From: an uncultured Candidatus Peribacteria bacterium
GTDB lineage: Bacteria; Patescibacteriota; Gracilibacteria; Peribacterales; Peribacteraceae
DNA: 64,000 nucleotides
Direction: 5' to 3'
Assembly (NCBI GenBank): GCA_964611095.1
Contig: CAZSWJ010000001.1
Span: 31,735-95,734, forward strand
Part shown: positions 1 to 64,000 of the stretch, one piece after another
Position numbering within the stretch: position 1 is the stretch's first letter
Layout: each line of letters starts with the position of its first letter
Made by a program: the position numbers and the translations under genes
The notes under the pieces: generated by a model
What the model saw: only the letters and a program-made list of their open reading frames with translations
What the model was told of the DNA's origin: nothing
The model's database searches: none

Positions 1-63
1 ACAGCCGCCGTGATCCTGGACGTGCTCACGCCTTCGCCGATACAATCCTGATCCATTTCCCCC

Positions 64-714
64 GTGACTATGCGCAAGAGTTTCACACTCGCCACCGCCT
101 TTCTGTCGCTCGTCGCACTCGCGGCCTGCAACGCCACCACTCCTCCCGCTTCTCCTCCACCCACTCCCCCCACTTCCATGAGCAACTCCTCCGTAGGCCC
201 CACCTGGACGTGGGACGGCAAAGAACTTCTGACCGGCACGCACCAGGCGATCATCAAGACCTCCATGGGTGACATCACCGTCGAGCTCGATGCCAAGTCC
301 GCACCGAAGACCGTGACGAACTTTTTGGCCCTCGCTTCGCAGGGTTACTACAACGGCGTCACGTTCCACCGCGTCATTCCCGGATTCATGATCCAGGGCG
401 GCGACCCGAGCGGCAACGGCACGGGCGGCAAGAGCGTGTACGGCGAGACGTTCGAAGACGAGATCAATCCGAACTCCGTCCTCTACAAGTCGGGTTACAA
501 GGCCGGCGTCATCGCCATGGCCAACCGCGGACCGGACACGAACGGCAGCCAGTTCTTCATCATGGACACCGACTACCCGCTTCCTCCGAACTACACGATC
601 TTCGGTCACGTCACCGAGGGTCAGCAGGTGGTCAACGCCATCGCACGCGTTGCACGCGGCCCGAACGACATGCCGACCCAGAAAGTCACGTTCAGCGTGA
701 AGATCGTCAAATAA
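64..714 (+). CDS. Cyclophilin-type peptidyl-prolyl cis-trans isomerase, probable lipoprotein
   Basis: 216-aa ORF with FHRVIPGFMIQGGDP, GTGG and SQFFI cyclophilin motifs. N-terminal signal with lipobox LAAC. Start is GTG 64 or ATG 70. Confidence 0.9.
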   Translation: MTMRKSFTLATAFLSLVALAACNATTPPASPPPTPPTSMSNSSVGPTWTWDGKELLTGTHQAIIKTSMGDITVELDAKSAPKTVTNFLALASQGYYNGVTFHRVIPGFMIQGGDPSGNGTGGKSVYGETFEDEINPNSVLYKSGYKAGVIAMANRGPDTNGSQFFIMDTDYPLPPNYTIFGHVTEGQQVVNAIARVARGPNDMPTQKVTFSVKIVK

Positions 715-733
715 GCATTTCAACCTAGAAAGT

Positions 734-766
734 GGCAGGAAGGCCATGATTGCCTTTCTGCCTTTT
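734..766 (+). terminator. Intrinsic-terminator-like hairpin after the PPIase gene
   Basis: ggcaggaaggc / gcctttctgcc stem (1 mismatch), 7-nt loop, then TTTT. Confidence 0.55.
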
Positions 767-789
767 CCGCGTTCGACTATCCTCTCCGC

Positions 790-2250
790 ATGCGCACACG
801 CTTCGCACCGTCCCCCACGGGCGCTCTCCATATCGGCGGTCTCCGCACGGCGCTCTTCGCGTGGCTCGTCGCCAAAAAGACAAAGGGCAGTTTCACGCTG
901 CGCATCGAAGACACCGATCGTGCCCGCGAAGTTCCGGGCGCCACCGAAGGCATCGTTCGCACACTCACGGGTGCCGGCATTCCGCCCGACGAAGGCGTGA
1001 TGCTCGACGCCGCGGGCATGCTCATCGAAAAAGGAGCATACGGTCCGTACTTTCAGTCCAAGCGCCTGCCGCTCTACCAAGAGCACGTGAAGACGCTCCT
1101 CGACAATGGTTCGGCATACCACTGTTTCTGTACGTCGCAGCGACTCGAAGAAATGCGCAAGAAACAGCAGGAGCGCAGACAAGCACCGATGTACGACCGC
1201 ACGTGCTGCGATCTTCCGAAGTCCGACGTGGAGAAGCGCATCGCCGCGGGCGAGAAGTACGTCATCCGCATGAAAGTGCCGCACGAGGAAACCGTGACGT
1301 ACGAGGACGGCATCTACGGCACGCTCTCGTTCAAGGGGCACACCATCGATGATCAGGTCCTGATGAAGTCCGACGGATTTCCGACGTACCACCTGGCGCA
1401 CGTCGTCGACGATCACTTCATGAAAACCGATCTCGTGATTCGCGGCGAAGAGTGGCTGAGCTCGCTCCCCAAACATCTCCTCCTCTTCAAGGCGCTCGGC
1501 TGGGACGCGCCGAAGTACGCGCACGTGCCGCTGCTCCTCAACGCCGACCGCACGAAGCTCAGCAAGCGCCAGAACGACGTGGCCGCCGAAGATTATTTGA
1601 AGAAAGGATATTTGCCCGAAGCACTCATCAACTTTCTCGCACTCCTCGGCTGGAACCCCGGCACCGAGCAGGAAATTTTCTCACTGCCCGAACTCGTCGA
1701 GGCGTTCAGCATCGAGCGCGTACAGAAATCCGGCGCCGTGTTCGATCTGGAGAAGCTCGCTTGGGTTCAGGGCCAGTGGATGCGGAAAATCCCCGCATCG
1801 GACTTCGCCGCGCGCATCAAGTCGCTCGTGACGGAGAAGTATCCCGCCGCCGCAAGCGATGCCAAGTTCGTCGAGCGCGCCGCACTCATTCAGGAGCGCA
1901 TCACGTTCTTCACCGAGGCGCCCGACATGATGTCGTACTTGTACGAAACGCCGACGGCATCCATGGATCTGCTCGCGAGTCCCAAGCAGAAAATCGACAA
2001 AGCCGATATTCCGAAGATCGTCGCGTTCCTCACGGCCGAACTCTCCAAAGTGTCGGACAAAGATTGGTCGCTCGACGGCATCAAGGCCGCACTCGACCCC
2101 GCCATCGCCGCATCGGGATTCAAGAAAGGCCAAATCCTGTGGCCGCTCCGCGCCGCGCTTACCGGCCGCGAGTACTCGCCCGGTGCCTACGAAGTGGCGG
2201 CGCTCCTCGGCAAAGACGAGACGATGAAAAGACTTGCCGCCATCGCATAA
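790..2250 (+). CDS. gltX: Glutamyl-tRNA synthetase
   Basis: 486 aa. N-terminus RFAPSPTGALHIGG (HIGH motif) and KLSKR (KMSKS motif). Typical class I GluRS length. Confidence 0.95.
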   Translation: MRTRFAPSPTGALHIGGLRTALFAWLVAKKTKGSFTLRIEDTDRAREVPGATEGIVRTLTGAGIPPDEGVMLDAAGMLIEKGAYGPYFQSKRLPLYQEHVKTLLDNGSAYHCFCTSQRLEEMRKKQQERRQAPMYDRTCCDLPKSDVEKRIAAGEKYVIRMKVPHEETVTYEDGIYGTLSFKGHTIDDQVLMKSDGFPTYHLAHVVDDHFMKTDLVIRGEEWLSSLPKHLLLFKALGWDAPKYAHVPLLLNADRTKLSKRQNDVAAEDYLKKGYLPEALINFLALLGWNPGTEQEIFSLPELVEAFSIERVQKSGAVFDLEKLAWVQGQWMRKIPASDFAARIKSLVTEKYPAAASDAKFVERAALIQERITFFTEAPDMMSYLYETPTASMDLLASPKQKIDKADIPKIVAFLTAELSKVSDKDWSLDGIKAALDPAIAASGFKKGQILWPLRAALTGREYSPGAYEVAALLGKDETMKRLAAIA

Positions 2251-2264
2251 CGAACAAGCCGAAA

Positions 2265-2666
2265 ATTCTTTTGGCCGACGACAGCAATGACAGGATCGAG
2301 TGGTACGTCGACATGACCCAAAGAACACGCCCCGATCTCGAGCCCGTGACGGTCCAAACGGTGACGGCTGCGCGCGTGAGTCTTGCCGATACGATCTTTT
2401 CGGGTGCCGTCATCGATTATGATTTTTACGGAGTGCCCGGCGGACCGCGCATCATCAAGGCACTTCGAGAACTGGAGGCCGCGAGGGGAGATTTTCGTGC
2501 ACGCGTGACGCTTGCCACGGGATTTGGAGACCAGAAATTTGAGCGGTGCAAAGCCGAAGCGCTGCAAGCGGGTGCGGATCACGCCATTTCCATACACTAC
2601 ACGAACGACGATTACTGGAATCAGCTCAGGGAATTTTTGGAAACGATCGTCGTTGCGCCCGGCTGA
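2265..2666 (+). CDS. Stand-alone response-regulator receiver-like domain protein (start uncertain, non-ATG)
   Basis: The C-terminal part of the 1452..2666 ORF reads ILLADDS...VIDYDF...LATGF, a CheY-like layout. The first ATG (2313) lies after the acidic LLADD pocket, so an ATT/TTG start near 2265-2271 right after the gltX stop is more likely. Confidence 0.55.
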   Translation: MLLADDSNDRIEWYVDMTQRTRPDLEPVTVQTVTAARVSLADTIFSGAVIDYDFYGVPGGPRIIKALRELEAARGDFRARVTLATGFGDQKFERCKAEALQAGADHAISIHYTNDDYWNQLREFLETIVVAPG

Positions 2667-2670
2667 ACAG

Positions 2671-2679
2671 TGGTACAAT
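2671..2679 (+). promoter_or_regulatory. Extended -10 element TGGTACAAT
   Basis: TGnTAnAAT-type sequence. An in-frame ATG at 2687 lies 7 nt downstream, which fits a leaderless start. Confidence 0.4.
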
Positions 2680-3148
2680 GCAGGCCATGGATGAAGACGA
2701 AGTCGAAGTCGATATCACCAACGCCGGCGGCAAAGCGATCATCGAAGGAAAGACGTCCGTGCCGTTCAAGACGTTCGTGAGCCTCATCTTGCAGCGCAAG
2801 GTGCAGGGGCTCTTCAAGCGCAGCCAGAAAGACATCGTCATCGTGGGCAGCGACCTCCTCACGGCGCTCGCGAGCGCTCCCGAGGACAAGCAGGAAGACC
2901 GCGGCAAGCTCGTGCTCGTCACGTTCTTCGTGGGCATTCTCGCGGGAGTGTTCCTCACGGTCGCGACGTTCCTCGCACTCATGGGTCTCAGAATTCAGCC
3001 CGCCATGCAGGACCTCGGCATCGTTCTCGGGGTCATCATTGGCATCGCCGTTCTGGCCGTGCTTCTGCAGAAGGGCCAGAAGAAGAGCGGATTCAAGGAC
3101 AAACTCATGGAAACGATGGAGAAGGTCACGGACACGGTTTCCCGCTAA
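2678..3148 (+). CDS. Hypothetical membrane protein
   Basis: ORF with two hydrophobic helices (LVLVTFFVGILAGVFLTVATFLALMGL and LGIVLGVIIGIAVLAVLL). Start is ATG 2678 or in-frame ATG 2687. Confidence 0.6.
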   Translation: MQAMDEDEVEVDITNAGGKAIIEGKTSVPFKTFVSLILQRKVQGLFKRSQKDIVIVGSDLLTALASAPEDKQEDRGKLVLVTFFVGILAGVFLTVATFLALMGLRIQPAMQDLGIVLGVIIGIAVLAVLLQKGQKKSGFKDKLMETMEKVTDTVSR

Positions 3149-3175
3149 ACGTCGCCGATATGCTACGGTAGTTTT

Positions 3176-4054
3176 ATGTTGCAGCTGCAGCCCGATTTTT
3201 TGCTCCGGCCCAAGACGACGATGCGTATCGGCGGCACGGCCAAGCAGTACGCCATGCTCGAGTCGCGCGAGGACGCGGAAGAGGCGATGCGATATTCCGT
3301 GGAGCACAACCTGAAATTCCTGCCTCTCGGCAGCGGATCGAACACGATTTTTTCAGGTGAAGGTGTGAACGCCCTCGTCGTGCAGGTGAAGCATTCCTCC
3401 GTCGTCGTCGATCACCACTCGGTCACCGTGGGTGCGGGAAAAAACTTGCCGATGCTCATCAACGAACTCGCGGAACTTGGTCTGGATCTTTCGGCACTCA
3501 CCGGAATTCCGGGCACGGTGGGCGGTGCCGTCTTCGGCAATGCGGGACAAGGACCGAAAGGAGTATGGATCGACAGTTTCGTGACGTCCGTCACGGCGCT
3601 CGTCGATGGCGAATGGCAAACATTCGGCAAAGACGACTGCGATTTTTCGTACCGCGAAAGCATCTTCAAGCACATGGCGGCCCAGGGTTCGTATCCGCTC
3701 ATTTTTGAGGTGAAACTCGCCGTTCCGAATGACGATGCGGCGCTCATCAAAGCCAATATCCAGGCATTGCTCAAAAAGCGCATCGAGACGCAGCCGCACC
3801 TCAAAACCGCAGGCTCGTGCTTCAAGGCCGTGGGTGGAACACCCGCGTGGCAGCTCATCGATGATGCCGGACTCCGCGGACACAAAGTCGGCGGCGTCCA
3901 GATCGCCGAGAAGCATGCGAACTTCCTGCTGAACGTCGGCGAAGCGACGTACACGGACGCGGTCGCGGTCGTAAGCGAGGTGAAGAAAAAAATTCCGGAG
4001 AATCTGGAAGTGGAAATGCGGTTCATCGAGCCGGACGGCTCGCTCAAGTTTTAA
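3176..4054 (+). CDS. murB: UDP-N-acetylenolpyruvoylglucosamine reductase
   Basis: 292 aa with RIGG, GSGSN, GIPGTVGGAVFGNAG, FSYRES and AGSCFK motifs typical of MurB. Confidence 0.9.
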   Translation: MLQLQPDFLLRPKTTMRIGGTAKQYAMLESREDAEEAMRYSVEHNLKFLPLGSGSNTIFSGEGVNALVVQVKHSSVVVDHHSVTVGAGKNLPMLINELAELGLDLSALTGIPGTVGGAVFGNAGQGPKGVWIDSFVTSVTALVDGEWQTFGKDDCDFSYRESIFKHMAAQGSYPLIFEVKLAVPNDDAALIKANIQALLKKRIETQPHLKTAGSCFKAVGGTPAWQLIDDAGLRGHKVGGVQIAEKHANFLLNVGEATYTDAVAVVSEVKKKIPENLEVEMRFIEPDGSLKF

Positions 4055-4323
4055 GTCGAGGGGTCGTCATCCTCCGCATCAACGTCACGTTGGTTGCTGA
4101 ATAATCGTCGCATCTTTTGAGACAGCACCGCGGCATCGTACCAACTGAAGCCGAGCTCTTTGTCGCCGGCATATCTGCCGAATGTTTGCAGAGTTGCCAT
4201 TCGGCTTTCCGGTGTATCGTCGTACAAGAAAACATAGCGCTCGTCCTCTTTGACGAGAGCGAGGATATTGATGCCGGAACCTTCGGGTGTGCGTGCCATA
4301 AGGAGCGCATGGTCGAGCAGCAC
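4051..4323 (-). CDS. Hypothetical small protein
   Basis: 90-aa ORF (GTG 4323 or ATG 4299) with a non-shadow-like composition. Its stop overlaps the murB stop in TTAA. No family recognised. Confidence 0.45.
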   Translation of the reverse strand: MLLDHALLMARTPEGSGINILALVKEDERYVFLYDDTPESRMATLQTFGRYAGDKELGFSWYDAAVLSQKMRRLFSNQRDVDAEDDDPST

Positions 4324-4444
4324 GTTGTTTCACACAAGAGAAACGGACGGCCAAGGCAACGGTTGGCTTATTTCAGAGAAAAACTCATCATACGAAAAAC
4401 CCCTGCCGCCAATGGACAAGGGTTTTCGTTGTTTGCATTCGTGA

Positions 4445-5296
4445 TTAGAACGGCAGGTCCTCGGGCTTGATCTCGGACTCGTACTTGATGTCCGGAATGT
4501 TGGCCGCAACGGGAGCCGAATTCTCGCTCGGTGCGGACTTGCGGCTCGGCATGGCGACGCCGTCCGTCTGCACGGACGAGGAAGCGTCGGCGTTCTTGCA
4601 GCCGAGCAGCGTGCACTGGTCGGCGATGATCTCGGTGGTGGCGCGCTTCTGGCCTTCTTTCGTTTCCCAGGTGCGCGTTTGCACGCGGCCGGCGACGAAG
4701 ACGCGCTGACCTTTCTTCACGCTCTGCTGCACGGCCTTGGCGAGGTCGCCCCAAATCACCACGTTGTGGAATTCGGTGCGCTCTTTGGTTTCGCCGGTGG
4801 CCTTTTCCTTCCAGCGCTCGTTCGTGGCGACGCCGATGGTGAGCACGTTCTGGCCGCTCGTGGTCGTGCGCATCTCGGGCTCACGAGTGACGTTGCCGAT
4901 AACCTGCGCGCGGTTGATGCAGCTGCCGATGGCGGCGTCCGCGGGAGCCTCGCGCTGACCGTCCTTCGGATCCAAGAGAATCAGATCCATGGCGACGATC
5001 TTGGTCTTACTGCGCTTCTCTTTGCTCGTGGTGTCTTCCCACGCATCGGTCTGCAAGCGTCCGGAAACGAACAATTGCGAACCGGGACGAACGTACTGGC
5101 CGGCGACGTCGGCCATGGCGCCCCAAATGGTGACGGTGTGGAAACTCTTGCCCGAAAGGGTCTCGCCCTTGCTCGTTTGGAACGAGTACGGGACGACGAT
5201 GTTGAGGTCGGTCACACTCGCGCCGCCGGGAGTTTGGCGGACGGTGACGGGTTGTGTTTGGTAGCCGATGATGTCGATCCTGTTCAGAGAGAACAT
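4445..5296 (-). CDS. ssb: Single-stranded DNA-binding protein with two tandem OB folds
   Basis: From ATG 5296 (MFSLNRIDIIGY...). Two SSB-like OB segments (NRIDIIGY..FHTVTIWG..GSQLFVSGRLQT and NRAQVIGNV..FHNVVIWG..GQRVFVAGRVQTR) and an acidic C-terminal tip EDLPF. Confidence 0.85.
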   Translation of the reverse strand: MFSLNRIDIIGYQTQPVTVRQTPGGASVTDLNIVVPYSFQTSKGETLSGKSFHTVTIWGAMADVAGQYVRPGSQLFVSGRLQTDAWEDTTSKEKRSKTKIVAMDLILLDPKDGQREAPADAAIGSCINRAQVIGNVTREPEMRTTTSGQNVLTIGVATNERWKEKATGETKERTEFHNVVIWGDLAKAVQQSVKKGQRVFVAGRVQTRTWETKEGQKRATTEIIADQCTLLGCKNADASSSVQTDGVAMPSRKSAPSENSAPVAANIPDIKYESEIKPEDLPF

Positions 5297-5504
5297 GTCT
5301 GAGGGGGGGAATGGGAGTAGAGGAGGTCTCGGGTTCCCGCGATCGTCGGGAATGAAGCCTTGATACGACGTAAAAATCGTAACGTGAACGAACGTACACC
5401 TCTCATTTTTCTCGATCAACAAGAAGACATTGATCGGAAATTTTTTTGTTTCGTGATACCAAATTTTTGAAGGACTGCGACGGGCGTTTCAGCCGATTGT
5501 TCAG

Positions 5505-5510
5505 TACAAT
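5505..5510 (+). promoter_or_regulatory. Candidate -10 hexamer TACAAT upstream of the five-gene operon
   Basis: TACAAT sits 41 nt before ATG 5552 in a 255-nt divergent intergenic region. Confidence 0.3.
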
Positions 5511-5551
5511 TCCGAGAGTTTCCGTGTCCGCGGGAAAATCGTTCGGTCGGT

Positions 5552-8500
5552 ATGAGTCGTTCACTCTCCTTCAGCATCGCGCTTGCTTCCGTTCTCCTGG
5601 TCACCGCGAGCGCGGGTGCCGAAGCGTTCAAACCCCAAATCCGCGAGACCAAGACGTTCGCCGACTTCACGCAGGGACTCCAAGAAATGCGGGACAACAT
5701 CGAGACCGTGCAGTGCGGAGGATGGGTCGACGATTCCGAGGCGCAGGTGATGGGCGCATCGGTGAAAGGCAAGTTGCCCATTCCCATCATCAGCCCCGAC
5801 ATTCCGGGCCGCTCCAACAAAGGCGCGACGGCCAAAGCCGTCACGGGCCTGGGAGACCGCGGCGAATTCGAATACCCGGACAGTGCGTGGGGCTACAGTT
5901 CGGCGTGCGACATCGTGGAGTACAACGGTAAGCCGATGCACGACGACGATCTGGCAAAACTGGGGATAGATCTGAAAATCAATGAAGATGGCAGCGTGAA
6001 AATGGTCGGCGGCAGTGGCGAGATCGACATCAATCCGTTCGCCTGGTGCATCCGCATGGACAAGGCAACGCCCAAGTACTGCAAACGCCTCTTCGACGCC
6101 TACAAGCAACTCTCGGCAATCGCCCCCCGCCCCGATCCTGAAGCCCTGTGCCCGTGCGCCGATGCGCTCAATGAGTGTCCGCCGCGCCCCCCCAAGCGCT
6201 ACTGCTTCGATGCGTTCGAAGACGGTGACGAAGGCGGGCCGTACTCGTTCGTGTGTCACGGAACGAGCGACAAGAAAGACAAGGTCACGACGACCTTCCC
6301 CGACGCGCCGCCGCAAGACCGCACGTGTCGCACGACCTGGGAACCCGAGTTCAAGAACAAGATGACGGAGTGTTCTGCGACGGACGTGTTCGATGATGCC
6401 GGTAATTACCTCGGCAAAAACGTGAGCGTCAACGTTCCCGGCGAGCACCTGGCCGTGGCAAGCTCGTACTACCGTCACTATGCGCAGGACTATCACGTCC
6501 CGGGCATCACCGTGAAAGCGTTCAGTGACGGCACCGCGGAAAAAATCATCAAAGAGTGGAAAGTTCGCGCCGAGTGTTACGAGTACTACAAAGAAGAAGA
6601 TCCGAAGCAAACCATCACGAGCATGGAGGACGAGCAGTGCGAATTCATCATCGCCACGCCCGACGAGCAGAGCCCGGACAAGCCGCAGTGGCCGCCGGGC
6701 GAGGGTTACCGGCAGAAACAAGACTACAAACCCGACCCGGTGAAAGTGCAGGAACCGCCGCGCCAAAACCGCGACACGCCCGAACCGTGGAAGGCCGACA
6801 CGAAGACGAACCTCAACATGATCGACATGGAAAAACTGAAGGAGAAGCAAAAAGATTTCGAAGATCCGTCCGACATCAGCCAGGTCCTCGGCGCGCTTCT
6901 GCCCACGCGTCAGACGGCGAGCAAAACCGTGAGTGCCAATGCGCGCACCGACATGTTCGACGACACCGCCGAGCGAGGCTTCAGCAAATTCTGGGAAGAG
7001 CAGCAGCGCGAACTCCTCAAAATGACGGCCGATCCGCAGACGCGCCTCATCATGCCGGCGCGCTTCCTCGTGGGACTTGCCAGCACCGATCCGCTCTACG
7101 ATCTCGTCCGCGGGGTCGTTTCGCGCTCCGACGGCACGGTGGAAATCGCGCTGAAGGGCGGACTCGAGGATCTCGGCAGCGTGCTGACATCCTTCCAGAG
7201 AACCTACATCGCTCCTCTCCGCGAGGTGCGCATCCCCATCCTGGTGCCGCTCATCTCGGTGGAGGAAATCGACGCGCGGATTTTCGACTGGAAGCAGTGG
7301 CAACTCGCCGAAAAGAAAGACGCCGCGAATCCGGCGTCGCCCCGTGCATCGCTCGACGGTGAAGCGGAACCGCTCATCCAAAAATTGGAGAGTTACAAGA
7401 CGATCATCGGCAAAGAGCGCGAGCTCCGTGGCGCGCTCGCCAAGCTCCTCGTGAAACTCTTCGGACCGGAGAAAGAAATCCGGGAGTACTTCGCGCAGTG
7501 GTACAAGATGAACACCGATCTGCTCGTGCAGGCCGCGCAGCGCTCCGTGCAGCGCAGGGAGCTCCAGCGCATTTGGAAACTGACACAGCAATCCATGCTC
7601 CAGGCCGACGAGTGCCAGATGCTCTGGTGCGCGAATAACCGTTACTCGGTGCCGGTGTACTCGCTCCTCGACAACTGGTGGCAGGAGGAGGGATCGGAAG
7701 GCAGCGGACGCGATCCCGGGTACAAACCCAAGTCGCTCAAGGAAGTGGGCTACGTTCAACCCCCGGATTTGCTCTTCGATTTCTCCGACGTGCGCTTCCC
7801 GCGCGACCCGCTGCGCGTCCCAGTGCTGGAGCCCATCATCGTGAAGGTGAAGCTGCCGTCGCCGCCGCTCATCGGCCAGCACCCCGAAGCGGCCGAACTC
7901 TTCCCCGACCTTCCCACGCTTCCCGGCGCCGATATTTTCTCGTCGTTCACGCCGCCGACGACCGACTTGCCTCCTCCCAAGCGCATCACGCTTCCGCCGA
8001 CCGTGGACTTGGACAAGGCCAAGGACATGCTTCGCGAGATCCGCAAAAAGATCGACGGAAAATCCATCGATGAACAAAAAATTGAGGAAGACGAACTCAA
8101 GGACAACCCCAAGGCCGCGGAGGAAAATTTCGCCATGGATCGAAAGAGCATGCGCGGTGCGTACTGCCGTTTCCCGCCGAGCATCGTCATTCCTCCCGAC
8201 CAACAGGAAGAGAGCGGCAACCCCGCCAAAATCATCCACGTCGAGAACGATCTCAAGGAACGTTTGGCGCGCCTGTTCTCGCGTTGGATGCCCGAGCGCA
8301 AGGAGGACAACGCCGGTCGCGTGGCGAGACTCCGCACCGAGGGGCCCAAGTCCGATTGTTTTGAGGACGTGCTGTGCTACATCCTTCCGCCCGAGAAAAA
8401 CGTTTTCGCGACGTGGCAGTGGTTCATGCCCAAGGGACCGGGCGCCGACTTCACCGGCATCGCCGACGACATAAAGTCGCAAACGCTTCCCGAGGAAGAT

Positions 8501-8593
8501 CAGAACCCGTACCAAGCGACGATGGAAACGCTGAAGAAAATTTTCCCGAATATCACGCTGCCGATTCCGGTCGATCCCCTGCCTCCGTTCTGA
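5552..8593 (+). CDS. Large secreted Cys- and Pro-rich protein, unknown function
   Basis: 1013 aa. Signal peptide MSRSLSFSIALASVLLVTASAGAEA. Sensible composition, unlike the Arg/His-rich antisense ORF. First gene of a coupled operon. Confidence 0.8.
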   Translation: MSRSLSFSIALASVLLVTASAGAEAFKPQIRETKTFADFTQGLQEMRDNIETVQCGGWVDDSEAQVMGASVKGKLPIPIISPDIPGRSNKGATAKAVTGLGDRGEFEYPDSAWGYSSACDIVEYNGKPMHDDDLAKLGIDLKINEDGSVKMVGGSGEIDINPFAWCIRMDKATPKYCKRLFDAYKQLSAIAPRPDPEALCPCADALNECPPRPPKRYCFDAFEDGDEGGPYSFVCHGTSDKKDKVTTTFPDAPPQDRTCRTTWEPEFKNKMTECSATDVFDDAGNYLGKNVSVNVPGEHLAVASSYYRHYAQDYHVPGITVKAFSDGTAEKIIKEWKVRAECYEYYKEEDPKQTITSMEDEQCEFIIATPDEQSPDKPQWPPGEGYRQKQDYKPDPVKVQEPPRQNRDTPEPWKADTKTNLNMIDMEKLKEKQKDFEDPSDISQVLGALLPTRQTASKTVSANARTDMFDDTAERGFSKFWEEQQRELLKMTADPQTRLIMPARFLVGLASTDPLYDLVRGVVSRSDGTVEIALKGGLEDLGSVLTSFQRTYIAPLREVRIPILVPLISVEEIDARIFDWKQWQLAEKKDAANPASPRASLDGEAEPLIQKLESYKTIIGKERELRGALAKLLVKLFGPEKEIREYFAQWYKMNTDLLVQAAQRSVQRRELQRIWKLTQQSMLQADECQMLWCANNRYSVPVYSLLDNWWQEEGSEGSGRDPGYKPKSLKEVGYVQPPDLLFDFSDVRFPRDPLRVPVLEPIIVKVKLPSPPLIGQHPEAAELFPDLPTLPGADIFSSFTPPTTDLPPPKRITLPPTVDLDKAKDMLREIRKKIDGKSIDEQKIEEDELKDNPKAAEENFAMDRKSMRGAYCRFPPSIVIPPDQQEESGNPAKIIHVENDLKERLARLFSRWMPERKEDNAGRVARLRTEGPKSDCFEDVLCYILPPEKNVFATWQWFMPKGPGADFTGIADDIKSQTLPEEDQNPYQATMETLKKIFPNITLPIPVDPLPPF

Positions 8594-8595
8594 TC

Positions 8596-9327
8596 ATGCG
8601 ACGCTTCCTCGTCACCGCATTGGCACTTCTGCTCCTCGCGCCTCCGGCGTACGCCGCCGACAAGCCCGACCAGGGTGCGTGCTTCGAGCGCGTGAGCAAG
8701 GATTTCAAGGCCATCAACGCGGAGTACCGCTCGGTGCTCCTCGGCAGTCGCCGCGACAAAGACGGAAAATTCGCCGTGCTCACGGGCGGCTTCACCGACA
8801 AGCTTCGCGTCGGCATTTTCGAGACGAAGGGTCGCGAATCATCCGAGCTCATCGACCCTGCACTCCAGAGTTTCCGCGTCTACCGTTGCAAGATGACGTC
8901 GGTCTGCGAGGCGATGAGCCGATCGTTCGGCAGCGACGACAAGGCACCGTTCCCGGTACAACCGCTCGGCTGCGAAGAGGTGCAACTCAGCCGCTATCCC
9001 GAGTGTTACTTCGGCGGCACGGACCCGAACACCACCACCGAAGCCGATGCATCCGACCAGCTCTCGGTGCTCGACATGGTCACGGCGTGCACGCAGTTCG
9101 TCGATGACAGCGTGCAGTCCGAGGCCGCCGTCCTGCGTCTCATCGTGGGTTACGACGCGGGCTACCGTTCGCTCCTGCAATTCGCCGGAATGATGGACTG
9201 GATGATGGAAGGTTTCCCGGAGCAAACCATCCGCGCCATCGCCGACATGGTGAACTTGCTCGGAAAATTGCATCAAATCCCGTGTTACATCGGTCAGTGC
9301 GATCTGCCGAGCACCGAGTCGCTCTAA
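8596..9327 (+). CDS. Secreted Cys-rich protein, unknown function
   Basis: ATG 8596 is 2 nt after the upstream stop. Signal MRRFLVTALALLLLAPPAYA. 8 Cys in the mature part. C-terminal CYIGQC motif. Confidence 0.75.
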   Translation: MRRFLVTALALLLLAPPAYAADKPDQGACFERVSKDFKAINAEYRSVLLGSRRDKDGKFAVLTGGFTDKLRVGIFETKGRESSELIDPALQSFRVYRCKMTSVCEAMSRSFGSDDKAPFPVQPLGCEEVQLSRYPECYFGGTDPNTTTEADASDQLSVLDMVTACTQFVDDSVQSEAAVLRLIVGYDAGYRSLLQFAGMMDWMMEGFPEQTIRAIADMVNLLGKLHQIPCYIGQCDLPSTESL

Positions 9328-9332
9328 ACTTC

Positions 9333-10289
9333 ATGGAACTCTTCACGACCATCAGAAACGGCACGACACGGATGACGGACATCGCCCGCCGTCACCAGCT
9401 CCTCACGCTGACGATCGTGGCATTGCTTGCTGCCGCGGGCTCGGCACGGTTCCTCACGGGCCAATTGGTCCCGAGCAACACGAGCGTCACCGCGGGCACG
9501 TCGTCATCCAGGCCCGAAGACCTGCGCGTCTGCGACGACTCGGTGACGATTTTCAAGGACGACCGCACGCTCGAAAAAGCGATGAAACGTTTGAAAGAAC
9601 GCATGTCGGGCATCGTCGATGAACGCGAAAAATTCTTCCGCACGCCGTCGGAGTGGAAGTGCGGACCGAACCAGGAGCCGTCGTTCCCGCAACTTGACCG
9701 ACTCGCCGACGATCTTCCCGGTTGGCACTACCAATTCACGCCGTCGGGCCAACTCGATTCCCCCATCGCCCTCAAGAAGCCCGTCACGTTCGACGCATTC
9801 TCGGCCGTCGCGCTCGAATTGCAACGTGAGTACGAGTGCAAGCTCACCAAGTTCCAGGACGGCGTGATCGGCGAAGTGGGCGTGAACGAAGACGTCAGCG
9901 AGCCCACGCAGTTCTGCTGCCAGACGCAAGGCGGCGAAGACAGTTGCGTCGTGAAAACCCCCGAGACCGTGTGTGCGGGTGCCGCCACGGAAGATCCGCA
10001 ATGCGACGATCAATGCAAAGTCATCCTGTTCACGACCGATTTGACGACGCGTCCCGAGGTCTACCACTTCGAACAAACCGTCGAACGCCAGCGCTCGCGC
10101 CTGGCCTTGGAGCGCACCCTCCAGACGCTGCGTTCGTTCGAGATGAACTACATCGTGGCGCGTCAGCTCATGTGTTACCAGCGCGCGTCCCTGGACCTGA
10201 AGAATGAGCTCAACCTGCTCGCCGACACCACGAGCTGCATTCCGAAAATCTGGAATGCCGTCACGTCCATCCACGATCCCAAGCAATGA
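9333..10289 (+). CDS. N-terminally anchored Cys-rich protein, unknown function
   Basis: ATG 9333 is 5 nt after the upstream stop. TM/signal anchor LLTLTIVALLAAAGSA. Cys clusters such as QFCCQTQGGEDSCVV. Confidence 0.7.
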   Translation: MELFTTIRNGTTRMTDIARRHQLLTLTIVALLAAAGSARFLTGQLVPSNTSVTAGTSSSRPEDLRVCDDSVTIFKDDRTLEKAMKRLKERMSGIVDEREKFFRTPSEWKCGPNQEPSFPQLDRLADDLPGWHYQFTPSGQLDSPIALKKPVTFDAFSAVALELQREYECKLTKFQDGVIGEVGVNEDVSEPTQFCCQTQGGEDSCVVKTPETVCAGAATEDPQCDDQCKVILFTTDLTTRPEVYHFEQTVERQRSRLALERTLQTLRSFEMNYIVARQLMCYQRASLDLKNELNLLADTTSCIPKIWNAVTSIHDPKQ

Positions 10290-12124
10290 AACGCGCCCTT
10301 CTCCTCATCGGCGTTCTTGCCGCGGCGCTTCCCGTCGGTGCGCTCGCGCAACAAGATCCGGGGATTTACGACATGTTCTACGGCGAGGCCGACAGTGCGA
10401 GGTTCAACGCCAAGCCGTCCGAAGATCTGTCCAAGTACCTCATCAAAGAGATGGAGCACTGGCAGACGCGAGGCATTCAGCTGACGTCCGATGATCTTAA
10501 GTCCGCGATCAACGGAAACTTGTGGAACGGCGACGGCACGGGGCTGTGCCAGAACAAAGTCGACATGTCGGGCAAAGCATTCGACTTCGTCGCCGGCGGC
10601 ACGGACGGCGAAAGCTCGTGCATCGTGCTCCAGCAAAACATTCTCGGGCTCCTGCGCTTCGAGCAATCCATCGATCAGCTCGGCAGCGACCTCATCAGCA
10701 TCGCGAACGGCGCGGAGCTCGCCGTGGCCGATGAGCCGCATCGCCCCGTCGACATGGCACGCGTGGCCATGACGCTGCGCCGCGTGTGGATGGGCACGGG
10801 AGCCGCCGTCATTCCGTGGAACGGCGATGCCGATTCCGAAATCGGTGAACTGGAAAATCATTTGAAGTCCGCGGAGAGCAAGGAAAAAATCGTCATGCGA
10901 TTCCGTCACGGGTACTTCCGCGATCAGCGTGAGCAAGATTCGCGCTTCGACGGCATCGGTGACGAGGTGAAAGAAGATCTTAGGAAAATCGCCGAGAAGC
11001 TGCAGATTTCGGGCGATCCGCTCATCGTCGGCATGTTCTCCGTGCCAAAGTTGAAAGTGCCGAATATCGGTTTGTGGGCCCGTAAAGACGACATCGGTTT
11101 GATGTGGGTGTATCCGTCCAAAGTCACGCGCTTCACGTACGAGCCCGCCAAAACCGAGTATCCCAAACTCGTGCAGAACGGCCAATATTTGGCCTACCCC
11201 TTCGCCTACGAAGGGTCGAATCCGCCGAGCGGTGCCGGGATCACATCGCCCGTCTGCAGCCGCATGATGGGACGACAGGGTTACCTGTGTCGCACACTCC
11301 CGCCGCTCAGTGAAAATTGTTCGCGCACGGGGGACGACTCCGCGATTTCGCTCACGAAATGTTCGGAAGGAGAGGAGCAAACGGTGAGCGGGCCTTTGGT
11401 GTGTCCCGGCTTCGACAAGCTGTTCAAGGACACGGGTGTTCCGCTCGCCGACCCCAACAATCCCGGCCGTCTGAACCCCGCGCTGCAGCCCGCCGATACC
11501 CAAGTGCTGTGCAACCCGGAGACGCGCACGCTGTACCAGGACGACATCACGTCGCACGCGTGCTACATCGGCCACTGCCTGGTGCAATCCATGACCAAGG
11601 GCAACACGCTCATCCCGAACAGAAACACCGTCGTCTTGAACGAAGCCACGTCGCCCTACCTCGCGTGCCAGCGCATCGATCCGCAGGTCGGCATCTACAC
11701 CGAAGTCGCCAAGGAAGGCCCGTATCCGCTGCCCGAATACTTGGGGCAGTTCCTGGTGCAAGACTTCGACCGACAGTACTGCGCCAGCAACGGCAACGCG
11801 CCCGAGTCGCTGCCGTCCTTGTGTCGCTTCCTCGACAACCAAACCGCCGCGCTTCCCGACTACGTGCCCCTGTTCCAGGCCATGGCAACGAGCGGCGAAC
11901 AGAGCCGCACCGATCTGCGCCGCATCGCGGTGAACGAGATCGCATCGGCCATCGGCCAGCGCGTGGCGGTGGATCAATCCATCGAAGTGCAGCAGAAAAT
12001 CTTTGCGCGCCTCGCGCACTTCGTGCAGCAGGTCGCCGATCTCGTCCTGGAACTCGACCGAGCTCCGGTCACGCAGACCGCGTGTCCATGGACCGGACCG
12101 TTTGAAACCGTCACGCCGTTTTAG
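10286..12124 (+). CDS. Secreted Cys-rich protein, unknown function
   Basis: 612 aa. ATGA overlap with the upstream stop. Signal MKRALLLIGVLAAALPVGALAQQ. CYIGHC motif at 11561-11578. Confidence 0.8.
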   Translation: MKRALLLIGVLAAALPVGALAQQDPGIYDMFYGEADSARFNAKPSEDLSKYLIKEMEHWQTRGIQLTSDDLKSAINGNLWNGDGTGLCQNKVDMSGKAFDFVAGGTDGESSCIVLQQNILGLLRFEQSIDQLGSDLISIANGAELAVADEPHRPVDMARVAMTLRRVWMGTGAAVIPWNGDADSEIGELENHLKSAESKEKIVMRFRHGYFRDQREQDSRFDGIGDEVKEDLRKIAEKLQISGDPLIVGMFSVPKLKVPNIGLWARKDDIGLMWVYPSKVTRFTYEPAKTEYPKLVQNGQYLAYPFAYEGSNPPSGAGITSPVCSRMMGRQGYLCRTLPPLSENCSRTGDDSAISLTKCSEGEEQTVSGPLVCPGFDKLFKDTGVPLADPNNPGRLNPALQPADTQVLCNPETRTLYQDDITSHACYIGHCLVQSMTKGNTLIPNRNTVVLNEATSPYLACQRIDPQVGIYTEVAKEGPYPLPEYLGQFLVQDFDRQYCASNGNAPESLPSLCRFLDNQTAALPDYVPLFQAMATSGEQSRTDLRRIAVNEIASAIGQRVAVDQSIEVQQKIFARLAHFVQQVADLVLELDRAPVTQTACPWTGPFETVTPF

Positions 12125-12127
12125 CTC

Positions 12128-13768
12128 ATGAAGAAATTTTTCCTCACCCTCGGCATTCTCCTGCTCCCGGCGACCGCCTCGGCGCAAGCGCTCTCGCCGT
12201 GGGTGCAGGGCGTCCTCGATCGTGCCGACGAAGGCATTTCCATGGCCGGAGGACTGGGTCCCGCCATCTGTGACAACGAAACACTTCAGTCCGAAATCAG
12301 TGACAACCGTTCGTTGGCCCGCTCCATGCTCGACGCCACGACGCAGCTCGAACAAGAGTCGCAGCTGCTTGCCGAACGCACGACGTGTTTCGAGTACGAT
12401 CGTGCGTTGCTGCGGCAAAAGCTCGTGCAGATTCAGAACGAAATGAACTCCGCCATCGACGCGTGTCTCATCAACAAGAACCGCATGCTGCGCGTGAACT
12501 ACCAGTTCGTCGCCGAGGCGCTCCAGTCGCTGCTCCGCGGCGGCATCGACCCCACGGTCCGTGACGATCGTCTGCAGTACAAATACGCGTTTCACGACAA
12601 AACTCTTCTCGACCAGCAAATCGATGAACAGATCGTGGAAAACTCCACGGCGCCGCTGTGTCCGTTCACCTCCGATTACGCGCCGCGTTCCGTGGCGTAC
12701 ATTCCGACGGGCGTCGGCAATGCGGCAGCGGCCGGCGATGCGTCGTTTGACGTGCGGAGCTTCGGCTGCGACGTGACCACACTCGGCCGGATCGACATCG
12801 CGCCCGTGGACGCGGAGGCCGCCGTGTTCCGCGATTTCCTGGGCCAAACGCAGGAGTTCGCGCTCACCGTCTACAACACCGTCAGCCAGGCCGTGCGCAA
12901 CATCGATGACACCATCGGCATCATCACCGGCATCAAGAAGCCTCGTCCCGATGCCAGGCCCGGCAGCATTCCGCCGCACGAAACGGTGAGCGGATGCCTA
13001 AAGCCCCTCTCCCCCGACCTCAGCTCCATCGATGCCCAGGGCCTGGAGGACCTGCTCGCCGCATACCCGAACTTTTTCGGCCCCGAAAACCTGCGCAACG
13101 ACGGCAACGGCGGCACGACCTACGATCCCAAACAAGGAGAAACGTTGCCCACGGGACTCCTCTTCCAGGCCAGCTTCGACCGCTTCGGCGTCACGCCGGC
13201 GTCGTACGCGCTCGTCCGCTCGTTCGTGGACCGTCGCGAAGCCCTGGGTTACGACAGACCGCTTCCGGGAGGCATGCAGTCGCCGAACAATGAAAACACG
13301 GTGGACACCACGTTCTTCACCGGCGTCATCAACCCTGTGTTGCTCCAGAACGAACTTCGGAACATTTCGTCCAACATCGAACGCGAGACGGGCATTTTGG
13401 ATGCCATCAACCGCGACGCGGCCCAGCGACTCAAAGATGCGTCCATGCCGTTGGAGCAAGCCGTGCAGAACTTGGTGTACGTCACCGACGATTTCCTGCC
13501 CAAGAAGTACGTGCCGCAGCTGACGTTCTTCATGGCCCGTTCGTGCGTCGACGGCTTCTGCCAAGACACGCTCAAGAACGTCGCGCAGCGCATTCTGAAT
13601 CCATACTGCCACCCGTACGTCTCGGGCAAATACATGGATGAAAAAGCGGCCGACAAATGCTTCTGCACGCCCGAATTCGAGAACGAGGATTACTGCAAAG
13701 GTCAGGTCGATACGAGTGACCAACCCGAGGAGGAGTTGCAGTGCGGCGAGAAGTTCCAGCAACAGTAA
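12128..13768 (+). CDS. Secreted Cys-rich protein, unknown function
   Basis: 546 aa. 3-nt gap from the upstream stop. Signal MKKFFLTLGILLLPATASAQ. Cys-rich C-terminus. Confidence 0.8.
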   Translation: MKKFFLTLGILLLPATASAQALSPWVQGVLDRADEGISMAGGLGPAICDNETLQSEISDNRSLARSMLDATTQLEQESQLLAERTTCFEYDRALLRQKLVQIQNEMNSAIDACLINKNRMLRVNYQFVAEALQSLLRGGIDPTVRDDRLQYKYAFHDKTLLDQQIDEQIVENSTAPLCPFTSDYAPRSVAYIPTGVGNAAAAGDASFDVRSFGCDVTTLGRIDIAPVDAEAAVFRDFLGQTQEFALTVYNTVSQAVRNIDDTIGIITGIKKPRPDARPGSIPPHETVSGCLKPLSPDLSSIDAQGLEDLLAAYPNFFGPENLRNDGNGGTTYDPKQGETLPTGLLFQASFDRFGVTPASYALVRSFVDRREALGYDRPLPGGMQSPNNENTVDTTFFTGVINPVLLQNELRNISSNIERETGILDAINRDAAQRLKDASMPLEQAVQNLVYVTDDFLPKKYVPQLTFFMARSCVDGFCQDTLKNVAQRILNPYCHPYVSGKYMDEKAADKCFCTPEFENEDYCKGQVDTSDQPEEELQCGEKFQQQ

Positions 13769-13804
13769 AAGAGACCCTGTTTCCGGCGTTCTTTCGGTGT
13801 TACC

Positions 13805-16800
13805 TTGGCATCGATGAAGCCCTCCGATTTCGTCCATCTGCACTGCCACAGCACGTTCTCGCTGCTGGAGGGTCTGCCGAGCCCGGAAGAAATCGTGCTC
13901 CGCGCCAAAGAACTCGGCCAAACGGCCGTGGGACTTGCCGACAAGGGTTACACGTACGGACTCATCGACTTCTACAAATCCGCAAAGAGCGCGGGTCTTT
14001 CGCCGATCTTGGGCCTGGAAACGTACGTCGCCGCGCGCACGCGCCACGACAAAGAAAGTTCGTCCGATACGCGCCGGTATCCGCTCGTGCTTTTGGCATC
14101 GAACGAAGAGGGATATTTGAACCTTTTGGAACTCGCCACGCGCGCCGCACTCGAGGGCATGTACTACAAGCCGCGCGTCGACGCCGAGCTGCTCAAGAAA
14201 TTCGGAAAAGGACTCATCGCGCTCACCGGTCCCATCGGCGGCGCCATTCCGCAGGCGGCCATGGCCGAGGACTTCGAGCGCGTGAAGCTCCTCACGGAAC
14301 AGTACCGTTCGTTCTTCGGATCCGAAAATTTGTACTTCGAACTGAACGATCTCCCCAACGTCCCCGGCCAAGCCGAGGTGAACCAACAGCTCATCCGTTT
14401 TGGAAAAGAGCTCGGTGTGCCCGTCGTGGCCACCTGCAACAGTCACTACTGTCGCGCCGAAGATGCCGAGGCCCACGACGTGCTCCTCTGCATTCAGAAG
14501 AACGCCAACGTCGGCGACAGCAGCCGTTTCTCCATGCGCGACAGCGACTTCTCCATGCGCCCGTTCGACGAGATGGAGAAGGCATTCGCACACGTCCCCG
14601 AGGCGCTCGAGAACACGCGCGTCATCGCCGATCGTTGCAAGCTGAAGATTCCGTTCGGTGAGTACCGCATCCCGAAGTTTCCCGTCGCCGCGGGACAAAC
14701 CGAAGAATCGCTCCTCAAGGAGCAGTGTGAAGCGGGCCTGCAGAAGCGCTACGGCGCTCAAATAAAAGGAGACCCCGCGCGCGAGAAAGTCATCCGTGAC
14801 CGCCTGGAGTACGAACTCGGCGTCATCAAGACCATGGGCTTCTCGGGCTACTTCCTCATCGTCGCCGACTTCGTGCAGGAGGCCAAGCGCCGCGGCATCA
14901 CCGTGGGTCCGGGCCGCGGGTCTGCAGCCGGTTCCATCGTGAGTTACGTGCTCGATGTCACCACGCTGGACCCGCTCGAATACGGCCTTCTCTTCGAGCG
15001 ATTCCTCAACCCCGAACGCATCTCCATGCCGGATATCGATATCGACTTCGCCGATACGCGCCGCGACGAAGTGCTGGAGTACGTTCGCCAGAAGTACGGT
15101 GCCGACCGCGTCATCCAGATCTGCACCTTCGGAACGCTGGCCGCTCGTGCCGCCGTGAAAGACGTCGGCCGCGCCTACGGCGTGTCGTTCGCCGAAATGA
15201 ACGCGCTCGCCAAGGTGATTTCCGATCGCCCCGGTACGACGCTCGACGAAGCGCTGGCGACGGATGAACTCAAGGCCGCCATCGAATCCAACGACACGTA
15301 CAAGAAAATTCTGGAAGTCGCGCTCAAGCTCGAAGGCAAAGCGCGCCACGTCTCGGTCCACGCGTGCGGAGTCGTCATCACGCCCGAACCCGCGGTGAAG
15401 TACACGGCGCTCCAGCGCGCTCCCAAGGATGAAGACACCATCATCACGCAGTTCGATGCCAAGCCGCTCGAGGCTCTGGGACTGCTGAAAATGGACTTCC
15501 TGGGCCTCAAGAACCTCACGATCATCCAGACGGCGCTCCTCATCATCGAGCGCATGCACAACGTGAAGATCGACATGAGCACGATTCCGATGAACGACAA
15601 AAAAACGTTCGAGCTTCTGTCGCGAGGCGAGACGACGGGCGTGTTCCAGCTCGAATCCCCGGGCATGCGCCGGTATCTCAAACAACTCAAGCCCACGAAA
15701 TTCGATGACATCACGGCCATGGTGTCTCTGTATCGCCCGGGTCCCATGGATAAAATTCCGGACTACATCAAATGCAAGCACGGTCTCAAAGAAGTCACGT
15801 ATTTGCACCCCGATCTCAAGCCGATTCTGGAGCCGACGTACGGCGTGGGCATCTACCAGGAGCAAATCTTGGAAATGGCCCGCGTGTTCGCCGGATTCTC
15901 GCTCGGAGAAGCCGACTTGCTGCGCCGCGCCATCGGCAAAAAGATCAAGAAAGAGCTCGATGCCCAGCGCGAGAAGTTCATCAAGGGCGCCGTGTCGCGC
16001 GGATACACCGAGAAACTCGCAACGACCCTCTTCGACGACGTCATCACGCCGTTCGCCGGCTACGGTTTCAACAAATCGCACGGAGCCTGTTACGCCCGCA
16101 TCGCCTACGAGACCGCGTATCTCAAGGCGCTCTATCCTACGGAGTTCATGGCGGCTCTCCTGAGCAGCGAGGAGGGCGATACCGATCGCATCTCCATCGA
16201 GATCGAAGAAGCGCGTGCCATGGGCCTCAAGGTGCTTCCTCCGGACATCAACGAGTCACTCGCGAACTTCACGTCGCTCGCCGGCGGCAACATTCGCTTC
16301 GGTTTGCTCGGCGTCAAAGGCGTCGGCGAAAGTTCCATCCGCCAGATCATCGAACTCCGCGAAAAAGAAGGAAAATTCACATCCGTGGAAGACTTTGCGT
16401 CGCGCGTGCCCGCCAAGCTCCTCAATAAAAAACTCCTCGAATCGCTCGCCAAGTCGGGCGCCTTGGACTGCTTCGGCGAACGCGGCGTCCTCGTGGCGCA
16501 GTTCGACAAGATCGCCGAGTACAGCAAGTCGGCCGGCGACGTTGGCGCGTCGCAGACCGACATGTTCGAGTCTCTCGGCAGGGACAGTGCAGGATCGAAG
16601 ATCGAATTCGATCCACAGGATCCCGCGTCGGGATACAAAAAACTGCAGTGGGAAAAAGAGACCTTGGGTCTCTATGTTTCCAGTCATCCCCTTGCCGGTC
16701 TCCGCAAGTACATCAGCAAAAAGGCGCGTCTCATCGACAGTCTTTCGGGCGACGACACGGGCCGAAAAATCACCGTGGCTGGCATCGTGGAACAATCCAA

Positions 16801-17527
16801 AGTCCTGCATACCAAGAAGGGGGAGAGCATGGCCATCGTCACCATCGAAGATCCCACCGGAAAAATGGAAGTGATGTTCTTCCCGCGCACGTACGCGCAA
16901 TTCAAAGAGACGATCGAGAAGCCCGACTCCATCCTCGTCATGGCGGGCACGCTCGACCAGCGCATGGGACTTCCCCAGCTCAAGGCCGAGGCCGTGAAAC
17001 GCGTGTCGCTCGAGACGATGGTGGATCGCGCCAAGGCCGACGGCATGTTCAACGAGGAGGAAGCCCGCGACTGGCGCGGAACCGCTCGCAAAGAAGTCGA
17101 AGAGACGGTGGAAGTGGTCACGGAAGACGGCGATATCGTCGCCGAGCGCATCAAAACCGCAGCTCCTGCCGATGTCACTCTTGCCGCGGAGCCCAAGGTG
17201 CTCGGGCCGCTCGCGGAGTGGATCGGCAAGGGCATGCCCGTTGCGGAACCGCTGACCAAGCTGCATCTCACGGAGTATTCGGTGAGCGATGACGAAAAGC
17301 CCGCCGCACCGCCGGCGATTTCCATTCACACCATCGCCTTGCCCGCTCGCGCGCCCAAACAATTGCTCCTGGAGATCAAAACCATCTTCGAGACGTTCCC
17401 CGGTCGCGAAAAAGTGCAGCTGCAGATCGGAGAAAAAACCGTCCCCGTCGGCATGACGATCACGATGTCACCGCTTTTGGAAAAGCGCGTGGAAGAAGCC
17501 GTCAAAAAATACCCGGCGGAAAAGTAG
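13805..17527 (+). CDS. dnaE: DNA polymerase III alpha subunit
   Basis: 1240 aa. PHP motif FVHLHCHSTFSLLEG, plus PDIDIDF and GYFLIVADF. Start is TTG 13805 or ATG 13814. Confidence 0.95.
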   Translation: MASMKPSDFVHLHCHSTFSLLEGLPSPEEIVLRAKELGQTAVGLADKGYTYGLIDFYKSAKSAGLSPILGLETYVAARTRHDKESSSDTRRYPLVLLASNEEGYLNLLELATRAALEGMYYKPRVDAELLKKFGKGLIALTGPIGGAIPQAAMAEDFERVKLLTEQYRSFFGSENLYFELNDLPNVPGQAEVNQQLIRFGKELGVPVVATCNSHYCRAEDAEAHDVLLCIQKNANVGDSSRFSMRDSDFSMRPFDEMEKAFAHVPEALENTRVIADRCKLKIPFGEYRIPKFPVAAGQTEESLLKEQCEAGLQKRYGAQIKGDPAREKVIRDRLEYELGVIKTMGFSGYFLIVADFVQEAKRRGITVGPGRGSAAGSIVSYVLDVTTLDPLEYGLLFERFLNPERISMPDIDIDFADTRRDEVLEYVRQKYGADRVIQICTFGTLAARAAVKDVGRAYGVSFAEMNALAKVISDRPGTTLDEALATDELKAAIESNDTYKKILEVALKLEGKARHVSVHACGVVITPEPAVKYTALQRAPKDEDTIITQFDAKPLEALGLLKMDFLGLKNLTIIQTALLIIERMHNVKIDMSTIPMNDKKTFELLSRGETTGVFQLESPGMRRYLKQLKPTKFDDITAMVSLYRPGPMDKIPDYIKCKHGLKEVTYLHPDLKPILEPTYGVGIYQEQILEMARVFAGFSLGEADLLRRAIGKKIKKELDAQREKFIKGAVSRGYTEKLATTLFDDVITPFAGYGFNKSHGACYARIAYETAYLKALYPTEFMAALLSSEEGDTDRISIEIEEARAMGLKVLPPDINESLANFTSLAGGNIRFGLLGVKGVGESSIRQIIELREKEGKFTSVEDFASRVPAKLLNKKLLESLAKSGALDCFGERGVLVAQFDKIAEYSKSAGDVGASQTDMFESLGRDSAGSKIEFDPQDPASGYKKLQWEKETLGLYVSSHPLAGLRKYISKKARLIDSLSGDDTGRKITVAGIVEQSKVLHTKKGESMAIVTIEDPTGKMEVMFFPRTYAQFKETIEKPDSILVMAGTLDQRMGLPQLKAEAVKRVSLETMVDRAKADGMFNEEEARDWRGTARKEVEETVEVVTEDGDIVAERIKTAAPADVTLAAEPKVLGPLAEWIGKGMPVAEPLTKLHLTEYSVSDDEKPAAPPAISIHTIALPARAPKQLLLEIKTIFETFPGREKVQLQIGEKTVPVGMTITMSPLLEKRVEEAVKKYPAEK

Positions 17528-17626
17528 TAAGGGATAAGTAGTAAAGTAGTACGTAGTAAGTAGTAAGGGGATACCACATTCATATTGCATGCCACGTATC
17601 CCGTACTACATGCTACTTACTACTTA
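17524..17626. repeat. Low-complexity inverted-repeat hairpin (GTAGTAAG-type arms)
   Basis: The left arm (agtagtaagggataagtagtaaagtagtacgtagtaagtagtaagggga) pairs imperfectly with the right arm (tcccgtactacatgctacttactactt). The left arm is nearly C-free and stop-rich in all frames. It lies between dnaE and tsaC. Confidence 0.7.
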
Positions 17627-17631
17627 ATCGC

Positions 17632-18264
17632 TTGATGCACATCCTCCCCGCCACCACCCATTCGCTCTCCTACGCAGTCGCCGTTCTTCGTGCGGGCGGA
17701 GTCGTGGCTCACCCCACCGAGACGTGTTACGGACTCGCGTGCGATCTCAAAAATCCCGCGGCGCTCAAGAAACTGTTCGATATCAAAGCGCGTCCGTACG
17801 AGCAGCCCGTGAGCGCACTGTTTTCGTCGGTCGATACCGCGAAAGCGTACGTCGAACTTTCTTCGCGAGCCCTGGAATTGGCCGAAAGGCACCTTCCCGG
17901 TCCGCTCACGATCGTCGCACCCATCAAGAAAGATGCCCCCGTCATTTTCGTCACGGTGTCCGATCTACCCGCTACTCGCCAACCGCCACCCGCCAGCGTG
18001 GGCGTTCGCATCTCGTCGCATCCGTTCGCACAGGCTCTCGCCGAAAGCTTCGGCTCGCCCATCGCCACGACGTCGGCGAATCTGCACGGCAAACCGAATC
18101 CGTATTCGTCGTCCGACATCGCGGAACAACTCAAGGATCACTCACCGGTGCCCGACCTTATTCTTGATGGCGGTACTTTGCCCGAAGCTCCTCCGTCGAC
18201 GGTTGTCTCCGTTTCGGGACCAGATCTTCGCGTGCTTCGTCAGGGCGATCTAAAAATTCTTTGA
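17632..18264 (+). CDS. tsaC: L-threonylcarbamoyladenylate synthase (YrdC/Sua5 family)
   Basis: 210 aa. HPTETCYGLACD and SANLHGKP motifs of the YrdC domain. Start is TTG 17632 or ATG 17635. Confidence 0.85.
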   Translation: MMHILPATTHSLSYAVAVLRAGGVVAHPTETCYGLACDLKNPAALKKLFDIKARPYEQPVSALFSSVDTAKAYVELSSRALELAERHLPGPLTIVAPIKKDAPVIFVTVSDLPATRQPPPASVGVRISSHPFAQALAESFGSPIATTSANLHGKPNPYSSSDIAEQLKDHSPVPDLILDGGTLPEAPPSTVVSVSGPDLRVLRQGDLKIL

Positions 18265-18748
18265 AATCCACCGCTTCGGTTTTTCCGCCCAGTCGCTGCA
18301 CTTCTTCGGCGAGTTCCACATTCTGCTGACGCAAGAATTCGATATAGATGCGCTGCGCATCGAGGGCTTCCTTCTGTTCATCAATCGAATTACGCAAGTC
18401 CTGCATGCTGTTTGGGGTCGCGCTGATGGAAGGGTTCGTCGATCCTTGCCTATCCTTCGGGCCGACTCGGTAATCTTTCGGACTCAGTTTTTCCAGAATT
18501 TTTTCATGGAACAGGCCCGCGATGGCGAGAACTGCGATCGCCGTGATGGCGACGATCCGCGTGCTGTTCTTTTTCTCGCGTTCCTGCGTCGCTTGCGCCG
18601 TCATCGCATCGTGATCGAGGTACAGGGGACGAGGCAAGAACTCCGCCTCGGGATTGGTGCGACCTTCTTTTCTGGCGTCGGCAAAATACTGTTCCAGCCG
18701 ATTCGTAGGCTTCCATTTGTCGGCGCCGGAGGGTCCGAAAAGTCCCAT
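18158..18748 (-). CDS. Hypothetical membrane / coiled-coil protein (start uncertain)
   Basis: The ORF is open to 19000, but that would overlap the nrdR 5' end. ATG 18748 is the first start clear of nrdR; TTG 18865 and ATG 18892 are alternatives. It has a TM helix IVAITAIAVLAIAGLF and a C-terminal coiled coil. The 3' end overlaps tsaC by 107 nt. Confidence 0.5.
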   Translation of the reverse strand: MGLFGPSGADKWKPTNRLEQYFADARKEGRTNPEAEFLPRPLYLDHDAMTAQATQEREKKNSTRIVAITAIAVLAIAGLFHEKILEKLSPKDYRVGPKDRQGSTNPSISATPNSMQDLRNSIDEQKEALDAQRIYIEFLRQQNVELAEEVQRLGGKTEAVDFKEFLDRPDEAREDLVPKRRQPSTEELRAKYRHQE

Positions 18749-18851
18749 AGCGCGGCAGAGTACCTGAATGGCGCCAAGGATCAAGAAAACGGCGGTATAA
18801 AGCCCTTGGAACCATTTCGCGAAGCCTCGGAACGCTGTATCCTGATCGCCA

Positions 18852-19298
18852 ATGTATTGCCCCAAGTGCCGCAAAGACGATACCGCGGTCATCGACTCTC
18901 GGCTGACGGAAGAAGGTCGCGCCATCCGGCGTCGCCGCGAATGCGCGAAGTGCGGGCATCGCTTCACCACGTTCGAACGCCAGGAACTCGCGTCGCTCAT
19001 CGTCGTGAAACGTGACGGTACGCGTGAGCCCTACAGCCGCACCAAACTCGAGCGCGGTATTTGGCTTGCGTGCACCAAGCGTCCGGTGTCCCAGAAAGAC
19101 ATCGATTCCATGCTCTCGGACCTCGAAGAAAAATGGGGCAAGAACAAAGAGGAAGTGGAGAGCACGACCATCGGCAAAGACGTCATGCAGGCGCTCCACA
19201 AGCTCGATAAAGTCGCCTACATTCGCTTCGCTTCCATTCACCGCGAATTCAAAGACGTGGAAGAGTTCAAGCAGGAGCTGGGGAGGTTGTTCAAGTAG
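18852..19298 (+). CDS. nrdR: Transcriptional repressor NrdR
   Basis: 148 aa. Zinc ribbon MYCPKC...CAKCGHRFTTFE followed by an ATP-cone. Confidence 0.95.
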   Translation: MYCPKCRKDDTAVIDSRLTEEGRAIRRRRECAKCGHRFTTFERQELASLIVVKRDGTREPYSRTKLERGIWLACTKRPVSQKDIDSMLSDLEEKWGKNKEEVESTTIGKDVMQALHKLDKVAYIRFASIHREFKDVEEFKQELGRLFK

Positions 19299-19306
19299 GA
19301 CTTTTT

Positions 19307-19395
19307 GCGGGTAGCGGTGGGCGGGTAGCGGGTAGAATCCCCGTTGTTCTTTCTTTGGGCGCTCTACCCGCTAACCGCTACTCGCTCGCCGCTAT
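19307..19395. repeat. GGGTAGCG-type inverted-repeat hairpin (empty loop)
   Basis: Left arm gcgggtagcggtgggcgggtagcgggtag, about 26-nt loop, right arm ctctacccgctaaccgctactcgctcgccgct. Same motif family as 60631-61075 and 62689-62778. Confidence 0.75.
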
Positions 19396-19403
19396 TTCTT
19401 CGC

Positions 19404-19409
19404 TATACT
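19404..19409 (+). promoter_or_regulatory. -10-like TATACT 7 nt before the aspS ATG (leaderless candidate)
   Basis: TATACT-N7-ATG(19417) with no Shine-Dalgarno. Confidence 0.4.
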
Positions 19410-19416
19410 CCCCCCG

Positions 19417-21180
19417 ATGTTACGTACCCACACCTGCGGCCAACTGACTGCCAAAGACGCGAAAGCGGACGTCACGCTGTGCGGCTGGGTGAACACGCGC
19501 CGCGACCACGGCGGGCTCATCTTCATCGATCTCCGCGACCGATACGGCCTCACGCAGGTCGTGTTCCACCCCGAGACGAACAAAGAAGCGTTCAAACTTG
19601 CCGAGTCGCTCCGTCCCGAGTGGGTCATTCAAGTGAGCGGTACGGTGAATAAACGCCTTGCCGGAACGGAGAACAAGAAGATGCCGACGGGTGAGATCGA
19701 AATCGGCGCCGTCAAACTGGAGATCTTGAACAAGGCCAAGACGCCGCCGTTCGAGATCGCGAGCGACATCCAGGTCAACGAAGAATTGCGTTTGGAATAC
19801 CGTTACTTGGACCTGCGCAGGGCTCAAATGCAACGAAATATCGCACTTCGATCCAAGGTGTTCCAGATCATCCGCAAGTACTTCACAGAGCAAGAGTGTC
19901 TGGAGATCGATACGCCGTGTCTCATCAAAGGCACACCGGAAGGCGCACGCGAATACATCGTTCCCTCTCGCGTGTATCCCGGAAACTTCTTCGTGCTTCC
20001 GCAGAGTCCGCAGCAGCTCAAGCAGCTCTGTATGGTGGGCGGTCTCGACCGTTATTTCCAAATCGCCCGCTGTTTCCGCGATGAAGATCTCCGCGGCGAC
20101 CGTCAGCCCGAATTCCTGCAGCTCGACTTCGAGATGAGCTTCTGCACGCAGGCCGACGTCCAAAAAATCATCCAGGGTTCCATCGAATCCATCATCAAGG
20201 AATGCAGTCCCAAGAAGCTGAAGTGGGGCAAAGTGGAGACATTCACGTGGCAACACGTGATGGATACGTATGGCTCAGACAAGCCCGATCTTCGCTACGA
20301 CCTGCCCATCGTCGATGTGTCCGAAATCAGCGCGGGATGCGGATTCAAAGTGTTCGAAGACGCGCTCAGCAAGAAGGGAGTCGTTCGCGCACTGCGCGTC
20401 CCCGGCGGCGCCGAACTCAGCCGTAGTGAGATCGATACGTGGACGGAGCTCGCCAAAGAACTCAAGGCTAAGGGTCTCGCGTACATTCTGTACAAGCCCG
20501 AAGGTCCGCAGTCGCCGCTCCTCAAGTTCTTCAAAGACGGTTACTTGGACAAGCTCACCAAGATCACGGGAGCCAAGACGGGCGACGCTGTGTTCTTCGG
20601 AGCCGACGCGTACAAGATCGTCTGCGCCGCACTCGGTCGCATCCGCGCCGAGGCCGCCAAGAAGTTCAACCTCATCGACACCACGACGCACGCGCTGTTC
20701 TGGGTCACGGAATTCCCCATGTTCGAGCAGAACGATGACGGGTCGCTCACGTTCAGCCACCACCCGTTCACGAGCCCCAACATCGAGGAATGGAAGAAGC
20801 GCAAAGAGGAGCCGCTCAAGGTGCACTCGGTGTGCTACGACCTCGTGCTCGACGGCTACGAACTCGGTTCGGGCTCCATCCGTATCCACGACCCGGTTCT
20901 CCAGGCCGAAGTCTTCGAAATGCTCGGCATCAGCCCCGAGGATCAGCAGAAACGTTTCGGACACATGCTCTCGGCCTTCGCCTACGGCGCACCGCCCCAC
21001 GGCGGATTCGCGTACGGCATCGACCGCGTCGTCATGATTCTCGCGGGCGAGCCCAACATCCGCGAAGTGACGCCGTTCCCCAAGGATCAGAAAGCAAAAG
21101 ACCTCATGCTCGGCGCACCGTCCCCCGTGCCGGGCGCGCAGCTCAAGGAACTGCAGATCACGCTCGACGAACAGGCCTGA
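19417..21180 (+). CDS. aspS: Aspartyl-tRNA synthetase
   Basis: 587 aa. FIDLRDRYG, QSPQQLKQL, FRDEDLRGDRQPEF and GSGSIRIH class II motifs. Confidence 0.95.
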   Translation: MLRTHTCGQLTAKDAKADVTLCGWVNTRRDHGGLIFIDLRDRYGLTQVVFHPETNKEAFKLAESLRPEWVIQVSGTVNKRLAGTENKKMPTGEIEIGAVKLEILNKAKTPPFEIASDIQVNEELRLEYRYLDLRRAQMQRNIALRSKVFQIIRKYFTEQECLEIDTPCLIKGTPEGAREYIVPSRVYPGNFFVLPQSPQQLKQLCMVGGLDRYFQIARCFRDEDLRGDRQPEFLQLDFEMSFCTQADVQKIIQGSIESIIKECSPKKLKWGKVETFTWQHVMDTYGSDKPDLRYDLPIVDVSEISAGCGFKVFEDALSKKGVVRALRVPGGAELSRSEIDTWTELAKELKAKGLAYILYKPEGPQSPLLKFFKDGYLDKLTKITGAKTGDAVFFGADAYKIVCAALGRIRAEAAKKFNLIDTTTHALFWVTEFPMFEQNDDGSLTFSHHPFTSPNIEEWKKRKEEPLKVHSVCYDLVLDGYELGSGSIRIHDPVLQAEVFEMLGISPEDQQKRFGHMLSAFAYGAPPHGGFAYGIDRVVMILAGEPNIREVTPFPKDQKAKDLMLGAPSPVPGAQLKELQITLDEQA

Positions 21181-21261
21181 ATTCGGGCATGTCGCCGCCC
21201 ACGTTTTATTTTTTGATGTGGAAAAGTTGACGGTCCCGAGCAACAGGATCATAGATACGGC

Positions 21262-21897
21262 ATGGCGTACTCTCGGATGAATGTGGCGATTCTCAAACCG
21301 CATGAAGCGTCGAAAATCGACCAAGAAGCAGCACGCACGCTTTTCGAAGCCGGGGGTGCGGATCACCGCACGAGAGATACGCAGACCGCCGAGCACGTCA
21401 TTCGTGAGGTAAAAGAGTTGATTGCCGATGTCGCGGACAGAATAAAACTTCGCGTGCGTGTGAAAGAGTATCCGGCGTACTACAACGAGAGTCACCAATT
21501 GGTCACAACCTTCGCTGATGCGCTCGATTTGATGACGCATGACATGACGGTGATCATCGATCCACCGAAGAAAGAATTGGCTTTTGCTGCCACCTCCAAC
21601 GGGAATCCCTTGCGGCGAGTCCTTGCCGCTTTTTCGGAAAAGGAACTGCTCGAAGCAAAATTCGATGCGCTCGGCCAGCTTCGCGTTCCACTTGTCGATT
21701 CACAAGATGAGAACAAGCTCAATCTTGCGCCGCGTGCATTCGGCGTTCACGTGCCAACGTATCTGGATGACGCTGCTCGTGCCTATGAGCAGAATCGCAA
21801 TGTGGTAGAACAGGCGCTTCTGTACCCCCGGAATTCCATGGTTGTGACAGATCGGGCGAAGTATTTTGCCATCATGGAATCCAAGAAAGTGGGCTGA
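21262..21897 (+). CDS. Hypothetical protein
   Basis: 211-aa ORF with balanced composition. No recognised family. Confidence 0.55.
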   Translation: MAYSRMNVAILKPHEASKIDQEAARTLFEAGGADHRTRDTQTAEHVIREVKELIADVADRIKLRVRVKEYPAYYNESHQLVTTFADALDLMTHDMTVIIDPPKKELAFAATSNGNPLRRVLAAFSEKELLEAKFDALGQLRVPLVDSQDENKLNLAPRAFGVHVPTYLDDAARAYEQNRNVVEQALLYPRNSMVVTDRAKYFAIMESKKVG

Positions 21898-21902
21898 TTT
21901 TA

Positions 21903-21911
21903 TGGTATAAT
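21903..21911 (+). promoter_or_regulatory. Extended -10 TGGTATAAT
   Basis: TGGTATAAT-N6-ATG(21918). This geometry predicts a leaderless mRNA. Confidence 0.5.
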
Positions 21912-21917
21912 GGTCAG

Positions 21918-22865
21918 ATGGCCCCGAATGATCCGATCCCGGCCGATGAACCTGCTGCGGAAAAGCCGCAGGTCTCGCCTCAACGTGATGAAGAAATTCG
22001 TCGTGCCGCGGCCTTGGGCCAAAAGCGCAGCGAGCGTGAAAAGCAGATCAAGCAAAACATCAAAGACAACAGAAAGGCCGAAGAAAAGCGTGCGAGAGAA
22101 GGCGTGAAAATCGTCGAAGCCAAAAAAGAGAAAGCCAAGGAACACGTCGGCGAATACCGCGTCGCAAACAAGCAGCGTGCCAAAGAATTGGCCGATGAGA
22201 AGTTGCGCAAAGACAAAGAGGCCGCACGCCAAGCCGACATCAGCAAGAAGGCCAAGGCCGAGCAGAAGAAGAAATTGCAGTACATGGGCGATCTGCGCGA
22301 AATGGGTCGCCTCAAGCAAGCCGCGGAACACCGTGAAGTGGTGCTCACCGCCGACGAAGAGCGCGACCGCAAAGCCGCGAACTTCGAATTCCGCACCAAA
22401 ATTCTGGAGGCCGACCGTCTTGAGACTTTGGCCAAGGAAGCGGCCGACCGTGACGTGCGTGCGCAGAAAGTGATCCTGGAAAACGACATGCGCAACAAGC
22501 TCTACCAGGCCGAAACGTGGCACCGTATGAAAGTGGCCGAGCTGGACGCCGAGGTGCACAGGCAAACGGCGCAGATCTCCCGCATCTCCGATCCCGGTCA
22601 ACAGCGACAGGAAGCCATGGCCGCCCAAGGTCTCATTCGCGGCAAGCGGAAGAAGATCGATGAAGAATATCGCGAAAAACAGGACGCCATCACACAGGAG
22701 ATTGATCGCAGGAAGAATGAGATCGAGACGCATTACTACGCCGCACGCGCCAAAGCCGAGAGCGACAGGCGCACAGCCGGCACGAACGCCGATCGCGAAC
22801 TCGCCAGGCGCAACGAAGACATCACGCTCACGTTCAAGCGCCGCCGCAAGGGCGAAGAGGAGTAG
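21918..22865 (+). CDS. Highly charged K/E/R/A-rich coiled-coil protein
   Basis: 315 aa. Long runs such as KRSEREKQIKQNIKDNRKAEEKRAREG. No signal peptide. Confidence 0.6.
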   Translation: MAPNDPIPADEPAAEKPQVSPQRDEEIRRAAALGQKRSEREKQIKQNIKDNRKAEEKRAREGVKIVEAKKEKAKEHVGEYRVANKQRAKELADEKLRKDKEAARQADISKKAKAEQKKKLQYMGDLREMGRLKQAAEHREVVLTADEERDRKAANFEFRTKILEADRLETLAKEAADRDVRAQKVILENDMRNKLYQAETWHRMKVAELDAEVHRQTAQISRISDPGQQRQEAMAAQGLIRGKRKKIDEEYREKQDAITQEIDRRKNEIETHYYAARAKAESDRRTAGTNADRELARRNEDITLTFKRRRKGEEE

Positions 22866-22871
22866 TCGACA

Positions 22872-24047
22872 TTAGGTCACGAACGGGCCCATGTCGCGTT
22901 TGTGTCCTTCGGAGTGCACGAGGTAGTACCGCGGCGGTTCGTAGTGCTGAGCAGCCGTGTGGGGGGCCAAGAATTTGTGCTCGGCTACGTCGCTCCGGAC
23001 AAAGAACGCGTTGTTGCCCGTGATGTCGCAGCCGACGAGCACATAACCCTTGGCTTCGGCGAGTTTCACGAGCGATTCCAATGACGCGCCGTAGTACCGG
23101 GATCCGTTCCAGCGGAAATGCGGGTCGTACGCCACAATCCACTCCATGCCCGGGCGATACACGGCGTTGTATTCGATGCAGACGACGCGCGGCTTGTGCG
23201 TGTCGAGCGCTTTCCACAGCCAGTAGTCGTTGCCGTCCACATCGATGGAGAGGAAGTCGAATTCTTCGGGTACGCCGGCTTTCCGGAGCGTGGATTGCAT
23301 GTTCTCGGCCGTCAGGAACGTCGGCAGCACCGTGAGAGATTTATTGGCAATCTGCGGCGCGAATTTTTCGGCGATCGTTTTGAGGAACGTCGCGTCTTGC
23401 TCCACCCAGCATCCGGTCCATCCTTGCAGGAGCAGTGCGGTCGTGTTGCATTCCAATCCGTCCGAGACCCCGCACTCCACGAATTTTTTATTCGTCGTGC
23501 CGATGCGCGTGAAAATCTCGGCGATGATGCCGTCTTCACCGTTCTGGGAGAACGCTTGATATTCGTGTTTGCCCAGCCACGCGGCGCTCGTGGCGTTTTT
23601 GTGGTTGGCGATCAACTCTTCGCGGCGGCGCACCACGGAAAGCTCAAAAGCACCGCGACGAAGGTCATCCGTCGTGTTTTTGATATCACACAGAAAATCA
23701 TTCATCGTCCGAAGGAGATTCACGTTCCCCCGCATGTCTTGGAGCGCATCGTCCATGGGGTTCAGCTTGTCGCGCATGGGCTTGAGATGCCCGGCGGTGA
23801 CGCGCATGTCTTGGAGCGCATCATCGAGAGGGCCGAGTTTTTCCAGGAGTTTCATCTCCGACATTTGAATGTCGGCGCGCCTGTCATGCTGCAAATCGTC
23901 GGCCTGGATCCGCAGCGCGCGAATTTCACCCTGGAGCATGTTGATCTGCGCCGAGAGCTCATGGACGTGTTCGGCGTACTGCGAGGTACGCTCCACGTTG
24001 CCGGGGAGTGAGAACAGCCGACGGAGGAAGCGGAGCGGCGAGATCAT
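22872..24047 (-). CDS. Coiled-coil protein with C-terminal FkbM-like methyltransferase-type domain
   Basis: From ATG 24047, which forms an ATGA overlap with the upstream stop. Heptad-like N-terminal ~150 aa with a duplicated DDALQDMR. C-terminus has SQNGEDGII..FVECGVSDG..FLSIDVDGNDYW. Confidence 0.6.
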   Translation of the reverse strand: MISPLRFLRRLFSLPGNVERTSQYAEHVHELSAQINMLQGEIRALRIQADDLQHDRRADIQMSEMKLLEKLGPLDDALQDMRVTAGHLKPMRDKLNPMDDALQDMRGNVNLLRTMNDFLCDIKNTTDDLRRGAFELSVVRRREELIANHKNATSAAWLGKHEYQAFSQNGEDGIIAEIFTRIGTTNKKFVECGVSDGLECNTTALLLQGWTGCWVEQDATFLKTIAEKFAPQIANKSLTVLPTFLTAENMQSTLRKAGVPEEFDFLSIDVDGNDYWLWKALDTHKPRVVCIEYNAVYRPGMEWIVAYDPHFRWNGSRYYGASLESLVKLAEAKGYVLVGCDITGNNAFFVRSDVAEHKFLAPHTAAQHYEPPRYYLVHSEGHKRDMGPFVT

Positions 24048-25027
24048 TTGCGGGAGGCGAAGAAGCGGCCTGCGGTGGACTCCGTGGATTCCAAGCGCAC
24101 TTTGTGGGTGTCGGCAAGGATGCGCGGGAGTTCGCGCTTGGCGAGTTCGCCGTGCCACTCGCCGCGGATCATATCGATGTTCTTCAGGAAGCCGAGCGCC
24201 TCGCACTCCCGCAGAATGTTCGTCTCGGCACCCTCGCAATCGAGCTTGAGGAGATCGATGTGCGTGATCTTGTTTTGGCTCAGGAACGCTTCCACCGAGA
24301 GGCCGACGTGGCCTCCTTTCACCGTTTTCTCCTTATGAACGGGGTGTCCGCGGACACCGAGCTCCACCCAGTGCTTGAAGGTTTCCTTGGCGAGTTCCTC
24401 GACGCGCACGTCGTTGTCGGGCTTACCGAAGAATCCGACGAGCGCATGGTTCACGATCGTGACGCCCGGGATGCCGCGGAGATTGTGGTGCAGGTGGTGA
24501 ACGTTGTTCGGGTCGCTGGAGTAATCCGATCGCGGCTCCACGGCGTAGAGCGCGGCATCCGGCCACGACCGTTTGGCCATCATGGAAAACGTTCCCACGT
24601 GCGCGCCGACGTCCACGATCGTTCGCGGCGTGAAGCCGACGGCACGCAGCGCCTCGACGCCGTAGCAATCGCGCTCGATGACCTCGGTGCAAATGTGTTT
24701 GGCGTGCAGCGTTTCCATCCACAGTCGGGGAACCTCTCGTTCTACGCCGAATTTTTCCATCACCGCCGAAAACAGTTCTTCCATCCGCATGCCTTTGTCG
24801 TAGTAGGCATCGCGCGCAAAGGCGTCCATGGCCTCCGGGTCGGCACCGAAGAGCTCGGCTTGATACGCCCAGCGCGCGCTGAGGGCCACCGTTCCGATGC
24901 GCGTTTCCCAGAGCTCGATCTCGAGCACGCCGCTCGGGTCGCTGTCCGAGCGAACGCGCAGATATTTCGGCTTCGTGCCGCGGCGCAGGCCGCGCAGAAC
25001 GCCGGAGAGGAAGGAGGGGGCTTTCAT
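24044..25027 (-). CDS. FkbM-family methyltransferase
   Basis: 327 aa. IVDVGAHVGTFS (SAM motif I) and IDLLKLDCEGAE motifs. Confidence 0.75.
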   Translation of the reverse strand: MKAPSFLSGVLRGLRRGTKPKYLRVRSDSDPSGVLEIELWETRIGTVALSARWAYQAELFGADPEAMDAFARDAYYDKGMRMEELFSAVMEKFGVEREVPRLWMETLHAKHICTEVIERDCYGVEALRAVGFTPRTIVDVGAHVGTFSMMAKRSWPDAALYAVEPRSDYSSDPNNVHHLHHNLRGIPGVTIVNHALVGFFGKPDNDVRVEELAKETFKHWVELGVRGHPVHKEKTVKGGHVGLSVEAFLSQNKITHIDLLKLDCEGAETNILRECEALGFLKNIDMIRGEWHGELAKRELPRILADTHKVRLESTESTAGRFFASRK

Positions 25028-25056
25028 GGAAAGTCAGCGTATCACAGGCCGTGCCC

Positions 25057-27972
25057 TCATTTGAGGCGGGAAGCGAAGAATAATCCGAGTCCGTCGCCCG
25101 TGGGCACCATCTCGAGGCCGTGACTGTTCCTCAGGAGCTCTTCCACCGTGCGGCGCGATACCGCTCCGTGCCACTCTCCGACAATCGTCCCGATATCGGC
25201 GAGCATGCCCATGGCGTGCAGCTCCCGAAGAATGTTGATTTCCGCGCCTTCACAGTCCAGCTTCAGGAGATCGATCCTCGTCAGTTTTTTGTCGCGCACC
25301 AGCGTCGCGACGTCCGTTGCCGATATCGTCGCCGTGAACTCGGCGCACGCGGGATCTCCTCGGAGTCCGCGTTCCACTTCGTGTGAGAAAGAATCCCGCC
25401 GAAGTTCATCGAGCAGTTCCGCATTCCTTGGGTCATGCAAGAGTCCGATCACCGCGGTCGGTACGATTTCCACGTTCGTTTCCTCGGTATTCGCGCCGAG
25501 CAACGCGCGGTACACGGGTTCCACGGCCACGATGCGGGCATGAGGCCAGAGCGCATGCGCATGGAGCGAGAACGTGCCGATATGTCCGCCGATGTCCACG
25601 ATCGTCGCGGGTGCGGTCGTCAGTCGTCGCAATCGGTAGCAATCTTTATCGATGACCTGCATGCAAATATGTCGTGCGTGAACCATGTGCATCCACTGCG
25701 TGCCGATCGTTTGCGAGAGCCCGAATTTCCTGCCGAGACGTTCGCCGAGGACCGGCTCGCGGAGTCCTTCTTTGTAGTAGAGGCGTCGTGCTTCGGCGTC
25801 CACCGCATCGGGCTCGATGCCGTGCGTCCGTGCGGTGTCCGCCCAGTCGCCGTGGACGAAGAGCGGGCCCATGCTCGTGCGGTATCGCACCATCGGCACG
25901 GGGGACGACCGTTCGGCCTCCGTACGTGCCGGAGTCGTGAAGTGCGGCATGGGCGGCGGGACAAACGGTTGCGCCGTACGCGCCGCATCGGGTTTGAGCG
26001 AGGCAAAGAACGTTCCGCGCGCGTGCGCCGGAGCGATGGAAACCGTGCGGACGTCGTGGGTCGAAGCCAAAAGCGCGGGAATGGATTTGCCCATATCACC
26101 ATGCCACTCGCCGCGTATTTCGCGGATGCGTGCGAGTGCTCCCGTCATCGAAAGTTCTCGCAGAATGTTGGTCTCCGCGCCGTCACAACTGAGCTTCAGA
26201 AGGTCAATGGTCGATTCCCGCGGCAGCAATTCGGAGATCGAAACGGCCCTGAGGCCGCAAGCCTCCGTGTCGCACTGCGTCAGCGGATATTCGCGATATC
26301 CCAATTCCATGGAATGAGGGACGGTGTCTTTCAGCAGCTCGGCGCGGCCGGTCCACTTGGCGTCCCCCGTCACCATTCCGAAGACCGCGACATTGCGGAT
26401 GTCGGCGTCGGCGACGTTTTGCCGCAGCACGGCGATGTCGCCCGAATCGTTCTTATCGGGAGCGCAGGGTTCCGCCGCAATGATGCGTGCGTCCGGCCAG
26501 AGATGACGCGCAAAGAGCGAGAATGCGCCGACGTGGGCCCCCACATCCACGATGATCTTCGGCATGAATCCGTTTTCCTTCAGCGAGCGCAGGCCGTACG
26601 CGTCCTGCTCGATGACGTTGCCGCACACGTGCTCGGCATGGAGCGTGAGGAGCCACAGTCGGACGAGATCGCGGTGTTCCTCGCCGACGTTGTTGCACGC
26701 GGCATCCAAGAATGCGTCGCGCCGCAGGTTCCGGGTGTAGTACGCGTACCGCGCCGCATCGTCGATCGTGAGCGGATGAATGCCGCGCGTGCGGGCAAGC
26801 CTCGCCCAGGGCAGACCGATGTGCACCGGCCCCACCGATGTCGGGAATTCCTCCGTATCCATCGGTGCTTCCGCAGTGCTCTCACCTCGCAGCGGCAGGC
26901 GCAGCGACCAGTACGGCCCGCTGCCGCAGTGACGTTTGTACTGCTCCTCGAACATCCGCTTGCCGTGCTCGTAGAGCGTCATATCGGCCTTCAGGTACTC
27001 CGCCACCGTTTCGTACTCCGCGTGCGTGAGTTGCGACTTGGCGTTCGTGCTCCCCGTGACGTCACCGACCACGCTTCCCCGGCGCGGCACGATGCCTTCG
27101 TTCGTCATCAGCTCGTCTTTCCAATCGTACTTGCGGCACAGAAGTTCCATCGATCGATCGAAGTGCTCTTGGAGCAGCACGGCATCGAATGTCTTCAGAT
27201 TCCGTACCGCTTGCGCAAGCAGTCGATGCAATCTCGAGTGAAAGACGTATCCGCCCGGGTGTGCGTAGCCCGCGATCATCTGCACGTACGATTGTTCGAG
27301 CGTCAGCTTCAGGCGGAAGAACGGGTGGTGCAAAAATTGCGTGATGCTCAGCGTCCGTGCGACCGCGGCTTCTTCGGCTTCGCGCGGCGACGCCGTGGGG
27401 TTCTCGCGCCGCACGTAGCGGTAGTACGAGAGCAGGCGGTCCACGGGGTGCCGAAGCATCGTGATGTACGCGTGCGGACTCCGCAGGAGTTCGTGAATGC
27501 CGTAGATGGAGTGGTCGGCGAGCGCGTCGTAACGGTCCCATTTGTCGCGCTCCGCTTCCTTCTGCGCGGGAGAGAGTTCGCGGAAGCGGCTCAGGACGAA
27601 CATGGGGCTTTCGTTCGGCATGCCCACGAAATCGCGTCGAAAACCGATGCTGCGCAGATTGCGTCGCATGACGTGCGTCAGCGTCGACCCCGCCGTGCGC
27701 TGGAGGTGGAGAAAAATGATTTTTTTCTCGGGAGTCGCGGCTTCGGGGTTGCCGTTGTCGTACACATGTTTGTACGCCAGGAGCATGTTCGTATCGAACT
27801 CGGGATGCTCTCGGAGGAGTGCTTCCGCATCACCCGTTTCCGGGATCGTTCCGTACATCTGGAGCAGCTGCCGCTCGTGATCATGCGCCGTCGTCTTCAC
27901 CGAGCCGAACCACTCTTCGTAGTACGGAAAATCCTTCGGCACGCGCCAACGCTTGAAGAACGAAGTCAGCAC
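25057..27972 (-). CDS. Fusion protein: N-terminal sulfotransferase domain plus two FkbM-type methyltransferase modules
   Basis: 971 aa. IIFLHLQRTAGST (5'-PSB-like loop) and MLRHPVDRLLSYYRY (3'-PB-like). Then IIVDVGAHVGAFS...LLKLSCDGAE and TIVDIGGHIGTFS...LLKLDCEGAE. Confidence 0.7.
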   Translation of the reverse strand: MLTSFFKRWRVPKDFPYYEEWFGSVKTTAHDHERQLLQMYGTIPETGDAEALLREHPEFDTNMLLAYKHVYDNGNPEAATPEKKIIFLHLQRTAGSTLTHVMRRNLRSIGFRRDFVGMPNESPMFVLSRFRELSPAQKEAERDKWDRYDALADHSIYGIHELLRSPHAYITMLRHPVDRLLSYYRYVRRENPTASPREAEEAAVARTLSITQFLHHPFFRLKLTLEQSYVQMIAGYAHPGGYVFHSRLHRLLAQAVRNLKTFDAVLLQEHFDRSMELLCRKYDWKDELMTNEGIVPRRGSVVGDVTGSTNAKSQLTHAEYETVAEYLKADMTLYEHGKRMFEEQYKRHCGSGPYWSLRLPLRGESTAEAPMDTEEFPTSVGPVHIGLPWARLARTRGIHPLTIDDAARYAYYTRNLRRDAFLDAACNNVGEEHRDLVRLWLLTLHAEHVCGNVIEQDAYGLRSLKENGFMPKIIVDVGAHVGAFSLFARHLWPDARIIAAEPCAPDKNDSGDIAVLRQNVADADIRNVAVFGMVTGDAKWTGRAELLKDTVPHSMELGYREYPLTQCDTEACGLRAVSISELLPRESTIDLLKLSCDGAETNILRELSMTGALARIREIRGEWHGDMGKSIPALLASTHDVRTVSIAPAHARGTFFASLKPDAARTAQPFVPPPMPHFTTPARTEAERSSPVPMVRYRTSMGPLFVHGDWADTARTHGIEPDAVDAEARRLYYKEGLREPVLGERLGRKFGLSQTIGTQWMHMVHARHICMQVIDKDCYRLRRLTTAPATIVDIGGHIGTFSLHAHALWPHARIVAVEPVYRALLGANTEETNVEIVPTAVIGLLHDPRNAELLDELRRDSFSHEVERGLRGDPACAEFTATISATDVATLVRDKKLTRIDLLKLDCEGAEINILRELHAMGMLADIGTIVGEWHGAVSRRTVEELLRNSHGLEMVPTGDGLGLFFASRLK

Positions 27973-27978
27973 GCCGAT

Positions 27979-29829
27979 TTATCGGAAAGTGGCACAGGGG
28001 AGCACTGTACCAGTTTTTTTGACCGTTTGCTCCGACGTTTCCGGCCGCGGATCTTCCAGGATCCACAGCGTCCAGCGCTCGATTCTGGTGATGCTGATGA
28101 GGCGGGAGCGCTCCCATTTTGCCATGACGTGCGGGTAGGCAGCGATGCTGTTGTCGATCACCTTGGCACGCTCCAGGAGTCCTTTCACATCCGTCGGTGC
28201 CGGATCGCGCATGTGCAAGTGAGGATGGACGATGATGGCGTAGCGATGGGAACACAGGGCCGTCTTGCTGTAGGCCGGATACGCATCCTTGCTGTCGTAC
28301 GGGGCGAAGACGATGCGTTCATCGAGCAGGAAATCGAACGCGAACGAGTTCCAGAAATTTCCGTACACGGCTTCCACTTTTTCGTTCGTCAGATAACGCT
28401 CGAGCCCCGCGAGTTGCACCGTGTTGAAATCGGCGCCGCGGCCCCACACCAGGTAGGCATTGTGGATGTTTTGGTACGAGAGGAACGTGATGTAGAGGCT
28501 CAGCATCGCAATGCCGATCCACTTTTTCCTTCTGATGACCGCATAAAACGCGTACGCCAGCATGGCCATGGCGGGCAGCCACGAGATGATGAGCTGGCGC
28601 ACCTGGCCGTACGAGTTTTCATCGTTCAACGTGCCGAGGAGCGCGATGACGAACATCCAAAACGTCAGGATGCAGAATGCGGGCACGCGGTCTTCTGTCC
28701 GAAGCGGACGAAAAAGGACGAGTCTCACGCACGTCTCGCGATGTTTCCACAGGAAAAATCCGAGGCTGAAGACGATCCATGCCATCACCAGCACCCAAGA
28801 GAGCTTGAGGGCAAGAGGAAGCGGTCCGAATGTCTTGCTGAGCGGCACGGGGATGATGCCGAACAGGAGCGGGAAGACCGTCGAGAGAAGTCCCTTCACC
28901 GATGGCCACGTCGGCCACAGGAACAGCAGTCTCTGGTTCACGGAAATGCCGAAGAAAATTTTTGCAACGAGCTGCGGCGAATTTCCGAGGAGTGCGCCGA
29001 TGCCGAAGACGGCACCGTGCGTCAGCAGTTTTTTCTTGCGCACGCTCAGGAAAAAGAACAGCGCCGCGAGTGCCAGAGTTGCGACGCGCGACGCGGACTT
29101 CGCCTGCAGATGCCATGCCGGGAAATGTCCCGGGAACAAGCTGACCGCAAAACCGAGCAGCGCGATCAGAAGAAGTGCTTTGAGAAGGATGGGCCATCCG
29201 CGTTTCTGCATCGCGTGATGCCAGTCCTCGCTTCCGAGCAGCCACAAGCCCGCCATCACGGCCACGGAAAGCAGAAACGACGGGTGCGTCCACACGCCGA
29301 TTCCGAGCAGAAGCCCGCCGATGAGTGCCTGCAGCAGCTTCCTGTCTTCCGATGTCGGCCGCAGCATCCACACCGCGAAAACGCCGTACGTGCAGAGTGC
29401 GCGGACGGCGAAGTTCGCACTCGGTTGCACCGTGAAGTTCATGAGCAGCCACCCGGGAGCGGCGGCAAGAAGCAGCGTGATGACGGTCGTCCGACGCCCC
29501 CAATGCTTTTCGAGGATCCAGGCGAAGATTCCGAAGATCGGAATGAAGAGAAGTAGTGACGTCGCCCGAAGCGCCATGACGCTGCTGGTCCCGAAGATCC
29601 GAAGCAGCGGAGCTGAAAGAATCGTGATGAGCGACCCGCTGTACTGCTCGCCGTAGATGTAGACGGGCCACACCTTGCCGACCGCGATGTGCTTCGTCAT
29701 GAGCCCGAAGATGGCTTGGTCGCTCTCGAAGTTCAGGAGGGAGTAGGCGCCGATCCACAGCTGCGGCAGCATCGCCACAAGAATCAGGAAGCCGTACAGA
29801 AGCGCGGTGCGTTTGGTGGGGAGCGTCAT
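27979..29829 (-). CDS. Polytopic membrane glycosyltransferase, GT39/ArnT/PMT-like (GT-C)
   Basis: 616 aa with more than 10 predicted TM helices. N-terminal FESDQAIFGLMTKHI...YIYGEQYSGSL loop. Paralogous to 30958..32700. Confidence 0.6.
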   Translation of the reverse strand: MTLPTKRTALLYGFLILVAMLPQLWIGAYSLLNFESDQAIFGLMTKHIAVGKVWPVYIYGEQYSGSLITILSAPLLRIFGTSSVMALRATSLLLFIPIFGIFAWILEKHWGRRTTVITLLLAAAPGWLLMNFTVQPSANFAVRALCTYGVFAVWMLRPTSEDRKLLQALIGGLLLGIGVWTHPSFLLSVAVMAGLWLLGSEDWHHAMQKRGWPILLKALLLIALLGFAVSLFPGHFPAWHLQAKSASRVATLALAALFFFLSVRKKKLLTHGAVFGIGALLGNSPQLVAKIFFGISVNQRLLFLWPTWPSVKGLLSTVFPLLFGIIPVPLSKTFGPLPLALKLSWVLVMAWIVFSLGFFLWKHRETCVRLVLFRPLRTEDRVPAFCILTFWMFVIALLGTLNDENSYGQVRQLIISWLPAMAMLAYAFYAVIRRKKWIGIAMLSLYITFLSYQNIHNAYLVWGRGADFNTVQLAGLERYLTNEKVEAVYGNFWNSFAFDFLLDERIVFAPYDSKDAYPAYSKTALCSHRYAIIVHPHLHMRDPAPTDVKGLLERAKVIDNSIAAYPHVMAKWERSRLISITRIERWTLWILEDPRPETSEQTVKKTGTVLPCATFR

Positions 29830-30947
29830 GCCGTTGCGGCGGAAGTCATGTCATACGGTGCACGGACAAGGTCCCACGTCGTTCGTTCCAAGTACGGGCG
29901 TGCGTCGGTTCCGGGCATTCCTCGCTCCGCGATGGCCTGCGACAACGCGTCCACGTCGCCGAAGGGCACGACGCGGAGCAAGTCGCGAATATCGCTCACC
30001 ATCGCATGATCGGCCGCAATGACGGGTCTGCCCGCCGCGAGCACCTGGCGGATGGAGCCGCTGGTGCTGATGGCGCCCGGAGGCGCGCAGTACCACACGT
30101 TCACGTCGCATTTGGAAAGCTCGCTGATGACGGTCTCGAGCGGCAAGTGCGACGTATCGAGTTCGATCCAGTCGCATCGCTCCGCCCGTTCGATGACGCG
30201 TCTCGCGTAGTCACGCTGTTTGTCGATGTGCGCGGTGCTCGCGAAGATGTGCAGTTTCACATTCGGAATTTTTTCGCAGGCGTCGATGAGTTCCAGCACG
30301 CACTTGTGCGCCTTGAGGAATCCGAAGCATCCCACGTGCAGCCGTCCGTCGCGGACGGAGTGGAGTGTCGGAGCCACTGCGGAAAGCCTCGCTCCGTGGG
30401 GGACCACGGCCACGCGCTTCGCGCCCATCGCGACGAGTGCCTCTTGTGCCGCTTCGCAGTGCACCACGAGCAAATCCGCCGAGCGAGCCAAGAATTCCTG
30501 CGTGCCGCGGAATCGGAAAAAGGAACCCAGGTCGTAGTCGGGCAAATCCTTCGTCCAGACCTGCGGGCTCGTGCGGCAATGATCGTTCACTTTTCTCTCC
30601 CATACTTTCGGTTGCATCTTCCGCGCCATGAAGGCGCGCGCGTAACTGCGGACGGTGGGGAGTTCTACCACCGAGTGCATCGTGACGCACATGCGGATGT
30701 CGTGCTCGTCACAGTACCGACGGATTCTGCGCAGCTCGCCCAAGTCCATGATGCCGAATTCATGCTGCACGTGCAGGTGCGTCGGTCGCAAACCCCGCTC
30801 GTCCAATTCGTTGAGCGAACGCACCGTCTGCATGTTCTGTGCATGCGCCAGCATCTCGGTGTACGTGGCGATGCCGCACGCGCGGCCGAGGCTGCTGCAG
30901 TACTGAACGATCATCGAGGGCTTCTCGGAGGTCATCGGCGCGAGCAT
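29826..30947 (-). CDS. Glycosyltransferase family 1/4 (GT-B)
   Basis: 373 aa. GIATYT motif near the N-terminus. ATGA overlap with the downstream gene. Confidence 0.65.
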   Translation of the reverse strand: MLAPMTSEKPSMIVQYCSSLGRACGIATYTEMLAHAQNMQTVRSLNELDERGLRPTHLHVQHEFGIMDLGELRRIRRYCDEHDIRMCVTMHSVVELPTVRSYARAFMARKMQPKVWERKVNDHCRTSPQVWTKDLPDYDLGSFFRFRGTQEFLARSADLLVVHCEAAQEALVAMGAKRVAVVPHGARLSAVAPTLHSVRDGRLHVGCFGFLKAHKCVLELIDACEKIPNVKLHIFASTAHIDKQRDYARRVIERAERCDWIELDTSHLPLETVISELSKCDVNVWYCAPPGAISTSGSIRQVLAAGRPVIAADHAMVSDIRDLLRVVPFGDVDALSQAIAERGMPGTDARPYLERTTWDLVRAPYDMTSAATA

Positions 30948-30957
30948 AGCAGGCGTT

Positions 30958-32700
30958 TCAGTCCTTCACGATCCACACGTCCCATTGGCCGATTTGCTCC
31001 CGGGAGACCACGGTCTGTGTCCGCAGCCGCGGCAGGATCACCGACCACGAAAACCGGAGCTCTATTTCATCGGCCAGCGCCTGCGTGGAGGTGACGTTCT
31101 TGGGGATCCTCACGTACGCCGGTCCGAGGACGTAGGCATGGGTCGAGGCGGCATCGAGCTCGTCGTTGTAGGGCTTGTAGTACGCGTTGCCGCTGTAGGG
31201 CGTGAGGCGCAGCCGTTCTTGCGTCACGAAGTCGAGCACGAAGGCGTACCAAAATTCGGCGTAGCCGTGCGTCACGTTCTTGCGTTCCAGATACCGCGCC
31301 AACTCTTCCGTTTCGGCGACGGGGAATCGTTCGAAGTTCCAGGCGGCGTGCGTGTAGCGGAGATTGAAGTAGCCGAAGTGCACGAGCCACACCGCCAGTA
31401 CGGCGATGCACGCGATGCGCCACTTCTTCCACAGCGTCGCAAAGAGCAATCCCGTCATGATCGCGAAGGCCTGCCACGCCGGCGCCAGATATCGCACGAT
31501 TCCCTCGCCTGCAGCGGGAAGCGCAAGGATGGCGAGCCACGACATGGCAAAGAGCATCAGAAAGAGGAGTGGGTAGACGTCATTTTTTTCGAGTCGTTCC
31601 ATGCGCAGGACGCGCGCGATCTCTTGTCGATATCGATGACAACAGTGAATGATCGCGACGATGGCGATGCACGCGATGATGCCGCCCAGAACCATCTGCT
31701 TCACCGCCCCCTGTTCCACCAGAATCGGCCACGACCGAACGCCCAAGAATGCCTCGGGCACGTACTTCAATATTTCCTGCACGATGTACCAGTTCGGCAT
31801 CTGCGGATAGAACGCGGGGCTCGGGACCATGCCGAACATCGTCCAGCCGATCCACATCGGCAACGTGCCGAGTGCGATGCCGAGGACGAGTGCCGCGGTG
31901 CCGTACGACAGCGCTTTCTTTCTCGTGCTTACGGCGAAGCATGCGCCGGCGAACAGAGCGCCGGTCAGCACGATCCATCGCGCATTCCCCGTCCACAGCA
32001 GAAGCGGAGCCGTGAGCGCGAATGTGCAAAAGAGCGCGGTGCAAACGATGTCGATTCGTATCTTTTTCCCGAGCGCATGCCGCAACCTCCCCCATTCCTC
32101 CGAGCTCAAGAGCACGAGAGTGCCGAGTGCCGTCGGATACATGAGCGACAGAGGCTGCGTCCAAAGACTCAGCCCGATGAACAGGCCCATGAGGAGCAGG
32201 GTCCGCCACTGCCTTGCCGGGCTCTTTGGAAAATGTTGGTACAACAGGAGTACGCCCATCCAGAGCACCAGATACACGTGCCATCGGCAGCTGAATCGCG
32301 CAATGAATGCGTGGAAAGAAAAGCCCGGGAGAATCAGGAAGAGCAGGCTGAGGAGCGTCGCGTTTTTTCCGAAGACGCGTTCGCAGAACACGATGTGCAA
32401 AACGTAGAACGCGAGCATTCCCGCAAGAACCGAGAGCCGAATGGCGATGGCATTCACGCCGAAGATCGCCAGGAACGGCACCGCAAGAATCGATGGCAAG
32501 CTGCCGCCGTAGTTCACGCCGTAGAAGTAGATCGGGAAATCCGTGCCCTCCAGCATGTGCTTGGCCATGAGCGACGTGATTCCTTCATCGCCGTCGAAGT
32601 TCGCGGGCCACACCGACATCGTCCACGCGTGCAGTCCGACCGCGATTGCGAGCGGCAACACGTAGGGCAACCATCGGCGGATATTGGCGCGGTACAACAC
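30958..32700 (-). CDS. Polytopic membrane glycosyltransferase, GT39/ArnT/PMT-like (second paralog)
   Basis: GTG 32700 is 9 nt after the wzt stop. NFDGDEGITSLMAKHM...YFYGVNYGGSL loop parallels the paralog. The upstream part of the 800-aa ORF overlaps wzt and is Arg/His-rich junk. Confidence 0.6.
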   Translation of the reverse strand: MLYRANIRRWLPYVLPLAIAVGLHAWTMSVWPANFDGDEGITSLMAKHMLEGTDFPIYFYGVNYGGSLPSILAVPFLAIFGVNAIAIRLSVLAGMLAFYVLHIVFCERVFGKNATLLSLLFLILPGFSFHAFIARFSCRWHVYLVLWMGVLLLYQHFPKSPARQWRTLLLMGLFIGLSLWTQPLSLMYPTALGTLVLLSSEEWGRLRHALGKKIRIDIVCTALFCTFALTAPLLLWTGNARWIVLTGALFAGACFAVSTRKKALSYGTAALVLGIALGTLPMWIGWTMFGMVPSPAFYPQMPNWYIVQEILKYVPEAFLGVRSWPILVEQGAVKQMVLGGIIACIAIVAIIHCCHRYRQEIARVLRMERLEKNDVYPLLFLMLFAMSWLAILALPAAGEGIVRYLAPAWQAFAIMTGLLFATLWKKWRIACIAVLAVWLVHFGYFNLRYTHAAWNFERFPVAETEELARYLERKNVTHGYAEFWYAFVLDFVTQERLRLTPYSGNAYYKPYNDELDAASTHAYVLGPAYVRIPKNVTSTQALADEIELRFSWSVILPRLRTQTVVSREQIGQWDVWIVKD

Positions 32701-32708
32701 TGCCGTGA

Positions 32709-33518
32709 CTATACAGCAGCAGCCGCGGCCTTCGGTGTTTGCAGTGCCTCCATGTCGCGCACGTACTGCCCCACCACATCGTTCGTATCGCCGTACGCGG
32801 CCACGCTTCCCTCCTGCAGGTACAGGCAGTGCGTGCTGAGCCTGCGGATGTGGCCCATGCTGTGGCTCACGAAGAGCGCGGTCTGGCCTTGGCTCACGAG
32901 TGACGAAATTTTGGCGAGACACTTGGTGCAGAACGCGATGTCGCCCGCGGCAAGCGCTTCGTCGATGACGAGGATGTCTTTGCAGTCCAGGTGCGCGGCG
33001 ATGGAAAAAGCGAGACGCGCACGCATGCCCGACGAATAAAATTTCACCGGCATGTCGATGGCGTCGCGGATTTCGGAGAAGTCGATGATCTCCTCGGCTT
33101 TCTCCGCGATGCCTTTCGTCTGCATTCCGAGAAGCGAGCCGCTGAGCGCGATGTTCTCGCGGCCCGTCAGCTCCTGATGCATGCCGACGCCCATGCCGAG
33201 GTACGAGCCGATGGATCCCATGAGCCGCACCGAGCCGCTCGTGGGTGCGGTGAGCCTGGAGATGATCTTGAGCAGCGTGCTCTTCCCCGCGCCGTTCCTG
33301 CCGATGATGCCGAGCACTTCGCCCCTGCGCAGCGAGAAGTTCACGTCCTTGAGCGCCCAAAAATCACGACGCTCGGATTCTTTTGCGGGAGCGATGCCGA
33401 AGCGTCGCAAAAAAACGTTCTCCATGATTCCTTTGAGCGAGGCATGAGCTTCGCCGACGCCGCCCGTGCGGCTGTATTTTTTCGAGAGGCCGTCGACGGA
33501 GAGAACCAAGTCTTGCAT
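32709..33518 (-). CDS. Polysaccharide/teichoic-type ABC exporter ATP-binding protein (Wzt/TagH-like)
   Basis: 269 aa. Walker A GRNGAGKST, signature YSSGMRARLAF, Walker B ILVIDE. No C-terminal carbohydrate-binding extension. Confidence 0.85.
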   Translation of the reverse strand: MQDLVLSVDGLSKKYSRTGGVGEAHASLKGIMENVFLRRFGIAPAKESERRDFWALKDVNFSLRRGEVLGIIGRNGAGKSTLLKIISRLTAPTSGSVRLMGSIGSYLGMGVGMHQELTGRENIALSGSLLGMQTKGIAEKAEEIIDFSEIRDAIDMPVKFYSSGMRARLAFSIAAHLDCKDILVIDEALAAGDIAFCTKCLAKISSLVSQGQTALFVSHSMGHIRRLSTHCLYLQEGSVAAYGDTNDVVGQYVRDMEALQTPKAAAAAV

Positions 33519-34348
33519 CAGATGATGTCCAGCACTCTACCTTCCATGCGCCGGAAAAAAAGAAATCCCGTGACAAAAATCAGGAGCGAAAGTCCGCTTC
33601 CCAGAAGAAGTCCGTTCCACGGCAGCGGCAGCCCGGGCAGAAGCGCGGTTCGGAAGAGCTCCACGGCAGACGTGAGCGGATTCAGCCACAGTGCCGTCTG
33701 CAGCGTCGGCGACAGCGAACTGAGCGGATACACCACGGGCGTCAGAAACAAGCTCAGGCGCAAAAAATACGGCACGATGAGCCCCACGTCGCGGTAGAGC
33801 GCATGCAGAATGGAGAGCCACAGCGATACTCCCGCAGCAGCGATGAGCAGGAGCAAGCACACGAGCGGGAGCAGCAAGATGCGTTCGGTGATCGGCGTTC
33901 CCGTCGCGAGCAAGAGGAAGAGGAGCAAGACGAGAGAAATCCCGAGATCGATCATCTTCGCGAGAGCGTTTGCGATCGGGAGCAAGAAGCGCGGGAAGTA
34001 GATGCGCTTCACGATGTCCGCGTGCGCCACGAGCGTTTGCGTTCCGCTCTGGACCGTCACGGACATGTACGTCCAGGGCAGGAGCCCCGCGTAGGCGAAG
34101 AGCGCGTACGGTGCGCCCGCGATGACCTTGTCGAAGAAGTGCCCGAACACCACCGTGAACACGAGCATTTCGAGCATCGGCTGCAGCATGACCCACAGAA
34201 ATCCGATGAACGTCTGCTTGTAGCGGACGCGCACGTCTTTCCAGATGAAGAACGAAAAAAGACCACGGGCTTTCCACGCTTCGGCGACGGGCGGAATCCA
34301 CCACGTGTCCGTGGGTCCGATGACGAGTTCCTGGGTGCCCGGAGACAT
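33518..34348 (-). CDS. ABC-2 type exporter permease (Wzm/TagG-like)
   Basis: From ATG 34348. WKDVRVRYKQTFIGFLWVMLQP ABC-2 N-terminal motif and 6 TM helices. Its stop overlaps the wzt start (TGATG). Confidence 0.8.
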   Translation of the reverse strand: MSPGTQELVIGPTDTWWIPPVAEAWKARGLFSFFIWKDVRVRYKQTFIGFLWVMLQPMLEMLVFTVVFGHFFDKVIAGAPYALFAYAGLLPWTYMSVTVQSGTQTLVAHADIVKRIYFPRFLLPIANALAKMIDLGISLVLLLFLLLATGTPITERILLLPLVCLLLLIAAAGVSLWLSILHALYRDVGLIVPYFLRLSLFLTPVVYPLSSLSPTLQTALWLNPLTSAVELFRTALLPGLPLPWNGLLLGSGLSLLIFVTGFLFFRRMEGRVLDII

Positions 34349-34386
34349 GTGGAGAGCGTACAACCTGCGGGGCGAGTGTGAAATAG

Positions 34387-34414
34387 TTGTCAAAGTGCTC
34401 GGGAGCGATACGAT
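34387..34414 (+). promoter_or_regulatory. Sigma70-like promoter TTGTCA-N16-TACGAT
   Basis: The -10 ends 6 nt before GTG 34421, so the transcript may be leaderless. It lies in a 72-nt divergent region. Confidence 0.4.
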
Positions 34415-34420
34415 GGCGCC

Positions 34421-34762
34421 GTGAAGACCGGAGTGTTCGTCGGCCGATTCCAACCGTTCCACGACGGGCACAAGCGGTGCGTGGAGCACATTCTGGAGAA
34501 CAACGATCGCTGCCTCATCCTGCTCCGCGACACCGAGATTTCGGAGAAAAATCCGTTCGACGTGGAGAAGCGCAAGGCTCTCATCCGCGCGCAATTTCCG
34601 GATTCGTCCCGCATCGACATTCAAACCGTCAAAGACGAAGGCGCAGATCTCACCGTCTACATCGGCCGCGACGTCGGGTACAAGCTCATTCAGCTCGATG
34701 CCGCGACCGAGGCCATTTCGGCCACGGACATTCGCAAAAAGCTCTACGCGCAGAAAGCATGA
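34421..34762 (+). CDS. Minimal HxGH nucleotidyltransferase (cytidylyltransferase superfamily)
   Basis: 113 aa. GRFQPFHDGH (HxGH motif) and ISATDIRKKL (ISxTxxR motif). ATGA overlap with cysC. Confidence 0.7.
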   Translation: MKTGVFVGRFQPFHDGHKRCVEHILENNDRCLILLRDTEISEKNPFDVEKRKALIRAQFPDSSRIDIQTVKDEGADLTVYIGRDVGYKLIQLDAATEAISATDIRKKLYAQKA

Positions 34763-35292
34763 CGCGCCGATTTCCCATCGTCTGGCTCACGGGCAACACC
34801 GGTGCGGGCAAAACCACGCTCGCCACGGGTCTTGAGTCGTACGTGAACGAAGAGTTGTCCCCTTCCGAAGCGCACGCTCGCCGCCTCGTCGTGCTCGACG
34901 GCGACGACATGCGCGCCAGCATTTCCACGGACGCAACGCTCACGCCCGACGATCGCAGGAAACACAACTTGCGCGTCGCTCGTCTCGCCAAGCATTTTCA
35001 AACGCGCGGATTCCTCGTCGTCGTGGCGGTCATCGCTCCGTTCGTCGCGGTCCGCGAGGAAATCGACAAAATTTGCGCACCGCTCTGGATTCACGTGAAA
35101 CGGTCGGGCCTCGGCGGACCGGATAAGCCCTATGAAGCCCCGCTCTCCCCCGCCCACGTCATCGACCACGACACGCTCGGCATCGAAGAAGCGCAGCAGT
35201 CGCTCCGATCATTCCTGCGCGGAGCCCTGACCGCCGCGACCTTCAAGCCCAAAGTCACTCGCGCCCACACTCGCCCTACGGCTACTATTTAA
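34759..35292 (+). CDS. cysC: Adenylylsulfate (APS) kinase
   Basis: From ATG 34759. P-loop LTGNTGAGKTT and LDGDDMR motif. Size is typical of CysC. Confidence 0.8.
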   Translation: MTRRFPIVWLTGNTGAGKTTLATGLESYVNEELSPSEAHARRLVVLDGDDMRASISTDATLTPDDRRKHNLRVARLAKHFQTRGFLVVVAVIAPFVAVREEIDKICAPLWIHVKRSGLGGPDKPYEAPLSPAHVIDHDTLGIEEAQQSLRSFLRGALTAATFKPKVTRAHTRPTATI

Positions 35293-35296
35293 ACAC

Positions 35297-35382
35297 GCCG
35301 GGGTGGCGAAATGGCAGACGCATCAGCCTTAGGAGCTGACGGGAGCAATCCCATGGAGGTTCAAGTCCTCTCCCCGGCACCA
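35297..35382 (+). tRNA. tRNA-Leu (anticodon TAG), CCA encoded
   Basis: Cloverleaf read by eye: acceptor GCCGGGG/CCCCGGC, anticodon arm TCAGC-CTTAGGA-GCTGA, long variable arm, TTCAAGT T-loop. Confidence 0.85.
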
Positions 35383-35616
35383 TCAGACTTTCATCCACGT
35401 CAGTTCGCCCAAGCCGCCGTCTTCGCCGACGGGAAGCGCGATGCCGTACATGCCGCCCTTGTCGATGATCATGAATCCGTACGTGCGTTCGTCGTGCATG
35501 AAGCACTCGTCGAACAGAATCTCCGGTTCTTCGGCGCCACGGATGTGTTCCAGCGCGTACCGCAGGATCGGCTCCTTGTACTTTTCGGCCATTGCTTTGG
35601 GTGAGAGGAGTTCCAT
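35383..35616 (-). CDS. Small acidic protein (77 aa), last gene of the calpain-like operon
   Basis: ATG 35616 is 7 nt after the upstream stop. Begins MELLSPKAMAEKYKEPILRY. No recognised family. Confidence 0.5.
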   Translation of the reverse strand: MELLSPKAMAEKYKEPILRYALEHIRGAEEPEILFDECFMHDERTYGFMIIDKGGMYGIALPVGEDGGLGELTWMKV

Positions 35617-35623
35617 ACGTGAG

Positions 35624-37243
35624 TTAGGTGAACATTTTTTTGTAATCGATGGTGGCGACGTCGATGCCGACGAATCCGCGAAGCAATTGGTCATACGTGA
35701 GCTTGATCGGTGCCCCGCTGTTGTGCGGATTGATCACGGTGACGGTTCTGGCCTGCGCATTCACGTTCGTGAGTGAATAGGCGTGATTGTGATAGAACGA
35801 ATGACCGTCGATATCGTACTGCGTCGTGTCGTCTTTCGGACCGCGAAGACTGCTCAAGTGCACGAGGTGCTTGCCGTTCGAGAATCGATTCAACATCGCT
35901 TCGACTTTGCCTCGATGCACCTCGAGGTTATACGTGCCCTTCATCACGTCGCCGTTTTGATTGTTCTTGCTGCGGTTCTGCTCGGGATTCGCCCGCGTAC
36001 CCCACAAACCTTCCGTTCCATGGCCTCCCATCATTTCGGCGAGTGCGATCTCGGACCGTCCTCCGGAAGTCTTCTCCCGGTTCATGCCGCCGGTCCTCAT
36101 TTTCGTGAACGCGGCCTCCAGGAGCTTCCAGCCTTCCGCGGCATTCACGGGTTGGAGCTTCTCTCCCTTCGCGGTGGTTTGAAGCTCATTCATTTCCTGC
36201 TTCGTCACGACGATCTCCCGTCCATTTTTCATGCCGAGAGGGATGCGTACCGCGTAGGAGTCGCCGTTCTTCTTGATCGATGTGCGGAGGATCGCATCGG
36301 CGTGATCGAAACGTTGGAGCGAGACGAACGTGGCGATGAGGTAGCAGTTGCCCACGTTGGCCTGCCTGATGTCGTTGCCGAACAGCTCCGCGTATTCGTC
36401 CTCGCTGAGCGTCGCATGTTTTTCCAAGTACTCGGCTTTGCGCCTGCCGAAGTCCGCACCGATATCTTTGGGCGTCGTGATCTGGTCGAACTTCTTCTGG
36501 CCCGTTTTTTCGATTTCTTCGGTCGTCCAAATTTTGGGCATTCCTTTCTCATCGAGGGGCACGTCTTTTACGGCGATCTCCCAGCCCTCATCAATGTTTG
36601 TGATGACGTACGACGCACCCTTTTTCATGACGATGCCCTTCTCCAGAGCGTCGCCACGCCGAACGTAGACCTCACGGCCCTCCTCCTGCACCGTCCTCAT
36701 GCGGTTGTCATACCGCAACTGTCGGTCCTGCTCGGTTTCGGTACCCATCACTTCCTGCATGTTCATGCGCACCGCCTCGTAGCTCACATCGGCGTTGCCG
36801 AGCGCGCGCGCCAGGTTGCCGCGAAGCTTCTCCGATTGCTTCGCCAGGTCGAGGACGTCCGCTCCGTTCTTGTTCAGTGCTTCGCGGAGCAGCGTGATCT
36901 GCGGAGCGAATGTCGCCTTCACGTTGCGCACGTCATTCAGAGCATCTTTTTCACGAGCAAGCGTTTGTCGAAGCGCCTCGCGGTGCGATCGGTTGAACGG
37001 GTTCCAGGACGAAAGATTGTCGAGGTCTTTCTGCGTGTCGGCGATGTGTTTCACGTACAACTCTTCCTTGCGTTTGAGCATCGCATCCAGGTCATCCAAG
37101 CTCTGTACGACGCTTTCCTTCAATTTGCCGAATTTCGCCTCGATTCCGTCAAGTAAGCCCGGCTTGCTTTTGTCGGGAGCGGATTCTTTCGTCGGCCCCG
37201 AGGGGGCGTCCGGTCTTTTTTCAGCCTCATTTTTTTTTGGCAT
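35624..37243 (-). CDS. Calpain-like (papain-fold) cysteine protease domain protein
   Basis: From ATG 37243. Ordered triad motifs NVGNCYLIA (Cys codon 36344-36346), HNHAYSL (His about 35783-35785) and VINPHN (Asn about 35729-35731). N-terminal coiled coil, no signal peptide. Confidence 0.65.
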   Translation of the reverse strand: MPKKNEAEKRPDAPSGPTKESAPDKSKPGLLDGIEAKFGKLKESVVQSLDDLDAMLKRKEELYVKHIADTQKDLDNLSSWNPFNRSHREALRQTLAREKDALNDVRNVKATFAPQITLLREALNKNGADVLDLAKQSEKLRGNLARALGNADVSYEAVRMNMQEVMGTETEQDRQLRYDNRMRTVQEEGREVYVRRGDALEKGIVMKKGASYVITNIDEGWEIAVKDVPLDEKGMPKIWTTEEIEKTGQKKFDQITTPKDIGADFGRRKAEYLEKHATLSEDEYAELFGNDIRQANVGNCYLIATFVSLQRFDHADAILRTSIKKNGDSYAVRIPLGMKNGREIVVTKQEMNELQTTAKGEKLQPVNAAEGWKLLEAAFTKMRTGGMNREKTSGGRSEIALAEMMGGHGTEGLWGTRANPEQNRSKNNQNGDVMKGTYNLEVHRGKVEAMLNRFSNGKHLVHLSSLRGPKDDTTQYDIDGHSFYHNHAYSLTNVNAQARTVTVINPHNSGAPIKLTYDQLLRGFVGIDVATIDYKKMFT

Positions 37244-39413
37244 CCGGCCTCGAGCCTTCGGTATCCGGGGGGCCTGCTTTGGCAGGTGGCTTGTCCGGTG
37301 CTTTCGCCTTGGCCGCAACCTCTTTCATGTCGCTTATGAAGCGCTCGAATTCAGCGACATTCATCGGATTGCTCGACGCTTTCCCCGTCGTCGTATCGAC
37401 ATTCGGGAGGAAGCGGTTCGTATTGATGGCGCCGATCACCGGGTTGAGCAGGGCTGCTGCGATCGATCCTTGATCCAGGGAAACGACGATTTTTCCTTCA
37501 CCGTTCAGTTCCACCTTGATGGCTCCGATGACGTCTTTGGCCGTCTTCTCCGGCAGGTTCGCCTTCAGGATCTCGTCGATATCTTTCTTCAATTTCTCCA
37601 CGTCGGGCTTCGTATCGCCGCCCTCTTTCTTATCGGCGGGCTTGTCACCGGCGCCCTCCAGTTCCTTCACGCGGGCTTCCAGCTCTTCGCGCGTTTTCTT
37701 CAAAGCTTCCAGGTCCTTTTTCTTCTGCGCGATCTCTTCGTCGATCTTCGGCTTGGCTTCGGCCTTGGTGTCCGGGTTCTCCTTCTGTTTCTCGAGCGAC
37801 TTGATGTCGTCGGCGAGCTCACCTTCTTTCTTCTTGGCTTTTTCGATGCCTTCTTTCGCAGACTTCAATTCGTCGCGTCTTTCTTCGGGCGTCATCTCAC
37901 CGGCGGGCCTGGGGCCTTCGGCGCCTTTGCCTCCGGGTCCCTTGATGTCCTCGCCTTTCTCGCCCTTGCCTCCCTTCTTGCCGAATGCTTTGTCGATGAC
38001 TCCTTTGATGAAGCGGATGAATCCGAAGAGGTACAGGAACGGACGCACGTCCTTGTCGGCCATGACGATCTTGCCGCCGTCGATGTCGCTCTTGTCCAAA
38101 TCCACGCCCTGCATCATGAGGAGGCCTTCGGCCACGTCGATGTCGGTTTCGGTCTTGGCTTCGCGGCGGAGTTTCACGAGGCGCGCGATGGTCGCCTTGT
38201 CGGCGACGTCACCGGCCTCTTTCGTGGTGACGGTGACGCTGTTTCTGCTCTTCACCGCGGCACCCATGACTTTTTCCAAGAAAGCCTTTGCGGACGGCGT
38301 CATTCCCTTTATGAATTCGATGGCCTTGCCCATCGGCGTGTCGGGCGTGGCACTCGTCGGCAACGGTTCGGGCAGCTTGATGCTGCCGTCGGGGCCGATG
38401 AGTTTGCCGAATGCGCTGAGAACGTCAGCCGGCATTTTGGCAACGCTCTCGAGCGTCGTGCGAGCTTCCGCAAGTTCCGCTTCGGACATGCCTTCCACCA
38501 CCGTCACCGCAGCCTCCTGGATCTCCTTCGGGAGAGCACGAATCGCTTCCGCGGTTTGGGGATCGACGTTTTTGAGCGATTGTTCAAGATCGAATTTCGT
38601 CGTCGGTCCCTCCGATGCCTGGAAATCGATCGACTGTCCGTCCGAGCTCGTCGTGGTCGTGGTATCCGTGCTTTCGTCGAGCGGGAGGCCGGACCTCTTC
38701 AATGCTTGCAAGTGCGAGAGTTCCTCGGTGACTTTCACGCGCTCTTTCATCAGCTGGCCCAGTTTCGGGCCGTATGCTTCAATTTCCTGCGCCGAGAGCC
38801 TTGCCAGCATGAGGTTGATTTCCGGAGTGCGGTTGTAGCGAGAGCGGGCCGATCCCATCTGCGCCCTGTATTCGGCACCGGCACGAGTGAGTCCGTTTCC
38901 CGTTCTGCCTCTGCCGAGGAGAATGTGAATTTCCCAGTTGATGCGATTGAGCTCCTGCGCGGTTTTAGCGATTTTGTTGTCGAGTGCGCTGGGCTGACGT
39001 TCCACGGGAGCCCTGTACTCGCCGAAGTCGAGCCGCCCGTTCGTGATGCTGGCGTGGAACCCGTGAGGGTGGGCCACGTTCCTGTTGAATGACTGCAGTT
39101 CCTGCTTCACGAGCTCAGGCATGTCGCGCAATCCTGCGATTCTCTTTCCCAAGTCCTGTTTCACCTGTTCCATCTGCTCTTCTTTTGTCCCTTCGGTGCG
39201 TGCGTTGCGATCCTTGGCCTCTTTGCGAACGTCGGTTTCGGTCCTCTCGGGACTGTCGGCATTCGGCTCGGGAGCATCCGGAACGTCGGGAGCTCCTCTC
39301 TTGCCGGCTTCCGTGCGTACGTCGGCATCGGGCGTTTCTCCCGCGTGCAGCAAGCGCGCCTCGGCGAGACCGAGATGCGGGAATTGCCGGTGCAGGGAGC
39401 GAAGGAATTCCAT
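37227..39413 (-). CDS. Large charged protein (728 aa), unknown function
   Basis: Long ORF with a K/E/D-rich coiled-coil C-terminal half and no signal peptide. The antisense ORFs here are Arg/Ser/Phe-rich shadows. Confidence 0.7.
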   Translation of the reverse strand: MEFLRSLHRQFPHLGLAEARLLHAGETPDADVRTEAGKRGAPDVPDAPEPNADSPERTETDVRKEAKDRNARTEGTKEEQMEQVKQDLGKRIAGLRDMPELVKQELQSFNRNVAHPHGFHASITNGRLDFGEYRAPVERQPSALDNKIAKTAQELNRINWEIHILLGRGRTGNGLTRAGAEYRAQMGSARSRYNRTPEINLMLARLSAQEIEAYGPKLGQLMKERVKVTEELSHLQALKRSGLPLDESTDTTTTTSSDGQSIDFQASEGPTTKFDLEQSLKNVDPQTAEAIRALPKEIQEAAVTVVEGMSEAELAEARTTLESVAKMPADVLSAFGKLIGPDGSIKLPEPLPTSATPDTPMGKAIEFIKGMTPSAKAFLEKVMGAAVKSRNSVTVTTKEAGDVADKATIARLVKLRREAKTETDIDVAEGLLMMQGVDLDKSDIDGGKIVMADKDVRPFLYLFGFIRFIKGVIDKAFGKKGGKGEKGEDIKGPGGKGAEGPRPAGEMTPEERRDELKSAKEGIEKAKKKEGELADDIKSLEKQKENPDTKAEAKPKIDEEIAQKKKDLEALKKTREELEARVKELEGAGDKPADKKEGGDTKPDVEKLKKDIDEILKANLPEKTAKDVIGAIKVELNGEGKIVVSLDQGSIAAALLNPVIGAINTNRFLPNVDTTTGKASSNPMNVAEFERFISDMKEVAAKAKAPDKPPAKAGPPDTEGSRPDAKKK

Positions 39414-39419
39414 CGTTGA

Positions 39420-39776
39420 TTACGATTGGGTCATTTGTTTTTCGATCTTTTTCATCTCGTCCGCTTCGGCCGAGCTCACCAGTTCTTCGGCCATCTTCGC
39501 GGAGTCGCGCTTGTAGCCGGCGAACATTTCGTCCCACTCGCGTTTGTACTCGGTGAGGCGTTTGTCGAATTCGGCGAAGGCCGCGGCGTAGCGCTTCACA
39601 CGGACTTTGCGCTGCTCCACGGTTTCGTTCTTCGTGAGCGCACCGACCTTCGGCAAATTCTTGTTCGTGAGTTCGGGTTCGATGCCCTCCATGAGGAAGT
39701 CATAGAGCTCATCGCCGTCCAAGATGGGCGGCGGAGCGAGATAGTCCTCTGTCTGTACCGTCGTGTCAGAAGGCAT
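39420..39776 (-). CDS. Hypothetical protein (118 aa), first gene of the operon
   Basis: ATG 39776 lies downstream of an extended -10. There is a 6-nt gap to the next gene. Confidence 0.6.
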   Translation of the reverse strand: MPSDTTVQTEDYLAPPPILDGDELYDFLMEGIEPELTNKNLPKVGALTKNETVEQRKVRVKRYAAAFAEFDKRLTEYKREWDEMFAGYKRDSAKMAEELVSSAEADEMKKIEKQMTQS

Positions 39777-39798
39777 TTTGTGTGAGAAGAAATCTCAC

Positions 39799-39807
39799 CA
39801 TTGTACC
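39799..39807 (-). promoter_or_regulatory. Extended -10 TGGTACAAT (minus strand)
   Basis: The reverse complement of attgtacca. Followed after 1 nt by the palindrome GTGAGA-N5-TCTCAC (39781-39797), then ATG 39776. Confidence 0.5.
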
Positions 39808-39861
39808 AAAAAACGACAAAAAGAGCAATATATCCCCACCCCATCCGTCCTAGAGATGTTC

Positions 39862-39867
39862 TACGAT
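39862..39867 (+). promoter_or_regulatory. -10-like TACGAT 8 nt before ATG 39876
   Basis: TACGAT-N8-ATG with no Shine-Dalgarno. Confidence 0.3.
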
Positions 39868-39875
39868 AGACGCCT

Positions 39876-41555
39876 ATGAAAAAATTGCCTCTCTCCGTCG
39901 CTTTTGCCCTCGCCGTGCCTGTCGTGGCTCTTGCCATCGACATCGCACCCGGCAACTTCTATCCCGATGTTCGGGAATCGTCTCCGGAAGCCGTGGGAAT
40001 CAACCTTCTGAGCCGTGAAGGCATCGTGAAGGGTTACGCCAACGGCAGCTTCGGTCCCACGCGCCAAGTGAACCGCGCCGAGTTCCTCAAGATCGCCATG
40101 CTCAGTGCGCCGCAGAGCCGCAGGCCGGAGCTTGTGGCCGCGGATTGTTTCCCCGACGTGCATGCCGAGGACTGGTTCAGTCCGTACGTCTGCGCCGCCA
40201 AAGAGGCCGGCATCGTGAGCGGGAACGCCGATCCCAAGCTCCCGCGCGATCAATGGACATTCGCACCCGACACTCCGGTGCAGTACGACGCCGCGCTCAA
40301 AATGCTCACACTCTTGTTCGGTTACGAAATCCACTCATCGAACTCCGCCGATTGGGCCGCGCCGTACTACGATGCAGCCGCCGAGCGCGGGACCGATTTG
40401 CCCACACGCATCCGTTTCGACACGCTGCTCACCCGCGCTCAGGCCGCGCGCTTGGCGGGTGCGTTCTTGGCTGATTCCTACGGAAAACTCACCGAGTACC
40501 GCATGGCCGAAAACGGCGAATACGTCTCGTCATCGTCCAGTTCATCGAGCAGCTCCGTGAGTTCATCCGAGTCGTCATCGTCCTCGTCGGTTTCGTCCTC
40601 CTCTTCATCGTCATCCTCCTCCGCCGCGCTCTTCACGGTTCCGTCCGTCAGTCACTTCCTCGTCGTCGGCCAAGCTTCCGATGCGGTTGCCGACGGCATC
40701 ATCCGCAGCAACGGCGAAACGGCGAAGGTCCTCCGCGGCGAAGTGAAAGTGTTCACCGAAGTGCGTTCCGTCGATCACCTCGAAGTCGTGGACCCCGACG
40801 GCGTCATCGTCATGAAGTTGCTTCGTCGCGTGAACACCGACATCTCCGATTACAAGCTGACGTTCGAGGCGCAGGTGGATCCGAGCATCGCTTACACCTT
40901 GGCCCAGGACAAAGACGTCCGCTTCGTCCTCCGTGCCGTCATCCGCGACGTGAACGGCGGAGGTTTTGCCGACGAACTCCTGCAGGTCCGCACGTTCAAC
41001 GTCACGATGCGCGGAGACAGCGTCCATGAAACCATAAACAAAGCGTTCACGGGTCCGTTCCCCAAGCACCAGACGTCGTTCGGTCGCATCAAGTCCGTCA
41101 CGCGCGTCACGCCCGCAGCGGCTCCGCTCCAGCGCGGCAGCGGCGTTCTCGTCAGCACGTTCTCCTTCAGCGGTTCTACCGTCGGAGGCAGGTCGCTCTC
41201 GCTCACCGATCTCGTCTTCACGCTGAGCAAGACCGGCACGATCACCGCCAAAAATTGGTCGCTCGTTCGGGGTAATCTCACGACGCCGTGCAGCATGAAC
41301 GAAGCTCTGACGCTCGTGACGTGCTCGCCGCTCAAGCCGAGCGGCATCGGAGCCGTCCCCGCATCGGGAGCGTTCGCCCTCGATCTCCGTGCCGACGTCG
41401 CCACCCCACCGAGCACCGCGGCAAGCTTGCGTGCCGATCTCCTCACCGCGGGTTCTCCCGAGTCTCTCGGCAGCGCGTCGTGGACCGATGAATCCGGCAT
41501 GTATAAGTGGGTGGAGGGTCCCTCTCCTCTCGTCACGGGAACACTTCTTCAGTAA
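39876..41555 (+). CDS. SLH-domain surface protein with poly-Ser linker
   Basis: 559 aa with a signal peptide. SLH-like repeats (FYPDV..INLLSREGIVKGY; FPDVHAEDWFSPYVCAAKEAGIVSG). 32-residue Ser tract at 40527-40622. Confidence 0.75.
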   Translation: MKKLPLSVAFALAVPVVALAIDIAPGNFYPDVRESSPEAVGINLLSREGIVKGYANGSFGPTRQVNRAEFLKIAMLSAPQSRRPELVAADCFPDVHAEDWFSPYVCAAKEAGIVSGNADPKLPRDQWTFAPDTPVQYDAALKMLTLLFGYEIHSSNSADWAAPYYDAAAERGTDLPTRIRFDTLLTRAQAARLAGAFLADSYGKLTEYRMAENGEYVSSSSSSSSSSVSSSESSSSSSVSSSSSSSSSSAALFTVPSVSHFLVVGQASDAVADGIIRSNGETAKVLRGEVKVFTEVRSVDHLEVVDPDGVIVMKLLRRVNTDISDYKLTFEAQVDPSIAYTLAQDKDVRFVLRAVIRDVNGGGFADELLQVRTFNVTMRGDSVHETINKAFTGPFPKHQTSFGRIKSVTRVTPAAAPLQRGSGVLVSTFSFSGSTVGGRSLSLTDLVFTLSKTGTITAKNWSLVRGNLTTPCSMNEALTLVTCSPLKPSGIGAVPASGAFALDLRADVATPPSTAASLRADLLTAGSPESLGSASWTDESGMYKWVEGPSPLVTGTLLQ

Positions 41556-41561
41556 TGCAAG

Positions 41562-41595
41562 AAAAACACGCTCGTCAGCACGGGCGTGTTTTTTT
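41562..41595. terminator. Bidirectional intrinsic terminator
   Basis: AAAAA-acacgc...gcgtgt-TTTTTTT lies between the SLH gene (+) and a small minus-strand ORF. Confidence 0.65.
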
Positions 41596-41615
41596 GAGAT
41601 GCTTGGATATTGTCC

Positions 41616-41726
41616 TTAGAACTTGGCCGACACCACGATGAGGAATGCTCCTGCGGAGACGGCCCAAATGGCCGACAGCGCGAGGAACTTCTCCCACGTC
41701 TTCTGGTCCGCGAAATGTGTACGCAT
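41616..41726 (-). CDS. Candidate 36-aa membrane peptide
   Basis: Translated by hand: MRTHFADQKTWEKFLALSAIWAVSAGAFLIVVSAKF. One TM helix. Too short for the ORF track. Followed by the terminator. Confidence 0.3.
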   Translation of the reverse strand: MRTHFADQKTWEKFLALSAIWAVSAGAFLIVVSAKF

Positions 41727-41769
41727 GTGTGTGTTAGAAAAAGCTAATATTGATATTATATCACTTTTT

Positions 41770-42618
41770 CTACTTTTTGGCAATAACCTTCTTCAGGTCT
41801 GCGGCCATGGCTTTGGTGGCTTTTTGGGCTGCTTCCTTCCAGTCTTTTTCGGCTGAAGCATACAGAATGCTCCTGGATGCATTGACCACGGCTCCGCTGC
41901 CGTCGTGGAGGAATCCGAGTGCGGCGTCCGCGGCGGTGCCGCCCTGTGCGCCGTAGCCCGGGATGAGGAAGGGGCAGTGGGGCATGAGCGTGCGCAGGTA
42001 TTTGGTTTCCTCGGGGTACGTGGCACCGACCACGGCGCCGACGCAGGACAGGTTGCTCTCCACGCCGAGTTTTTGCGCGGCCCATCCTTCCACGAGTTGC
42101 GCCAAGTGCTCGTGGACCGATTCGTCGCCGACGGGCAGATCCTGGATCTCGCCCGAACTGTCGTTGCTCGTTTTCACGAGCACGTAGAGTCCGCGGTTGT
42201 TCTTCATGCCAAGCTCAATGAACGGCACGACGCCGTCCGAACCCAAGTACGGCGAGATGGTGAGCGCGTCGAACGGCTTTCCTTTGCCCAAATACGCTTC
42301 GGCGTATGCCTCGCAGGTGGAGCCGATGTCATTGCGTTTGCCGTCCAGAATCACGATGAGGTCGTGCTTCTTGGCTTCCTCGCACACCTCGTACAGAAGC
42401 TTCATGCCTTCCCATCCCAGCACTTCGAAGTACGCCATCTGGGGCTTGATACAGGACGCGGTGTTCTTCACTGCATCGATGATACCGAGACAAAATTCCT
42501 TGGCGCCCGCGAGGTCTTTACTCACGCCGTCGGGCAATTTTGAAATCACGGGATCCAAGCCCACGCAGACGGGAGAGGTTTCGTCGATTCGCTGCTGAAG
42601 TCTGTCGGCGTAGTGCAT
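41770..42618 (-). CDS. pyrF: Orotidine 5'-phosphate decarboxylase (long type)
   Basis: VCVGLDP and LDGKRNDIGST motifs. Start is ATG 42618 (TTG 42621 in the track). Confidence 0.9.
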   Translation of the reverse strand: MHYADRLQQRIDETSPVCVGLDPVISKLPDGVSKDLAGAKEFCLGIIDAVKNTASCIKPQMAYFEVLGWEGMKLLYEVCEEAKKHDLIVILDGKRNDIGSTCEAYAEAYLGKGKPFDALTISPYLGSDGVVPFIELGMKNNRGLYVLVKTSNDSSGEIQDLPVGDESVHEHLAQLVEGWAAQKLGVESNLSCVGAVVGATYPEETKYLRTLMPHCPFLIPGYGAQGGTAADAALGFLHDGSGAVVNASRSILYASAEKDWKEAAQKATKAMAADLKKVIAKK

Positions 42619-42625
42619 CAAACGG

Positions 42626-43123
42626 AGTGTAAAGTGAAAGGTGAAATGTCAAAAGTGCGAAAGTGGAAAGTTCGTAAGTGCGAAAGTCACATGCGTTTGT
42701 TTTTTGCGGTCCTGATGCTCTGTACGAGCATATTGATGATTTCTTCCGAATGCATGACGAGAGGGATGCAGTCGGATTGCGTCGCATAGCCCGCATCTTC
42801 CATCAGATGCAACCAATAGCGACTCTCGTATCCTTCTTTTAAGGCGATCGATAACTTTGAAATAAAGTCGGCACGACTTTGCGGTTGCTGAGCTTCTTCG
42901 ATGTTGGCGCCCACGCTCGTCGCGGATCTCATTAATTGTTTACTCAGAATAAATTCCTTTTTTTGCTCGATGACATACCTGCAAAAAAGAGTGACCCGAA
43001 GTGCAAATCGATACGATTTTTCGTGAAGGGGTCCAGAGAATGTTCGTAGTGCTTTCATGATGGCTGGATTGCATGGATTGTACTTTCGCACTTGGATTAC
43101 TTACATACTTTCGCACTTCTACA
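42626..43123. repeat. Inverted-repeat-bounded cassette carrying a four-helix-bundle ORF
   Basis: The left arm (..aaaagtgcgaaagtggaaagttcgtaagtgcgaaagt) pairs with the right arm (actttcgcacttggattacttacatactttcgcacttctac). The ORF fills the loop. Confidence 0.65.
42687..43058 (-). CDS. Four-helix-bundle protein (23S rRNA intervening-sequence protein family-like)
   Basis: SATSVGANIEEAQ and SIALKEGYESRYWL motifs typical of this family. GC is lower than the flanks. Start is ATG 43058 (GTG 43091 in the track). Confidence 0.75.
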   Translation of the reverse strand: MKALRTFSGPLHEKSYRFALRVTLFCRYVIEQKKEFILSKQLMRSATSVGANIEEAQQPQSRADFISKLSIALKEGYESRYWLHLMEDAGYATQSDCIPLVMHSEEIINMLVQSIRTAKNKRM

Positions 43124-44621
43124 CGCCCACTTGTTGCCTGTACTGCAGTGCTTCGGCGACGTGTTGCAGAGCGATGTTCTCGGCTCCGGCGAGATCGGCG
43201 ATGGTGCGCGCCACTTTGATGATGCGGTGATACGAACGCGCCGAAAAATTCATGCGCTCGGACGCTTGTCTCAGGAGTGCTTCGCACTTGGAGTCGAGCG
43301 GACAGAATGTTTCCAGGTCCTTTACGCCCATCTCCTTATTGGTGGAAATGCTGCGCTTCTTGAAGCGCTTGATCTGTCTCTCGCGTGCGGCCATGACGCG
43401 ACTGCGGATCGCGGCACTCGTTTCGGCCGCGGCGGGAGCTTTGCCCTGCAAGTCCGCGATTTCCACGGGCTGCACGTCGATGGTGAGGTCGATGCGATCG
43501 AGGAGCGGAGCCGAAATCCTGCGCTTCATGCGCTCCGCGGACGACGACGAATACTTCGGCGGATTCATGGCGCCCACCATGATGAAGTCGGCCGGGAACG
43601 TGACGCTTCCCTGCGCCCTGTTGATGGTGATGCGTCGGTCTTCGAGCGGCTGACGAAGAACTTCCAGTACCTGCGGCGGGAATTCGGCGAGTTCATCCAA
43701 GAAGAGAACGCCGCGGTGTGCCAAAGAAATTTCTCCCGGCATGGGGTGCTGTCCCCCGCCGACGATGGCGACTCCGCTCGCCGTGTGGTGCACGGTGCGA
43801 ATCGGCCGGTCTTGAATGAGCGGCATGTCGGACGGCAGCAAATTCGCGACGGAATAAATGCCCGTGATCTCCAGCGATTCCTCCCGCGTCAGCGGCGGTA
43901 AAATGCCGCGGAGTGCGCCCGCTAAAAGCGTCTTCCCCGATCCCGGAGCACCCGAGAGAAGCACATTGTGTCCGCCTGCGGCGGCGATTTCGAGTGCGCG
44001 TTTGGCGAGCGCCTGGCCACGCACGTCGGCGAAGTCCACGGTGGCCGTGAGGTGCCCGGTGCCCGCATCGGGCGGCACGATGACGGGCGCCTCCATTTGT
44101 CCCGTGAGACACGCAACGACTTCGCGCAAATTGTTGACGGCGATGACCGTGAGCCCCGGCACGAGCGCCGCTTCGGGCCCGTTCATCGCCGGAACGACGA
44201 TGGTCTTGATGCCGCGTTTGGCGCATGCCAGAGCGCACGCGAGTACGCCGGTGGCATGACGAAGTTGTCCGTCGAACGCCAGCTCGCCGATCAGCGCCGT
44301 TGCTTCCAAAATCTTTTTGGGGATGTCGATGACGTCGCTGCTTTGGAGAATGCCGAGCGCGATGGGAAGATCGAACCGCGAGCCCGCTTTGCGGATGTGC
44401 GCGGGCGCCAAGTTCACGTTCGTGATGCGACCCATCGGAATTTTATACCCCGATGCCTTGAGCGCCATGATCACGCGCTGCTTGCTCTCTTGCACCGCGG
44501 CGTCGCCGAGTCCGACGATCTGAAATTTCGGTTCGCCCGCGGTGGGGATGACGCCGATTTCCACATCGATGGGAAGTGCGCTGACACCGACGGTGGTGAA
44601 GGAGGTGAGCTGCGTGAGCAT
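43119..44621 (-). CDS. comM: YifB/ComM family Mg-chelatase-like AAA+ ATPase
   Basis: 500 aa. VRGQALAKRALEIAAAGGHNVLLSGAPGSGKT and FLDELAEF motifs. Confidence 0.9.
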   Translation of the reverse strand: MLTQLTSFTTVGVSALPIDVEIGVIPTAGEPKFQIVGLGDAAVQESKQRVIMALKASGYKIPMGRITNVNLAPAHIRKAGSRFDLPIALGILQSSDVIDIPKKILEATALIGELAFDGQLRHATGVLACALACAKRGIKTIVVPAMNGPEAALVPGLTVIAVNNLREVVACLTGQMEAPVIVPPDAGTGHLTATVDFADVRGQALAKRALEIAAAGGHNVLLSGAPGSGKTLLAGALRGILPPLTREESLEITGIYSVANLLPSDMPLIQDRPIRTVHHTASGVAIVGGGQHPMPGEISLAHRGVLFLDELAEFPPQVLEVLRQPLEDRRITINRAQGSVTFPADFIMVGAMNPPKYSSSSAERMKRRISAPLLDRIDLTIDVQPVEIADLQGKAPAAAETSAAIRSRVMAARERQIKRFKKRSISTNKEMGVKDLETFCPLDSKCEALLRQASERMNFSARSYHRIIKVARTIADLAGAENIALQHVAEALQYRQQVGV

Positions 44622-44703
44622 GGAAGTTTGGGAGGAGGAATATGTCTATGGTGTACTATCGTACACCCTTACGCAAGCGCAAGTACAAGACACAAAACCA
44701 TGA

Positions 44704-45081
44704 ATGTGGTGGAATCCGCGCATGACGACGGCGCTCACGGGCAAACTCGGCGAAGGCGCGGCTGCGACGTATCTCACGCGAGCCGGATACGTCGTGAAGG
44801 AGTGCAACGCGCGTTTCGGCCGCTACGAAATCGACATCGTCGCCGAAGATCAAAAAGAAAAGATGCTCGTCTTCGTGGAAGTAAAAGCACGAACGAAAAA
44901 GAGTGCGGCTTATCCCACGCGCACGGCGCTCGACGCGCGAAAACGTCGCGCACTTCGCGAGGCGATCTTCCGATACGTCGCACATCACGGATACGAAGGG
45001 CCGGCACGCATCGATTTGCTCTGCGTGTCGCAAGGAACCGTACACGAGCATTTGGTGGATATTGGCGCCGAATTCTTCTGA
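44704..45081 (+). CDS. yraN: YraN-family endonuclease (UPF0102)
   Basis: 125 aa. GEGAAATYL...YEIDIVA...FVEVKAR motifs. Confidence 0.85.
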   Translation: MWWNPRMTTALTGKLGEGAAATYLTRAGYVVKECNARFGRYEIDIVAEDQKEKMLVFVEVKARTKKSAAYPTRTALDARKRRALREAIFRYVAHHGYEGPARIDLLCVSQGTVHEHLVDIGAEFF

Positions 45082-45156
45082 AAAACATCAAAATATATTA
45101 AGACAATAATTACTTTGGTTTGTCACATTAAACACCAACTCTCAAACGACAAATTG

Positions 45157-45165
45157 TGGTACAAT
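45157..45165 (+). promoter_or_regulatory. Extended -10 TGGTACAAT
   Basis: Followed after 1 nt by the palindrome GTGTGA-N6-TCACAC (45167-45184). Same geometry as the 39799 promoter. Confidence 0.5.
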
Positions 45166-45219
45166 AGTGTGATTTTCTTCACACACATACCCACCTACAA
45201 CAAAAAAACCGGCTTTCCC

Positions 45220-46929
45220 GTGATCGTGGCCTTCTTGGCCCTCGTGATGGTGGCGGGCGCCATGCAGTCGCCTCGCGTCAGCAACGCCGCCGATTCGGTG
45301 TGCGGTGACAACGACGTGGACGTGGGTGAGCAGTGCGATGACGGCAACCTGCAGAACGGCGACGGATGCAGCAGCAGCTGCACCATCGAGAAGTGCGGCA
45401 ACGGAGCCACCGACGCCAACGAACAGTGTGACGACGGCAACGACGTCTCCGGTGACGGATGCAACAAATACTGCCAAATCGAATTCTGCGGCGACCGCAT
45501 CGTGCAGTCGAGTCGCGGTGAACAGTGCGACGACGGCAACGGCGTCTCCGGCGACGGATGCTCCGGCAGTTGCAAATCCGAGTCCCCGCTCCACGACGCT
45601 CCGACCCAGGAATCCAGTTCCAGTGCCTCTGCCACCACGCAGCAAGAAGCTCCCAGCCAGCCTCCTCCGGAGATCGCCCCCGCCATCATGCAGCAGGCCA
45701 TCGCCGCCGTGCAGTTCCTCAGCCCCAAGAACCAGGATGCGGCCGCCATCATGCAGCAGCTCGATCGCGAGGAGGTCCTGCAGCTCGAGACCATCGTGAA
45801 GAAGCTCGCCAACGGACGACGTCTCACCAAAGAAGAGCGCGCCTGGGCCGAGAAGCTCTTCACGAAACTGCAGGAAGCCAAGATCGCCGAACGTGCTCGC
45901 TACACGGATCTCCTCAAGGAATTCATCGCGACACCCATCAGTACCGAAGTCGTCGATGAAAAAGATCTTGAGAAATCGCGCCTCGTGAACGTGGAAGTCC
46001 CCGTCGCCATCGATGAGCTCGAGCGCGCCGTCTCGGTGATTCGCCGCGGCGAGCTGAGCAACCAGGTGACGCTCGACGTCACCAAACTCAAGCGCCAGGG
46101 CATCGCCTTCGAGAAAGACATTCCGACGAACTACGCCGCCAACCTCACCGACAAAAACCGTCCCATCGAAGTGTTCGCGACGCTCAAGGCGATGAAGGAA
46201 GCCGCCGAAAAGTACGCAACGAACGACGTGCCGGCATCGCTTGAAACCGTTCGCGCCGAAGCCGCGGCCCTCAAGACGGCGCTGCCGATTTTGGAACAGG
46301 AGTACGGACTCTCTCCGGAAGACACCGAACCGTTGCTCTCCGTCATCGAATCGCTCACGCAGGAAGTGAGCAAGCAGGACACCGCACGCGTGGTGGCCGC
46401 CATCAATCGCTTCGTCGGCACGCTTGAGCGTCGCAAGGTCATCTCCGACGCCGACCTCGCGACCATCGACATTCAGGCCGCTCACACCGCCGCATCCGTG
46501 CAGTCGCTCGCGCAGCAGGTGGGCCGCGACACGGGCATCGAGACCGTGACCGACATGGTCGGTTTCGTCGACGGACTCTCGCAGGTTGCTCCCGCCGATA
46601 CGCGCATCGCCTTCGAACGCGGAGGCCTCGACGATCAGCGCGACACGCTGCTCACGCTCATCACCACCGATGAACGCGTGCAGTCCATGCTCGAAACGCT
46701 CCGCAAAGAAGGCCGTACGGACATCGTGGATCAATACTCCGAGCTCAAACGCGCCGTCCAGAACGTCGGTGACGGTGCGGACACTGAGACTCCGTGCGAC
46801 GACACCATGACCGACGCGCTCCGCTGCACCAACGAGACGTTCACCGATCTCCAGAATGCCGTCAGAAACCGCAGCATGTTCAACCGCATCGTCAGCAAAC
46901 TTCAAGACTTCTTCGGTATCGGATCATGA
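45220..46929 (+). CDS. Secreted protein with three Cys-rich CxxxxxEQCDDGNxxxGDGC repeats (start uncertain)
   Basis: Three repeats of the myxococcal cysteine-rich-repeat type, then a long helical region. Hydrophobic N-terminus VIVAFLALVMVAGAM. The ORF is open from 45115, but the promoter at 45157 argues for a downstream start (GTG 45169/45220/45226 or ATG 45247). Confidence 0.7.
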   Translation: MIVAFLALVMVAGAMQSPRVSNAADSVCGDNDVDVGEQCDDGNLQNGDGCSSSCTIEKCGNGATDANEQCDDGNDVSGDGCNKYCQIEFCGDRIVQSSRGEQCDDGNGVSGDGCSGSCKSESPLHDAPTQESSSSASATTQQEAPSQPPPEIAPAIMQQAIAAVQFLSPKNQDAAAIMQQLDREEVLQLETIVKKLANGRRLTKEERAWAEKLFTKLQEAKIAERARYTDLLKEFIATPISTEVVDEKDLEKSRLVNVEVPVAIDELERAVSVIRRGELSNQVTLDVTKLKRQGIAFEKDIPTNYAANLTDKNRPIEVFATLKAMKEAAEKYATNDVPASLETVRAEAAALKTALPILEQEYGLSPEDTEPLLSVIESLTQEVSKQDTARVVAAINRFVGTLERRKVISDADLATIDIQAAHTAASVQSLAQQVGRDTGIETVTDMVGFVDGLSQVAPADTRIAFERGGLDDQRDTLLTLITTDERVQSMLETLRKEGRTDIVDQYSELKRAVQNVGDGADTETPCDDTMTDALRCTNETFTDLQNAVRNRSMFNRIVSKLQDFFGIGS

Positions 46930-48032
46930 GCGAGTTCAACAATACATTCATCGGCACCGAAGCGGCCGTTCCCCCGGCTGCCATTCCGCAGGAGCGCAAA
47001 GCGCTCGACCTCGCGGTCGTCAAAAAAGGAGCCAAAGACTACCTTGAATTCTTGGACGCCACGAAAGAAGTGTTCTACGGCTACCTGTACCACCGTACGG
47101 GTTCGACCGAACTGGCCAAGACCATCCAGAGCGAAATTTACTTGGACGTCCTCAGTCGCGCCATGTCCTTGTGGTGGTTCGGTACGCTGAACCTCGGCAT
47201 GCTTCTCGATGCCGCGGACAATGCGCTCAAGAACAAAGACATCGCCGCCGCCGACATCGACACGGTGTACCTGCCCAACTTGGCGTTCCTCACGGACGCC
47301 GACAAGAAGGCCATGGCCACCATGCACGACGCGTTGTGGTCGCTTCCGCGCGAGGCGCAGAGGCTCCTCATCCTCTCGATGCTCGTGGGTCTTTCCACGG
47401 AGAAAATCAGCGAGATCACGCGCTTGCACAAGGAAGAGGTGACGAACCAGGTCGCTCTCGCCAAGGACTTGCTCCTCACGCGCTGGCAACCGACGGGCGA
47501 CGTGGCAAGCAAGCTCGATTCGCTCGTGTTCATCCCGGCGCTCGACATCCGCAGTGAAATGAAGCTGCGTTTCGGCGTCGTGGAGAAGTACAACGCACTC
47601 CGCTTCCGCCGCTACCAGTGGGTGATCATCGGAGGACTCTTCGCCGTCATGAGCAACGTCATCGTCGCGAGCGTTCTCGCCTTCGCCGTCATCGTGCAGC
47701 CCGCTTCCTCGCTGAAGGGCGCACGCACGCAGGTCGCCTCGCTCGACGCCGTGCTCCTCAAGCGCCAGCTCGCCGTGCAGCAGGCCAAGCAATCCGTCGC
47801 CGTTTCTTTCAAGGAGGCGCAGCGCCTCACGGCCTACGACGTCTCGCGCGATCTCACGTCCCTCGGTCTCGCCGCGGCTCTCGAATCCTTGAGTCATGAG
47901 CAGGATCAGGAAAAGGAAGTCGACAAGCTCATCAAGCTCATGCAACGCGCACAGACCGCGCTTGAGCCCGCCGCTCCGCTCTTCAGACTCGCGTTCGGCA
48001 ACATCACCGCCGTGTCCGCCGCCTGGCTCTAA
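46926..48032 (+). CDS. Sigma-70/ECF-like protein fused to a transmembrane C-terminal region
   Basis: ATGA overlap with the upstream gene. Region-4-like HTH LPREAQRLLILSMLVGLSTEKISEITRL. TM helix WVIIGGLFAVMSNVIVASVLAFAVIV. C-terminal ~130 aa are extracytoplasmic. Confidence 0.5.
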   Translation: MSEFNNTFIGTEAAVPPAAIPQERKALDLAVVKKGAKDYLEFLDATKEVFYGYLYHRTGSTELAKTIQSEIYLDVLSRAMSLWWFGTLNLGMLLDAADNALKNKDIAAADIDTVYLPNLAFLTDADKKAMATMHDALWSLPREAQRLLILSMLVGLSTEKISEITRLHKEEVTNQVALAKDLLLTRWQPTGDVASKLDSLVFIPALDIRSEMKLRFGVVEKYNALRFRRYQWVIIGGLFAVMSNVIVASVLAFAVIVQPASSLKGARTQVASLDAVLLKRQLAVQQAKQSVAVSFKEAQRLTAYDVSRDLTSLGLAAALESLSHEQDQEKEVDKLIKLMQRAQTALEPAAPLFRLAFGNITAVSAAWL

Positions 48033-48047
48033 TCTTTTCGCACTCTC

Positions 48048-48326
48048 ATGAAACGCGTCTACAGAATCGACGAAGACTACGGCAGCGAATACACGCTCAG
48101 TGCCATCGAAGCCGATGGAACATCGTCCGACCGAAACCTCACGACGCCGTACGGAACCGTGTACGAAAGCCTCAAGCAGACGACACAGGGAAAGATCGAA
48201 GCGGTCGTTCCGGCCGGCATTTTGGAAGACGTCACCGTCGTTCGTGCGGGGAACGGCTATCTCTCGGAAGCATTCGCAAAGAAGCATCCGCATCTGGTGC
48301 AAGCGTGGCTGAATCAAGCGGCGTAG
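48048..48326 (+). CDS. Hypothetical small protein (92 aa)
   Basis: ORF with balanced composition, 15 nt after the upstream stop. Confidence 0.45.
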   Translation: MKRVYRIDEDYGSEYTLSAIEADGTSSDRNLTTPYGTVYESLKQTTQGKIEAVVPAGILEDVTVVRAGNGYLSEAFAKKHPHLVQAWLNQAA

Positions 48327-48336
48327 ACTGGGCGGC

Positions 48337-49521
48337 ATGAACTCGGCCGTCCGCAGCAACATCGGGAAACTCTACGTCATTCAGGCTCTCACGCAGGCCC
48401 TCTTCGTCATTCCCATCATCGTGCTGTTCTGGAGGTCGCATGGACTCAGCCTCACGGACATCATGCTGCTGCAGTCGGGGTTCGCGCTCACGATTTTCGT
48501 GCTCGAAATCCCCACGGGGTACTTGGCCGACCGCTGGGGCAGAAAAAATACCATCGTCCTGGGATGTTGCTTCGGTGCGCTTGCGTACCTCACGTACGCC
48601 ACGGGCACCAACTTTTGGAACTTCATGCTCGCCGAAGTGCTCATCGGCATGGGTGCCAGTTTGCTCTCCGGGACCATCGAAGCGCTCACGTACGATTCAC
48701 TCCTCAGCATCGGTGAAGAGAGTTCCTATCGACGCGTCGCGGGCAACCAAGCGTTCTTCGAATTCAACACCGAGGCCGTAAGCGGCATCGTCGGCGGACT
48801 GCTCGGAGCCGTGAGTTTGGCGCTCCCGCTCTGGCTCACCACGGTGCCCATGCTCGCGGCGATCTTTGTGTCACTCACGCTCGTCGAACCTCCTCGCCAC
48901 CGCATGCAGGAGCCCAAGCACTGGCGCGCCATTTGGGACGTGACGGTGCACACGCTGCTCCGTCACCGAGGACTCCGCGGCATCACGCTCCTGTACGGAC
49001 TCATCTCCACGATGTCCCTCATGTTCTTCTGGTTCTTCCAGCCGTACCAGGCCTTGGTCGGCGTGCCCGTCGCATTGTTCGGCATCACGCATGCCATCAC
49101 CGTCATCGCCGGTGCGTGTGCCGCAAAAACCGTGCCGTGGTTCGAGAAAAAGGTCGATGATCGCGCACTCATCATGATCGTCGCCGCCATCGCCGTGGGT
49201 TGTTACCTGGCGCTCAGCTTCCCGCCGGCATTACCGCTCCTCATCTTCTTCGTCATCGAGCGGCTCGCGTGGCACTTCATGGGGCCGCTCACGCTCGACA
49301 TGATGAACCGCATGACCACCTCCGACGTGCGCGCCACGGTGCTTTCGGTGCGGTCGTTCGGAGGTCGCCTCATCTTCGTCTGTGTGTCGCCGTTCGTCGG
49401 TGCCATGGCCGATGCGCGGTCCATTCCCTACGCGCTCCTCGTCGCGGGCATCGTGGGAGCGGTCGTTCTTGCGCTCACCTTCTTTTCGATGCGCACGGTG
49501 TGGAAGGAAATCCCCGCGTAA
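48337..49521 (+). CDS. MFS transporter
   Basis: 394 aa with about 12 TM helices. GYLADRWGRKNT loop motif. Confidence 0.8.
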   Translation: MNSAVRSNIGKLYVIQALTQALFVIPIIVLFWRSHGLSLTDIMLLQSGFALTIFVLEIPTGYLADRWGRKNTIVLGCCFGALAYLTYATGTNFWNFMLAEVLIGMGASLLSGTIEALTYDSLLSIGEESSYRRVAGNQAFFEFNTEAVSGIVGGLLGAVSLALPLWLTTVPMLAAIFVSLTLVEPPRHRMQEPKHWRAIWDVTVHTLLRHRGLRGITLLYGLISTMSLMFFWFFQPYQALVGVPVALFGITHAITVIAGACAAKTVPWFEKKVDDRALIMIVAAIAVGCYLALSFPPALPLLIFFVIERLAWHFMGPLTLDMMNRMTTSDVRATVLSVRSFGGRLIFVCVSPFVGAMADARSIPYALLVAGIVGAVVLALTFFSMRTVWKEIPA

Positions 49522-49574
49522 CCCTCTCATCGATCGGTATCTTCTTGTAAGAGAATCGCATTAAGAACGTCTTA

Positions 49575-50357
49575 ATGTCATCTCTTCCCCATTTTTCTAT
49601 GGTGTATACACGCTCCACGGTCGCTCTGGCCCTTCCGGTCTGCGCACTGCTTCTCTGGATGTCAGCCGAAGCCGCTTTCGCCTACTTCCCGGACGACATG
49701 CCGCGCGGCACAACCGCGTCGTCCATGTCATCGTCTTCTTCCTCCGTCGCTCCGCAGCAGCAACAGGCCACGCCGTTCTCGGTTCGTCCCTTCACGGACG
49801 TTCCCGTCGGCAGCGTCCACTACGACGCCATCGAGTATCTCCGCACGCACAACATCCTCAAGGGTGATTACACGAACGGAGAGTTCAACCCCGAAAAGCG
49901 CATTCGTCGCGACGAACTCGTCCAGCTCATGACGAGCGAGTTCCTCATGCCCGACCGCGACAACTCTTGTCTCAACAGGAACGGTACGGGCGCCACGATC
50001 TTCAAAGACGTGACGAACGACACCAAGTTCGCACTCGACATCTGCAACGCCAAGGCCGCCGGCATCATCCACGGTTACCCCGATGGGTACTTCCGCCCCA
50101 CGCGCGCCGTGAGCTTCGTCGAGGCCGCCAAGCTCGTCACGCGCATCTTCCAGACGAGCATGGACCGCCAGGATACGACTGATTCGCGTTGGTACTTCCT
50201 GTACGTCAACGCGCTCTCCGAGCGCAACGGCATCCCCATGAGCATCCGCTTCATGGCGCAGCCGGTCACCCGCGGCGAAATCGCCGAAATGGTGTACCGC
50301 GCCAAAACGGACAATCATACCCTGCCGTCCAAGCATTGGAACGATCTGGCTCGTTAA
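49575..50357 (+). CDS. SLH-domain surface protein
   Basis: 260 aa with a signal peptide and a Ser tract [12 protein letters not shown]-like [17 protein letters not shown] and [26 protein letters not shown]. Confidence 0.7.
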
Positions 50358-50587
50358 GCTTTCTATCATCGCCATTCGAGAAGAGGGAGCCATAACTCCC
50401 TCTTTTGATGTTGATGGACTCCATGAAAAAATTAGATGCTTCAAGGAGAATTGGTTGTCGTTCGTTCCCTCTGAGAGGAGAGTCGCCGTGTCCGGTCGTA
50501 TCGATCACGAAGTCATCGATGGTGTCGTGCACATTCGCTGCCGACACCGCTCGCTCTAAATACAAAGGGAGGGTAGGCTTGCGCCCA

Positions 50588-51583
50588 ATGGCTCTCGCTT
50601 TCCTGTTACTCGTCGTCGGTCTCGCACTTCTCGTGAAGGGCGCGGACTGGCTTGTCGACGGCGCATCGTCGCTTGCCAAACGCATCGGCATTTCCGATCT
50701 TGCCATCGGACTCACCGTCGTCGCATTCGGCACGTCCATGCCGGAGCTCGTCGTGAACGTCACGAGCAGCCTTTCGGGTGCCACGGACATCGCCATCGGC
50801 AACGTCGTCGGCAGCAACACCGCGAACATCCTCCTCATCCTGGGCATTTCGGCTCTCATCACGAAAATTTCCGTGCAGACGTCCACGGTCTGGAAAGAAA
50901 TTCCCTTCGCGCTCCTGGCGTCCGTCGTTCTGTACTTCATGGCGAACGATACGTTGTTTGACGGCACAAGCGTCGCTGCCCTCACCCGTTCGGAAGGATT
51001 GGTTCTCATCGCATTCTTCTTCATCTTCCTCTGGTACATCGCCGGCATGAGCCGCAACGACCCGTCCGATGCCGACGCAGGGATCAAGGTACGCGGCTTC
51101 TGGGCTTCCGGCGGCTTTGTGCTGGCCGGTCTCGCACTCCTCATCGGCGGAGGAAAACTCACCGTTGACGGTGCCGTCACCATCGCGGAGGCACTCGGTG
51201 TCTCGCAGGCGTTGATCGGCTTTACGATCGTCGCCGTGGGCACATCGCTCCCGGAAATGGCGACGTCCATCGTCGCGGCGCGCAAAGGCAATGCGGACAT
51301 CGCGGTCGGCAACATCGTCGGCAGCAACATCTTCAACATCTTCTGGATTCTCGGCGTGAGCGCCGTCATTGCGCCGCTTCCCTTCCCGCCCGCGATGAAC
51401 GTGGATCTCCTCGTCACCATCGCGGCCACGATCTTACTGTTCTTCGTGGTGCACAGGGGCTACCTCCACAAGCGTCTCCTGTTCTGGAGACAGCGAGACA
51501 ATCACATGCTCGAACGCATCGACGGCGTGCTCATGCTTCTTGCATACGGTGCGTACATCGCGTTCTTGGCCTGGCGCGGATAG
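50588..51583 (+). CDS. Ca2+/cation antiporter (CaCA, YrbG-like)
   Basis: From ATG 50588. Alpha-repeat motifs AFGTSMPELVVN and AVGTSLPEMATS. Confidence 0.85.
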   Translation: MALAFLLLVVGLALLVKGADWLVDGASSLAKRIGISDLAIGLTVVAFGTSMPELVVNVTSSLSGATDIAIGNVVGSNTANILLILGISALITKISVQTSTVWKEIPFALLASVVLYFMANDTLFDGTSVAALTRSEGLVLIAFFFIFLWYIAGMSRNDPSDADAGIKVRGFWASGGFVLAGLALLIGGGKLTVDGAVTIAEALGVSQALIGFTIVAVGTSLPEMATSIVAARKGNADIAVGNIVGSNIFNIFWILGVSAVIAPLPFPPAMNVDLLVTIAATILLFFVVHRGYLHKRLLFWRQRDNHMLERIDGVLMLLAYGAYIAFLAWRG

Positions 51584-51695
51584 GCGAAAAAGCATCGACG
51601 TCCATTGAAAGAAAAGAGAGCTCATCAGAGGAAAACGCAGCTTTCCTTGATGCCATCATTCAAGATTTTCTCGAATGTACTTGAGCAATGGCATC

Positions 51696-51734
51696 AAAAA
51701 AACTCCCCGCTCTCTTCGGGGCGAAGAGAGCGGG
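51696..51734 (-). terminator. Intrinsic terminator (minus strand)
   Basis: 13-bp stem cccgctctcttcg / cgaagagagcggg followed by T7 on the minus strand. Confidence 0.8.
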
Positions 51735-51743
51735 ATACAAGCC

Positions 51744-52226
51744 TCACAAGCTTATTTCTCTCACGTGCGATGACGAGAGATCAGTCACGACCTTTGCGTA
51801 GCGGTCGAGGGCCGTGGTCTTTCGGCCGTGCTCCAAGAGTGAAACGCACGGCCGCACGAGATCGCTCCACAGTGCGCGGTACTCCTGCTCCGGCAAGCTG
51901 CACGCATCGATGCGTGCAATGATCGCGGGGGCGATTCGGTAGTACCGCTGCACGAGTGCGATGCCTCCGGGAGTCCGAACGACATACTCGTCGCGGAATT
52001 TCCGGAGCGTGCGGAGCTCATGGCAATCGTCGGGCAACCCGCGAGTGACGACGCATGCCGTCGTCAGAAAGCAACAGCCTGGAGGTTCCGCATACTCGTC
52101 CCAAACTCTCCCTGTCTGCCGACATATCGTGCAGGGGACGAGCACACTTTCTTGATGGCTTTCGGCTGGGGCTATGCGCACCCAACCTTTTCCATCGCAG
52201 TTCGAACATGGTACGTGCGCACCCAT
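51744..52226 (-). CDS. DnaJ-type zinc-finger (CxxCxGxG x2) protein with CFLTTAC...DDCxELxxLRxFRD module
   Basis: 160 aa. Strong SD AAGGAG 7 nt before the ATG. Paralog of 54021..54494. Confidence 0.75.
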   Translation of the reverse strand: MGAHVPCSNCDGKGWVRIAPAESHQESVLVPCTICRQTGRVWDEYAEPPGCCFLTTACVVTRGLPDDCHELRTLRKFRDEYVVRTPGGIALVQRYYRIAPAIIARIDACSLPEQEYRALWSDLVRPCVSLLEHGRKTTALDRYAKVVTDLSSSHVREISL

Positions 52227-52300
52227 AGTTCATCTCCTTCAACATAAGCCTGTGATGCCAAGCCCCTTGCGGGGAACTCCACGATGTAGAGTCAAATAGT

Positions 52301-52328
52301 AAAATACTATCAAATTTACTTAAGTCAA
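52301..52328 (-). promoter_or_regulatory. Candidate promoter TTGACT-N16-TATTTT
   Basis: On the minus strand upstream of the copy-A gene. Conserved in copy B. Confidence 0.4.
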
Positions 52329-52377
52329 TAAATCACATCATTGATACCGCTATTGATCATTTTTTTAAAAGCCGTCG

Positions 52378-52436
52378 CGTCAAAGCGACTCTTTTGATGG
52401 AAAGGAGAGTCCATGAGAGGAAAACGCAGTTTTCCT
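52378..52436. repeat. Partial third copy (~59 nt) of the cassette-end element
   Basis: Matches 53839-53898 with about 3 mismatches. It abuts the DKNYY gene stop codon. Confidence 0.75.
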
Positions 52437-53477
52437 TTACTCAGGCTTCTGCCAACTACTAGGGTCAAAGCCATCCGGACTAACGTTCGGGATCGGTTTT
52501 CCGAGATAAAAAACGTGTTTCTTATCTGCGGCAAAGTACTTTTGATCGGGTAGCAAGTGAAATGAATTGGTATCAGCATCAACAACAATAAAAGAATTGC
52601 ATGCCTTTCCTTGTTCGATGAACGCTGAATTTATTACATATACGCGATTTTTGTCTTTTGCATAATAATCATTCAGGGCTTGAAATGTTTTTGCATCCGC
52701 ATTGTTTATGCGGAGCTGATTACATATAACGCTAGTGTCGTCTTTTGCTAGAAAATTTGTGAACACTACTACTGACTTTGGTGCCAAAATTGTGAGCTTG
52801 CCCTCATAGTAGACATGCATTGAATCATGTGCCCATCCACCTCCTCCACGTATCGAGTTAGTTATTATCGTAAAGGTGTAGGGGTTTGCCTCTTTTAAAG
52901 GCAGATCATCAAAGTACACTTTTCTTAAATCCGTAGAATACCCTGCATTCAGAATTTTAAATTTTTTTGCGTTTGCCCCCCTTAAAATTCTGCCCTCAAA
53001 AAAAATATTTCGGGGGCTTATGCCATATCGCTCACTCTCTTTAAATTTTTTAGGATCGACGCCTCGCAACAGGTGCCAAGAAAAATAAACATGTTTTTTG
53101 TCTTTCGCATAGCTATCCATTAATTCGAAGCTATCTGGATCAGCTAAGGGCAAAATCTTATCACCAACATAAACGTTCTTTGAATCTTTAGCATAGAGAT
53201 TGCCATATTCAAGTACCTTGAAAGTCGCAGGATTTGCATGGGGTACGAGTGTGAGGCAATCCATTGTTGGATCTTTTGCAAGGCAAGAGCTCAAATAAAC
53301 CCTTCCATCAAATTTGTAAAATAAGTACCTATCGTCATAATAATTAAATGGAATATTAAGGGGGATTGGAAGCTCTTGCGCTACAATGCTGTTTGGCTTA
53401 AATGTGAGTAATAGTAGTGCCATTAACGCAGGAAGGACCCTAAGTTTCTTTGACGTTATGAAGTTCATGTAACGCAT
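52437..53477 (-). CDS. DKNYY-repeat family protein, low GC
   Basis: 346 aa. Repeated YAKDKxxVY motifs and a signal peptide. Strikingly AT-rich relative to the window. Confidence 0.75.
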   Translation of the reverse strand: MRYMNFITSKKLRVLPALMALLLLTFKPNSIVAQELPIPLNIPFNYYDDRYLFYKFDGRVYLSSCLAKDPTMDCLTLVPHANPATFKVLEYGNLYAKDSKNVYVGDKILPLADPDSFELMDSYAKDKKHVYFSWHLLRGVDPKKFKESERYGISPRNIFFEGRILRGANAKKFKILNAGYSTDLRKVYFDDLPLKEANPYTFTIITNSIRGGGGWAHDSMHVYYEGKLTILAPKSVVVFTNFLAKDDTSVICNQLRINNADAKTFQALNDYYAKDKNRVYVINSAFIEQGKACNSFIVVDADTNSFHLLPDQKYFAADKKHVFYLGKPIPNVSPDGFDPSSWQKPE

Positions 53478-53945
53478 ATTAGCTCGTATCAGATTGAATT
53501 AGGGACTGGATTTGGCCGCCGAAAATCTTATTGGCCATTTTTTGTTATACGTAAGCCAAAAAATGTGTTCTGTAGTTAAGTAGAACGATATTACAATAAG
53601 GGCTTATCTTATTGCAGGATCACTGTGTTGAAATTGAAATGTATATATAAAAAGCACAATCCTTATTTCCAATACCACTTGAGTGAGATTTATTGAGACG
53701 GTTCTCTTCATTTGCACTGAAATCCTTCACCCCCTTAAGAAGTTTAGTCAGGGTTGGATTATGAGAAGCCATATGTCGTGCGACGCCATCTACGAGACGG
53801 CAAAAAACTGTCGCTTGACGTGGGTCTCGTGGGCCCCACGTCAAAGCAACTCTTTTGATGGAAAGGAGAGTCCATCAGAGGAAAACGCAGTTTTCCTTGA
53901 TGCGATCATTCAAGATTTTCTCGAATGTACTTGGGCAATGGCATC

Positions 53946-53984
53946 AAAAAAACTCCCCGCTCTCTTCGAGGCGAAGAGAGCGGG
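53946..53984 (-). terminator. Intrinsic terminator (minus strand), copy B
   Basis: Same stem as copy A, followed by T7 on the minus strand. Confidence 0.8.
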
Positions 53985-54020
53985 ATAAAACCTCACAGGC
54001 TTCCTCCCTTAGTCGTGATA

Positions 54021-54494
54021 TCAGGAGAGATCAGTCACGACCTTTGCGTAGCGGTCGAGGGCCGTGGTCTTTCGGCCACGCTCCAAGAGTGAAACGCACG
54101 GCCGCACGAGATCTTTCCACAGTGCACGGTAGTCCTGCTCCGGCAGGTTGCCCGCATCGATGCGGGCAATGATCGCCGGCGCGATTCGGTAGTAGCTCTG
54201 GACGAGTGCGATGCCACCCGGAGTCCGAACGACGTACTCGTCGCGGAATTGCCGGAGAGTACGGAGTTCATGACAGTCGTCGGGCAACCCTCGAGCGATG
54301 ACACATGCCGTTGTCAGGAAGCACCAGCCTTCACTTTTGGCATACTCGTCCCAAACCTTCCCCGTCTGATGGCAGACAGTGCAGGGGACCTGGCGGTTTC
54401 CTGGATTGCTCCGATCTTCATCGCATGCAACTCCCCAGACCTCCCGCTTCCAGCCTGTTCCGTTGCAGAACGGACACTCTACATACGCTCCCAC
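54021..54494 (-). CDS. Paralogous zinc-finger / CFLTTAC-module protein
   Basis: GTG 54494 is preceded by AAGGAG at 6 nt. The N-terminus MGAYVECPFCNGTGW parallels copy A. The C-terminal two-thirds are nearly identical to copy A. Confidence 0.7.
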   Translation of the reverse strand: MGAYVECPFCNGTGWKREVWGVACDEDRSNPGNRQVPCTVCHQTGKVWDEYAKSEGWCFLTTACVIARGLPDDCHELRTLRQFRDEYVVRTPGGIALVQSYYRIAPAIIARIDAGNLPEQDYRALWKDLVRPCVSLLERGRKTTALDRYAKVVTDLS

Positions 54495-54568
54495 GATCGT
54501 CTCCTTAGAAGTTATGCCTGTGATGCAAAGCCCCTTTCGGGGAACTCCACGATGTAGAGTCAAATAGT

Positions 54569-54596
54569 AAAATACTATTAAATTTACTTAAGTCAA
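54569..54596 (-). promoter_or_regulatory. Candidate promoter TTGACT-N16-TATTTT (copy B)
   Basis: Conserved with 52301-52328. Confidence 0.4.
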
Positions 54597-54616
54597 TAAA
54601 TCACATCTTTAGGTTG

Positions 54617-54721
54617 TGGCGGAGCCAACGGGACAAAGAACCCTGCGACCTCTTCCGTGACAGGGAAGCGCGCCTACTTTCAATACCGCACTTCGTGCGG
54701 TGCCATCTGAGCTACGGCGAT
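54617..54721 (-). pseudogene. Degenerate tRNA-Asp-like copy with a hairpin insertion in the D region
   Basis: The anticodon arm CTTCCCTGTCACGGAAG and the 3' end TGGCTCCGCCA are retained. The acceptor 5' strand and T-arm are mutated. Inserted hairpin accgcac-gaa-gtgcggt. Confidence 0.6.
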
Positions 54722-54729
54722 GATGAATG

Positions 54730-54815
54730 TGGCGGAGCCAACGGGACTCGAACCCGCGACCTCTTCCGTGACAGGGAAGCGCTCTAACCATCCCGCGGCC
54801 GCGGGATACGGCTCC
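54730..54815 (-). pseudogene. tRNA-Asp copy whose D-stem 5' half is replaced by the palindrome TCCCGCGGCCGCGGGA
   Basis: Identical to the intact copy except that GCTCAGC is replaced by a 16-nt palindrome (54791-54806). The D-stem cannot form. Confidence 0.6.
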
Positions 54816-54849
54816 ACAGCAAATAGGCTAATAAAGTGTGTGATGAGAA

Positions 54850-54926
54850 TGGCGGAGCCAACGGGACTCGAACCCGCGACCTCTTCCGTGACAGGGAAGC
54901 GCTCTAACCAGCTGAGCTACGGCTCC
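54850..54926 (-). tRNA. tRNA-Asp (anticodon GTC), CCA encoded
   Basis: GGAGCCGTAGCTCAGCTGGTTAGAGCGCTTCCCTGTCACGGAAGAGGTCGCGGGTTCGAGTCCCGTTGGCTCCGCCA folds as a canonical cloverleaf. Confidence 0.9.
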
Positions 54927-55060
54927 ACATACTTGTTCGTCACTAAAACGGTGTCACAAAAGGATCAAGGCGGCTGCAGATCCTACCGCAGCCCAAGTAG
55001 CCTAGCAAATAAGCTCTTTCGTGACAATGCGCCGTGCCGTGGCTACCATGTGCCGCTTCG

Positions 55061-55954
55061 ATGGCTTTTTCCAATCCCCCAAAGGTCTCCGAATGCGTCA
55101 AAGTCCTCGCCGACAGGCGCCTGACGCAGGGCCCCGACGCCTACCGCGTCGACGAAACGATCATGCATTTGGTCCGTGCGTACACGCGGAATTTCCTCCG
55201 CGTCAGCGGGTGTTTCAATCCGAAGGATCCCGACTGGTACGGCCTCAGTCGCGCCAAGAATGCCGCAGGTACCTCGGATAGGCACAAGTTTGCGGTGAAA
55301 TGTTTGGGAGACACGATCGCCACCGCCGCGCTCGTCAAAGAGCTCGCATTCTCTGATCCTCCGATCAACGCAGACAATTCATTTCAATCCGCCGACCTTG
55401 GTAGCGGTACGGGAGTGCTCAGCGTCGGTGCCGCCATCGCCGGACTTCGCGCGGGTGCCAACAAGGTCATCCTCAACATCATCGATTGCGAAGATCTCAC
55501 GCTGGGAATGGCAAATGATACGCTTCACTCGGTCGGCAACCACGTGCAGTGCAGACCGATCTACGGCGACATTACCGATCCGCGTACGTACGACGCCTTG
55601 GATATTGATCGCGTGCGTCTCTGGATGAGTGAGACCATCAGCGACGGTACGCCGCCGCTCAAGATCGTGAACGGCAAAGTCATCTTTACGGAGCATGGTA
55701 CGCATCGTCACGATATCGATCCGTTCCCGCAGGTCGTGGAATGCCTCACGCAGAAAGTGCCCGAATTCTCTGAGCTCGTGACCCGCGGACGCGTCCGTAT
55801 GTTCCCCGATATCTTCAACGGTCTCTACCAACCGGGGGACAAGAATGTCCTCCGTCTCCTGACGTCAAAAAGTCATTCCACACATGGGCCGCTCGCCTCC
55901 GTTGGCTATGATTTTCGACGATATGAGCCTTTCCACAACGACTCGCGTTGGTAA
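55061..55954 (+). CDS. Class I SAM-dependent methyltransferase-like protein
   Basis: ADLGSGTGVLSV (motif I) and IYGDITDP. Start is ATG 55061 or GTG 55034. Confidence 0.6.
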   Translation: MAFSNPPKVSECVKVLADRRLTQGPDAYRVDETIMHLVRAYTRNFLRVSGCFNPKDPDWYGLSRAKNAAGTSDRHKFAVKCLGDTIATAALVKELAFSDPPINADNSFQSADLGSGTGVLSVGAAIAGLRAGANKVILNIIDCEDLTLGMANDTLHSVGNHVQCRPIYGDITDPRTYDALDIDRVRLWMSETISDGTPPLKIVNGKVIFTEHGTHRHDIDPFPQVVECLTQKVPEFSELVTRGRVRMFPDIFNGLYQPGDKNVLRLLTSKSHSTHGPLASVGYDFRRYEPFHNDSRW

Positions 55955-57607
55955 TCACCACGCCTTCTCGATGTATTCGCGAATGCATCGATGTGTATTG
56001 AAGAATCCCGCAAGTCCGATGCTTCGTTTCATGCGCCTGGTCCAACGGACACCGTCCGGGAACGCGTACTCGGGGATCACTTCGTACTGCAGTTGCGTGT
56101 AGAAGTCTTCGGCATCGGCGACGCGCGTGTCATCGGCATCGAGCGCGCTGCTCAGGGGTCCGATGCGCCAACCCGACTCGGGGTCCATGGCGAACGCTTC
56201 GATCCACCAGCCGTCGAGCGTGGAGAGGTTGATGGTGCCGTTGATGCAGGCTTTCATGCCGGACGTTCCGGATGCTTCGTGCAAGCGCGTCGGCGTGTTC
56301 AGCCACACGTCGGCACCGCTCACCATCATTTTGGCGAGGTCGGGGTTGTAGTTCGGCAAGTACACGATTTTCACGCTGTCTTTCAGTGAGCGCGAACGCT
56401 CGATCATTCGTTGAATCACTTCCTGTCCGAATGTGTCGGCGGGGTGCGCGTTGCCCGCGTGAATGATCTGCACTTTTCCGCCGCACACTTCCTTGAGTCT
56501 TTCCAAATTCGTGTACAGAAGTTCGGGGCGTTTATAGGACACCACGCGGCGTGCTCCGGCGATCGTCAGGGTGTCCGTATCGAACGGTACGGGCGCATGT
56601 TTGTTGGCTTCGGCGATGAGGCGCTTTTTGGCTGCCAGATGGGCTGCGCGGAGTTCGTCATCGGGCAGCTCACGGCAGTGCTTCGTGAGTTCCTCGGGCT
56701 TCTCGCGCCAATGCGGAATGTGCTTGTCGTAGAGCGCCTGCATCTCTTTCGATGCCCAGCGTGCGAGGTGCACGCCGTTCGTAATGAAGTCGATCTCCTG
56801 TCCCGGGAACATCCTGCGGCTCACGAGTCCGTGCACTTTGGAGACACCGAAGCTTTTCTTGCTCATGCTGAGTGCGAGCTGCGTCATGCTCAGCCTGTCT
56901 TCGCCGGCGATCTTCTTGATGTGCCACGGCAGGTTGTCGCCGAGGATTTTCCAGGCCAAGTCGTAGTCGAACGCGTCGTGTCCCGCGGCGACGGGCGTGT
57001 GCGTCGTGAATGCGCACGAGGGTTTCACCGCATCGTCCTTGAAGTCGCGTTCGCGCAGGAGCTCGAGCGTGAGGAACGCCGCATGACCCTCGTTCATGTG
57101 GTACGTGCCGATCTCGTTGTGTTTGAGTGAACGCAGCATCCGCACACCGCCGATGCCGAGCACGGCTTCTTGCTTGAGTCGCATCGATCCGTCACCGCCG
57201 TAGAGATGCCCCGTGATCTTGCGGTCATCGAACGTATTTTCCGGCAAATCGGTATCCAAAAAAATCACCGGCACTTCGTGCTTCTTGTGCATCAGCGACA
57301 GCACCCACGCACCGATCGTCACCGTGCGGCCTTCGAGCACGATGGTCACTTTGTTCGGGAGCAGACGCATGTGGTCTTTGGGCTTCCAGTTCACTTCGCT
57401 GTAATCCTGCGACCCGTCGTCACGGATGTCCTGGTGCATGTAGCCGTGCTGCCAGCGCATCGTCACGCACGCCGCACTCACATCCAAATCGGCTGCCGAG
57501 AGCATGAGGTCCGCGGCGAGCATCCCAAGGCCGCCCGCGTACGTCGGTATCTCGGCGCTGAGGCCGATTTCCATGGAGAAGTAGGCGACGCTGAGGGGGT
57601 GCGACAT
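55955..57607 (-). CDS. glgP: Alpha-glucan phosphorylase (GT35)
   Basis: 550 aa. YFSMEIGL...PTYAGGLGMLA N-terminus and PLP-site EASGTSGMKA. Confidence 0.9.
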   Translation of the reverse strand: MSHPLSVAYFSMEIGLSAEIPTYAGGLGMLAADLMLSAADLDVSAACVTMRWQHGYMHQDIRDDGSQDYSEVNWKPKDHMRLLPNKVTIVLEGRTVTIGAWVLSLMHKKHEVPVIFLDTDLPENTFDDRKITGHLYGGDGSMRLKQEAVLGIGGVRMLRSLKHNEIGTYHMNEGHAAFLTLELLRERDFKDDAVKPSCAFTTHTPVAAGHDAFDYDLAWKILGDNLPWHIKKIAGEDRLSMTQLALSMSKKSFGVSKVHGLVSRRMFPGQEIDFITNGVHLARWASKEMQALYDKHIPHWREKPEELTKHCRELPDDELRAAHLAAKKRLIAEANKHAPVPFDTDTLTIAGARRVVSYKRPELLYTNLERLKEVCGGKVQIIHAGNAHPADTFGQEVIQRMIERSRSLKDSVKIVYLPNYNPDLAKMMVSGADVWLNTPTRLHEASGTSGMKACINGTINLSTLDGWWIEAFAMDPESGWRIGPLSSALDADDTRVADAEDFYTQLQYEVIPEYAFPDGVRWTRRMKRSIGLAGFFNTHRCIREYIEKAW

Positions 57608-57613
57608 GAGGTT

Positions 57614-58732
57614 TTAGGATTTGAGTTTGCGTTTCTTGATGTCTTTATCGACGATTTTCTCCAGTTTTTCGATTCCCTCGCGCACATTCGTGGCGCCTTC
57701 GATGAACGTGTGCACGCCGCTCGATTCTTTGACGAATGCGGTCTCCGGCGTCATGCCTTTTTGGATTTGCTCACTCGTCAACTTTGCGGCGTTGCCTTCG
57801 GTCTTGATGTCGACCATCACCGCAAGTTCCTTGGCGATGTCTTCGGCGATGGTCAGCTCCTTTCCTTCGGCATTCTTGATCGTCACGACGATCCCGCGGC
57901 TCTTGGCCTCGGACACTTCATTGAGCAGGTTCTGCGCGGCGTAACTGTCGACTTTCTCTTTGTACTCGTCATCGGATTTATCCACCACATAGTTGCGCTG
58001 CTTTTCCTTGGGCTTGAACGTCTTGCTCGGGTCTTTGGCGCGCTCGTCGAGAATGTGTTGCTCGATGGCGGCGCCCAATTTGCCGAGCGCCTTGTCGCCG
58101 GCCGTCGATTCTTTTTTACCGAGCGCGGCGTTCACTTTTTCATTCACTTCCTTCGCCAACTTTCCGACGTTCGTCGTGGGATTGTCTTTGGCGAGGCCCT
58201 GCGTTTCGCGAATGATCTCATCAATGGAGTTTTGAAGCGTGATGGCGTTGGTTTGGTCACGTCTGTTTGCCGACTCCCTCATTTTTTCCGCTTGCGTCTT
58301 TCCTCCGGTGTCCCCGGTGGCCTTGGCCCATTCTCTGTCCCAGCCCTCATTGAAGCTGTCGATGCCCCTGGCGATATCGATCTTTTCTTGCTCCGTGAGC
58401 TTTCCTTCCACGGCGGAGAAAATTTCCTTCGCATCACCCTGAAGGTTGTCGCGCATGCTTTCGTATTTCTCTTTGAAAATCGCGTCGTCCAACTTTTTCT
58501 CGGCGTCGTCTTCCTCGGTCGAGTGCTCACCTTTTTCTTTTTCGTCACGTTGTTTCTGCTCTTCGTGTTTCGCATCACGTTCTTCTTTCGCCTTCGCTTC
58601 TTCCTCGGGGGTGCGCTTGCTTTCTCCATCATTCGTTTCCGGATTCTTCGAATCTTCGGGCTTTACGCCTTCCGTCTTTTTATTGTCTTTCTTTGCCACA
58701 TCTTCCTCGTCGTGCTGCGGAATTTCAGGCAT
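57614..58732 (-). CDS. Highly charged K/E/D-rich protein (372 aa)
   Basis: Acidic/basic low-complexity N-terminus, no signal peptide. 6 nt upstream of glgP. Confidence 0.6.
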   Translation of the reverse strand: MPEIPQHDEEDVAKKDNKKTEGVKPEDSKNPETNDGESKRTPEEEAKAKEERDAKHEEQKQRDEKEKGEHSTEEDDAEKKLDDAIFKEKYESMRDNLQGDAKEIFSAVEGKLTEQEKIDIARGIDSFNEGWDREWAKATGDTGGKTQAEKMRESANRRDQTNAITLQNSIDEIIRETQGLAKDNPTTNVGKLAKEVNEKVNAALGKKESTAGDKALGKLGAAIEQHILDERAKDPSKTFKPKEKQRNYVVDKSDDEYKEKVDSYAAQNLLNEVSEAKSRGIVVTIKNAEGKELTIAEDIAKELAVMVDIKTEGNAAKLTSEQIQKGMTPETAFVKESSGVHTFIEGATNVREGIEKLEKIVDKDIKKRKLKS

Positions 58733-58758
58733 ACGGCGTTGGTATTGATATTAGGTAT

Positions 58759-58767
58759 ATTATATCA
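58759..58767 (-). promoter_or_regulatory. Extended -10 TGATATAAT (minus strand)
   Basis: In an AT-rich 72-nt spacer, 26 nt before ATG 58732. Confidence 0.5.
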
Positions 58768-58804
58768 TTTTTTTATCAAAATTACCATTATTCGATATCC
58801 GTCG

Positions 58805-59089
58805 TTAGGCGCTCAAAGCTTCCATAATTGGCTCATAGCGCGGGATGCTTTCCAGGTAGCCCCACAAGAACAATTTGGTCTCCTGACGAAGCAGGCGAAC
58901 GGCCGCCGTGGCATTCGGAGTCACGAGCAAAGAATCGATCAAATTGCGCGCTTCTTCCACACTGGCATCAGTCCGCTCCAGCACATCTTCATCGCTCACG
59001 TCGGGCACCAGCGTCACGCCCTTGCTGTCCCGTAGCAGCAGTGCCGCGGACGAATCGATCTGCCTAGCGATATCACGCGCTTGGAGCAT
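58805..59089 (-). CDS. Hypothetical protein (94 aa)
   Basis: ATG 59089 (MLQARDIARQIDSS...). The longer 121-aa form starting at 59170 is less plausible. Confidence 0.45.
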   Translation of the reverse strand: MLQARDIARQIDSSAALLLRDSKGVTLVPDVSDEDVLERTDASVEEARNLIDSLLVTPNATAAVRLLRQETKLFLWGYLESIPRYEPIMEALSA

Positions 59090-59215
59090 TGAAATGCAGT
59101 GTAGGCTCGTGCCGCAGGAGGACAATCGTTTCTTCGGCATTTTCCAGCCGAGCCCTTGTTGTTGCGACAAAGTCGATGCGCAGGAAACATGCGGACAGAG
59201 GCGAAGATCGTCATC

Positions 59216-59221
59216 TATACT
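59216..59221 (+). promoter_or_regulatory. -10-like TATACT 8 nt before ATG 59230
   Basis: TATACT-N8-ATG. Same hexamer as upstream of aspS. Confidence 0.4.
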
Positions 59222-59229
59222 TCATCCGC

Positions 59230-60615
59230 ATGATCGACCCACACATTTTCCGTGCCTACGACATCCGCGGCAAAGCGGGCAAGCAAATCACCGATGAAGC
59301 CTGCTTCCTCATCGGCCGCGGCTTCGGGGAAATCCTCGTGGAGAAGTATGGCAAGAAGCCGAAGGTCGCCGTCGGTCGCGATGCGCGCACGCACAGTCCG
59401 GGTTTCCAAAAGAAAATGATGGAAGGTCTCGCGGCGTCCGGTTGCGACGTCAGCGACATCGGCCAAACGCCGAGCCCCGTGAACTACTTCACCATCTGCA
59501 ACGCGAATTTCGATGCAGGCGTGCAGATCACCGCGAGCCACAACCCCAAAGAAGACAACGGCATCAAGCTGCAGATCCGCGACGCCGAAGCGTTCAGCGG
59601 TGACGATCTCCAAGTTCTTCGCAGGCGCATCGAAGAAAAAAACTACCCGCTTTCTACCCGCAACTCGCTACCGGCTTTTCAATCTTTTGACGCGCTCACC
59701 GCGTACATCGAAACGCTCGCCACCACGTTCCATGGCGTCGGCGAAGGCAAGCACGTCGTCGTGGACGGCGGCAACGGTGTCGCGGGTCCCGCGTACTGCG
59801 AAGTACTCAGGCGCGTCGGCTGCACGGTCACCGAAATTTTTACGGAGCCCGATGGAGAATTCCCGAACCACCCGGCGGACCCCAGCAAGCACAGCACGCT
59901 CAAAGATTTGCAGGCCAAAGTTTTGGCTTCCAAGGCCGATCTTGGGCTTGCCTACGACGGCGACGGCGACCGCATGGGCGCGGTGGATGAGAAGGGAAAC
60001 ATCGTCACGGCCGACCAAGCACTCTTGCTCCTCGCGCACGATCATCTCAAGCGTCATCCGGGAGCACCGATCATCTTCACGGTGAGCAACTCGTCACTCC
60101 TGGAAACCGAAACGAAGAAGTGGGGCGGCGTCCCCGTGATGTGCAAAGTGGGCCACTCGTTCGTGGAACACGCGATGCGCGAACACGACTCCAAGCTCGG
60201 CGGTGAACAAAGCGGGCACTTCTTCTGCGGCGAAGAGTATTACGGTTTCGACGATGCGCTCGTGGCATCACTTCGGCTTCTCGCGGTCCTGAAGCACGGC
60301 AAGAAGCCGCTGTCCGTTCTCATCGACGCATTCCCCAAGGTCTACCAAGCGCTTGAGCGTCGTCCGCACTGCGCCGACGATAAAAAAGCCGACGTCGTCC
60401 GTCGCATCACGGAACATTTTCAGAAAACTCACCCCGTCGTCACGCTCGACGGCGCGCGTATCGACTTCGGTGACGGTGCGTGGGCCGGAGTCCGCTACTC
60501 CAACACGAGTCCGTGTCTCAGCATCTGCATCGAGGCGCGGTCGGAAGCGAAGCTGAAGGAGGTGGAGGGGGTTGTTCTGGGGGTGCTTGGAACGTATCCG
60601 GAGGTGGATTTGTAG
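59230..60615 (+). CDS. Phosphomannomutase/phosphoglucomutase
   Basis: From ATG 59230 (MIDPHIFRAYDIRG). ITASHNP active-site loop and YDGDGDR metal loop. Confidence 0.9.
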   Translation: MIDPHIFRAYDIRGKAGKQITDEACFLIGRGFGEILVEKYGKKPKVAVGRDARTHSPGFQKKMMEGLAASGCDVSDIGQTPSPVNYFTICNANFDAGVQITASHNPKEDNGIKLQIRDAEAFSGDDLQVLRRRIEEKNYPLSTRNSLPAFQSFDALTAYIETLATTFHGVGEGKHVVVDGGNGVAGPAYCEVLRRVGCTVTEIFTEPDGEFPNHPADPSKHSTLKDLQAKVLASKADLGLAYDGDGDRMGAVDEKGNIVTADQALLLLAHDHLKRHPGAPIIFTVSNSSLLETETKKWGGVPVMCKVGHSFVEHAMREHDSKLGGEQSGHFFCGEEYYGFDDALVASLRLLAVLKHGKKPLSVLIDAFPKVYQALERRPHCADDKKADVVRRITEHFQKTHPVVTLDGARIDFGDGAWAGVRYSNTSPCLSICIEARSEAKLKEVEGVVLGVLGTYPEVDL

Positions 60616-60630
60616 AGGAAAAGTCAGGGT

Positions 60631-61075
60631 GAGCGAGTAGCGGTTGGCGGGTAGCGGGTAGATTGCAGCTTTTGACGAAGCGATCATGGTGGCATGACCC
60701 ACCTCCCCTTTACCAAGCTCATCGTCTGGCAAGCAGCGATGACGCTCGTGAAACACATTTATTTGTATACCCGACAATTTCCTTCATCGGAGTTCTATGG
60801 CCTCAGCCAACAAATGCGCCGAGCCGCCATCTCCATACCCTCAAACATCGCCGAAGGAAGTCAGCGGACGTCCGATAAAGAATTTTCCTACTTCCTCCGA
60901 GTCGCCAAGGGATCTTTGGCCGAATTGGAGACGCAAATTCTGCTGTCCATTGAACTTAAATACATGAAGAAAGTATCCTCCAATGCTCTGATGGAGGACA
61001 TTCATGTATTGTCGAAAATGTTACGGTCGCTCATCGCGAAGGTTTCTACCCGCTAACCGCCACCCGCCATCCGCC
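60631..61075. repeat. GGGTAGCG-type inverted-repeat cassette carrying a four-helix-bundle ORF
   Basis: The left arm gagcgagtagcggttggcgggtagcgggtaga pairs with the right arm tctacccgctaaccgccacccgccatccgcc. The ORF stop codon lies inside the right arm. Confidence 0.7.
60694..61056 (+). CDS. Four-helix-bundle protein (23S rRNA intervening-sequence protein family-like)
   Basis: 120 aa. LIVWQAAMTLVKHIY, ISIPSNIAEGSQR and GSLAELETQ motifs typical of the family. Confidence 0.8.
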   Translation: MTHLPFTKLIVWQAAMTLVKHIYLYTRQFPSSEFYGLSQQMRRAAISIPSNIAEGSQRTSDKEFSYFLRVAKGSLAELETQILLSIELKYMKKVSSNALMEDIHVLSKMLRSLIAKVSTR

Positions 61076-61107
61076 CTCTTCTTTCACTCACCGGCAAGGT
61101 CTGGAAT

Positions 61108-62688
61108 GTGAAAAGGCCGACGGCTGTGACAAACATCGCCTCGCTCCTCCGCTCCGAACGCGGCATCGTCGACGATCCCTCGGCCAAACTTTCGGACCCT
61201 TTTTTGTTTGCGGAGATGAAGAAAGCGGTGACGCGCATCAAGAAAGCGATCAAGGATAAAGAAACCGTCGCCATCTTCGGTGACTACGATGCCGACGGCA
61301 TCACGGGGACGGCGCAGCTCGTGCGATACTTCCGCAGGCACGGAGTCGAGCCGCTCGTGCATCTCCCGCACCGGACGAAAGAAGGCTACGGGATGAAGAA
61401 AGAAAGCATCGATGCGCTCAAGAAAAAAGGAACGACGCTCATGATCACGGTCGATACGGGTATTGCCGCACACGCCGAAATCGCGCATGCAGCCGAACTC
61501 GGCATCGACACCGTCGTCACCGATCACCACCGTCCGCAGGGTGGCAGGCCCGCGGCCTTCGCCGTCATTCATCCGCTCGTTCCGTCGGAGTTTCCGAACA
61601 AGCATCTGTCCGGCTCGGGCGTTGCGTTCATGCTCGTCCGTGCGCTGGAGGACGGCAAACCGTGGGACGGCATCGACGTCGATATCGCGCTCGCCGCCAT
61701 CGGCACCGTCGGTGATTTGGTTCCGCTCACGGGCGAGAATCGCGTGCTCGTTCTCCATGGCATCAAATTCATGCAGGCATTGCCCCCCGGGCCTCTCGCC
61801 GAGTTCATCGAGAGCGTTCGCACGAGCGGGTCACTTACCGCGTCCGACGTGGCATTCCGCATCGTTCCGCGCATCAACGCCGCGGGACGCATGGCGCACC
61901 CCGAGACGGCTCTCCAGGCCCTGCTGCAGGGCGGTGCGGCGCTCGAGGAACTCCACAAGCTCAACGGCGACAGGCAATCGTTCGTGGAGGAGCTCGACAC
62001 GTTGCTCCGGAACGAAGACGTCTCCAAGCATCCGTTCATCGTCGTCGGCAGCGACAAGGTCACGCCCGGGACGGCGGGACTCCTCGCCAGCCGCTTCACC
62101 GAGAGGTACGGCAAGCCGGGCCTCGTCTTCGCCATTCTCGGCGAGACCGCCGTGGGTTCGCTCCGCAGCCCCGAACAGATCGACGTCATGAAGTGCTTGG
62201 AGCATCCGTCGGTCAAATCTCTGCTCCTCACGTTCGGCGGTCACGCCCAAGCCGCGGGTTGCACCGTTCGTGCCGTCAATATTCCGAAACTTCGCGAAGC
62301 ACTCTCGCTCGCGGTGCGCGAACAGCTTGGTCCGGACGAAGAGCTGCTCCCGACATTGTCCATCGATGCCGAACTTCCGTCGAAGTCCGTCACGATGCGT
62401 CTCGCGAAAGAACTGCTGTCACTCTCGCCGTTCGGTGCGGGCAACGAAGAGCCGACGTTCTTACTGCGCCGTCAGCAACTCACGGACCTGCGCGTCGTCG
62501 GAGCCGAGGGCACGCATCTCCAGTGCCGCATCGGCGACGTCAAAGGCATCGGATTCCGTTTGGGTGCATTCATCGATCATCTCGGCGGAGAAGAGCACGT
62601 CGATATCGCCTGTCGCATCGGAGTGAACGAGTGGCAGGGGAGGGAGAGCGTGCAGGTGGTGATTGAGGATGTGCGTGTGAGTGAATAA
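61108..62688 (+). CDS. recJ: Single-stranded-DNA-specific exonuclease RecJ
   Basis: 526 aa. DYDADGITG, VVTDHH and GGHAQAAG motifs. GTG start. Confidence 0.9.
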   Translation: MKRPTAVTNIASLLRSERGIVDDPSAKLSDPFLFAEMKKAVTRIKKAIKDKETVAIFGDYDADGITGTAQLVRYFRRHGVEPLVHLPHRTKEGYGMKKESIDALKKKGTTLMITVDTGIAAHAEIAHAAELGIDTVVTDHHRPQGGRPAAFAVIHPLVPSEFPNKHLSGSGVAFMLVRALEDGKPWDGIDVDIALAAIGTVGDLVPLTGENRVLVLHGIKFMQALPPGPLAEFIESVRTSGSLTASDVAFRIVPRINAAGRMAHPETALQALLQGGAALEELHKLNGDRQSFVEELDTLLRNEDVSKHPFIVVGSDKVTPGTAGLLASRFTERYGKPGLVFAILGETAVGSLRSPEQIDVMKCLEHPSVKSLLLTFGGHAQAAGCTVRAVNIPKLREALSLAVREQLGPDEELLPTLSIDAELPSKSVTMRLAKELLSLSPFGAGNEEPTFLLRRQQLTDLRVVGAEGTHLQCRIGDVKGIGFRLGAFIDHLGGEEHVDIACRIGVNEWQGRESVQVVIEDVRVSE

Positions 62689-62778
62689 GCGGGTAGCGGT
62701 TAGCGGGTAGAAACCTCGCTACGTAAAAGAGGAGCAGCGTCTTTTTGGCTACCCGCTATTCGCTACACGCTACTCGCC
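62689..62778. repeat. GGGTAGCG-type inverted-repeat hairpin (empty loop) between convergent recJ and the XRE gene
   Basis: Left arm gcgggtagcggttagcgggtaga, 37-nt loop, right arm ctacccgctattcgctacacgctactcgcc. Confidence 0.75.
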
Positions 62779-63000
62779 CTACACGGGAACAAGCCCCCCT
62801 TCCACCTGGAAGACTTCCGTCACCGGCGACTGCAGAGCCATGGCGATTTTGTAGGCCAAGAGAACTGACGGGTTCGTGGCGCCGCGCTCGATGCTCATGA
62901 CGGTCTGGCGGCTGACTCCCACGCGAAGCGCGAGTTCCTCCTGCGTCATGCCGCGTTCAAAACGAAGACGGCGGATTTGATTGTGGAGGATGGCTGGCAT
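62779..63000 (-). CDS. XRE-family helix-turn-helix transcriptional regulator
   Basis: 73 aa. LRFERGMTQEELALRVGVSRQTVMSIERG. Confidence 0.9.
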   Translation of the reverse strand: MPAILHNQIRRLRFERGMTQEELALRVGVSRQTVMSIERGATNPSVLLAYKIAMALQSPVTEVFQVEGGLVPV

Positions 63001-63021
63001 GTGCGGGAGAAACAGGAAATC

Positions 63022-63038
63022 CGTTTGGAAACCAAACG
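63022..63038. promoter_or_regulatory. 17-nt perfect palindrome CGTTTGGAAACCAAACG (candidate operator)
   Basis: Lies between the -10-like TACAAT (63053-63058, minus strand) and the XRE start codon. Confidence 0.4.
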
Positions 63039-63197
63039 CGAGTGCGGAGGCGATTGTACCGTTCCACCCGAATCGATCAAGAGGTCTTCTCGCACGAGTC
63101 GTCCGAAATCATCAAAGAGCGAATAGCTCATAAGGCTTCCTTTCCGCCACACCGAGTTTTTGCCGTCCGTTGGCAAAAATTGATAGGATTGCATGAA

Positions 63198-63686
63198 ATG
63201 ATTCCTTCTCCTTTCCACGGTATCTTTTCCTCGTCACTCGGCGCGGATAAAGAGAGCGCGGCTCTTTTGGCAAAATTGAAGGCCAAAGAAAAGGAGATGA
63301 ACGCCGATATTCCCGCAGCCAAAGCCGCTCCCGTGCCCGCCCAGCCGGGCAAGGCGACGGGCGTGGGCCAAGTCGCGCTCGACGTGTTCGAGTACGAGGA
63401 TTACTACATCATCAAGGCTCCCATCGCCGGCGTGCGTCTCTCCGATTTGGACATCGACGTCAGCGAAAACACCATCACCATCCGCGGAGCGCGCAGGCAG
63501 ACCGACAACATTCCCGCCAACCAGTACTACGTTCAGGAATGTTTCTGGGGTGACTTCGAGCGCAAGGTGACGCTGCCGTCGTCCATCGATCCGCGCAAGG
63601 TGAAGGCGACGTTCAACAAAGAGAGCATCCTCAAAATCCTCGTCCCCAAGGAGGACAAGGTCAAAATCATCCGCATCAACGATTAA
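63198..63686 (+). CDS. HSP20/alpha-crystallin small heat-shock protein
   Basis: From ATG 63198. ALDVFEYEDYYIIKAPIAGV...ITIRGAR...FERKVTLP...ILKILVPK. Confidence 0.85.
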   Translation: MIPSPFHGIFSSSLGADKESAALLAKLKAKEKEMNADIPAAKAAPVPAQPGKATGVGQVALDVFEYEDYYIIKAPIAGVRLSDLDIDVSENTITIRGARRQTDNIPANQYYVQECFWGDFERKVTLPSSIDPRKVKATFNKESILKILVPKEDKVKIIRIND

Positions 63687-63761
63687 GAAACCTTCAGGAA
63701 AGCCATGGACGCGGAGTTCGTCGCTGCTTCATACTGCTCCCCTGTTTTTCCCTCCTTGTTC

Positions 63762-64000
63762 ATGACTCGCCTTCTCGCCGTTTTCTTCGCCTGTCTCGTC
63801 ATCGCATCGTGCGGCAATGCGCAGCAAGCCGCCATGGATTACACAGTCGCGCTTCAGTACATGAACGGCGAAGGCGTCGCGAAAGACGAAAAGAAGGGAA
63901 TGGAATTCCTCACCAAGGCGGCCGAGGGTGGTAATGCGGATGCGCAGCTCATGCTCGGCTTTTACCTCATCAAAGGAGAAGGCGTGACGCAGGACGCCGC
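63762..64000 (+). CDS. Sel1-repeat lipoprotein (partial, runs off the window)
   Basis: MTRLLAVFFACLVIASC lipobox, then GEGVAKDEKKGMEFLTKAAEGGNADAQLMLGFYL Sel1-like repeats. Open at 64000. Confidence 0.65.
   Translation, partial: MTRLLAVFFACLVIASCGNAQQAAMDYTVALQYMNGEGVAKDEKKGMEFLTKAAEGGNADAQLMLGFYLIKGEGVTQDA

What the first reader, a model, noticed from the sequence alone, without database searches (positions are those of the whole stretch)
5552..13768. Five-gene translationally coupled operon encoding only exported Cys-rich proteins with no recognisable domains
Five consecutive plus-strand ORFs (1013, 243, 318, 612 and 546 aa) are separated by 2-5 nt or overlap: TGAtcATG at 8591-8598, ATGA at 10286-10289, and a 3-nt gap at 12125-12127. 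Each starts with a Sec-type signal peptide or an N-terminal anchor, for example MKRALLLIGVLAAALPVGALAQQ and MKKFFLTLGILLLPATASAQ. All are Cys-rich; the mature 243-aa protein has 8 Cys, an even number consistent with disulfides. I cannot place any of them in a family I know. Two share an identical-context CYIG(Q/H)C motif (9283-9300 and 11561-11578), which hints at distant paralogy. The block sits in core context between ssb and dnaE, behind a 255-nt intergenic region. About 8.2 kb of coding capacity for an exported multi-protein set suggests an undescribed envelope or cell-surface complex, such as an adhesion, attachment or pilus-like apparatus.
Basis: partly seen in the sequence, partly recalled or inferred. 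Interest (0 to 1): 0.75.

Follow-up and report, generated by a model that had tools for sequence, protein, structure and literature searches.

The report
Unknown exported five-protein operon, Peribacteria
Five tightly joined genes between ssb and dnaE encode exported, disulfide-type proteins that match no known family or fold, yet are kept in the same order and place in every related (Peribacteria) genome examined, so they probably build an undescribed membrane-tethered envelope complex of these uncultured ultra-small bacteria.

Summary
Five + strand genes (1013, 243, 318, 612, 546 aa) sit at the stated coordinates, joined by gaps of 2, 5 and 3 nt and one 4-nt overlap. Each has one N-terminal hydrophobic segment: a signal peptide in g1, g2, g4 and g5, and a membrane anchor in g3. 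The window is from a Candidatus Peribacteria genome (candidate phyla radiation, CPR).

No protein hits Pfam, NCBIfam, PHROGs, PADLOC or PDB sequences. A confident AlphaFold model of g4 (pLDDT 82.5) matches no PDB or viral fold.

The block is a real, conserved unit:
- All 30 Peribacteria species loci and 7 deeply divergent loci keep the gene order and tight junctions; wherever the contig reaches the flanks, the block lies between ssb and dnaE.
- dN/dS is about 0.1.
- Cysteines are the best-conserved residues.
- Rates co-vary among the five genes.
- g3 switches between a transmembrane and a lipoprotein anchor.

"Cys-rich" is overstated (1.8-3.5% against a 1.67% proteome mean). Paralogy is unsupported, and there are no pilus or adhesin hallmarks.

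Distant g4 orthologues carry an HExxH (zincin-like) insert that this genome lacks.

Best reading: an undescribed, membrane-tethered, disulfide-stabilised extracytoplasmic complex of unknown function.

The parts
5297..5551 (.). 255-nt divergent intergenic region between ssb (- strand, 4445-5296) and g1. Presumed promoter region of the block.
   Evidence: Sequence. No sigma-70 consensus match was found anywhere in 4000-14500, so the promoter is inferred, not shown.
5552..8593 (+). g1: 1013-aa exported protein. Signal peptide MSRSLSFSIALASVLLVTASAGA|EA. The N-terminal ~300 aa are Cys-containing and variable. The C-terminal ~700 aa are the conserved core, with a Pro-rich stretch and a C688-x4-C693 pair.
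   Evidence: It has 45 homologue clusters, every labelled one from Peribacteria, none with a Pfam domain. Distant orthologues align from residue ~305 onward. dN/dS is 0.081.
8596..9327 (+). g2: 243-aa exported protein. Signal peptide MRRFLVTALALLLLAPPAYA|AD. It has 8 Cys, all at least 95% conserved across 36 orthologues, consistent with 4 disulfides. The CYIGQC loop is at residues 230-235 (nt 9283-9300).
   Evidence: No Pfam hit in 30 orthologues. No PDB hit.
9333..10289 (+). g3: 318-aa bitopic protein. It has a short basic cytoplasmic N-terminus, one transmembrane anchor (residues ~23-42), and an extracytoplasmic domain whose C-terminal ~75 aa are the most conserved part. Inferred membrane tether of the set.
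   Evidence: Orthologues in L037, L040 and L041 replace the transmembrane anchor with a lipoprotein-type signal (LTSC, TASC, LLSC). No Pfam hit in 30 orthologues.
10286..12124 (+). g4: 612-aa exported protein. Signal peptide MKRALLLIGVLAAALPVGALA|QQ. 13 of its 14 Cys are at least 95% conserved. The CYIGHC loop is at residues 426-431 (nt 11561-11578). The N-terminal half is helical, with a long helix at 112-147. A 64-residue C-terminal helix spans 528-591, followed by the conserved C-terminal CPWTGPF motif.
   Evidence: AlphaFold2 model with a 90-sequence alignment: pLDDT 82.5, pTM 0.68. No PDB or BFVD fold match, best E-values 1.7 and 0.6.
11404..11512 (+). Insertion hot-spot in g4 (residues ~373-409). 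Distant orthologues carry a ~200-aa Cys-rich insert here with HE[LM]xHAxQ...CCxxE (zincin-like). This genome and its whole clade lack it.
   Evidence: HExxH is present in 61 of 129 distant orthologues and 0 of 63 close ones. Pfam gives only sub-threshold Peptidase_M76 matches.
12128..13768 (+). g5: 546-aa exported protein. Signal peptide MKKFFLTLGILLLPATASA|QA. The mature N-terminus ALSPWVQxVLxRAD is conserved. It has a C473-x4-C478 loop and a Cys-rich C-terminal part.
   Evidence: No Pfam hit in 28 orthologues. No PDB hit. dN/dS is 0.102.
8591..8598 (+). g1/g2 junction TGAtcATG (2-nt gap). The other junctions are at 9325-9335 (5-nt gap), 10286-10289 (ATGA overlap) and 12122-12130 (3-nt gap). 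No Shine-Dalgarno-like motif precedes any of the starts.
   Evidence: In the 7 distant loci every junction is a gap of 3 nt or less or a 1-11-nt overlap. No + strand terminator-like site lies inside the block.

Best explanation
The five genes form a vertically inherited operon specific to Candidatus Peribacteria (phylum Peregrinibacteriota, candidate phyla radiation).

Proposed mechanism:
- Four subunits (g1, g2, g4, g5) are exported through Sec and their signal peptides are cleaved.
- They fold outside the cytoplasm around conserved disulfides.
- They assemble on g3, which tethers the set to the outer face of the cytoplasmic membrane. The tether is an N-terminal transmembrane helix here and a lipid anchor in other lineages.
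- Translational coupling at junctions with a 2-5-nt gap or an overlap, with no Shine-Dalgarno motifs, keeps the subunits in fixed proportion.
- Each protein has a conserved core, inferred to form the inter-subunit contacts (for g4, the long N- and C-terminal helices). Each also has variable, presumably exposed parts: the N-terminal third of g1 and the g4 insertion site.

The most likely role is a constitutive envelope or cell-surface structure, not an accessory adhesin.

Shown: real genes, export-type N-termini, co-conservation, purifying selection, Cys conservation, no known homologues, no known fold for g4.
Inferred: physical complex, disulfides, tether role of g3, envelope function.
For: Reality and selection:
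- GC3 is 0.78-0.80.
- dN/dS is 0.08-0.12 for all five genes, like murB at 0.105.

Export:
- Each protein has a single N-terminal hydrophobic segment.
- Signal-peptide-like N-termini recur in most orthologues.

Co-conservation:
- The order ssb(-), g1-g5 holds in every one of 30 Peribacteria species loci wherever the contig reaches that far; dnaE follows g5 directly except in three loci with inserted genes.
- 7 deeply divergent loci keep the order too, with g1-g5 at 19-35% identity and dnaE at 63-69%.
- The complete Ca. Peribacter riflensis genome has it as ORFs 963-967, all annotated 'hypothetical protein'.

Coupling: every junction is a gap of 5 nt or less or an overlap in all loci with gene calls.

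Disulfides: Cys is the most conserved residue class. The counts at 95% or more are 8/8 in g2 and 13/14 in g4. One disulfide-formation protein is reported for the lineage (PMC4736985).

Tether: g3 switches between a transmembrane anchor and a lipobox between lineages.

Co-evolution: after removing the dnaE signal, pairwise-distance residuals correlate at 0.35-0.73 among g1-g5. Against ssb and murB they correlate at only -0.32 to 0.14.

No known relatives:
- Pfam, NCBIfam, PHROGs and PADLOC give nothing.
- PDB profile searches give nothing.
- The g4 model (pLDDT 82.5) has no PDB or BFVD match.
Against: - No direct evidence of expression, export, disulfides or physical association.
- No dedicated signal-peptide predictor could be run.
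- Only g4 was modelled.
- No AlphaFold DB or ESM Atlas fold search was possible, so a fold relative among uncharacterised proteins is not excluded.
- The mirror-tree correlation could partly reflect shared saturation of fast-evolving proteins rather than co-evolution.
- The function is inferred from context only.
- The proteins evolve 3-4 times faster than dnaE, which would also fit host-facing surface proteins.
Confidence: 0.55

Rival explanations
1. Host-attachment or pilus-like apparatus. The five proteins would form a surface adhesin or fibre that these presumed episymbionts use to dock onto a host cell.
For: - The proteins are exported and evolve 3-4 times faster than the housekeeping neighbours.
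- Variable domains are inserted in g1 and g4 between lineages.
- In L005 a 1143-aa secreted beta-helix/LamG-like surface protein is fused onto the operon by an ATGA overlap after g5.
- Peribacteria are thought to be symbionts that invest in surface proteins (PMC4736985).
Against: - No class III prepilin signal, LPxTG, lipobox or C-terminal anchor.
- No pilus ATPase, usher, chaperone, sortase or adhesin or repeat domain in or next to the block.
- It is single-copy, in a fixed position among housekeeping genes in all genomes examined, and under strong purifying selection.
- The strain-variable Cys-rich giant proteins listed for attachment in this lineage are different genes.
Confidence: 0.2
2. 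Extracytoplasmic proteolytic or processing complex. g4 would be, ancestrally, a zinc metalloprotease, and the other four would be its partners or substrates.
For: - 61 of 129 distant g4 orthologues carry HE[LM]xHAxQ plus a downstream conserved Glu (CCxxE) in a ~200-aa insert.
- The two elements degenerate together in other lineages.
- There are weak Pfam hits to Peptidase_M76, with E from 6.5e-4 to 0.025, and to other zincin families.
Against: - The window's g4 and all 63 close relatives lack the insert entirely, and no window protein has HExxH.
- About half of the insert-bearing orthologues have lost the motif.
- The Pfam scores are below the curated cut-off (19.9 against 25.2 bits).
- The insert profile finds nothing in the PDB.
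- So protease activity cannot be the conserved function of the block.
Confidence: 0.1
3. Five independent secreted or anchored proteins that are merely co-transcribed, with no physical complex.
For: No interaction data exist. Operons can group functionally linked proteins that do not interact.
Against: - Gene order and tight junctions are invariant across very deep divergence, with g1-g5 down to 19-35% identity.
- Evolutionary rates among the five are correlated.
- The mature N-termini are conserved.
- No lineage was found with a subset of the genes.
Confidence: 0.12
4. Artefact: the ORFs are chance open frames of a high-GC genome, or mis-assembled or mobile DNA.
For: Long antisense ORFs (984 and 934 aa) exist in the same region.
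Against: - dN/dS is about 0.1 in the + frames, with dS of 0.66-1.05.
- Full-length orthologues are present in all 37 related loci examined.
- GC content equals that of the flanks.
- No repeats, integrase or tRNA lie at the borders.
Confidence: 0.01

Closest known systems
Large Cys-rich extracellular proteins of Ca. Peribacter riflensis (Anantharaman et al. 2016, PMC4736985, Table S4)
   Same: Same lineage. Both have signal peptides and predicted extracytoplasmic location, and Cys residues are presumed to give rigidity. Both are unannotated.
   Different: Those proteins have 2.4-11.4% Cys (17 of 20 above 5%), are 580-3860 aa long, show weak DUF4215/pappalysin-like repeats and vary between strains. 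Here Cys is 1.8-3.5%, there are no repeats, and the genes are invariant, single-copy and in a fixed place among housekeeping genes. The riflensis orthologues (ORFs 963-967) are not in that table and are not discussed.
Peptidase M76 (Atp23) and gluzincin metallopeptidases
   Same: The inserted domain of distant g4 orthologues has HExxH, a Glu about 24 residues downstream and conserved Cys. Pfam gives sub-threshold M76 hits.
   Different: The domain is absent from the window's g4. Scores are below the Pfam cut-off. The motif is degenerate in about half of the carriers. There is no PDB sequence match.
Operon-encoded periplasmic or envelope assemblies tethered by a bitopic or lipoprotein subunit (for example PilMNOPQ, Tol-Pal, Mce, GspC/L/M)
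   Same: The general logic is shared: a tightly coupled operon, one membrane-tethered subunit, several Sec-exported partners, and long helices suited to bundling.
   Different: There is no sequence or fold similarity to any of them. The block has no cytoplasmic ATPase, polytopic membrane component, secretin or OmpA-like domain. The resemblance is from general knowledge, not a tested relationship.
WXG100/EsxB helical-hairpin secreted proteins
   Same: The weakest possible lead: g4 residues 178-244 give E = 0.18 against EsxB chains, and both are helical.
   Different: The match is not significant. g4 has a Sec signal, is 612 aa long and has 14 Cys. No type VII secretion genes are nearby.

Membership tests
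Sec (type I signal peptidase) exported proteins | N-terminal basic n-region, 10-15-residue hydrophobic h-region, small-x-small cleavage site, and no further transmembrane segments | tested here: met
   g1, g2, g4 and g5 show AGA|EA, AYA|AD, ALA|QQ and ASA|QA, with one hydrophobic segment each. The pattern recurs in most orthologues. This is a heuristic only; SignalP was not available.
Bitopic (type II) membrane-anchored protein | An uncleaved N-terminal transmembrane helix preceded by positive charges | tested here: met
   g3 has RRHQ followed by LLTLTIVALLAAAGSARFL, with a Kyte-Doolittle score of 1.91 over residues 23-42. The feature is conserved in 29 orthologues and is replaced by a lipobox in L037, L040 and L041.
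Type IV pilins / pseudopilins | Class III signal peptide (G|F/M-T-L-I/L-E) and a hydrophobic N-terminal helix | tested here: not met
   No match in the first 60 residues of any of the five proteins. No Pfam pilin hit.
Sortase-anchored surface proteins / Gram-positive pili | C-terminal LPxTG followed by a hydrophobic segment and a basic tail | tested here: not met
   No LPx[TSA]G motif and no C-terminal hydrophobic segment.
Bacterial lipoproteins | Lipobox [LVI][ASTVI][GAS]C at the end of the signal peptide | tested here: not met
   None in the five window proteins. A lipobox is present only in g3 of some distant lineages.
Peptidase M76 / zincin metallopeptidases | HExxH zinc-binding motif plus a third ligand, and a Pfam score above the gathering cut-off | tested here: not met
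   The window proteins have no HExxH and no Pfam hit. Distant g4 inserts have the motif in 61 of 129 cases, but the best Pfam score is 19.9 bits against a cut-off of 25.2. For those orthologues the result is inconclusive.
Peribacteria Cys-rich giant surface proteins (DUF4215 / pappalysin-like) | Cys-rich repeat domains, about 5% Cys or more, and a weak DUF4215 or pappalysin match | tested here: not met
   The proteins have 1.8-3.5% Cys and no DUF4215 match. One weak DUF4215 flag appears on g5 of L037 only. The riflensis orthologues are absent from Table S4.
   hhalign gives probability 20% and aligns only residues 1-55, which is the signal peptide. All 10 pairwise comparisons among the five families align only N-terminal signals or short chance stretches.
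Any solved protein fold (for g4) | Foldseek E-value of 1e-3 or better against PDB or BFVD with a confident model | tested here: not met
   The model has pLDDT 82.5 and pTM 0.68. The best E-values are 1.7 against PDB and 0.61 against BFVD. AlphaFold DB was not available.

The most novel reading that the evidence does not exclude
The block encodes a lineage-defining envelope machine built from entirely new folds. It would be a membrane-tethered, disulfide-locked five-subunit structure that all Peribacteria need. It could link the membrane to the wall or S-layer, or form the docking or feeding interface with a host cell. In some lineages it has an optional built-in zincin protease module. It would be a rare example of a conserved multi-protein envelope apparatus in the candidate phyla radiation with no counterpart in cultured bacteria.
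Probability: 0.3. Interest if true: 0.8.

Novelty: categorically new. Interest (0 to 1): 0.6.

Why it matters
Bacteria of the candidate phyla radiation make up a large share of bacterial diversity. How their envelopes are built, and how they contact hosts, is largely unknown, because most lineage-specific proteins are unannotated.

This block stands out among those 'hypotheticals' for several reasons:
- It takes 8.2 kb of a genome of roughly 1 Mb.
- It is kept in one place and one order across the whole class.
- It is under strong purifying selection.
- It is exported.
- It has no sequence relative in any curated library, and at least one subunit has no known fold.

That gives structural biology, metaproteomics and cryo-ET a concrete, well-delimited target. 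It also offers a possible genomic marker for Peribacteria. If it proves to be an envelope or host-interface machine, it would be a new kind of bacterial cell-surface apparatus.

Tried and rejected
1. Pfam, NCBIfam, PHROGs and PADLOC on all five proteins gave nothing. Pfam on 10 distant g4 homologues and on every member of the g2, g3 and g5 alignments also gave nothing.

2. Profile searches of all five families against PDB sequences gave only E > 0.1 coiled-coil noise, from EsxB, SNAP-25 and nanobodies.

3. The first AlphaFold run of g4 used 33 close sequences and was poor (pLDDT 61). Its Foldseek result was meaningless. It was redone with a 90-sequence superfamily alignment.

4. The paralogy hypothesis among the five proteins was rejected by hhalign.

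5. The third homologous-protein search, with the superfamily profile, returned only the 44 close relatives already known and gave no new taxonomy. That search was wasted.

It was not repeated.

7. Prophage, mobile-element and defence-system readings were rejected. There is no PHROG or PADLOC hit, GC content equals the flanks, and the position is fixed among housekeeping genes.

8. Co-transcription with dnaE is left open. There is no + strand terminator in the 45-nt gap, but three loci have genes inserted between g5 and dnaE, so dnaE is not an obligate part of the unit.

9. Literature was searched. 41 papers in the library mention Peribacteria and none treats this block.


Full report
**1. Checking the observation**

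The five + strand ORFs are at the stated coordinates:
- g1 5552-8593 (1013 aa)
- g2 8596-9327 (243 aa)
- g3 9333-10289 (318 aa)
- g4 10286-12124 (612 aa)
- g5 12128-13768 (546 aa)

The junctions are TGAtcATG, TAAacttcATG, the ATGA overlap and TAGctcATG. The spacer to the divergent ssb gene is 255 nt. An independent gene call on the public source contig gives the same five genes.

The long antisense ORFs in the region (984 and 934 aa) are shadows of a GC3-rich coding strand. The + frames have GC3 of 0.78-0.80, like murB, ssb and dnaE. Against a relative with 85-89% protein identity, dN/dS is 0.08-0.12 with dS of 0.66-1.05.

Each protein has exactly one hydrophobic segment, at the N-terminus:
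- g1, g2, g4 and g5 have classic n/h/c signal peptides ending in AGA, AYA, ALA and ASA.
- g3 has a basic N-terminus followed by an uncleaved-looking anchor.

One descriptive point is overstated. Cys is 1.8-3.5% of these proteins, while the Peribacteria proteome averages 1.67% (PMC4736985).

**2. Source organism**

The g4 protein has 45 homologue clusters in 5.8 billion proteins. All are full-length, none has a Pfam domain, and the labelled ones are Candidatus Peribacteria or Peribacteraceae. g1 behaves the same way. A scan of one genome per GTDB species found 30 loci, 29 titled Peribacteria, Peribacterales or Peribacteraceae and one titled Candidatus Peregrinibacteria. The window is therefore from a Peribacteria genome (class Peribacteria, phylum Peregrinibacteriota, candidate phyla radiation).

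**3. Co-conservation**

tblastn of the five proteins and their neighbours against the 30 loci shows the order murB, ssb(-), g1, g2, g3, g4, g5, dnaE, sua5 wherever the contig reaches that far. No locus has a partial set. g1-g5 are 30-58% identical while dnaE is 69-83% (leaving out the near-identical relative L004, which is 84-89% identical across g1-g5 and 95% in dnaE).

An exhaustive profile search with the g4 family against 1.84 billion representatives found 217 proteins at E ≤ 1e-3. After about 26 close ones come about 190 distant ones, mostly 780-900 aa, with E-values from 1e-48 to 1e-19 among those listed.

I fetched the genomic context of eight of these.
- Seven gave DNA (L034, L036-L041), and all seven show the same five-gene block.
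- Every junction in them is a gap of 3 nt or less or a 1-11-nt overlap.
- Wherever the contig reaches the flank, ssb lies upstream and dnaE downstream, usually inside the wider PPIase-gltX-murB ... sua5-nrdR-aspS neighbourhood.
- The eighth, a 2.3-kb fragment without DNA, shows g4 overlapping a following gene.

In these loci each window protein hits its positional counterpart (19-35% identity, E from 1e-8 to 1e-114) while dnaE is 63-69% identical. One of these genomes is named Ca. Peribacteria RIFCSPHIGHO2_01_FULL_51_9 and another Candidatus Peregrinibacteria bacterium.

The published complete genome of Ca. Peribacter riflensis has the block as ORFs 963-967 (1030, 279, 263, 821 and 521 aa). 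All are annotated 'hypothetical protein', they follow murB (961) and ssb (962), and they are not in the paper's table of Cys-rich proteins.

This is one of the most rigidly conserved gene arrangements in the lineage.

**4. What the proteins are not**

No family library gives a hit:
- Pfam, NCBIfam, PHROGs and PADLOC give nothing for the five proteins.
- Pfam gives nothing for any of 28-30 orthologues of g2, g3 and g5, or for 10 distant g4 homologues.
- Precomputed Pfam is empty for all 90 g1 and g4 clusters.
- Family profiles find nothing in PDB sequences; the best E-values are 0.18-1.4, from coiled-coil noise.

With only 33 close sequences AlphaFold gave a poor g4 model (pLDDT 61). With a 90-sequence superfamily alignment it gave a confident one (pLDDT 82.5, pTM 0.68). 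The model has a helical N-terminal half with a 36-residue helix (112-147), small beta elements, a Cys-rich middle and a 64-residue C-terminal helix (528-591). Foldseek finds no match in PDB (best E 1.7) or in BFVD (best E 0.61).

The window proteins contain no LPxTG, lipobox, prepilin, Tat or HExxH motif.

The five families are not paralogues. All ten hhalign comparisons align only signal peptides or short chance stretches. The C[YF]IGQC loop is nevertheless real. It is invariant in g2 and is the consensus of the whole g4 superfamily. g5 (CVDGxC) and g1 (CxxxWC) also have conserved Cys-x4-Cys pairs. I read this as a recurrent small disulfide loop, not as evidence of common descent.

**5. Positive clues to how it works**

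(a) Cysteines are the most conserved residue class across all lineages. At 95% conservation or more the counts are 8/8 in g2, 13/14 in g4, 8/13 in g5, 8/18 in g1 and 5/11 in g3. This is the signature of disulfide-stabilised extracytoplasmic folds.

(b) g3 is anchored by a transmembrane helix in the window's clade, but carries a lipoprotein-type signal (LTSC, TASC, LLSC) in L037, L040 and L041. Two different solutions for membrane attachment of the same subunit argue that tethering is its job.

(c) Junctions stay tight everywhere and no Shine-Dalgarno-like motif precedes the internal starts. Coupled translation in fixed proportion is therefore likely.

(d) The five proteins evolve 3-4 times faster than dnaE or ssb. 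Once the dnaE signal is removed, their pairwise-distance residuals correlate with one another (0.35-0.73) but not with ssb or murB (-0.32 to 0.14). This is suggestive of co-evolution, with the caveat that shared saturation could contribute.

(e) Each protein has a conserved core and a variable part. Distant g1 orthologues align only from residue ~305 on. Distant g4 orthologues carry a ~200-aa insert between residues ~373 and ~409, while the N-terminal and C-terminal regions, which include the long helices, stay alignable. That pattern is typical of assemblies with buried conserved contacts and exposed variable domains.

(f) The mature N-termini directly after the cleavage sites are conserved, for example ALSPWVQ in g5 and APFxPK in g1.

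**6. The zincin-like insert**

In 61 of 129 distant g4 orthologues the insert contains HE[LM]xHAxQ followed about 24 residues later by CCxxE. In the others both elements degenerate together. Isolated inserts give sub-threshold Pfam hits to Peptidase_M76 (best 19.9 bits against a cut-off of 25.2) and to other zincin families. The insert profile finds nothing in the PDB.

The window's g4 and all 63 close relatives lack the insert. This is the only functional hint in the system. It shows that protease activity, if real, is an optional module and not the conserved function.

**7. Interpretation**

The best-supported reading is an undescribed extracytoplasmic hetero-oligomer, tethered to the membrane and stabilised by disulfides, that belongs to the core gene set of Peribacteria.

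A constitutive envelope role is favoured over an accessory adhesin for these reasons:
- universal presence in the genomes examined
- a single copy
- a fixed position among housekeeping genes
- dN/dS of about 0.1
- the absence of repeats, adhesin domains or strain-level variation

This contrasts with the variable Cys-rich giant proteins that Anantharaman et al. proposed for attachment.

A host-facing role is not excluded. The proteins evolve fast, carry variable inserts, and in L005 a large beta-helix/LamG-like secreted protein is appended to the operon.

Nothing supports a pilus.

**8. Novelty**

No paper in the searchable library treats the block. The type genome lists the genes as hypothetical. 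None of the five families relates to any curated family, and g4 has no known fold. I rate it as lying outside known kinds of system, with the explicit caveat that its function is inferred, not shown.

Interest is moderate to high. The block is a well-delimited, class-wide, strongly constrained unknown in a poorly understood part of the bacterial tree. It is also confined to one uncultured class and is hard to test experimentally.

Noticed in passing
window 52250-53850 (flanks 51744-52226 and 54021-54563; tRNAs 54730-54802 and 54850-54926): A low-GC island (35-41% against about 59%) carries one 346-aa signal-peptide protein with repeated 'AKDxKxVY'-type motifs (52437-53477, - strand). Two paralogous Cys-rich genes of ~160 and ~180 aa flank it; they have a CxxCxGxG zinc-ribbon-like N-terminus and near-identical C-terminal halves. 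Two tandem tRNA-Asp(GTC) genes lie next to it. It looks like a foreign insertion into a duplicated gene beside tRNAs.
   Followed up: partly
window 4445-5296 (- strand): The ssb gene encodes a 283-aa protein with two tandem OB/SSB domains and an acidic ...DLPF tail. Pfam lists SSB twice for the L038 orthologue. The two-OB architecture is, from memory, the one known from Deinococcus-Thermus SSB. It is conserved in all the Peribacteria loci.
   Followed up: no
distant g4 orthologues, e.g. P0116 residues ~400-625 (L034:10001-12511); corresponds to window g4 residues ~373-409 (nt ~11404-11512): A ~200-aa Cys-rich insert carries HE[LM]xHAxQ...CCxxE (gluzincin-like, with weak Peptidase_M76 hits). 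The motif is intact in 61 of 129 distant orthologues and degenerate in the rest. The window's whole clade lacks the insert.
   Followed up: yes
L037:4544-5293, L040:9237-10004, L041:5013-5726 (g3 orthologues): The membrane-anchored subunit g3 has a lipoprotein-type signal (LTSC, TASC, LLSC) in these lineages, in place of the transmembrane anchor seen in the window. So the mode of membrane attachment has switched.
   Followed up: partly
L005:13650-17081; L027:12082-13241: Accessory genes are inserted between g5 and dnaE in some genomes. L005 has a 1143-aa secreted beta-helix/LamG-like protein overlapping the g5 stop by ATGA. L027 has an RRM-type RNA-binding protein and a membrane protein.
   Followed up: no
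window 5561-8515 and 10175-12979 (- strand): Very long antisense ORFs (984 and 934 aa) lie opposite g1 and opposite g4/g5. They are shadow frames of GC3-rich coding sequence, not genes.
   Followed up: yes
window 4051-4299 (- strand): A small 82-aa ORF sits between murB and ssb. It is called as a gene on the source contig. tblastn finds it in only 2 of the 30 relatives' loci (L007 and L009), and a 63-aa gene occupies the same position in L038. It has no Pfam hit.
   Followed up: no

Follow-up and report, generated by a model that had tools for sequence, protein, structure and literature searches.

What is made by the eight co-directional minus-strand ORFs that fill positions 22872-34348 of the 64,000-nucleotide stretch of DNA analysed here (the window)? 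We argue that they are probably a conserved cell-envelope glycan locus of the Peribacteria (CPR) that works by an ABC-transporter-dependent route (Table 1). A preliminary description of this DNA had reported eight minus-strand genes with overlaps or gaps of at most 29 nt. The measured junctions are -1, 8, 10, -4, 6, 29 and -4 nt, and a separate gene call on the identical ENA contig agrees, with the same eight products (276, 269, 580, 373, 616, 971, 327 and 391 aa). The downstream bound of the block is a convergent gene that ends at 22865. Scans for promoter and terminator consensus sequences gave scores no higher than the shuffled expectation, so operon status is argued from packing and conservation only. 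One sigma-70-like site lies in the divergent intergenic region (34387-34414, plus strand) and is not above chance.

Comparative genomics had been suggested as a check on the locus. The gene block is found again in 4 other genomes at 41-82% protein identity; its ORFs are therefore conserved together and did not fall in a row by chance. All of the relatives are MAGs whose submitters' record titles label them Candidatus Peribacteria (CPR), and gene order at the locus is kept in them. The core common to the 5 genomes is GT-C, Wzm, Wzt, the GT-B enzyme, a sulfotransferase and at least two FkbM methyltransferases. The number of methyltransferases per locus differs between genomes, from 2 to 4, and the L009 and L005 version has no stand-alone FkbM. 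L010 has an extra DegT aminotransferase and, transcribed divergently from its GT-C gene, a GT2 of 253 aa. A small GT2 beside a GT-C gene is the usual partner arrangement for GT-C enzymes that depend on polyprenyl-phosphate sugars. The GC content of the window (~59%) and its SLH/S-layer genes both agree with Ca. Peribacter riflensis, which has 58.5% GC, a 1.25 Mb genome and a heavy envelope investment (PMC4736985). The host is a CPR bacterium and presumably has a single membrane, so the O-antigen frame does not apply.

Table 1. Features of the glycan locus and its neighbours, in window coordinates.
Feature	Position	Strand	Evidence
Stalked protein, 391 aa: conserved basic/hydrophobic N-terminus, helical stalk, class I SAM-methyltransferase-fold domain (aa ~155-391)	22872..24047	-	AF2 + Foldseek
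Stand-alone FkbM methyltransferase, 327 aa	24044..25027	-	PF05050 E 5.5e-9, TIGR01444 51.6 bits, both above cut-off
Three-module soluble enzyme, 971 aa	25057..27972	-	PF06990, PF03567, PF05050, all above cut-off
FkbM methyltransferase 2 of fusion, aa ~683-971	25060-25926	-	TIGR01444
FkbM methyltransferase 1 of fusion, aa ~360-660	~25993-26895	-	TIGR01444
Carbohydrate-type sulfotransferase module of fusion, aa ~60-350	~26923-27795	-	PF06990 35.9 bits, PF03567 35.2 bits
GT-C-fold polytopic membrane glycosyltransferase B, 616 aa, paralogue of A	27979..29829	-	BLASTP + alignment to A and orthologues
Soluble GT-B (GT4-like) glycosyltransferase, 373 aa	29826..30947	-	Glyco_trans_1_4 21 bits, below cut-off 27
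GT-C-fold polytopic membrane glycosyltransferase A, 580 aa	30958..32700	-	AF2 model + Foldseek
Wzt/TagH-like ABC ATPase, 269 aa, nucleotide-binding domain only	32709..33518	-	PF00005 (ABC_tran) E 1.5e-19
Wzm/TagG-like ABC-2 permease, 276 aa	33518..34348	-	PF01061 E 3.8e-14, 53 bits vs cut-off 26.9
Divergent intergenic region, 72 nt	34349..34420	.	Between glycan operon and PAPS pair; upstream bound
Minimal HIGH-motif nucleotidyltransferase, 113 aa (GRFQPFHDGH ... ISATDIRKKL)	34421..34762	+	PF01467 34 bits, above cut-off
APS (adenylyl-sulfate) kinase, 177 aa	34759..35292	+	PF01583 74 bits vs cut-off 21
Secreted SLH-domain protein, 559 aa, Ser linker ~30 residues	39876..41555	+	PF00395 E 1.2e-17

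The exporter is a Wzm-like ABC-2 permease and a Wzt-like ATPase, as had been proposed. The permease has at least 4 hydrophobic segments, and its NCBIfam matches (galactan Wzm, a mycobacterial model and the best, and KpsM) are sub-threshold. For the ATPase, TagH (9e-58) and galactan Wzt (4e-50) come first in NCBIfam, and every match stays under its equivalog cut-off. The DrrA and DrrB models are among the lower matches. The start codon of the ATPase gene shares 1 nt with the permease stop codon. The Wzt had been called short and without a cap-binding domain, and at its length there is no room for a C-terminal carbohydrate-binding domain.

The two membrane transferases were thought to be GT39-like paralogues. 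The paralogy stands (25% identity between A and B). GT39 was ruled out, with no match to PMT, PMT_2 or MIR in any of the 12 family members, even at E<=1. Both proteins are polytopic, B with ~10 hydrophobic segments, and neither has a match by sequence in Pfam, NCBIfam or the PDB. The AF2 model of A, built from an input alignment of 12 sequences, is of moderate confidence (pLDDT 69, pTM 0.74), and this counts against the pathway proposed below. Its best 20 Foldseek matches in the PDB are all GT-C enzymes, led by AglB (1.8e-6) and ArnT (3e-6), then PglB, STT3, Pmt4, ALG9/12, DPY19, AftA and EmbA. Asp38 of A is invariant within the first-loop motif NF(D/E)SD(E/Q/K), and B shares this loop-1 Asp. 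The model supports a GT-C fold for the two proteins.

The remaining glycosyltransferase had been named a GT4. It is GT-B and GT4-like: a match to Glyco_trans_1_4 is found in all 5 orthologues (best E 9.5e-7) and one to Glyco_transf_4 in 2 of them. However, the window protein is itself sub-threshold, and the alignment has an invariant SxSGSxxQ in place of the EX7E motif. No TM segment was detected in it. That the locus has one cytoplasmic glycosyltransferase only, sub-threshold for GT4 and without EX7E, also counts against the pathway.

None of the modifying enzymes has hydrophobic segments. The fusion of a sulfotransferase to two methyltransferases was described correctly, with both sulfotransferase families above cut-off and TIGR01444 matching in two stretches (99 bits). 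Across homologues, neither of the PAPS motifs, LHLQRTAGST and TMLRHPVDRLLSYY, varies, and both align to HS6ST3 (PDB 5t03). The fusion is rare: a search space of 5.8 billion yielded 6 clusters. The stand-alone FkbM likewise keeps its assignment, and it is ~40% identical to each FkbM module of the fusion. In L010 and P0006 the GT-B enzyme is fused to a sulfotransferase. Because of these two Rosetta-stone fusions we argue that glycosyl transfer, sulfation and methylation share one substrate.

Four FkbM modules had been counted, the fourth in a coiled-coil methyltransferase-like protein. Three are supported by HMMs, but the fourth has no Pfam match and is a methyltransferase by fold only. Its AF2 model (pLDDT 86.6) has helices at 18-70 and 96-147 and then a Rossmann domain at pLDDT >95: a two-helix stalk followed by a class I SAM-methyltransferase fold. 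Foldseek gave 318 PDB matches at E<=1e-3, and all 50 among the matches listed are SAM-dependent methyltransferases. When aligned to the FkbM modules with hhalign, the SAM-binding motif and the DxxxxDxEG motif are paired, weakly. The stalk differs in length among orthologues, which are 389 to ~455 aa. Stand-alone relatives of the domain lie outside glycan loci, another point against the pathway.

The sulfation prediction is strengthened since PAPS supply is encoded next to the glycan locus, by a pair of genes that overlap by 4 nt and are transcribed divergently from the operon. The APS kinase scores 76 bits with TIGR00455, under the equivalog cut-off of 138.7. It adjoins the locus in 4 genomes and is kept beside it in L007, L008 and L009. 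Its partner, the small nucleotidyltransferase, is 75-90% identical in relatives where other locus proteins are 50-60% identical. The pairing is widespread across metagenomes, as neighbours in either order and also as fusions, often near sulfotransferases. The PAPS synthases PAPSS, Sat-CysC and CysNC similarly link or fuse an APS kinase to an HxxH-motif nucleotidyltransferase-fold partner, and canonical ATP sulfurylase also depends on such a motif, HNGH (PMC11697783). Unlike in those enzymes, the partner here is only 113 aa, is NadM/NMNAT-like (over residues 4-70 only), and cannot be linked to Sat or CysD by sequence. We consider it a candidate non-canonical ATP sulfurylase (sulfate adenylyltransferase).

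Given the observed gene content, families or folds, conservation and fusions, we infer the step order, lipid carrier, sugar, modified positions and acceptor of the following pathway. A priming enzyme encoded outside the locus would start a lipid-linked glycan at the cytoplasmic side of the membrane, and the single soluble GT-B enzyme would extend it. While still cytoplasmic, the glycan would receive O-sulfate from the HS6ST/Gal3ST-like sulfotransferase and O-methyl groups from three FkbM modules, with PAPS supplied by the APS kinase and its partner. The stalked domain may work at a set distance from the membrane, like a WbdD-style terminator. The TagGH-like pair would then carry the modified glycan across the membrane, where the two outer-face GT-C enzymes would either decorate it with sugars from polyprenyl-phosphate donors or attach it to the final acceptor. 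As evidence against this pathway, the window yielded no priming phosphoglycosyltransferase, no nucleotide-sugar synthesis genes and no polyprenyl-phosphate sugar synthase.

The alternative that survives best, though we think it unlikely, is that the methyltransferases and the sulfotransferase modify only the non-reducing terminal residue, which would stop growth and license export. This is the role of the E. coli O9a kinase-methyltransferase WbdD, which has its catalytic part on a stalk. By analogy WbdD-type capping is plausible for the eighth protein, since its joining of a methyltransferase-fold domain to a long, length-variable helical stalk would follow the same design logic. One sulfate and three methyls would fill a single terminal hexose, and a weak V_cholerae_RfbT match brings to mind the 2-O-methyl group that caps the chain end in serotype Ogawa of V. 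cholerae O1. The O9a system (WbdA/B/C, WbdD, Wzm/Wzt) also resembles the predicted pathway in that GT-B mannosyltransferase-like enzymes assemble the glycan in the cytoplasm, export is of the Wzm/Wzt type, the glycan undergoes SAM-dependent methylation, and a modifying enzyme is borne on a coiled coil. However, the Wzt here has no cap-binding domain, WbdD did not come up by sequence in PDB searches, a kinase domain is missing, and the stalk is N-terminal where that of WbdD is C-terminal. The locus adds sulfation, three further FkbM modules and two GT-C enzymes, in a host presumably without an outer membrane or lipid A. Four methyltransferase modules and a sulfotransferase exceed the needs of any known cap, and a methyltransferase number that varies across genomes fits decoration better than a checkpoint.

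Slightly less likely is protein O-glycosylation. A short methylated and sulfated lipid-carried oligosaccharide would be flipped by the ABC transporter, and GT-C would move it, en bloc or sugar-wise, to the poly-Ser linkers of SLH proteins, in a manner resembling archaeal AglB-dependent S-layer glycosylation or actinobacterial PMT mannosylation. Two oligosaccharyltransferases, AglB and PglB, are the best structural matches, followed by ArnT and Pmt4, and a locus with one cytoplasmic glycosyltransferase is in keeping with a short glycan. A Ser run of ~30 residues occurs in the secreted SLH protein 5.5 kb from the locus, a second SLH protein bears SSMSSSSSS, and in L005 the SLH orthologue adjoins the locus and keeps a linker of ~35 residues. 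The 559-aa protein is a possible acceptor or partner by association only: 4 unrelated genes lie between, and the link is one of proximity. By inspection of the GT-C alignment the WWDYG motif of STT3/AglB/PglB is absent, there is neither a MIR domain nor a PMT match, and to our knowledge bacterial O-oligosaccharyltransferases are of the PglL/Wzy_C type, not GT-C. S-layer glycan pathways do share lipid-linked assembly and pre-export methylation with the locus (Geobacillus stearothermophilus slg with its 2-O-methyl cap; haloarchaeal Agl/AglB with methylated and sulfated N-glycans), as well as ABC export in Geobacillus, GT-C transfer in archaea, and SLH/S-layer genes nearby. Halobacterium has an S-layer protein bearing a sulfated, methylated glycan.

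We doubt still more that the product is a lipoglycan or glycolipid of the mycobacterial PIM/LM/LAM or sulfoglycolipid kind, with GT-B glycosylating a membrane lipid, the ABC pair flipping it and GT-C extending it outside from polyprenyl-phosphate sugars. The GT4-like and GT-C set is reminiscent of PimA/B together with the Mpt and Aft enzymes, the structural matches include AftA and EmbA, and the best permease match is mycobacterial. However, those model matches are all far under equivalog cut-offs, and no acyltransferase or lipid-synthesis gene lies within or beside the locus. It is very improbable that the locus serves to tailor a small molecule (a natural product) with FkbM-type O-methylation and sulfation and to export it: FkbM was originally described from FK506 biosynthesis and ABC-2 exporters such as DrrAB export drugs, but there are no PKS, NRPS or scaffold genes, the locus has two GT-C enzymes and a GT-B enzyme, the sulfotransferase falls in carbohydrate families, and the host genome is ~1.25 Mb.

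The cell-envelope glycan locus also has counterparts in single-membrane bacteria. Gram-positive rhamnose-type wall polysaccharides and teichoic acids (streptococcal GacD/E with the GT-C GacL; TagGH; YfhO) share the TagGH/Wzm-Wzt-like exporter and GT-C enzymes that alter the exported polymer from polyprenyl-phosphate sugars, and the L010 GT2 is placed like GacI beside GacL. In contrast, the window has no rhamnose or glycerol-phosphate genes, GT2 or GtrA, the predicted decoration is methyl and sulfate on the cytoplasmic side, and the GT-C family lies outside the named ones. Dedicated sulfotransferases within polysaccharide clusters are known from Synechocystis synechan xss (PMC8205485) and the sulfated capsules of Vibrio sp. 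KMM 8419 and Cobetia marina (PMC11641403, PMC11766843). Those hosts are all Gram-negative or cyanobacterial, at least synechan is Wzx/Wzy-dependent, and none of the clusters has the sulfotransferase-FkbM-FkbM fusion, GT-C enzymes or the window's PAPS module.

In an uncultured, small-genome CPR bacterium, the locus is predicted to make a sugar chain, add methyl and sulfate groups to it and export it to the cell surface. This compact gene set is about 1% of a tiny Peribacteria genome, and the 113-aa nucleotidyltransferase beside it may represent an unrecognised kind of sulfate-activating enzyme.

The eight co-directional open reading frames of the glycan operon lie on one strand, and independent gene calls on an identical ENA metagenome contig give proteins of 276, 269, 580, 373, 616, 971, 327 and 391 aa. 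The junctions between them measure -1, 8, 10, -4, 6, 29 and -4 nt, so the tight packing claimed in the preliminary description is borne out. Scans for sigma-70 promoters and intrinsic terminators did not rise above shuffled expectation, and so the argument for a single unit is one of packing and conservation. An Rfam search returned tRNAs only. The nearby minus-strand genes for proteins of 77, 539, 728 and 118 aa were rejected as further members because a tRNA and genes of the plus strand lie between them and the operon. The 539-aa protein of this group has a weak match to calpain-type cysteine proteases (PF00648, E 0.0014; NVGNCYL...HNHAY) and the 728-aa protein is highly charged and rich in coiled-coil. 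All four lack both a signal peptide and a clear family.

Coordinates and gene content of the features discussed
Sequence	Coordinates	Strand	Feature	Remarks
Window	5552-13768	+	five large genes in a row	1013, 243, 318, 612 and 546 aa; upstream of dnaE
Window	end at 22865		convergent gene	downstream boundary of operon
Window	22872-34348	-	glycan operon	eight genes
Window	24044-27972		FkbM modules	alignment A6
Window	34349-34420		divergent intergenic region	72 nt; upstream boundary of operon
Window	34421-34762	+	113-aa nucleotidyltransferase	CTP_transf_like above cut-off
Window	34759-35292	+	APS kinase	PF01583 74 bits (cut-off 21.1)
Window	35383-39776	-	four genes	very strong AT skew (-0.38)
Window	39876-41555	+	secreted SLH-domain protein	Ser run of ~30 residues, ~40500-40620
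Window	40572-40618		Ser-coding repeat	flagged by TRF
Window	49575-50357	+	second SLH protein	shorter Ser stretch
Window	52001-54000, 54730-54926		low-GC island	GC 0.42 vs ~0.59; two tandem tRNA-Asp(GTC) genes beside it
Window	52437-53477		DKNYY-domain gene	in low-GC island
L005	347-1993		SLH orthologue beside the locus	poly-Ser run kept, ~30-35 Ser
L010	11589-14192		GT-B enzyme fused to a second sulfotransferase domain (P0006)	Glyco_trans_1_4 + Sulfotransfer_2
L032	1011-2024		ORF after the PAPS pair	likeness to the next three by position and size only
L036	1212-2228		pyruvate-kinase-barrel gene	
L037	1722-2729		pyruvate-kinase-barrel gene	
L045	2969-3964		pyruvate-kinase-barrel gene	
L007			related glycan locus	all eight genes, as in window
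L009/L005			related glycan locus	one GT-C; stand-alone FkbM absent; extra GT1
L008			related glycan locus	two GT-C genes, both of the 580-aa type
L010			related glycan locus	GT-C, Wzm, Wzt, sulfotransferase, two FkbM, GT-B-sulfotransferase fusion; also DegT aminotransferase, two class I methyltransferases, GT1, and a 253-aa GT2 divergent to the GT-C gene

A grouping of the ABC pair with non-glycan exporters would speak against a glycan locus; the pair groups with exporters of glycans and teichoic acids (TagH, galactan Wzt and Wzm, KpsM). The permease reaches 53.1 bits with ABC2_membrane (PF01061), for which the cut-off is 26.9, and its best NCBIfam matches, galactan Wzm and KpsM, are below their equivalog cut-offs. 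The ATPase matches ABC_tran in Pfam. Its top NCBIfam models are TagH (196 and 176 bits) and galactan Wzt (170 bits), followed by DrrA at 115 bits. All of these are below the equivalog cut-offs, so the assignment holds at the level of the family only. At 269 aa the Wzt is a nucleotide-binding domain only. This leaves no room for a cap-binding C-terminal domain, as had been supposed. No priming phosphoglycosyltransferase (WecA, TagO or WbaP) turned up among the genes called across the window or in their Pfam matches. The genome may encode one outside the window.

The 580-aa and 616-aa membrane proteins are paralogues (25% identical), and structure prediction was the sole approach that resolved them. 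Neither has a match in Pfam, NCBIfam or the PDB sequences, a PDB profile search included. An AlphaFold2 model of the 580-aa protein (pLDDT 69, pTM 0.74) was compared with the PDB by Foldseek. The top 20 matches are all GT-C enzymes (E 1.8e-6 to 5e-2, TM 0.28-0.51), led by AglB (1.8e-6) and ArnT (3e-6) and continuing with PglB, STT3, Pmt4, ALG9/12, DPY19, AftA and EmbA. Unrelated transporters appear only from E>0.05. The catalytic acid of GT-C enzymes is located in the first loop. Here the first extracytoplasmic loop has an invariant Asp38 within NF(D/E)SD(E/Q/K), the next residue being E, Q or K. Our conclusion from the predicted structure is that both proteins should be GT-C enzymes of a family without assignment. 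They had been labelled GT39-like, and this has to be given up. No Pfam model, PMT, PMT_2 and MIR included, matches at E<=1 in 12 family members, ten of them distant relatives, and GT39 membership is thus rejected. An STT3-type oligosaccharyltransferase is rejected as well, because the WWDYG motif is absent by inspection from the family alignment (A2), in which the sole conserved Trp motif is (E/N/D)(F/Y)W.

Gal-3-O_sulfotr, Sulfotransfer_2 and Methyltransf_21 are all above the Pfam cut-off in the 971-aa protein. Its sulfotransferase domain scores 35.2 bits with PF03567 (cut-off 22) and 35.9 bits with PF06990 (cut-off 27). The PAPS-binding motifs (5'-PSB and 3'-PB), LHLQRTAGST and TMLRHPVDRLLSYY, are the same in every homologue, and both align to those of heparan-sulfate 6-O-sulfotransferase 3 (HS6ST3, PDB 5t03). 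TIGR01444, the FkbM model, matches two stretches of the same protein with 99 bits. The 327-aa protein is an FkbM methyltransferase too (TIGR01444, 51.6 bits) and shares about 40% identity with either module of the fusion. The HMM searches therefore uphold both the sulfotransferase-methyltransferase-methyltransferase fusion and the FkbM assignments. The preliminary description counted four FkbM modules: three are above cut-off and conserve the SAM motif VD(V/I)G(A/G)H(V/I)G, while the fourth, the stalked domain, has no FkbM match. The fusion is rare, with six clusters among 5.8 billion in a search that sees only relatives sharing exact words. The modifying enzymes are all free of hydrophobic segments, which implies from sequence that methylation and sulfation should occur in the cytoplasm, ahead of export. 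At its N-terminus each of the three FkbM modules is also extended by about 110 conserved aa (W..A...G..P...D..AR..YY..LR), a stretch that the two FkbM genes of the distant locus L010 do not have.

The GT4 label of the 373-aa soluble protein needs qualifying. The protein itself scores 21 bits with Glyco_trans_1_4, below the cut-off of 27. All five GT-B orthologues match this model (best E 9.5e-7), two match Glyco_transf_4, and the GT-B fusion of L010 reaches 27.7 bits with Glyco_trans_1_4. The EX7E position, located by eye from the canonical motif, is replaced by an invariant SxSGSxxQ in 5/5 orthologues. PDB sequence and profile searches gave noise or coiled-coil matches only. The family matches of the orthologues suggest a GT-B enzyme that is GT4-like.

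The 391-aa protein has no family match in Pfam or NCBIfam, and it too gave only noise or coiled-coil matches in PDB sequence and profile searches. A model built from 52 sequences (pLDDT 86.6) has helices at 18-70 and 96-147 followed by a Rossmann domain with pLDDT >95. Foldseek returned 318 PDB matches at E<=1e-3, and the 50 listed are all SAM-dependent methyltransferases. The head thus has a class I SAM-methyltransferase fold, and there is no kinase domain. Conservation among orthologues covers the catalytic domain as well as the N-terminal 20 residues (MISPLRFLRRLFxLPGN), and the stalk varies so that total length runs from 389 to ~455 aa. Its C-terminal 237 aa place it in a very large family, with at least 2,904 proteins. 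The members are about 280 aa long, 50-58% identical across Omnitrophota, Bacteroidota, Planctomycetota, Proteobacteria and Acidobacteriota, and almost all unannotated. PF05050 is recorded for two of the 120 homologues listed (proteins P0018-P0137). The genomic context of two stand-alone homologues was inspected and neither is in a glycan locus. We do not call the stalked protein an FkbM member, since hhalign aligned the right motifs to the FkbM modules with a probability of 8.8%.

Capping of the WbdD kind had been put forward for this locus. The likeness is that the stalked methyltransferase is predicted to carry its catalytic head on long helices, perhaps a coiled-coil, whose length varies. 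The difference is that the locus lacks WbdD homology (no WbdD chain is among the PDB sequence and profile hits at E<=10), a kinase and a cap reader on Wzt. Given these differences, a ruler or terminator role is kept as a hypothesis for the 391-aa protein, by analogy, and for no other protein of the locus.

Four related loci turned up when genomes were scanned, one for each species. Three are in MAGs labelled 'uncultured Candidatus Peribacteria bacterium' (81, 54 and 50% identity) and the fourth MAG is at 41%. NCBI places Peribacteria within Peregrinibacteriota, among the candidate phyla. In the three Peribacteria genomes the locus is at the same site, beside aspS, nrdR and dnaE. The five large genes of the window that precede dnaE have no Pfam match on record. 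A core of GT-C, Wzm, Wzt, the GT-B enzyme, a sulfotransferase and at least two FkbM is conserved. The sulfotransferase-FkbM-FkbM and GT-B-sulfotransferase fusions join three activities, and we argue from them that glycosyl transfer, sulfation and methylation probably act on one substrate. The window has a GC content of ~59%, matching that of Ca. Peribacter riflensis (58.5% GC, genome of 1.25 Mb), which is described as committing heavily to cell envelope synthesis and as having S-layer genes (PMC4736985). The locus and PAPS pair together take up ~12.4 kb, or roughly 1% of a ~1.25 Mb genome. The low-GC island elsewhere in the window adjoins two tandem tRNA-Asp(GTC) genes and may have been horizontally acquired.

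The two genes of the PAPS pair overlap, are divergent from the operon and are followed by a tRNA-Leu. The APS kinase has the P-loop and LDGD (as LDGDDMR), its lid region is shortened, and it scores 76 bits with TIGR00455 against an equivalog cut-off of 138.7. The other member is the 113-aa protein, which has the nucleotidyltransferase motifs GRFQPFHDGH and ISATDIRKKL, with HDGH as its HxxH. It resembles NadM (NMN adenylyltransferase) over residues 4-70 only and is ~55 residues shorter. No Sat or CysDN family match was found for it; only CTP_transf_like and NMNAT models match. In relatives it is 75-90% identical, compared with 50-60% for the other locus proteins.

Its association with APS kinase recurs across metagenomes. 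A metagenome scan gave 80 loci, and 29 of these have the short type, which is 110-138 aa in length and aligns end to end. In 23 of the 29 an APS-kinase-like ORF accompanies it: directly downstream in 12 (L015-L025, L058), 1.2 kb downstream in L027, directly upstream in six (L028, L032, L034, L036, L037, L045) and fused in frame in four (L029, L030, L031, L033). No such ORF adjoins or is fused to any of the ~51 longer types (NMNAT or NadM-Nudix); two show only a marginal match ~3 kb off. An exhaustive phmmer search of 1.84 billion representatives found 1,495 relatives, 112 of them at E<=1e-10. Among the best 150 of the 1,495 (proteins P0138-P0287), 58 are longer than 230 aa and 44 of these 58 include an APS-kinase-like domain, in either order. 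A Pfam check of ten long proteins found APS_kinase in nine, eight of which also have CTP_transf_like (up to E 4e-53).

The pair's neighbours elsewhere include sulfotransferases (L036, L037 and weakly L016), a Capsule_synth protein, GT4, UDP-glucose dehydrogenase, polysaccharide deacetylase and an NKWYS capsule protein. The window's type of sulfotransferase was not found in the 80 metagenome loci when these were searched with HMMs of the locus proteins; Pfam showed other sulfotransferase families there. It must be noted that a gene for a pyruvate-kinase barrel only (~335 aa) comes directly after the pair in L036 and L045, and beyond a 2OG-oxygenase gene in L037. Just past it, in L036 and L037, comes a sulfotransferase gene in convergent orientation (in L032 by position only). 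The window does not have this barrel gene.

No canonical ATP sulfurylase was seen in the flanks of the pair in the metagenome loci. ATP sulfurylase is often fused to APS kinase. The canonical enzyme also relies on an HxxH motif (PMC11697783). Since the short nucleotidyltransferase has both traits in common with it, we infer that the short protein is a candidate sulfate adenylyltransferase, as far as sequence and gene neighbourhood can tell. The alternative of a TagD-like CDP-glycerol enzyme is rejected: a TagF-like gene is absent, and the protein is much more strongly linked to APS kinase.

Starting from the established gene content, folds, fusions and conservation, we propose the following route as the best supported. 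A lipid-linked glycan would be assembled by the GT-B enzyme in the cytoplasm and would be sulfated and methylated there. It would then be exported through Wzm/Wzt and processed on the outer face by the GT-C enzymes. We infer the lipid carrier, the sugar, the modified positions, the order of the steps and the acceptor. One rival is S-layer protein O-glycosylation. The SLH proteins of the window are, from proximity alone, possible acceptors or partners of the glycan, and their poly-Ser linkers are possible O-glycosylation sites. An SLH orthologue with its poly-Ser run lies beside the locus in the 54%-identity relative. A cap-only model and a lipoglycan pathway are the other rival readings. Taken as a whole, the claim is that a self-contained locus lets a CPR bacterium with a ~1.25 Mb genome produce a surface glycan that is sulfated and poly-O-methylated, with PAPS supplied through an unrecognised, minimal 113-aa sulfate adenylyltransferase of a NadM-like type that many lineages have linked or fused to APS kinase. 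We put it forward tentatively and find it somewhat easier to doubt than to believe.

Each part of this system has precedents. ABC-dependent glycan export and methyl caps are known, as is the decoration of exported polymers by GT-C enzymes in Gram-positives and mycobacteria. Sulfotransferases occur in bacterial polysaccharide clusters, as for synechan (PMC8205485), and in marine capsule clusters of Vibrio and Cobetia (PMC11641403, PMC11766843). A literature search on sulfotransferases in Peribacteria or CPR found nothing. What is new is the combination of elements, the sulfotransferase-FkbM-FkbM fusion, the GT-C family without assignment, the CPR host, and a PAPS module with a candidate sulfate-activating enzyme. 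To our knowledge almost nothing is known of the surface chemistry of CPR bacteria, which are thought to be attached to host cells. The conserved locus predicts an anionic, hydrophobically capped glycan, and this is a concrete candidate molecule for the symbiont-host interface. It also offers recombinant targets in the sulfotransferase-FkbM-FkbM enzyme, the GT-C family and the stalked methyltransferase. If the reading of the 113-aa protein is true, it would be a third, convergent class of ATP sulfurylase. A family now annotated as NMN adenylyltransferase-like or cytidylyltransferase-like may then activate sulfate, and many genomes would need to be annotated differently for sulfur assimilation and sulfation capacity.

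Follow-up and report, generated by a model that had tools for sequence, protein, structure and literature searches.

Cysteine proteases of clan CA are encoded with a co-transcribed cytoplasmic inhibitor in the staphopain-staphostatin operons. In polymorphic toxins the known releasing peptidases lie ahead of the payload rather than at the very C-terminus. Expression through slippage on A-runs occurs in bacterial IS elements, in Thermus dnaX and in the poly(A) tracts of endosymbionts, and prfB is expressed through a +1 frameshift at a stop codon. Calpains are generally rare in bacteria, and the bacterial homologues, which were surveyed by Rawlings in 2015, are essentially uncharacterised and generally lack the Ca2+-site, β-sandwich and EF-hand domains (PMC4631099). 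Bacterial calpains fused to WXG (WXG100) domains were deemed likely T7SS toxins in a reviewer comment in that paper (PMC4631099). The papain-like toxin Cpe1 is paired with immunity proteins of 79-239 aa, for example in Cpe1-Cpi1 (PMC12136450).

The locus described here combines a predicted calpain-family protease with a small putative partner protein in a part of the chromosome that is exchanged between strains. It lies in the window, by which we mean the whole 64,000-nucleotide stretch of DNA analysed, from a Candidatus Peribacter-like groundwater bacterium with a tiny genome (Peregrinibacteria, CPR). The four consecutive minus-strand ORFs, g1 to g4, have the sizes and spacings given in the earlier note: 118, 728, 539 and 77 aa, with a gap of 6 nt between g1 and g2, an overlap of 17 nt between g2 and g3 and a gap of 7 nt between g3 and g4 (Table 1). 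The same four ORFs recur, with order and synteny kept, in close strains that were assembled independently (L001-L004, L028). Genes for an SLH protein, pyrF, an APS kinase and an ABC-2 transporter surround the locus. The extended -10 promoter that had been proposed stands as a motif, TGGTACAAT, located in the 99-bp divergent intergenic region common to g1 and the SLH-protein gene, within a block that the sister strain shares at 97-100% identity. A two-hexamer scan of the region found no full sigma-70 site, and the putative promoter before g1 is a consensus match only. As the note had stated, all four proteins lack a signal peptide. None has a hydrophobic N-terminus; the highest 19-residue Kyte-Doolittle mean among them, 1.52, is internal to g2. 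No secretion or trafficking domain and no secretion-system gene was recognisable in g1, g2 or the neighbourhood. A defence island or a prophage is unsupported, since PADLOC and PHROG scans returned no defence-system or phage families and the flanks contain no integrase. The "four-gene operon" of the note probably consists of three functional units rather than four, because the A9-TGA junction of g2 and g3 is conserved, a sister strain has no g3 ATG and in relatives one long protein ends in the g3 domain.

Table 1. Features of the locus, in coordinates of the window
Feature	Position	Strand	Basis or remark
Extended -10-like motif TGGTACAAT	39800..39808	-	24 nt upstream of g1 ATG; read from sequence
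g1, 118-aa acidic protein	39420..39776	-	ORF; constant gene directly upstream of large protein
g2, 728 aa	37227..39413	-	ORF
g2 conserved head, residues 1-588	37648..39413	-	Comparison with P0154, L024, L026
g2/g3 junction, A9 run then g2 stop (AAAAAAAAATGA)	37227..37238	-	Read from sequence
g3, 539 aa from ATG (564 aa from upstream TTG)	35624..37243	-	ORF
Predicted calpain-family (C2-like) protease domain, residues ~262-539	35627..36460	-	Pfam, PDB profile, relatives, model
Gln294 codon	36364..36362	-	Key residue of protease domain
Cys300 codon	36346..36344	-	Key residue of protease domain
His487 codon	35785..35783	-	Key residue of protease domain
Asn505 codon	35731..35729	-	Key residue of protease domain
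g4, 77 aa	35383..35616	-	ORF; putative inhibitor/immunity protein
Exchangeable cassette: g2 codons ~589-728, g3 and g4	35384..37647	-	Bounded by tRNA-Leu
tRNA-Leu(TAG)	35297..35382	+	ARAGORN and Rfam; convergent with operon, 3' end abuts g4 stop codon

By its homologies g3 is a divergent calpain-family (Peptidase C2-like) cysteine protease, of predicted papain fold, with an intact Gln/Cys/His/Asn set. The segments NVGNCYLIA, HNHAYSL and VINPHN, which had first suggested a calpain-like Cys-His-Asn protease, occur in g3 in that order, and the assignment was upheld by the Pfam matches of relatives, the profile matches to the PDB and the near-invariance of the key residues. PF00648 is the only protease family in Pfam that g3 matches, at 18.0 bits (E 1.6e-3) against a gathering cutoff of 23.8 bits. 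Its homologues L015 and L014 exceed the cutoff, at 28.0 and 29.1 bits respectively, and 31 of 55 relatives match the family at E<=1e-3 (best E 7.7e-9); membership of g3 in the calpain family thus rests on transitive homology. The PDB sequence-profile matches are to calpains only and comprise three collinear catalytic blocks. Q294, C300, H487 and N505 are invariant in a 5-sequence alignment, the Gln lying six residues before the Cys. Among 139 relatives the Gln is kept in 136, the Cys in 139 and the His in 138, and the fourth position is Asn in 118 or Asp in 18. In the AlphaFold2 model of g3 (mean pLDDT 86.2), residues 30-185 are helical and residues 191-240 form a small β domain, after which comes the C-terminal calpain-like domain. 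Over this last domain the pLDDT is >90; C300 begins a helix (300-310), and H487 and N505 are placed on adjacent strands (488-495 and 500-505). A Foldseek search of the PDB with the full 539-aa model is dominated by helical matches and has no calpain among the top 50, the best protease matches being papain-like C39 peptidases (probability 0.93-0.95, E ~0.05). Pfam scans of g3 and relatives found no calpain β-sandwich, penta-EF-hand or Ca2+-binding domain. g3 is very likely an active calpain-type protease. The remark that calpains are rare in bacteria holds in general (PMC4631099), but this subfamily is large: it comprises 1689 cluster representatives. Peribacteria/Peregrinibacteria account for 14 of the 18 genome loci recovered. 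The domain is C-terminal, with a tail of <=20 aa, in 140 of 151 relatives, whose lengths range from 300 to 2769 aa. Many of the long relatives have internal membrane-like segments. Some members of the family carry protein kinase or FHA domains.

The g3 frame is +1 relative to g2. A transcript with A8 in place of A9, or a +1 shift at AAA-UGA, would join the two into a predicted fusion of about 1265 aa with the junction peptide ...SRPDAKKNEAEKRPDAPSGPTK. The A9 run is the sole A/T run of 9 or more within the 64 kb. A homopolymer sequencing error was rejected, as six independent assemblies all show the same A9. In the sister strain L001 the g3 ATG is replaced by ACG, a silent change in the g2 frame; three substitutions downstream of it are synonymous in the g3 frame. 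Despite the lost ATG, dN/dS between the window and L001 is 0.08 over g3 residues 55-175; by these substitution patterns g3 is under purifying selection in a strain that has no ATG for it. The equivalent point is read through in L005 and L006, and a linker rich in Pro, Lys and Ala lies ahead of the g3 module. Production of a g2-g3 fusion falls, in our estimate, slightly short of an even chance. Independent translation of g3 is possible, from the ATG present in the window or, in L001, from TTG codons at -25, +40 and +48. The ATGA overlap was rejected as the g3 start; its ATG belongs to the third frame, where it starts an ORF of 35 codons. In gene calls g2-g3 ends up split or truncated, and the sister strain's g3 is called from an internal Met.

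Comparison of strains shows that the locus is a constant head, made of g1 and residues 1-588 of g2, joined to a swappable 3' cassette. The 728-aa protein had been regarded simply as a partner without an assigned function; its first ~588 residues are instead a conserved head to which related strains attach different C-terminal modules. In L024, where the synteny is identical and the head is 71% identical, the head continues into an unrelated, repeat-rich C-terminus of ~600 aa, and neither g3 nor g4 is present. This cassette is 1.8 kb of unrelated sequence, in which a DNA-level tandem-repeat scan found nothing. The blastn breakpoints between the window and L024 are at window position 37648 and at the tRNA-Leu, the right border of the variable cassette, which is 98.9% identical in L024 and at which homology resumes exactly. 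The left border thus falls within g2, not between g2 and g3. L026 has g1 and the head with a third kind of C-terminus, which is short, and lacks both the protease and g4. Synteny and head are common to the window, L024 and L026, but their three C-termini are unrelated, an arrangement found in polymorphic toxins. No orphan cassettes were seen. The window and L001 bear divergent protease alleles and are mosaics, in which dS is 0.045 over g2 residues 319-728 but reaches 1.6-1.8 in the protease region, with dN/dS at 0.04-0.24 throughout. The divergent blocks are ~1 kb long with dS 0.9-1.8 and dN/dS 0.12-0.20; on these values a diversity-generating retroelement or positive selection was rejected, and imported alleles fit.

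A g1 homologue is found immediately ahead of the large protein in L001, L024 and L028, as well as in L005 (36% identity) and L026 (40%). The hydrophobic motif PFLYLFGFIRFIKGVI falls within an invariant block of the g2 head, which also contains a K/E-rich coiled coil. The head shares 71% identity with residues 1-600 of P0154, a protein of 1195 aa, and 24-30% over two segments with the 635-aa protein of L026. g2 as a whole is K/E-rich, as previously described (K+R 16.5%, D+E 17.3%). Neither g1 nor g2 matched Pfam, NCBIfam, PADLOC, PHROG or PDB sequences, profile searches of the PDB with each gave nothing significant, and no payload domain was recognisable in g2. A metagenome scan with g1 found two loci and one with the g2 head found no match. 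At other protease loci, no g1 or g2 relatives were found beyond L001-L005, L024-L026 and L028. A likeness of the g2 C-terminus to the N-termini of L005 or L006 was rejected, the resemblance being confined to low-complexity linker.

The 77-aa g4 is acidic, in line with the first description (D+E 19.5%, net -7), and its AlphaFold2 model (pLDDT 93) has one helix and four strands. The suggestion that it is a dedicated partner of the protease gained strong support from conserved adjacency: members of the g4 family begin -4 to +19 nt past the protease stop in 11 Peribacteria loci. Homologues of 77-94 aa directly follow the protease in L001, L006, L008-L012 and L017-L019. A g4-like partner after the protease is missing in L005, L007, L014-L016, L020 and L021, and g4 is absent where the cassette has no protease (L024, L026). 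Identities of partner and protease are correlated (Spearman 0.54), the partner usually diverging faster. Between two strains with protease domains only 63-65% identical, g4 is 97% identical; allele-specific immunity would lead one to expect co-variation instead of this near-constancy beside divergent proteases. Foldseek searches of the PDB with the g4 model gave a best E of 0.36 at a TM of about 0.4, with a "cystatin-like fold" DUF tenth at E 0.73. A profile search of PDB sequences gave nothing below E 0.68, Pfam gave no match, and no structural or sequence likeness was found to the inhibitor folds of cystatin, staphostatin, chagasin or calpastatin. Taken together, g4 is likely a specific, dedicated partner of the protease, and the chances that it acts as an inhibitor are evenly balanced.

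The reading that we prefer, and to which we give about an even chance, is that of a polymorphic (strain-variable) effector locus with an inhibitor or immunity partner, for which we infer both export and inhibition. On its own, the proposal that the protease is an exported effector is tentative and falls below even probability. Several observations weigh against the preferred reading: the lack of recognisable secretion or trafficking features, the near-constant g4 beside divergent proteases, the want of likeness between g4 and known inhibitors, the loci in which no partner follows the protease, the kinase or FHA domains of some relatives, the Foldseek result without a calpain, and the start codons from which g3 may be translated separately. 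In the proposed mechanism g2 and g3 would act as one unit, fused in a fraction of the products when RNA polymerase slips on the A9 or the ribosome shifts by +1. The fusion would set the protease at the C-terminus, as in relatives. g4 would bind the protease in the producer's cytoplasm and hold it inactive, a role parallel to that in the staphopain/staphostatin pair or to that of the immunity proteins of papain-like toxins. The head, aided by g1, would bring the protease to the place where it acts, either on the cell or outside it, and the delivered protease would cleave proteins of a host or competitor cell.

An intracellular regulatory protease is the rival to be weighed most carefully, though we consider it unlikely. 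Here g3 would, in the way of eukaryotic calpains, carry out limited proteolysis of the cell's own proteins without export, with g4 as a calpastatin-like regulator or adaptor and g1 and g2 as scaffold or substrate recruiters. The absence of signal peptides and secretion domains from the four proteins would suit such a role, as would the kinase or FHA fusions of some relatives, which are typical of intracellular signalling, and the near-constancy of g4 between two divergent protease alleles. However, sister strains have non-protease C-termini at the same chromosomal site; the protease is therefore dispensable and exchangeable, which is atypical of a housekeeping regulator. Its fixed C-terminal place in very long proteins, many with membrane-like segments, also suits surface or delivered proteins better.

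That same placement at the end of long proteins, together with the linker ahead of the g3 module, could point to a self-processing domain. Like the cysteine protease domains of the large clostridial and MARTX toxins, it would cut the carrier to which it belongs, be that g2 or the fusion, for maturation or release of that carrier, and g4 would delay the cleavage. The extreme C-terminal position is however unlike that of known releasing peptidases, the short members of about 300 aa have little to process, and g2 has no recognisable payload domain; we regard this explanation as improbable. The frame break at a homopolymer and the loss of the g3 ATG in L001 could also be read as decay of a once single g2-g3 gene, frameshifted in the A-run and leaving g3 and g4 unexpressed. 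Against this, both lineages have g3 and g4 in intact form with the catalytic residues kept, the identical A9 persists in six assemblies, and the dN/dS values between the window and the sister strain for g3 55-175, the protease domain (0.16) and g4 (0.04) are close to that for g1 (0.06). Decay is the least probable of the explanations, at a very low likelihood.

Being strain-variable with swappable C-termini, the locus is a concrete candidate for the action of CPR bacteria on hosts or neighbours. The protease domain of ~280 aa and the 77-aa candidate inhibitor, both with confident models, form a compact testable pair, in a large subfamily most of whose recovered genome loci are from Peribacteria/Peregrinibacteria. 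The conserved A9-TGA junction offers a simple case in which expression through slippage can be tested in a lineage that has not been cultivated. It is conceivable, if rather unlikely, that the locus represents an effector system of the Peribacteria's own, with g1 as an "escort" for the head, interchangeable cassettes on the tRNA side, among them a widespread one for a calpain-type protease, a hitherto undescribed inhibitor family of ~80 residues that neutralises this protease, and a programmed A9-UGA slippage that yields a controlled fraction of fusion. If true, one locus would unite a novel route of delivery, a novel fold for calpain inhibition and a case of recoding.

The locus differs from the staphopain-staphostatin operons in that g4 matches no PDB entry, staphostatins, cystatins and chagasin included, and g3 has no staphopain-type signal peptide or prodomain. 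It shares with them the order of a gene for a (here predicted) papain-fold protease, a few nt and a small protein without a signal peptide. Among recoding systems, it departs from the +1 frameshifting of prfB in that the re-pairing from AAA to AAU at the g2/g3 junction is imperfect. It resembles the A-run slippage cases, with an A9 exactly at the frame junction and a continuous ORF once one A is removed or a +1 shift occurs. Unlike the calpain family at large, g3 has no detected accessory domain, is strictly C-terminal after a helical region and a small β domain, and has a dedicated small partner gene, while the collinear blocks Q-x-N-V-G-N-C-Y-L-I-A, LEAAF...GG, H-A-Y-S and N-P-H/W are those of calpains. 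Polymorphic toxins are set apart by PAAR, Rhs, VgrG, CdiA, LXG or WXG100 domains and nearby secretion-system genes, all absent here; moreover, the partner here barely varies between two divergent protease alleles, orphan cassettes are wanting, and a frame break separates the protease module from the head. The likeness to them lies in the constant N-terminal part, the strain-swapped C-terminus at one locus with the protease terminal, and the small downstream gene that is found here only with the protease.

The four minus-strand genes g1-g4 abut a tRNA-Leu gene. Reading of the ORFs bore out the earlier note on their sizes and spacing (a 6 nt gap between g1 and g2, a 17 nt overlap of g2 and g3, a 7 nt gap between g3 and g4), on the K/E-rich g2 and acidic g4, and on the lack of signal peptides, none of the four proteins having a hydrophobic N-terminus. 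The calpain-like motifs quoted for the third protein are present in g3. Of the proposed extended -10 promoter, a TGGTACAAT motif was found 24 nt upstream of g1, but a two-hexamer scan of the g1-g4 region found no full sigma-70 promoter. Their neighbours on one side are pyrF and a gene for an SLH protein; tRNA-Leu, APS kinase, cytidylyltransferase and ABC-2 transporter genes lie on the other. The survey of other genomes suggested earlier showed the same genes and synteny in separate assemblies (L028, L001-L004) from near-identical and sister strains. The divergently transcribed SLH-domain (S-layer homology) protein (39876-41555, plus strand) has a long poly-Ser tract, and its gene flanks the g1/head locus in all syntenic relatives, including the distant metagenomic locus L026.

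Coordinates of the features in the window
Feature	Position	Strand	Remark
g1	39776..39420	minus	118 aa ORF
g2	39413..37227	minus	728 aa ORF
g3	37243..35624	minus	539 aa counted from ATG
g4	35616..35383	minus	77 aa ORF
tRNA-Leu(TAG)	35297-35382	plus	abuts g4 stop codon
Cassette of window	37647..35384	minus	g2 tail + g3 + g4
Divergent block 1	39390-38460		N-terminal third of g2; 47-85% identity to sister strain L001 (both blocks)
Divergent block 2	36720-35650		protease domain; 47-85% identity to L001 (both blocks)
DKNYY-family protein	52437..53477	minus	346 aa ORF; Pfam E 5e-51; inside low-GC island 52001-54000

The GC content of the window is ~0.59. Genomes of Ca. Peribacter riflensis measure 1.25 Mb and have 58.5% GC (PMC4736985). 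Among named relatives, the one nearest to g3 belongs to a Candidatus Peribacter MAG. The protease profile recovered 18 genome loci, 14 of them in MAGs of Peribacteria/Peregrinibacteria. Elsewhere in the window, the low-GC island (GC 0.42 vs ~0.59) may be horizontally acquired. A tandem tRNA-Asp(GTC) pair lies at 54730-54926 on the minus strand; one copy may be degenerate, since the Rfam score of the second is just 30 bits.

g3 is predicted to be a divergent calpain-family protease, as the earlier note had proposed. Its sole Pfam match, Peptidase_C2, is sub-threshold (18 vs 23.8 bits, E 1.6e-3). A profile of its C-terminal 278 residues recovered 1689 cluster representatives at E<=1e-3, 411 of them at E<=1e-10; PF00648 is matched at E<=1e-3 by 31 of 55 relatives (best E 7.7e-9), and two genome-derived relatives pass its gathering score. 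Among PDB sequences the family profile matched only calpains 1, 2, 3, 5, 8 and 9 (E 2.7e-5 to 4e-3), in three collinear blocks: Gln/Cys, an LE(A/K)AY...GG segment and HAYS...NPW. The catalytic residues are near-invariant in 139 full-domain relatives (Gln294 in 136, Cys300 in 139, His487 in 138; Asn505 is N in 118 or D in 18). In the AlphaFold2 model (pLDDT 86 overall, over 90 in most of the protease domain) Cys300 is at a helix N-terminus and His487/Asn505 are on adjacent strands, the arrangement known from papain-fold enzymes. Fold-level support is partial, because Foldseek with the whole model gave weak C39 papain-like matches only and no calpain among the best 50. Ahead of the protease domain lies a small beta domain (residues 187-260, consensus G-x-E-V-Y-V...G...E-x-G-W), which the alignments to many distant relatives also cover and which is therefore part of the conserved module.

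Judged by its sequence relatives, the protease domain is a C-terminal module of long proteins, ending within 20 residues of the C-terminus in 140 of 151. The host proteins range from ~300 to 2769 aa (667-2685 aa in Peribacteria genomes), and their N-terminal parts mostly have no Pfam domains, a few having protein kinase, FHA or LysM. Many contain internal membrane-like or glycine-zipper-like segments, only 3 of 30 flagged hydrophobic segments being in the first 60 residues. Strongly hydrophobic or glycine-zipper-like stretches, e.g. ILAAIAVATAVIVTIIASC and ALFAIGIGIGGLAID, were seen in P0010, P0016, P0020, P0024, P0059 and others (1000-2769 aa), hundreds of residues from the N-terminus, which suggests membrane insertion of the carrier. 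The more distant locus L005 (1-6056) is arranged differently: a 598-aa protein comes first, followed by a g1 homologue, then by a protease protein of 830 aa whose 290-aa N-terminus is unrelated, and last by a 217-aa protein unrelated to g4; the constant neighbour of the protease there is g1, not g2.

g2 is a conserved head with exchangeable tails. It has only three database relatives. One of these, P0154 (1195 aa), shares 71% identity across residues 1-600, after which comes an unrelated repeat-rich 600-aa C-terminus; its locus (L024) has exact synteny (SLH, g1 homologue, the 1195-aa gene, tRNA-Leu, APS kinase) and neither g3 nor g4. DNA homology with the window ends at 37648 (g2 codon ~589) and restarts at the tRNA. 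In L026, SLH and a g1 homologue (40%) are accompanied by a g2-like protein of 635 aa that ends in a third, short tail; a protease is absent. At least three alternative 3' cassettes thus exist, of which the window has one. The P0154 tail (residues ~600-1195; L024 9800-11588) has about six divergent ~95-aa repeats with a recurring W-x-Y...DG..W. It matches nothing in Pfam, and its DNA shows no tandem repeat; this cassette could be a binding module.

Outside two blocks, DNA identity between the window and L001 is 95-100%. dS is 0.045 in g2 319-728, 0.9 in the g2 N-terminal block and 1.6-1.8 in the protease block, with dN/dS of 0.12-0.20 within both blocks. The blocks fit imported alleles under purifying selection, not hypermutation. 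Block 1 (g2 residues ~20-318) recombined between sister strains; the head, although otherwise conserved, thus also varies between alleles in its N-terminal third.

The cassette border falls inside g2 rather than at the g2/g3 boundary, and g2 and g3 look like one functional unit. Their junction is GCC-AAAAAAAAA-TGA, g3 being in the +1 frame; an eight-A transcript, or a +1 shift at AAA-UGA, would give a continuous ~1265-aa protein. Six assemblies carry an identical A9 run, and no other A/T run in the 64 kb reaches 9 (~0.5 expected). In L001 the g3 start reads ACG instead of ATG, which is synonymous in the g2 frame, and over the ~240 nt compared past the junction all three substitutions are synonymous in the g3 frame, one preceding the first in-frame Met. 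The stretch upstream of this Met has a KLKES...L.D.D motif. The L005 and L006 proteins conserve it, and both continue without a break across the corresponding position. With dN/dS of 0.08 for g3 55-175 and 0.04 for g4, similar to the 0.06 of g1, g3 and g4 are evidently expressed and constrained. The fusion is given slightly less than an even chance. Independent initiation of g3 is possible instead, with the ATG in the window and TTG codons at -25, +40 and +48 in L001.

g4 is probably a dedicated partner of the protease. Alignable ORFs of 77-94 aa, matching the g4 profile at E 1e-24 to 3e-31, lie -4 to +19 nt past the protease stop in L001, L006, L008-L012 and L017-L019; none is present in the protease-less cassettes (L024, L026), nor does one follow the protease in seven loci that are more distant. 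Homologues in the databases are without exception unnamed or "hypothetical" and lack Pfam domains. The model (pLDDT 93) has four strands with one helix packed on them, and neither Foldseek nor PDB profiles found a relative. Partner and protease identities correlate (Spearman 0.54, 55 non-independent pairs), the partner mostly diverging faster, except between the window and L001.

A constant head, an exchangeable C-terminal enzymatic module and a co-travelling small gene match the layout of polymorphic toxin/immunity loci and of protease-inhibitor operons. The strongest competing reading is a regulatory protease that acts inside the cell and is regulated by g4. A self-processing protease is less likely, as is gene decay, against which the low dN/dS of g3 and g4 speaks. 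The protease superfamily and the toxin/immunity-like logic are already known. New are a large protease subfamily, recovered so far mainly from Peribacteria/Peregrinibacteria genomes, the unannotated g4 partner family, tRNA-bounded cassette exchange on the g2 head and the conserved A9-UGA junction.

Cpe1-type papain-like toxins are paired with immunity proteins of 79-239 aa (PMC12136450), and WXG-fused bacterial calpains have been considered likely T7SS toxins (reviewer comment in PMC4631099). Unlike polymorphic toxin/immunity loci, this locus has no recognisable trafficking domain or secretion machinery in g1, g2 or the neighbourhood, and between the window and L001 g4 shows no allele-specific co-variation (97% identity, vs 63% for the protease). 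Shared with them are the constant head, the strain-exchanged C-terminal enzyme module and the adjacent small gene.
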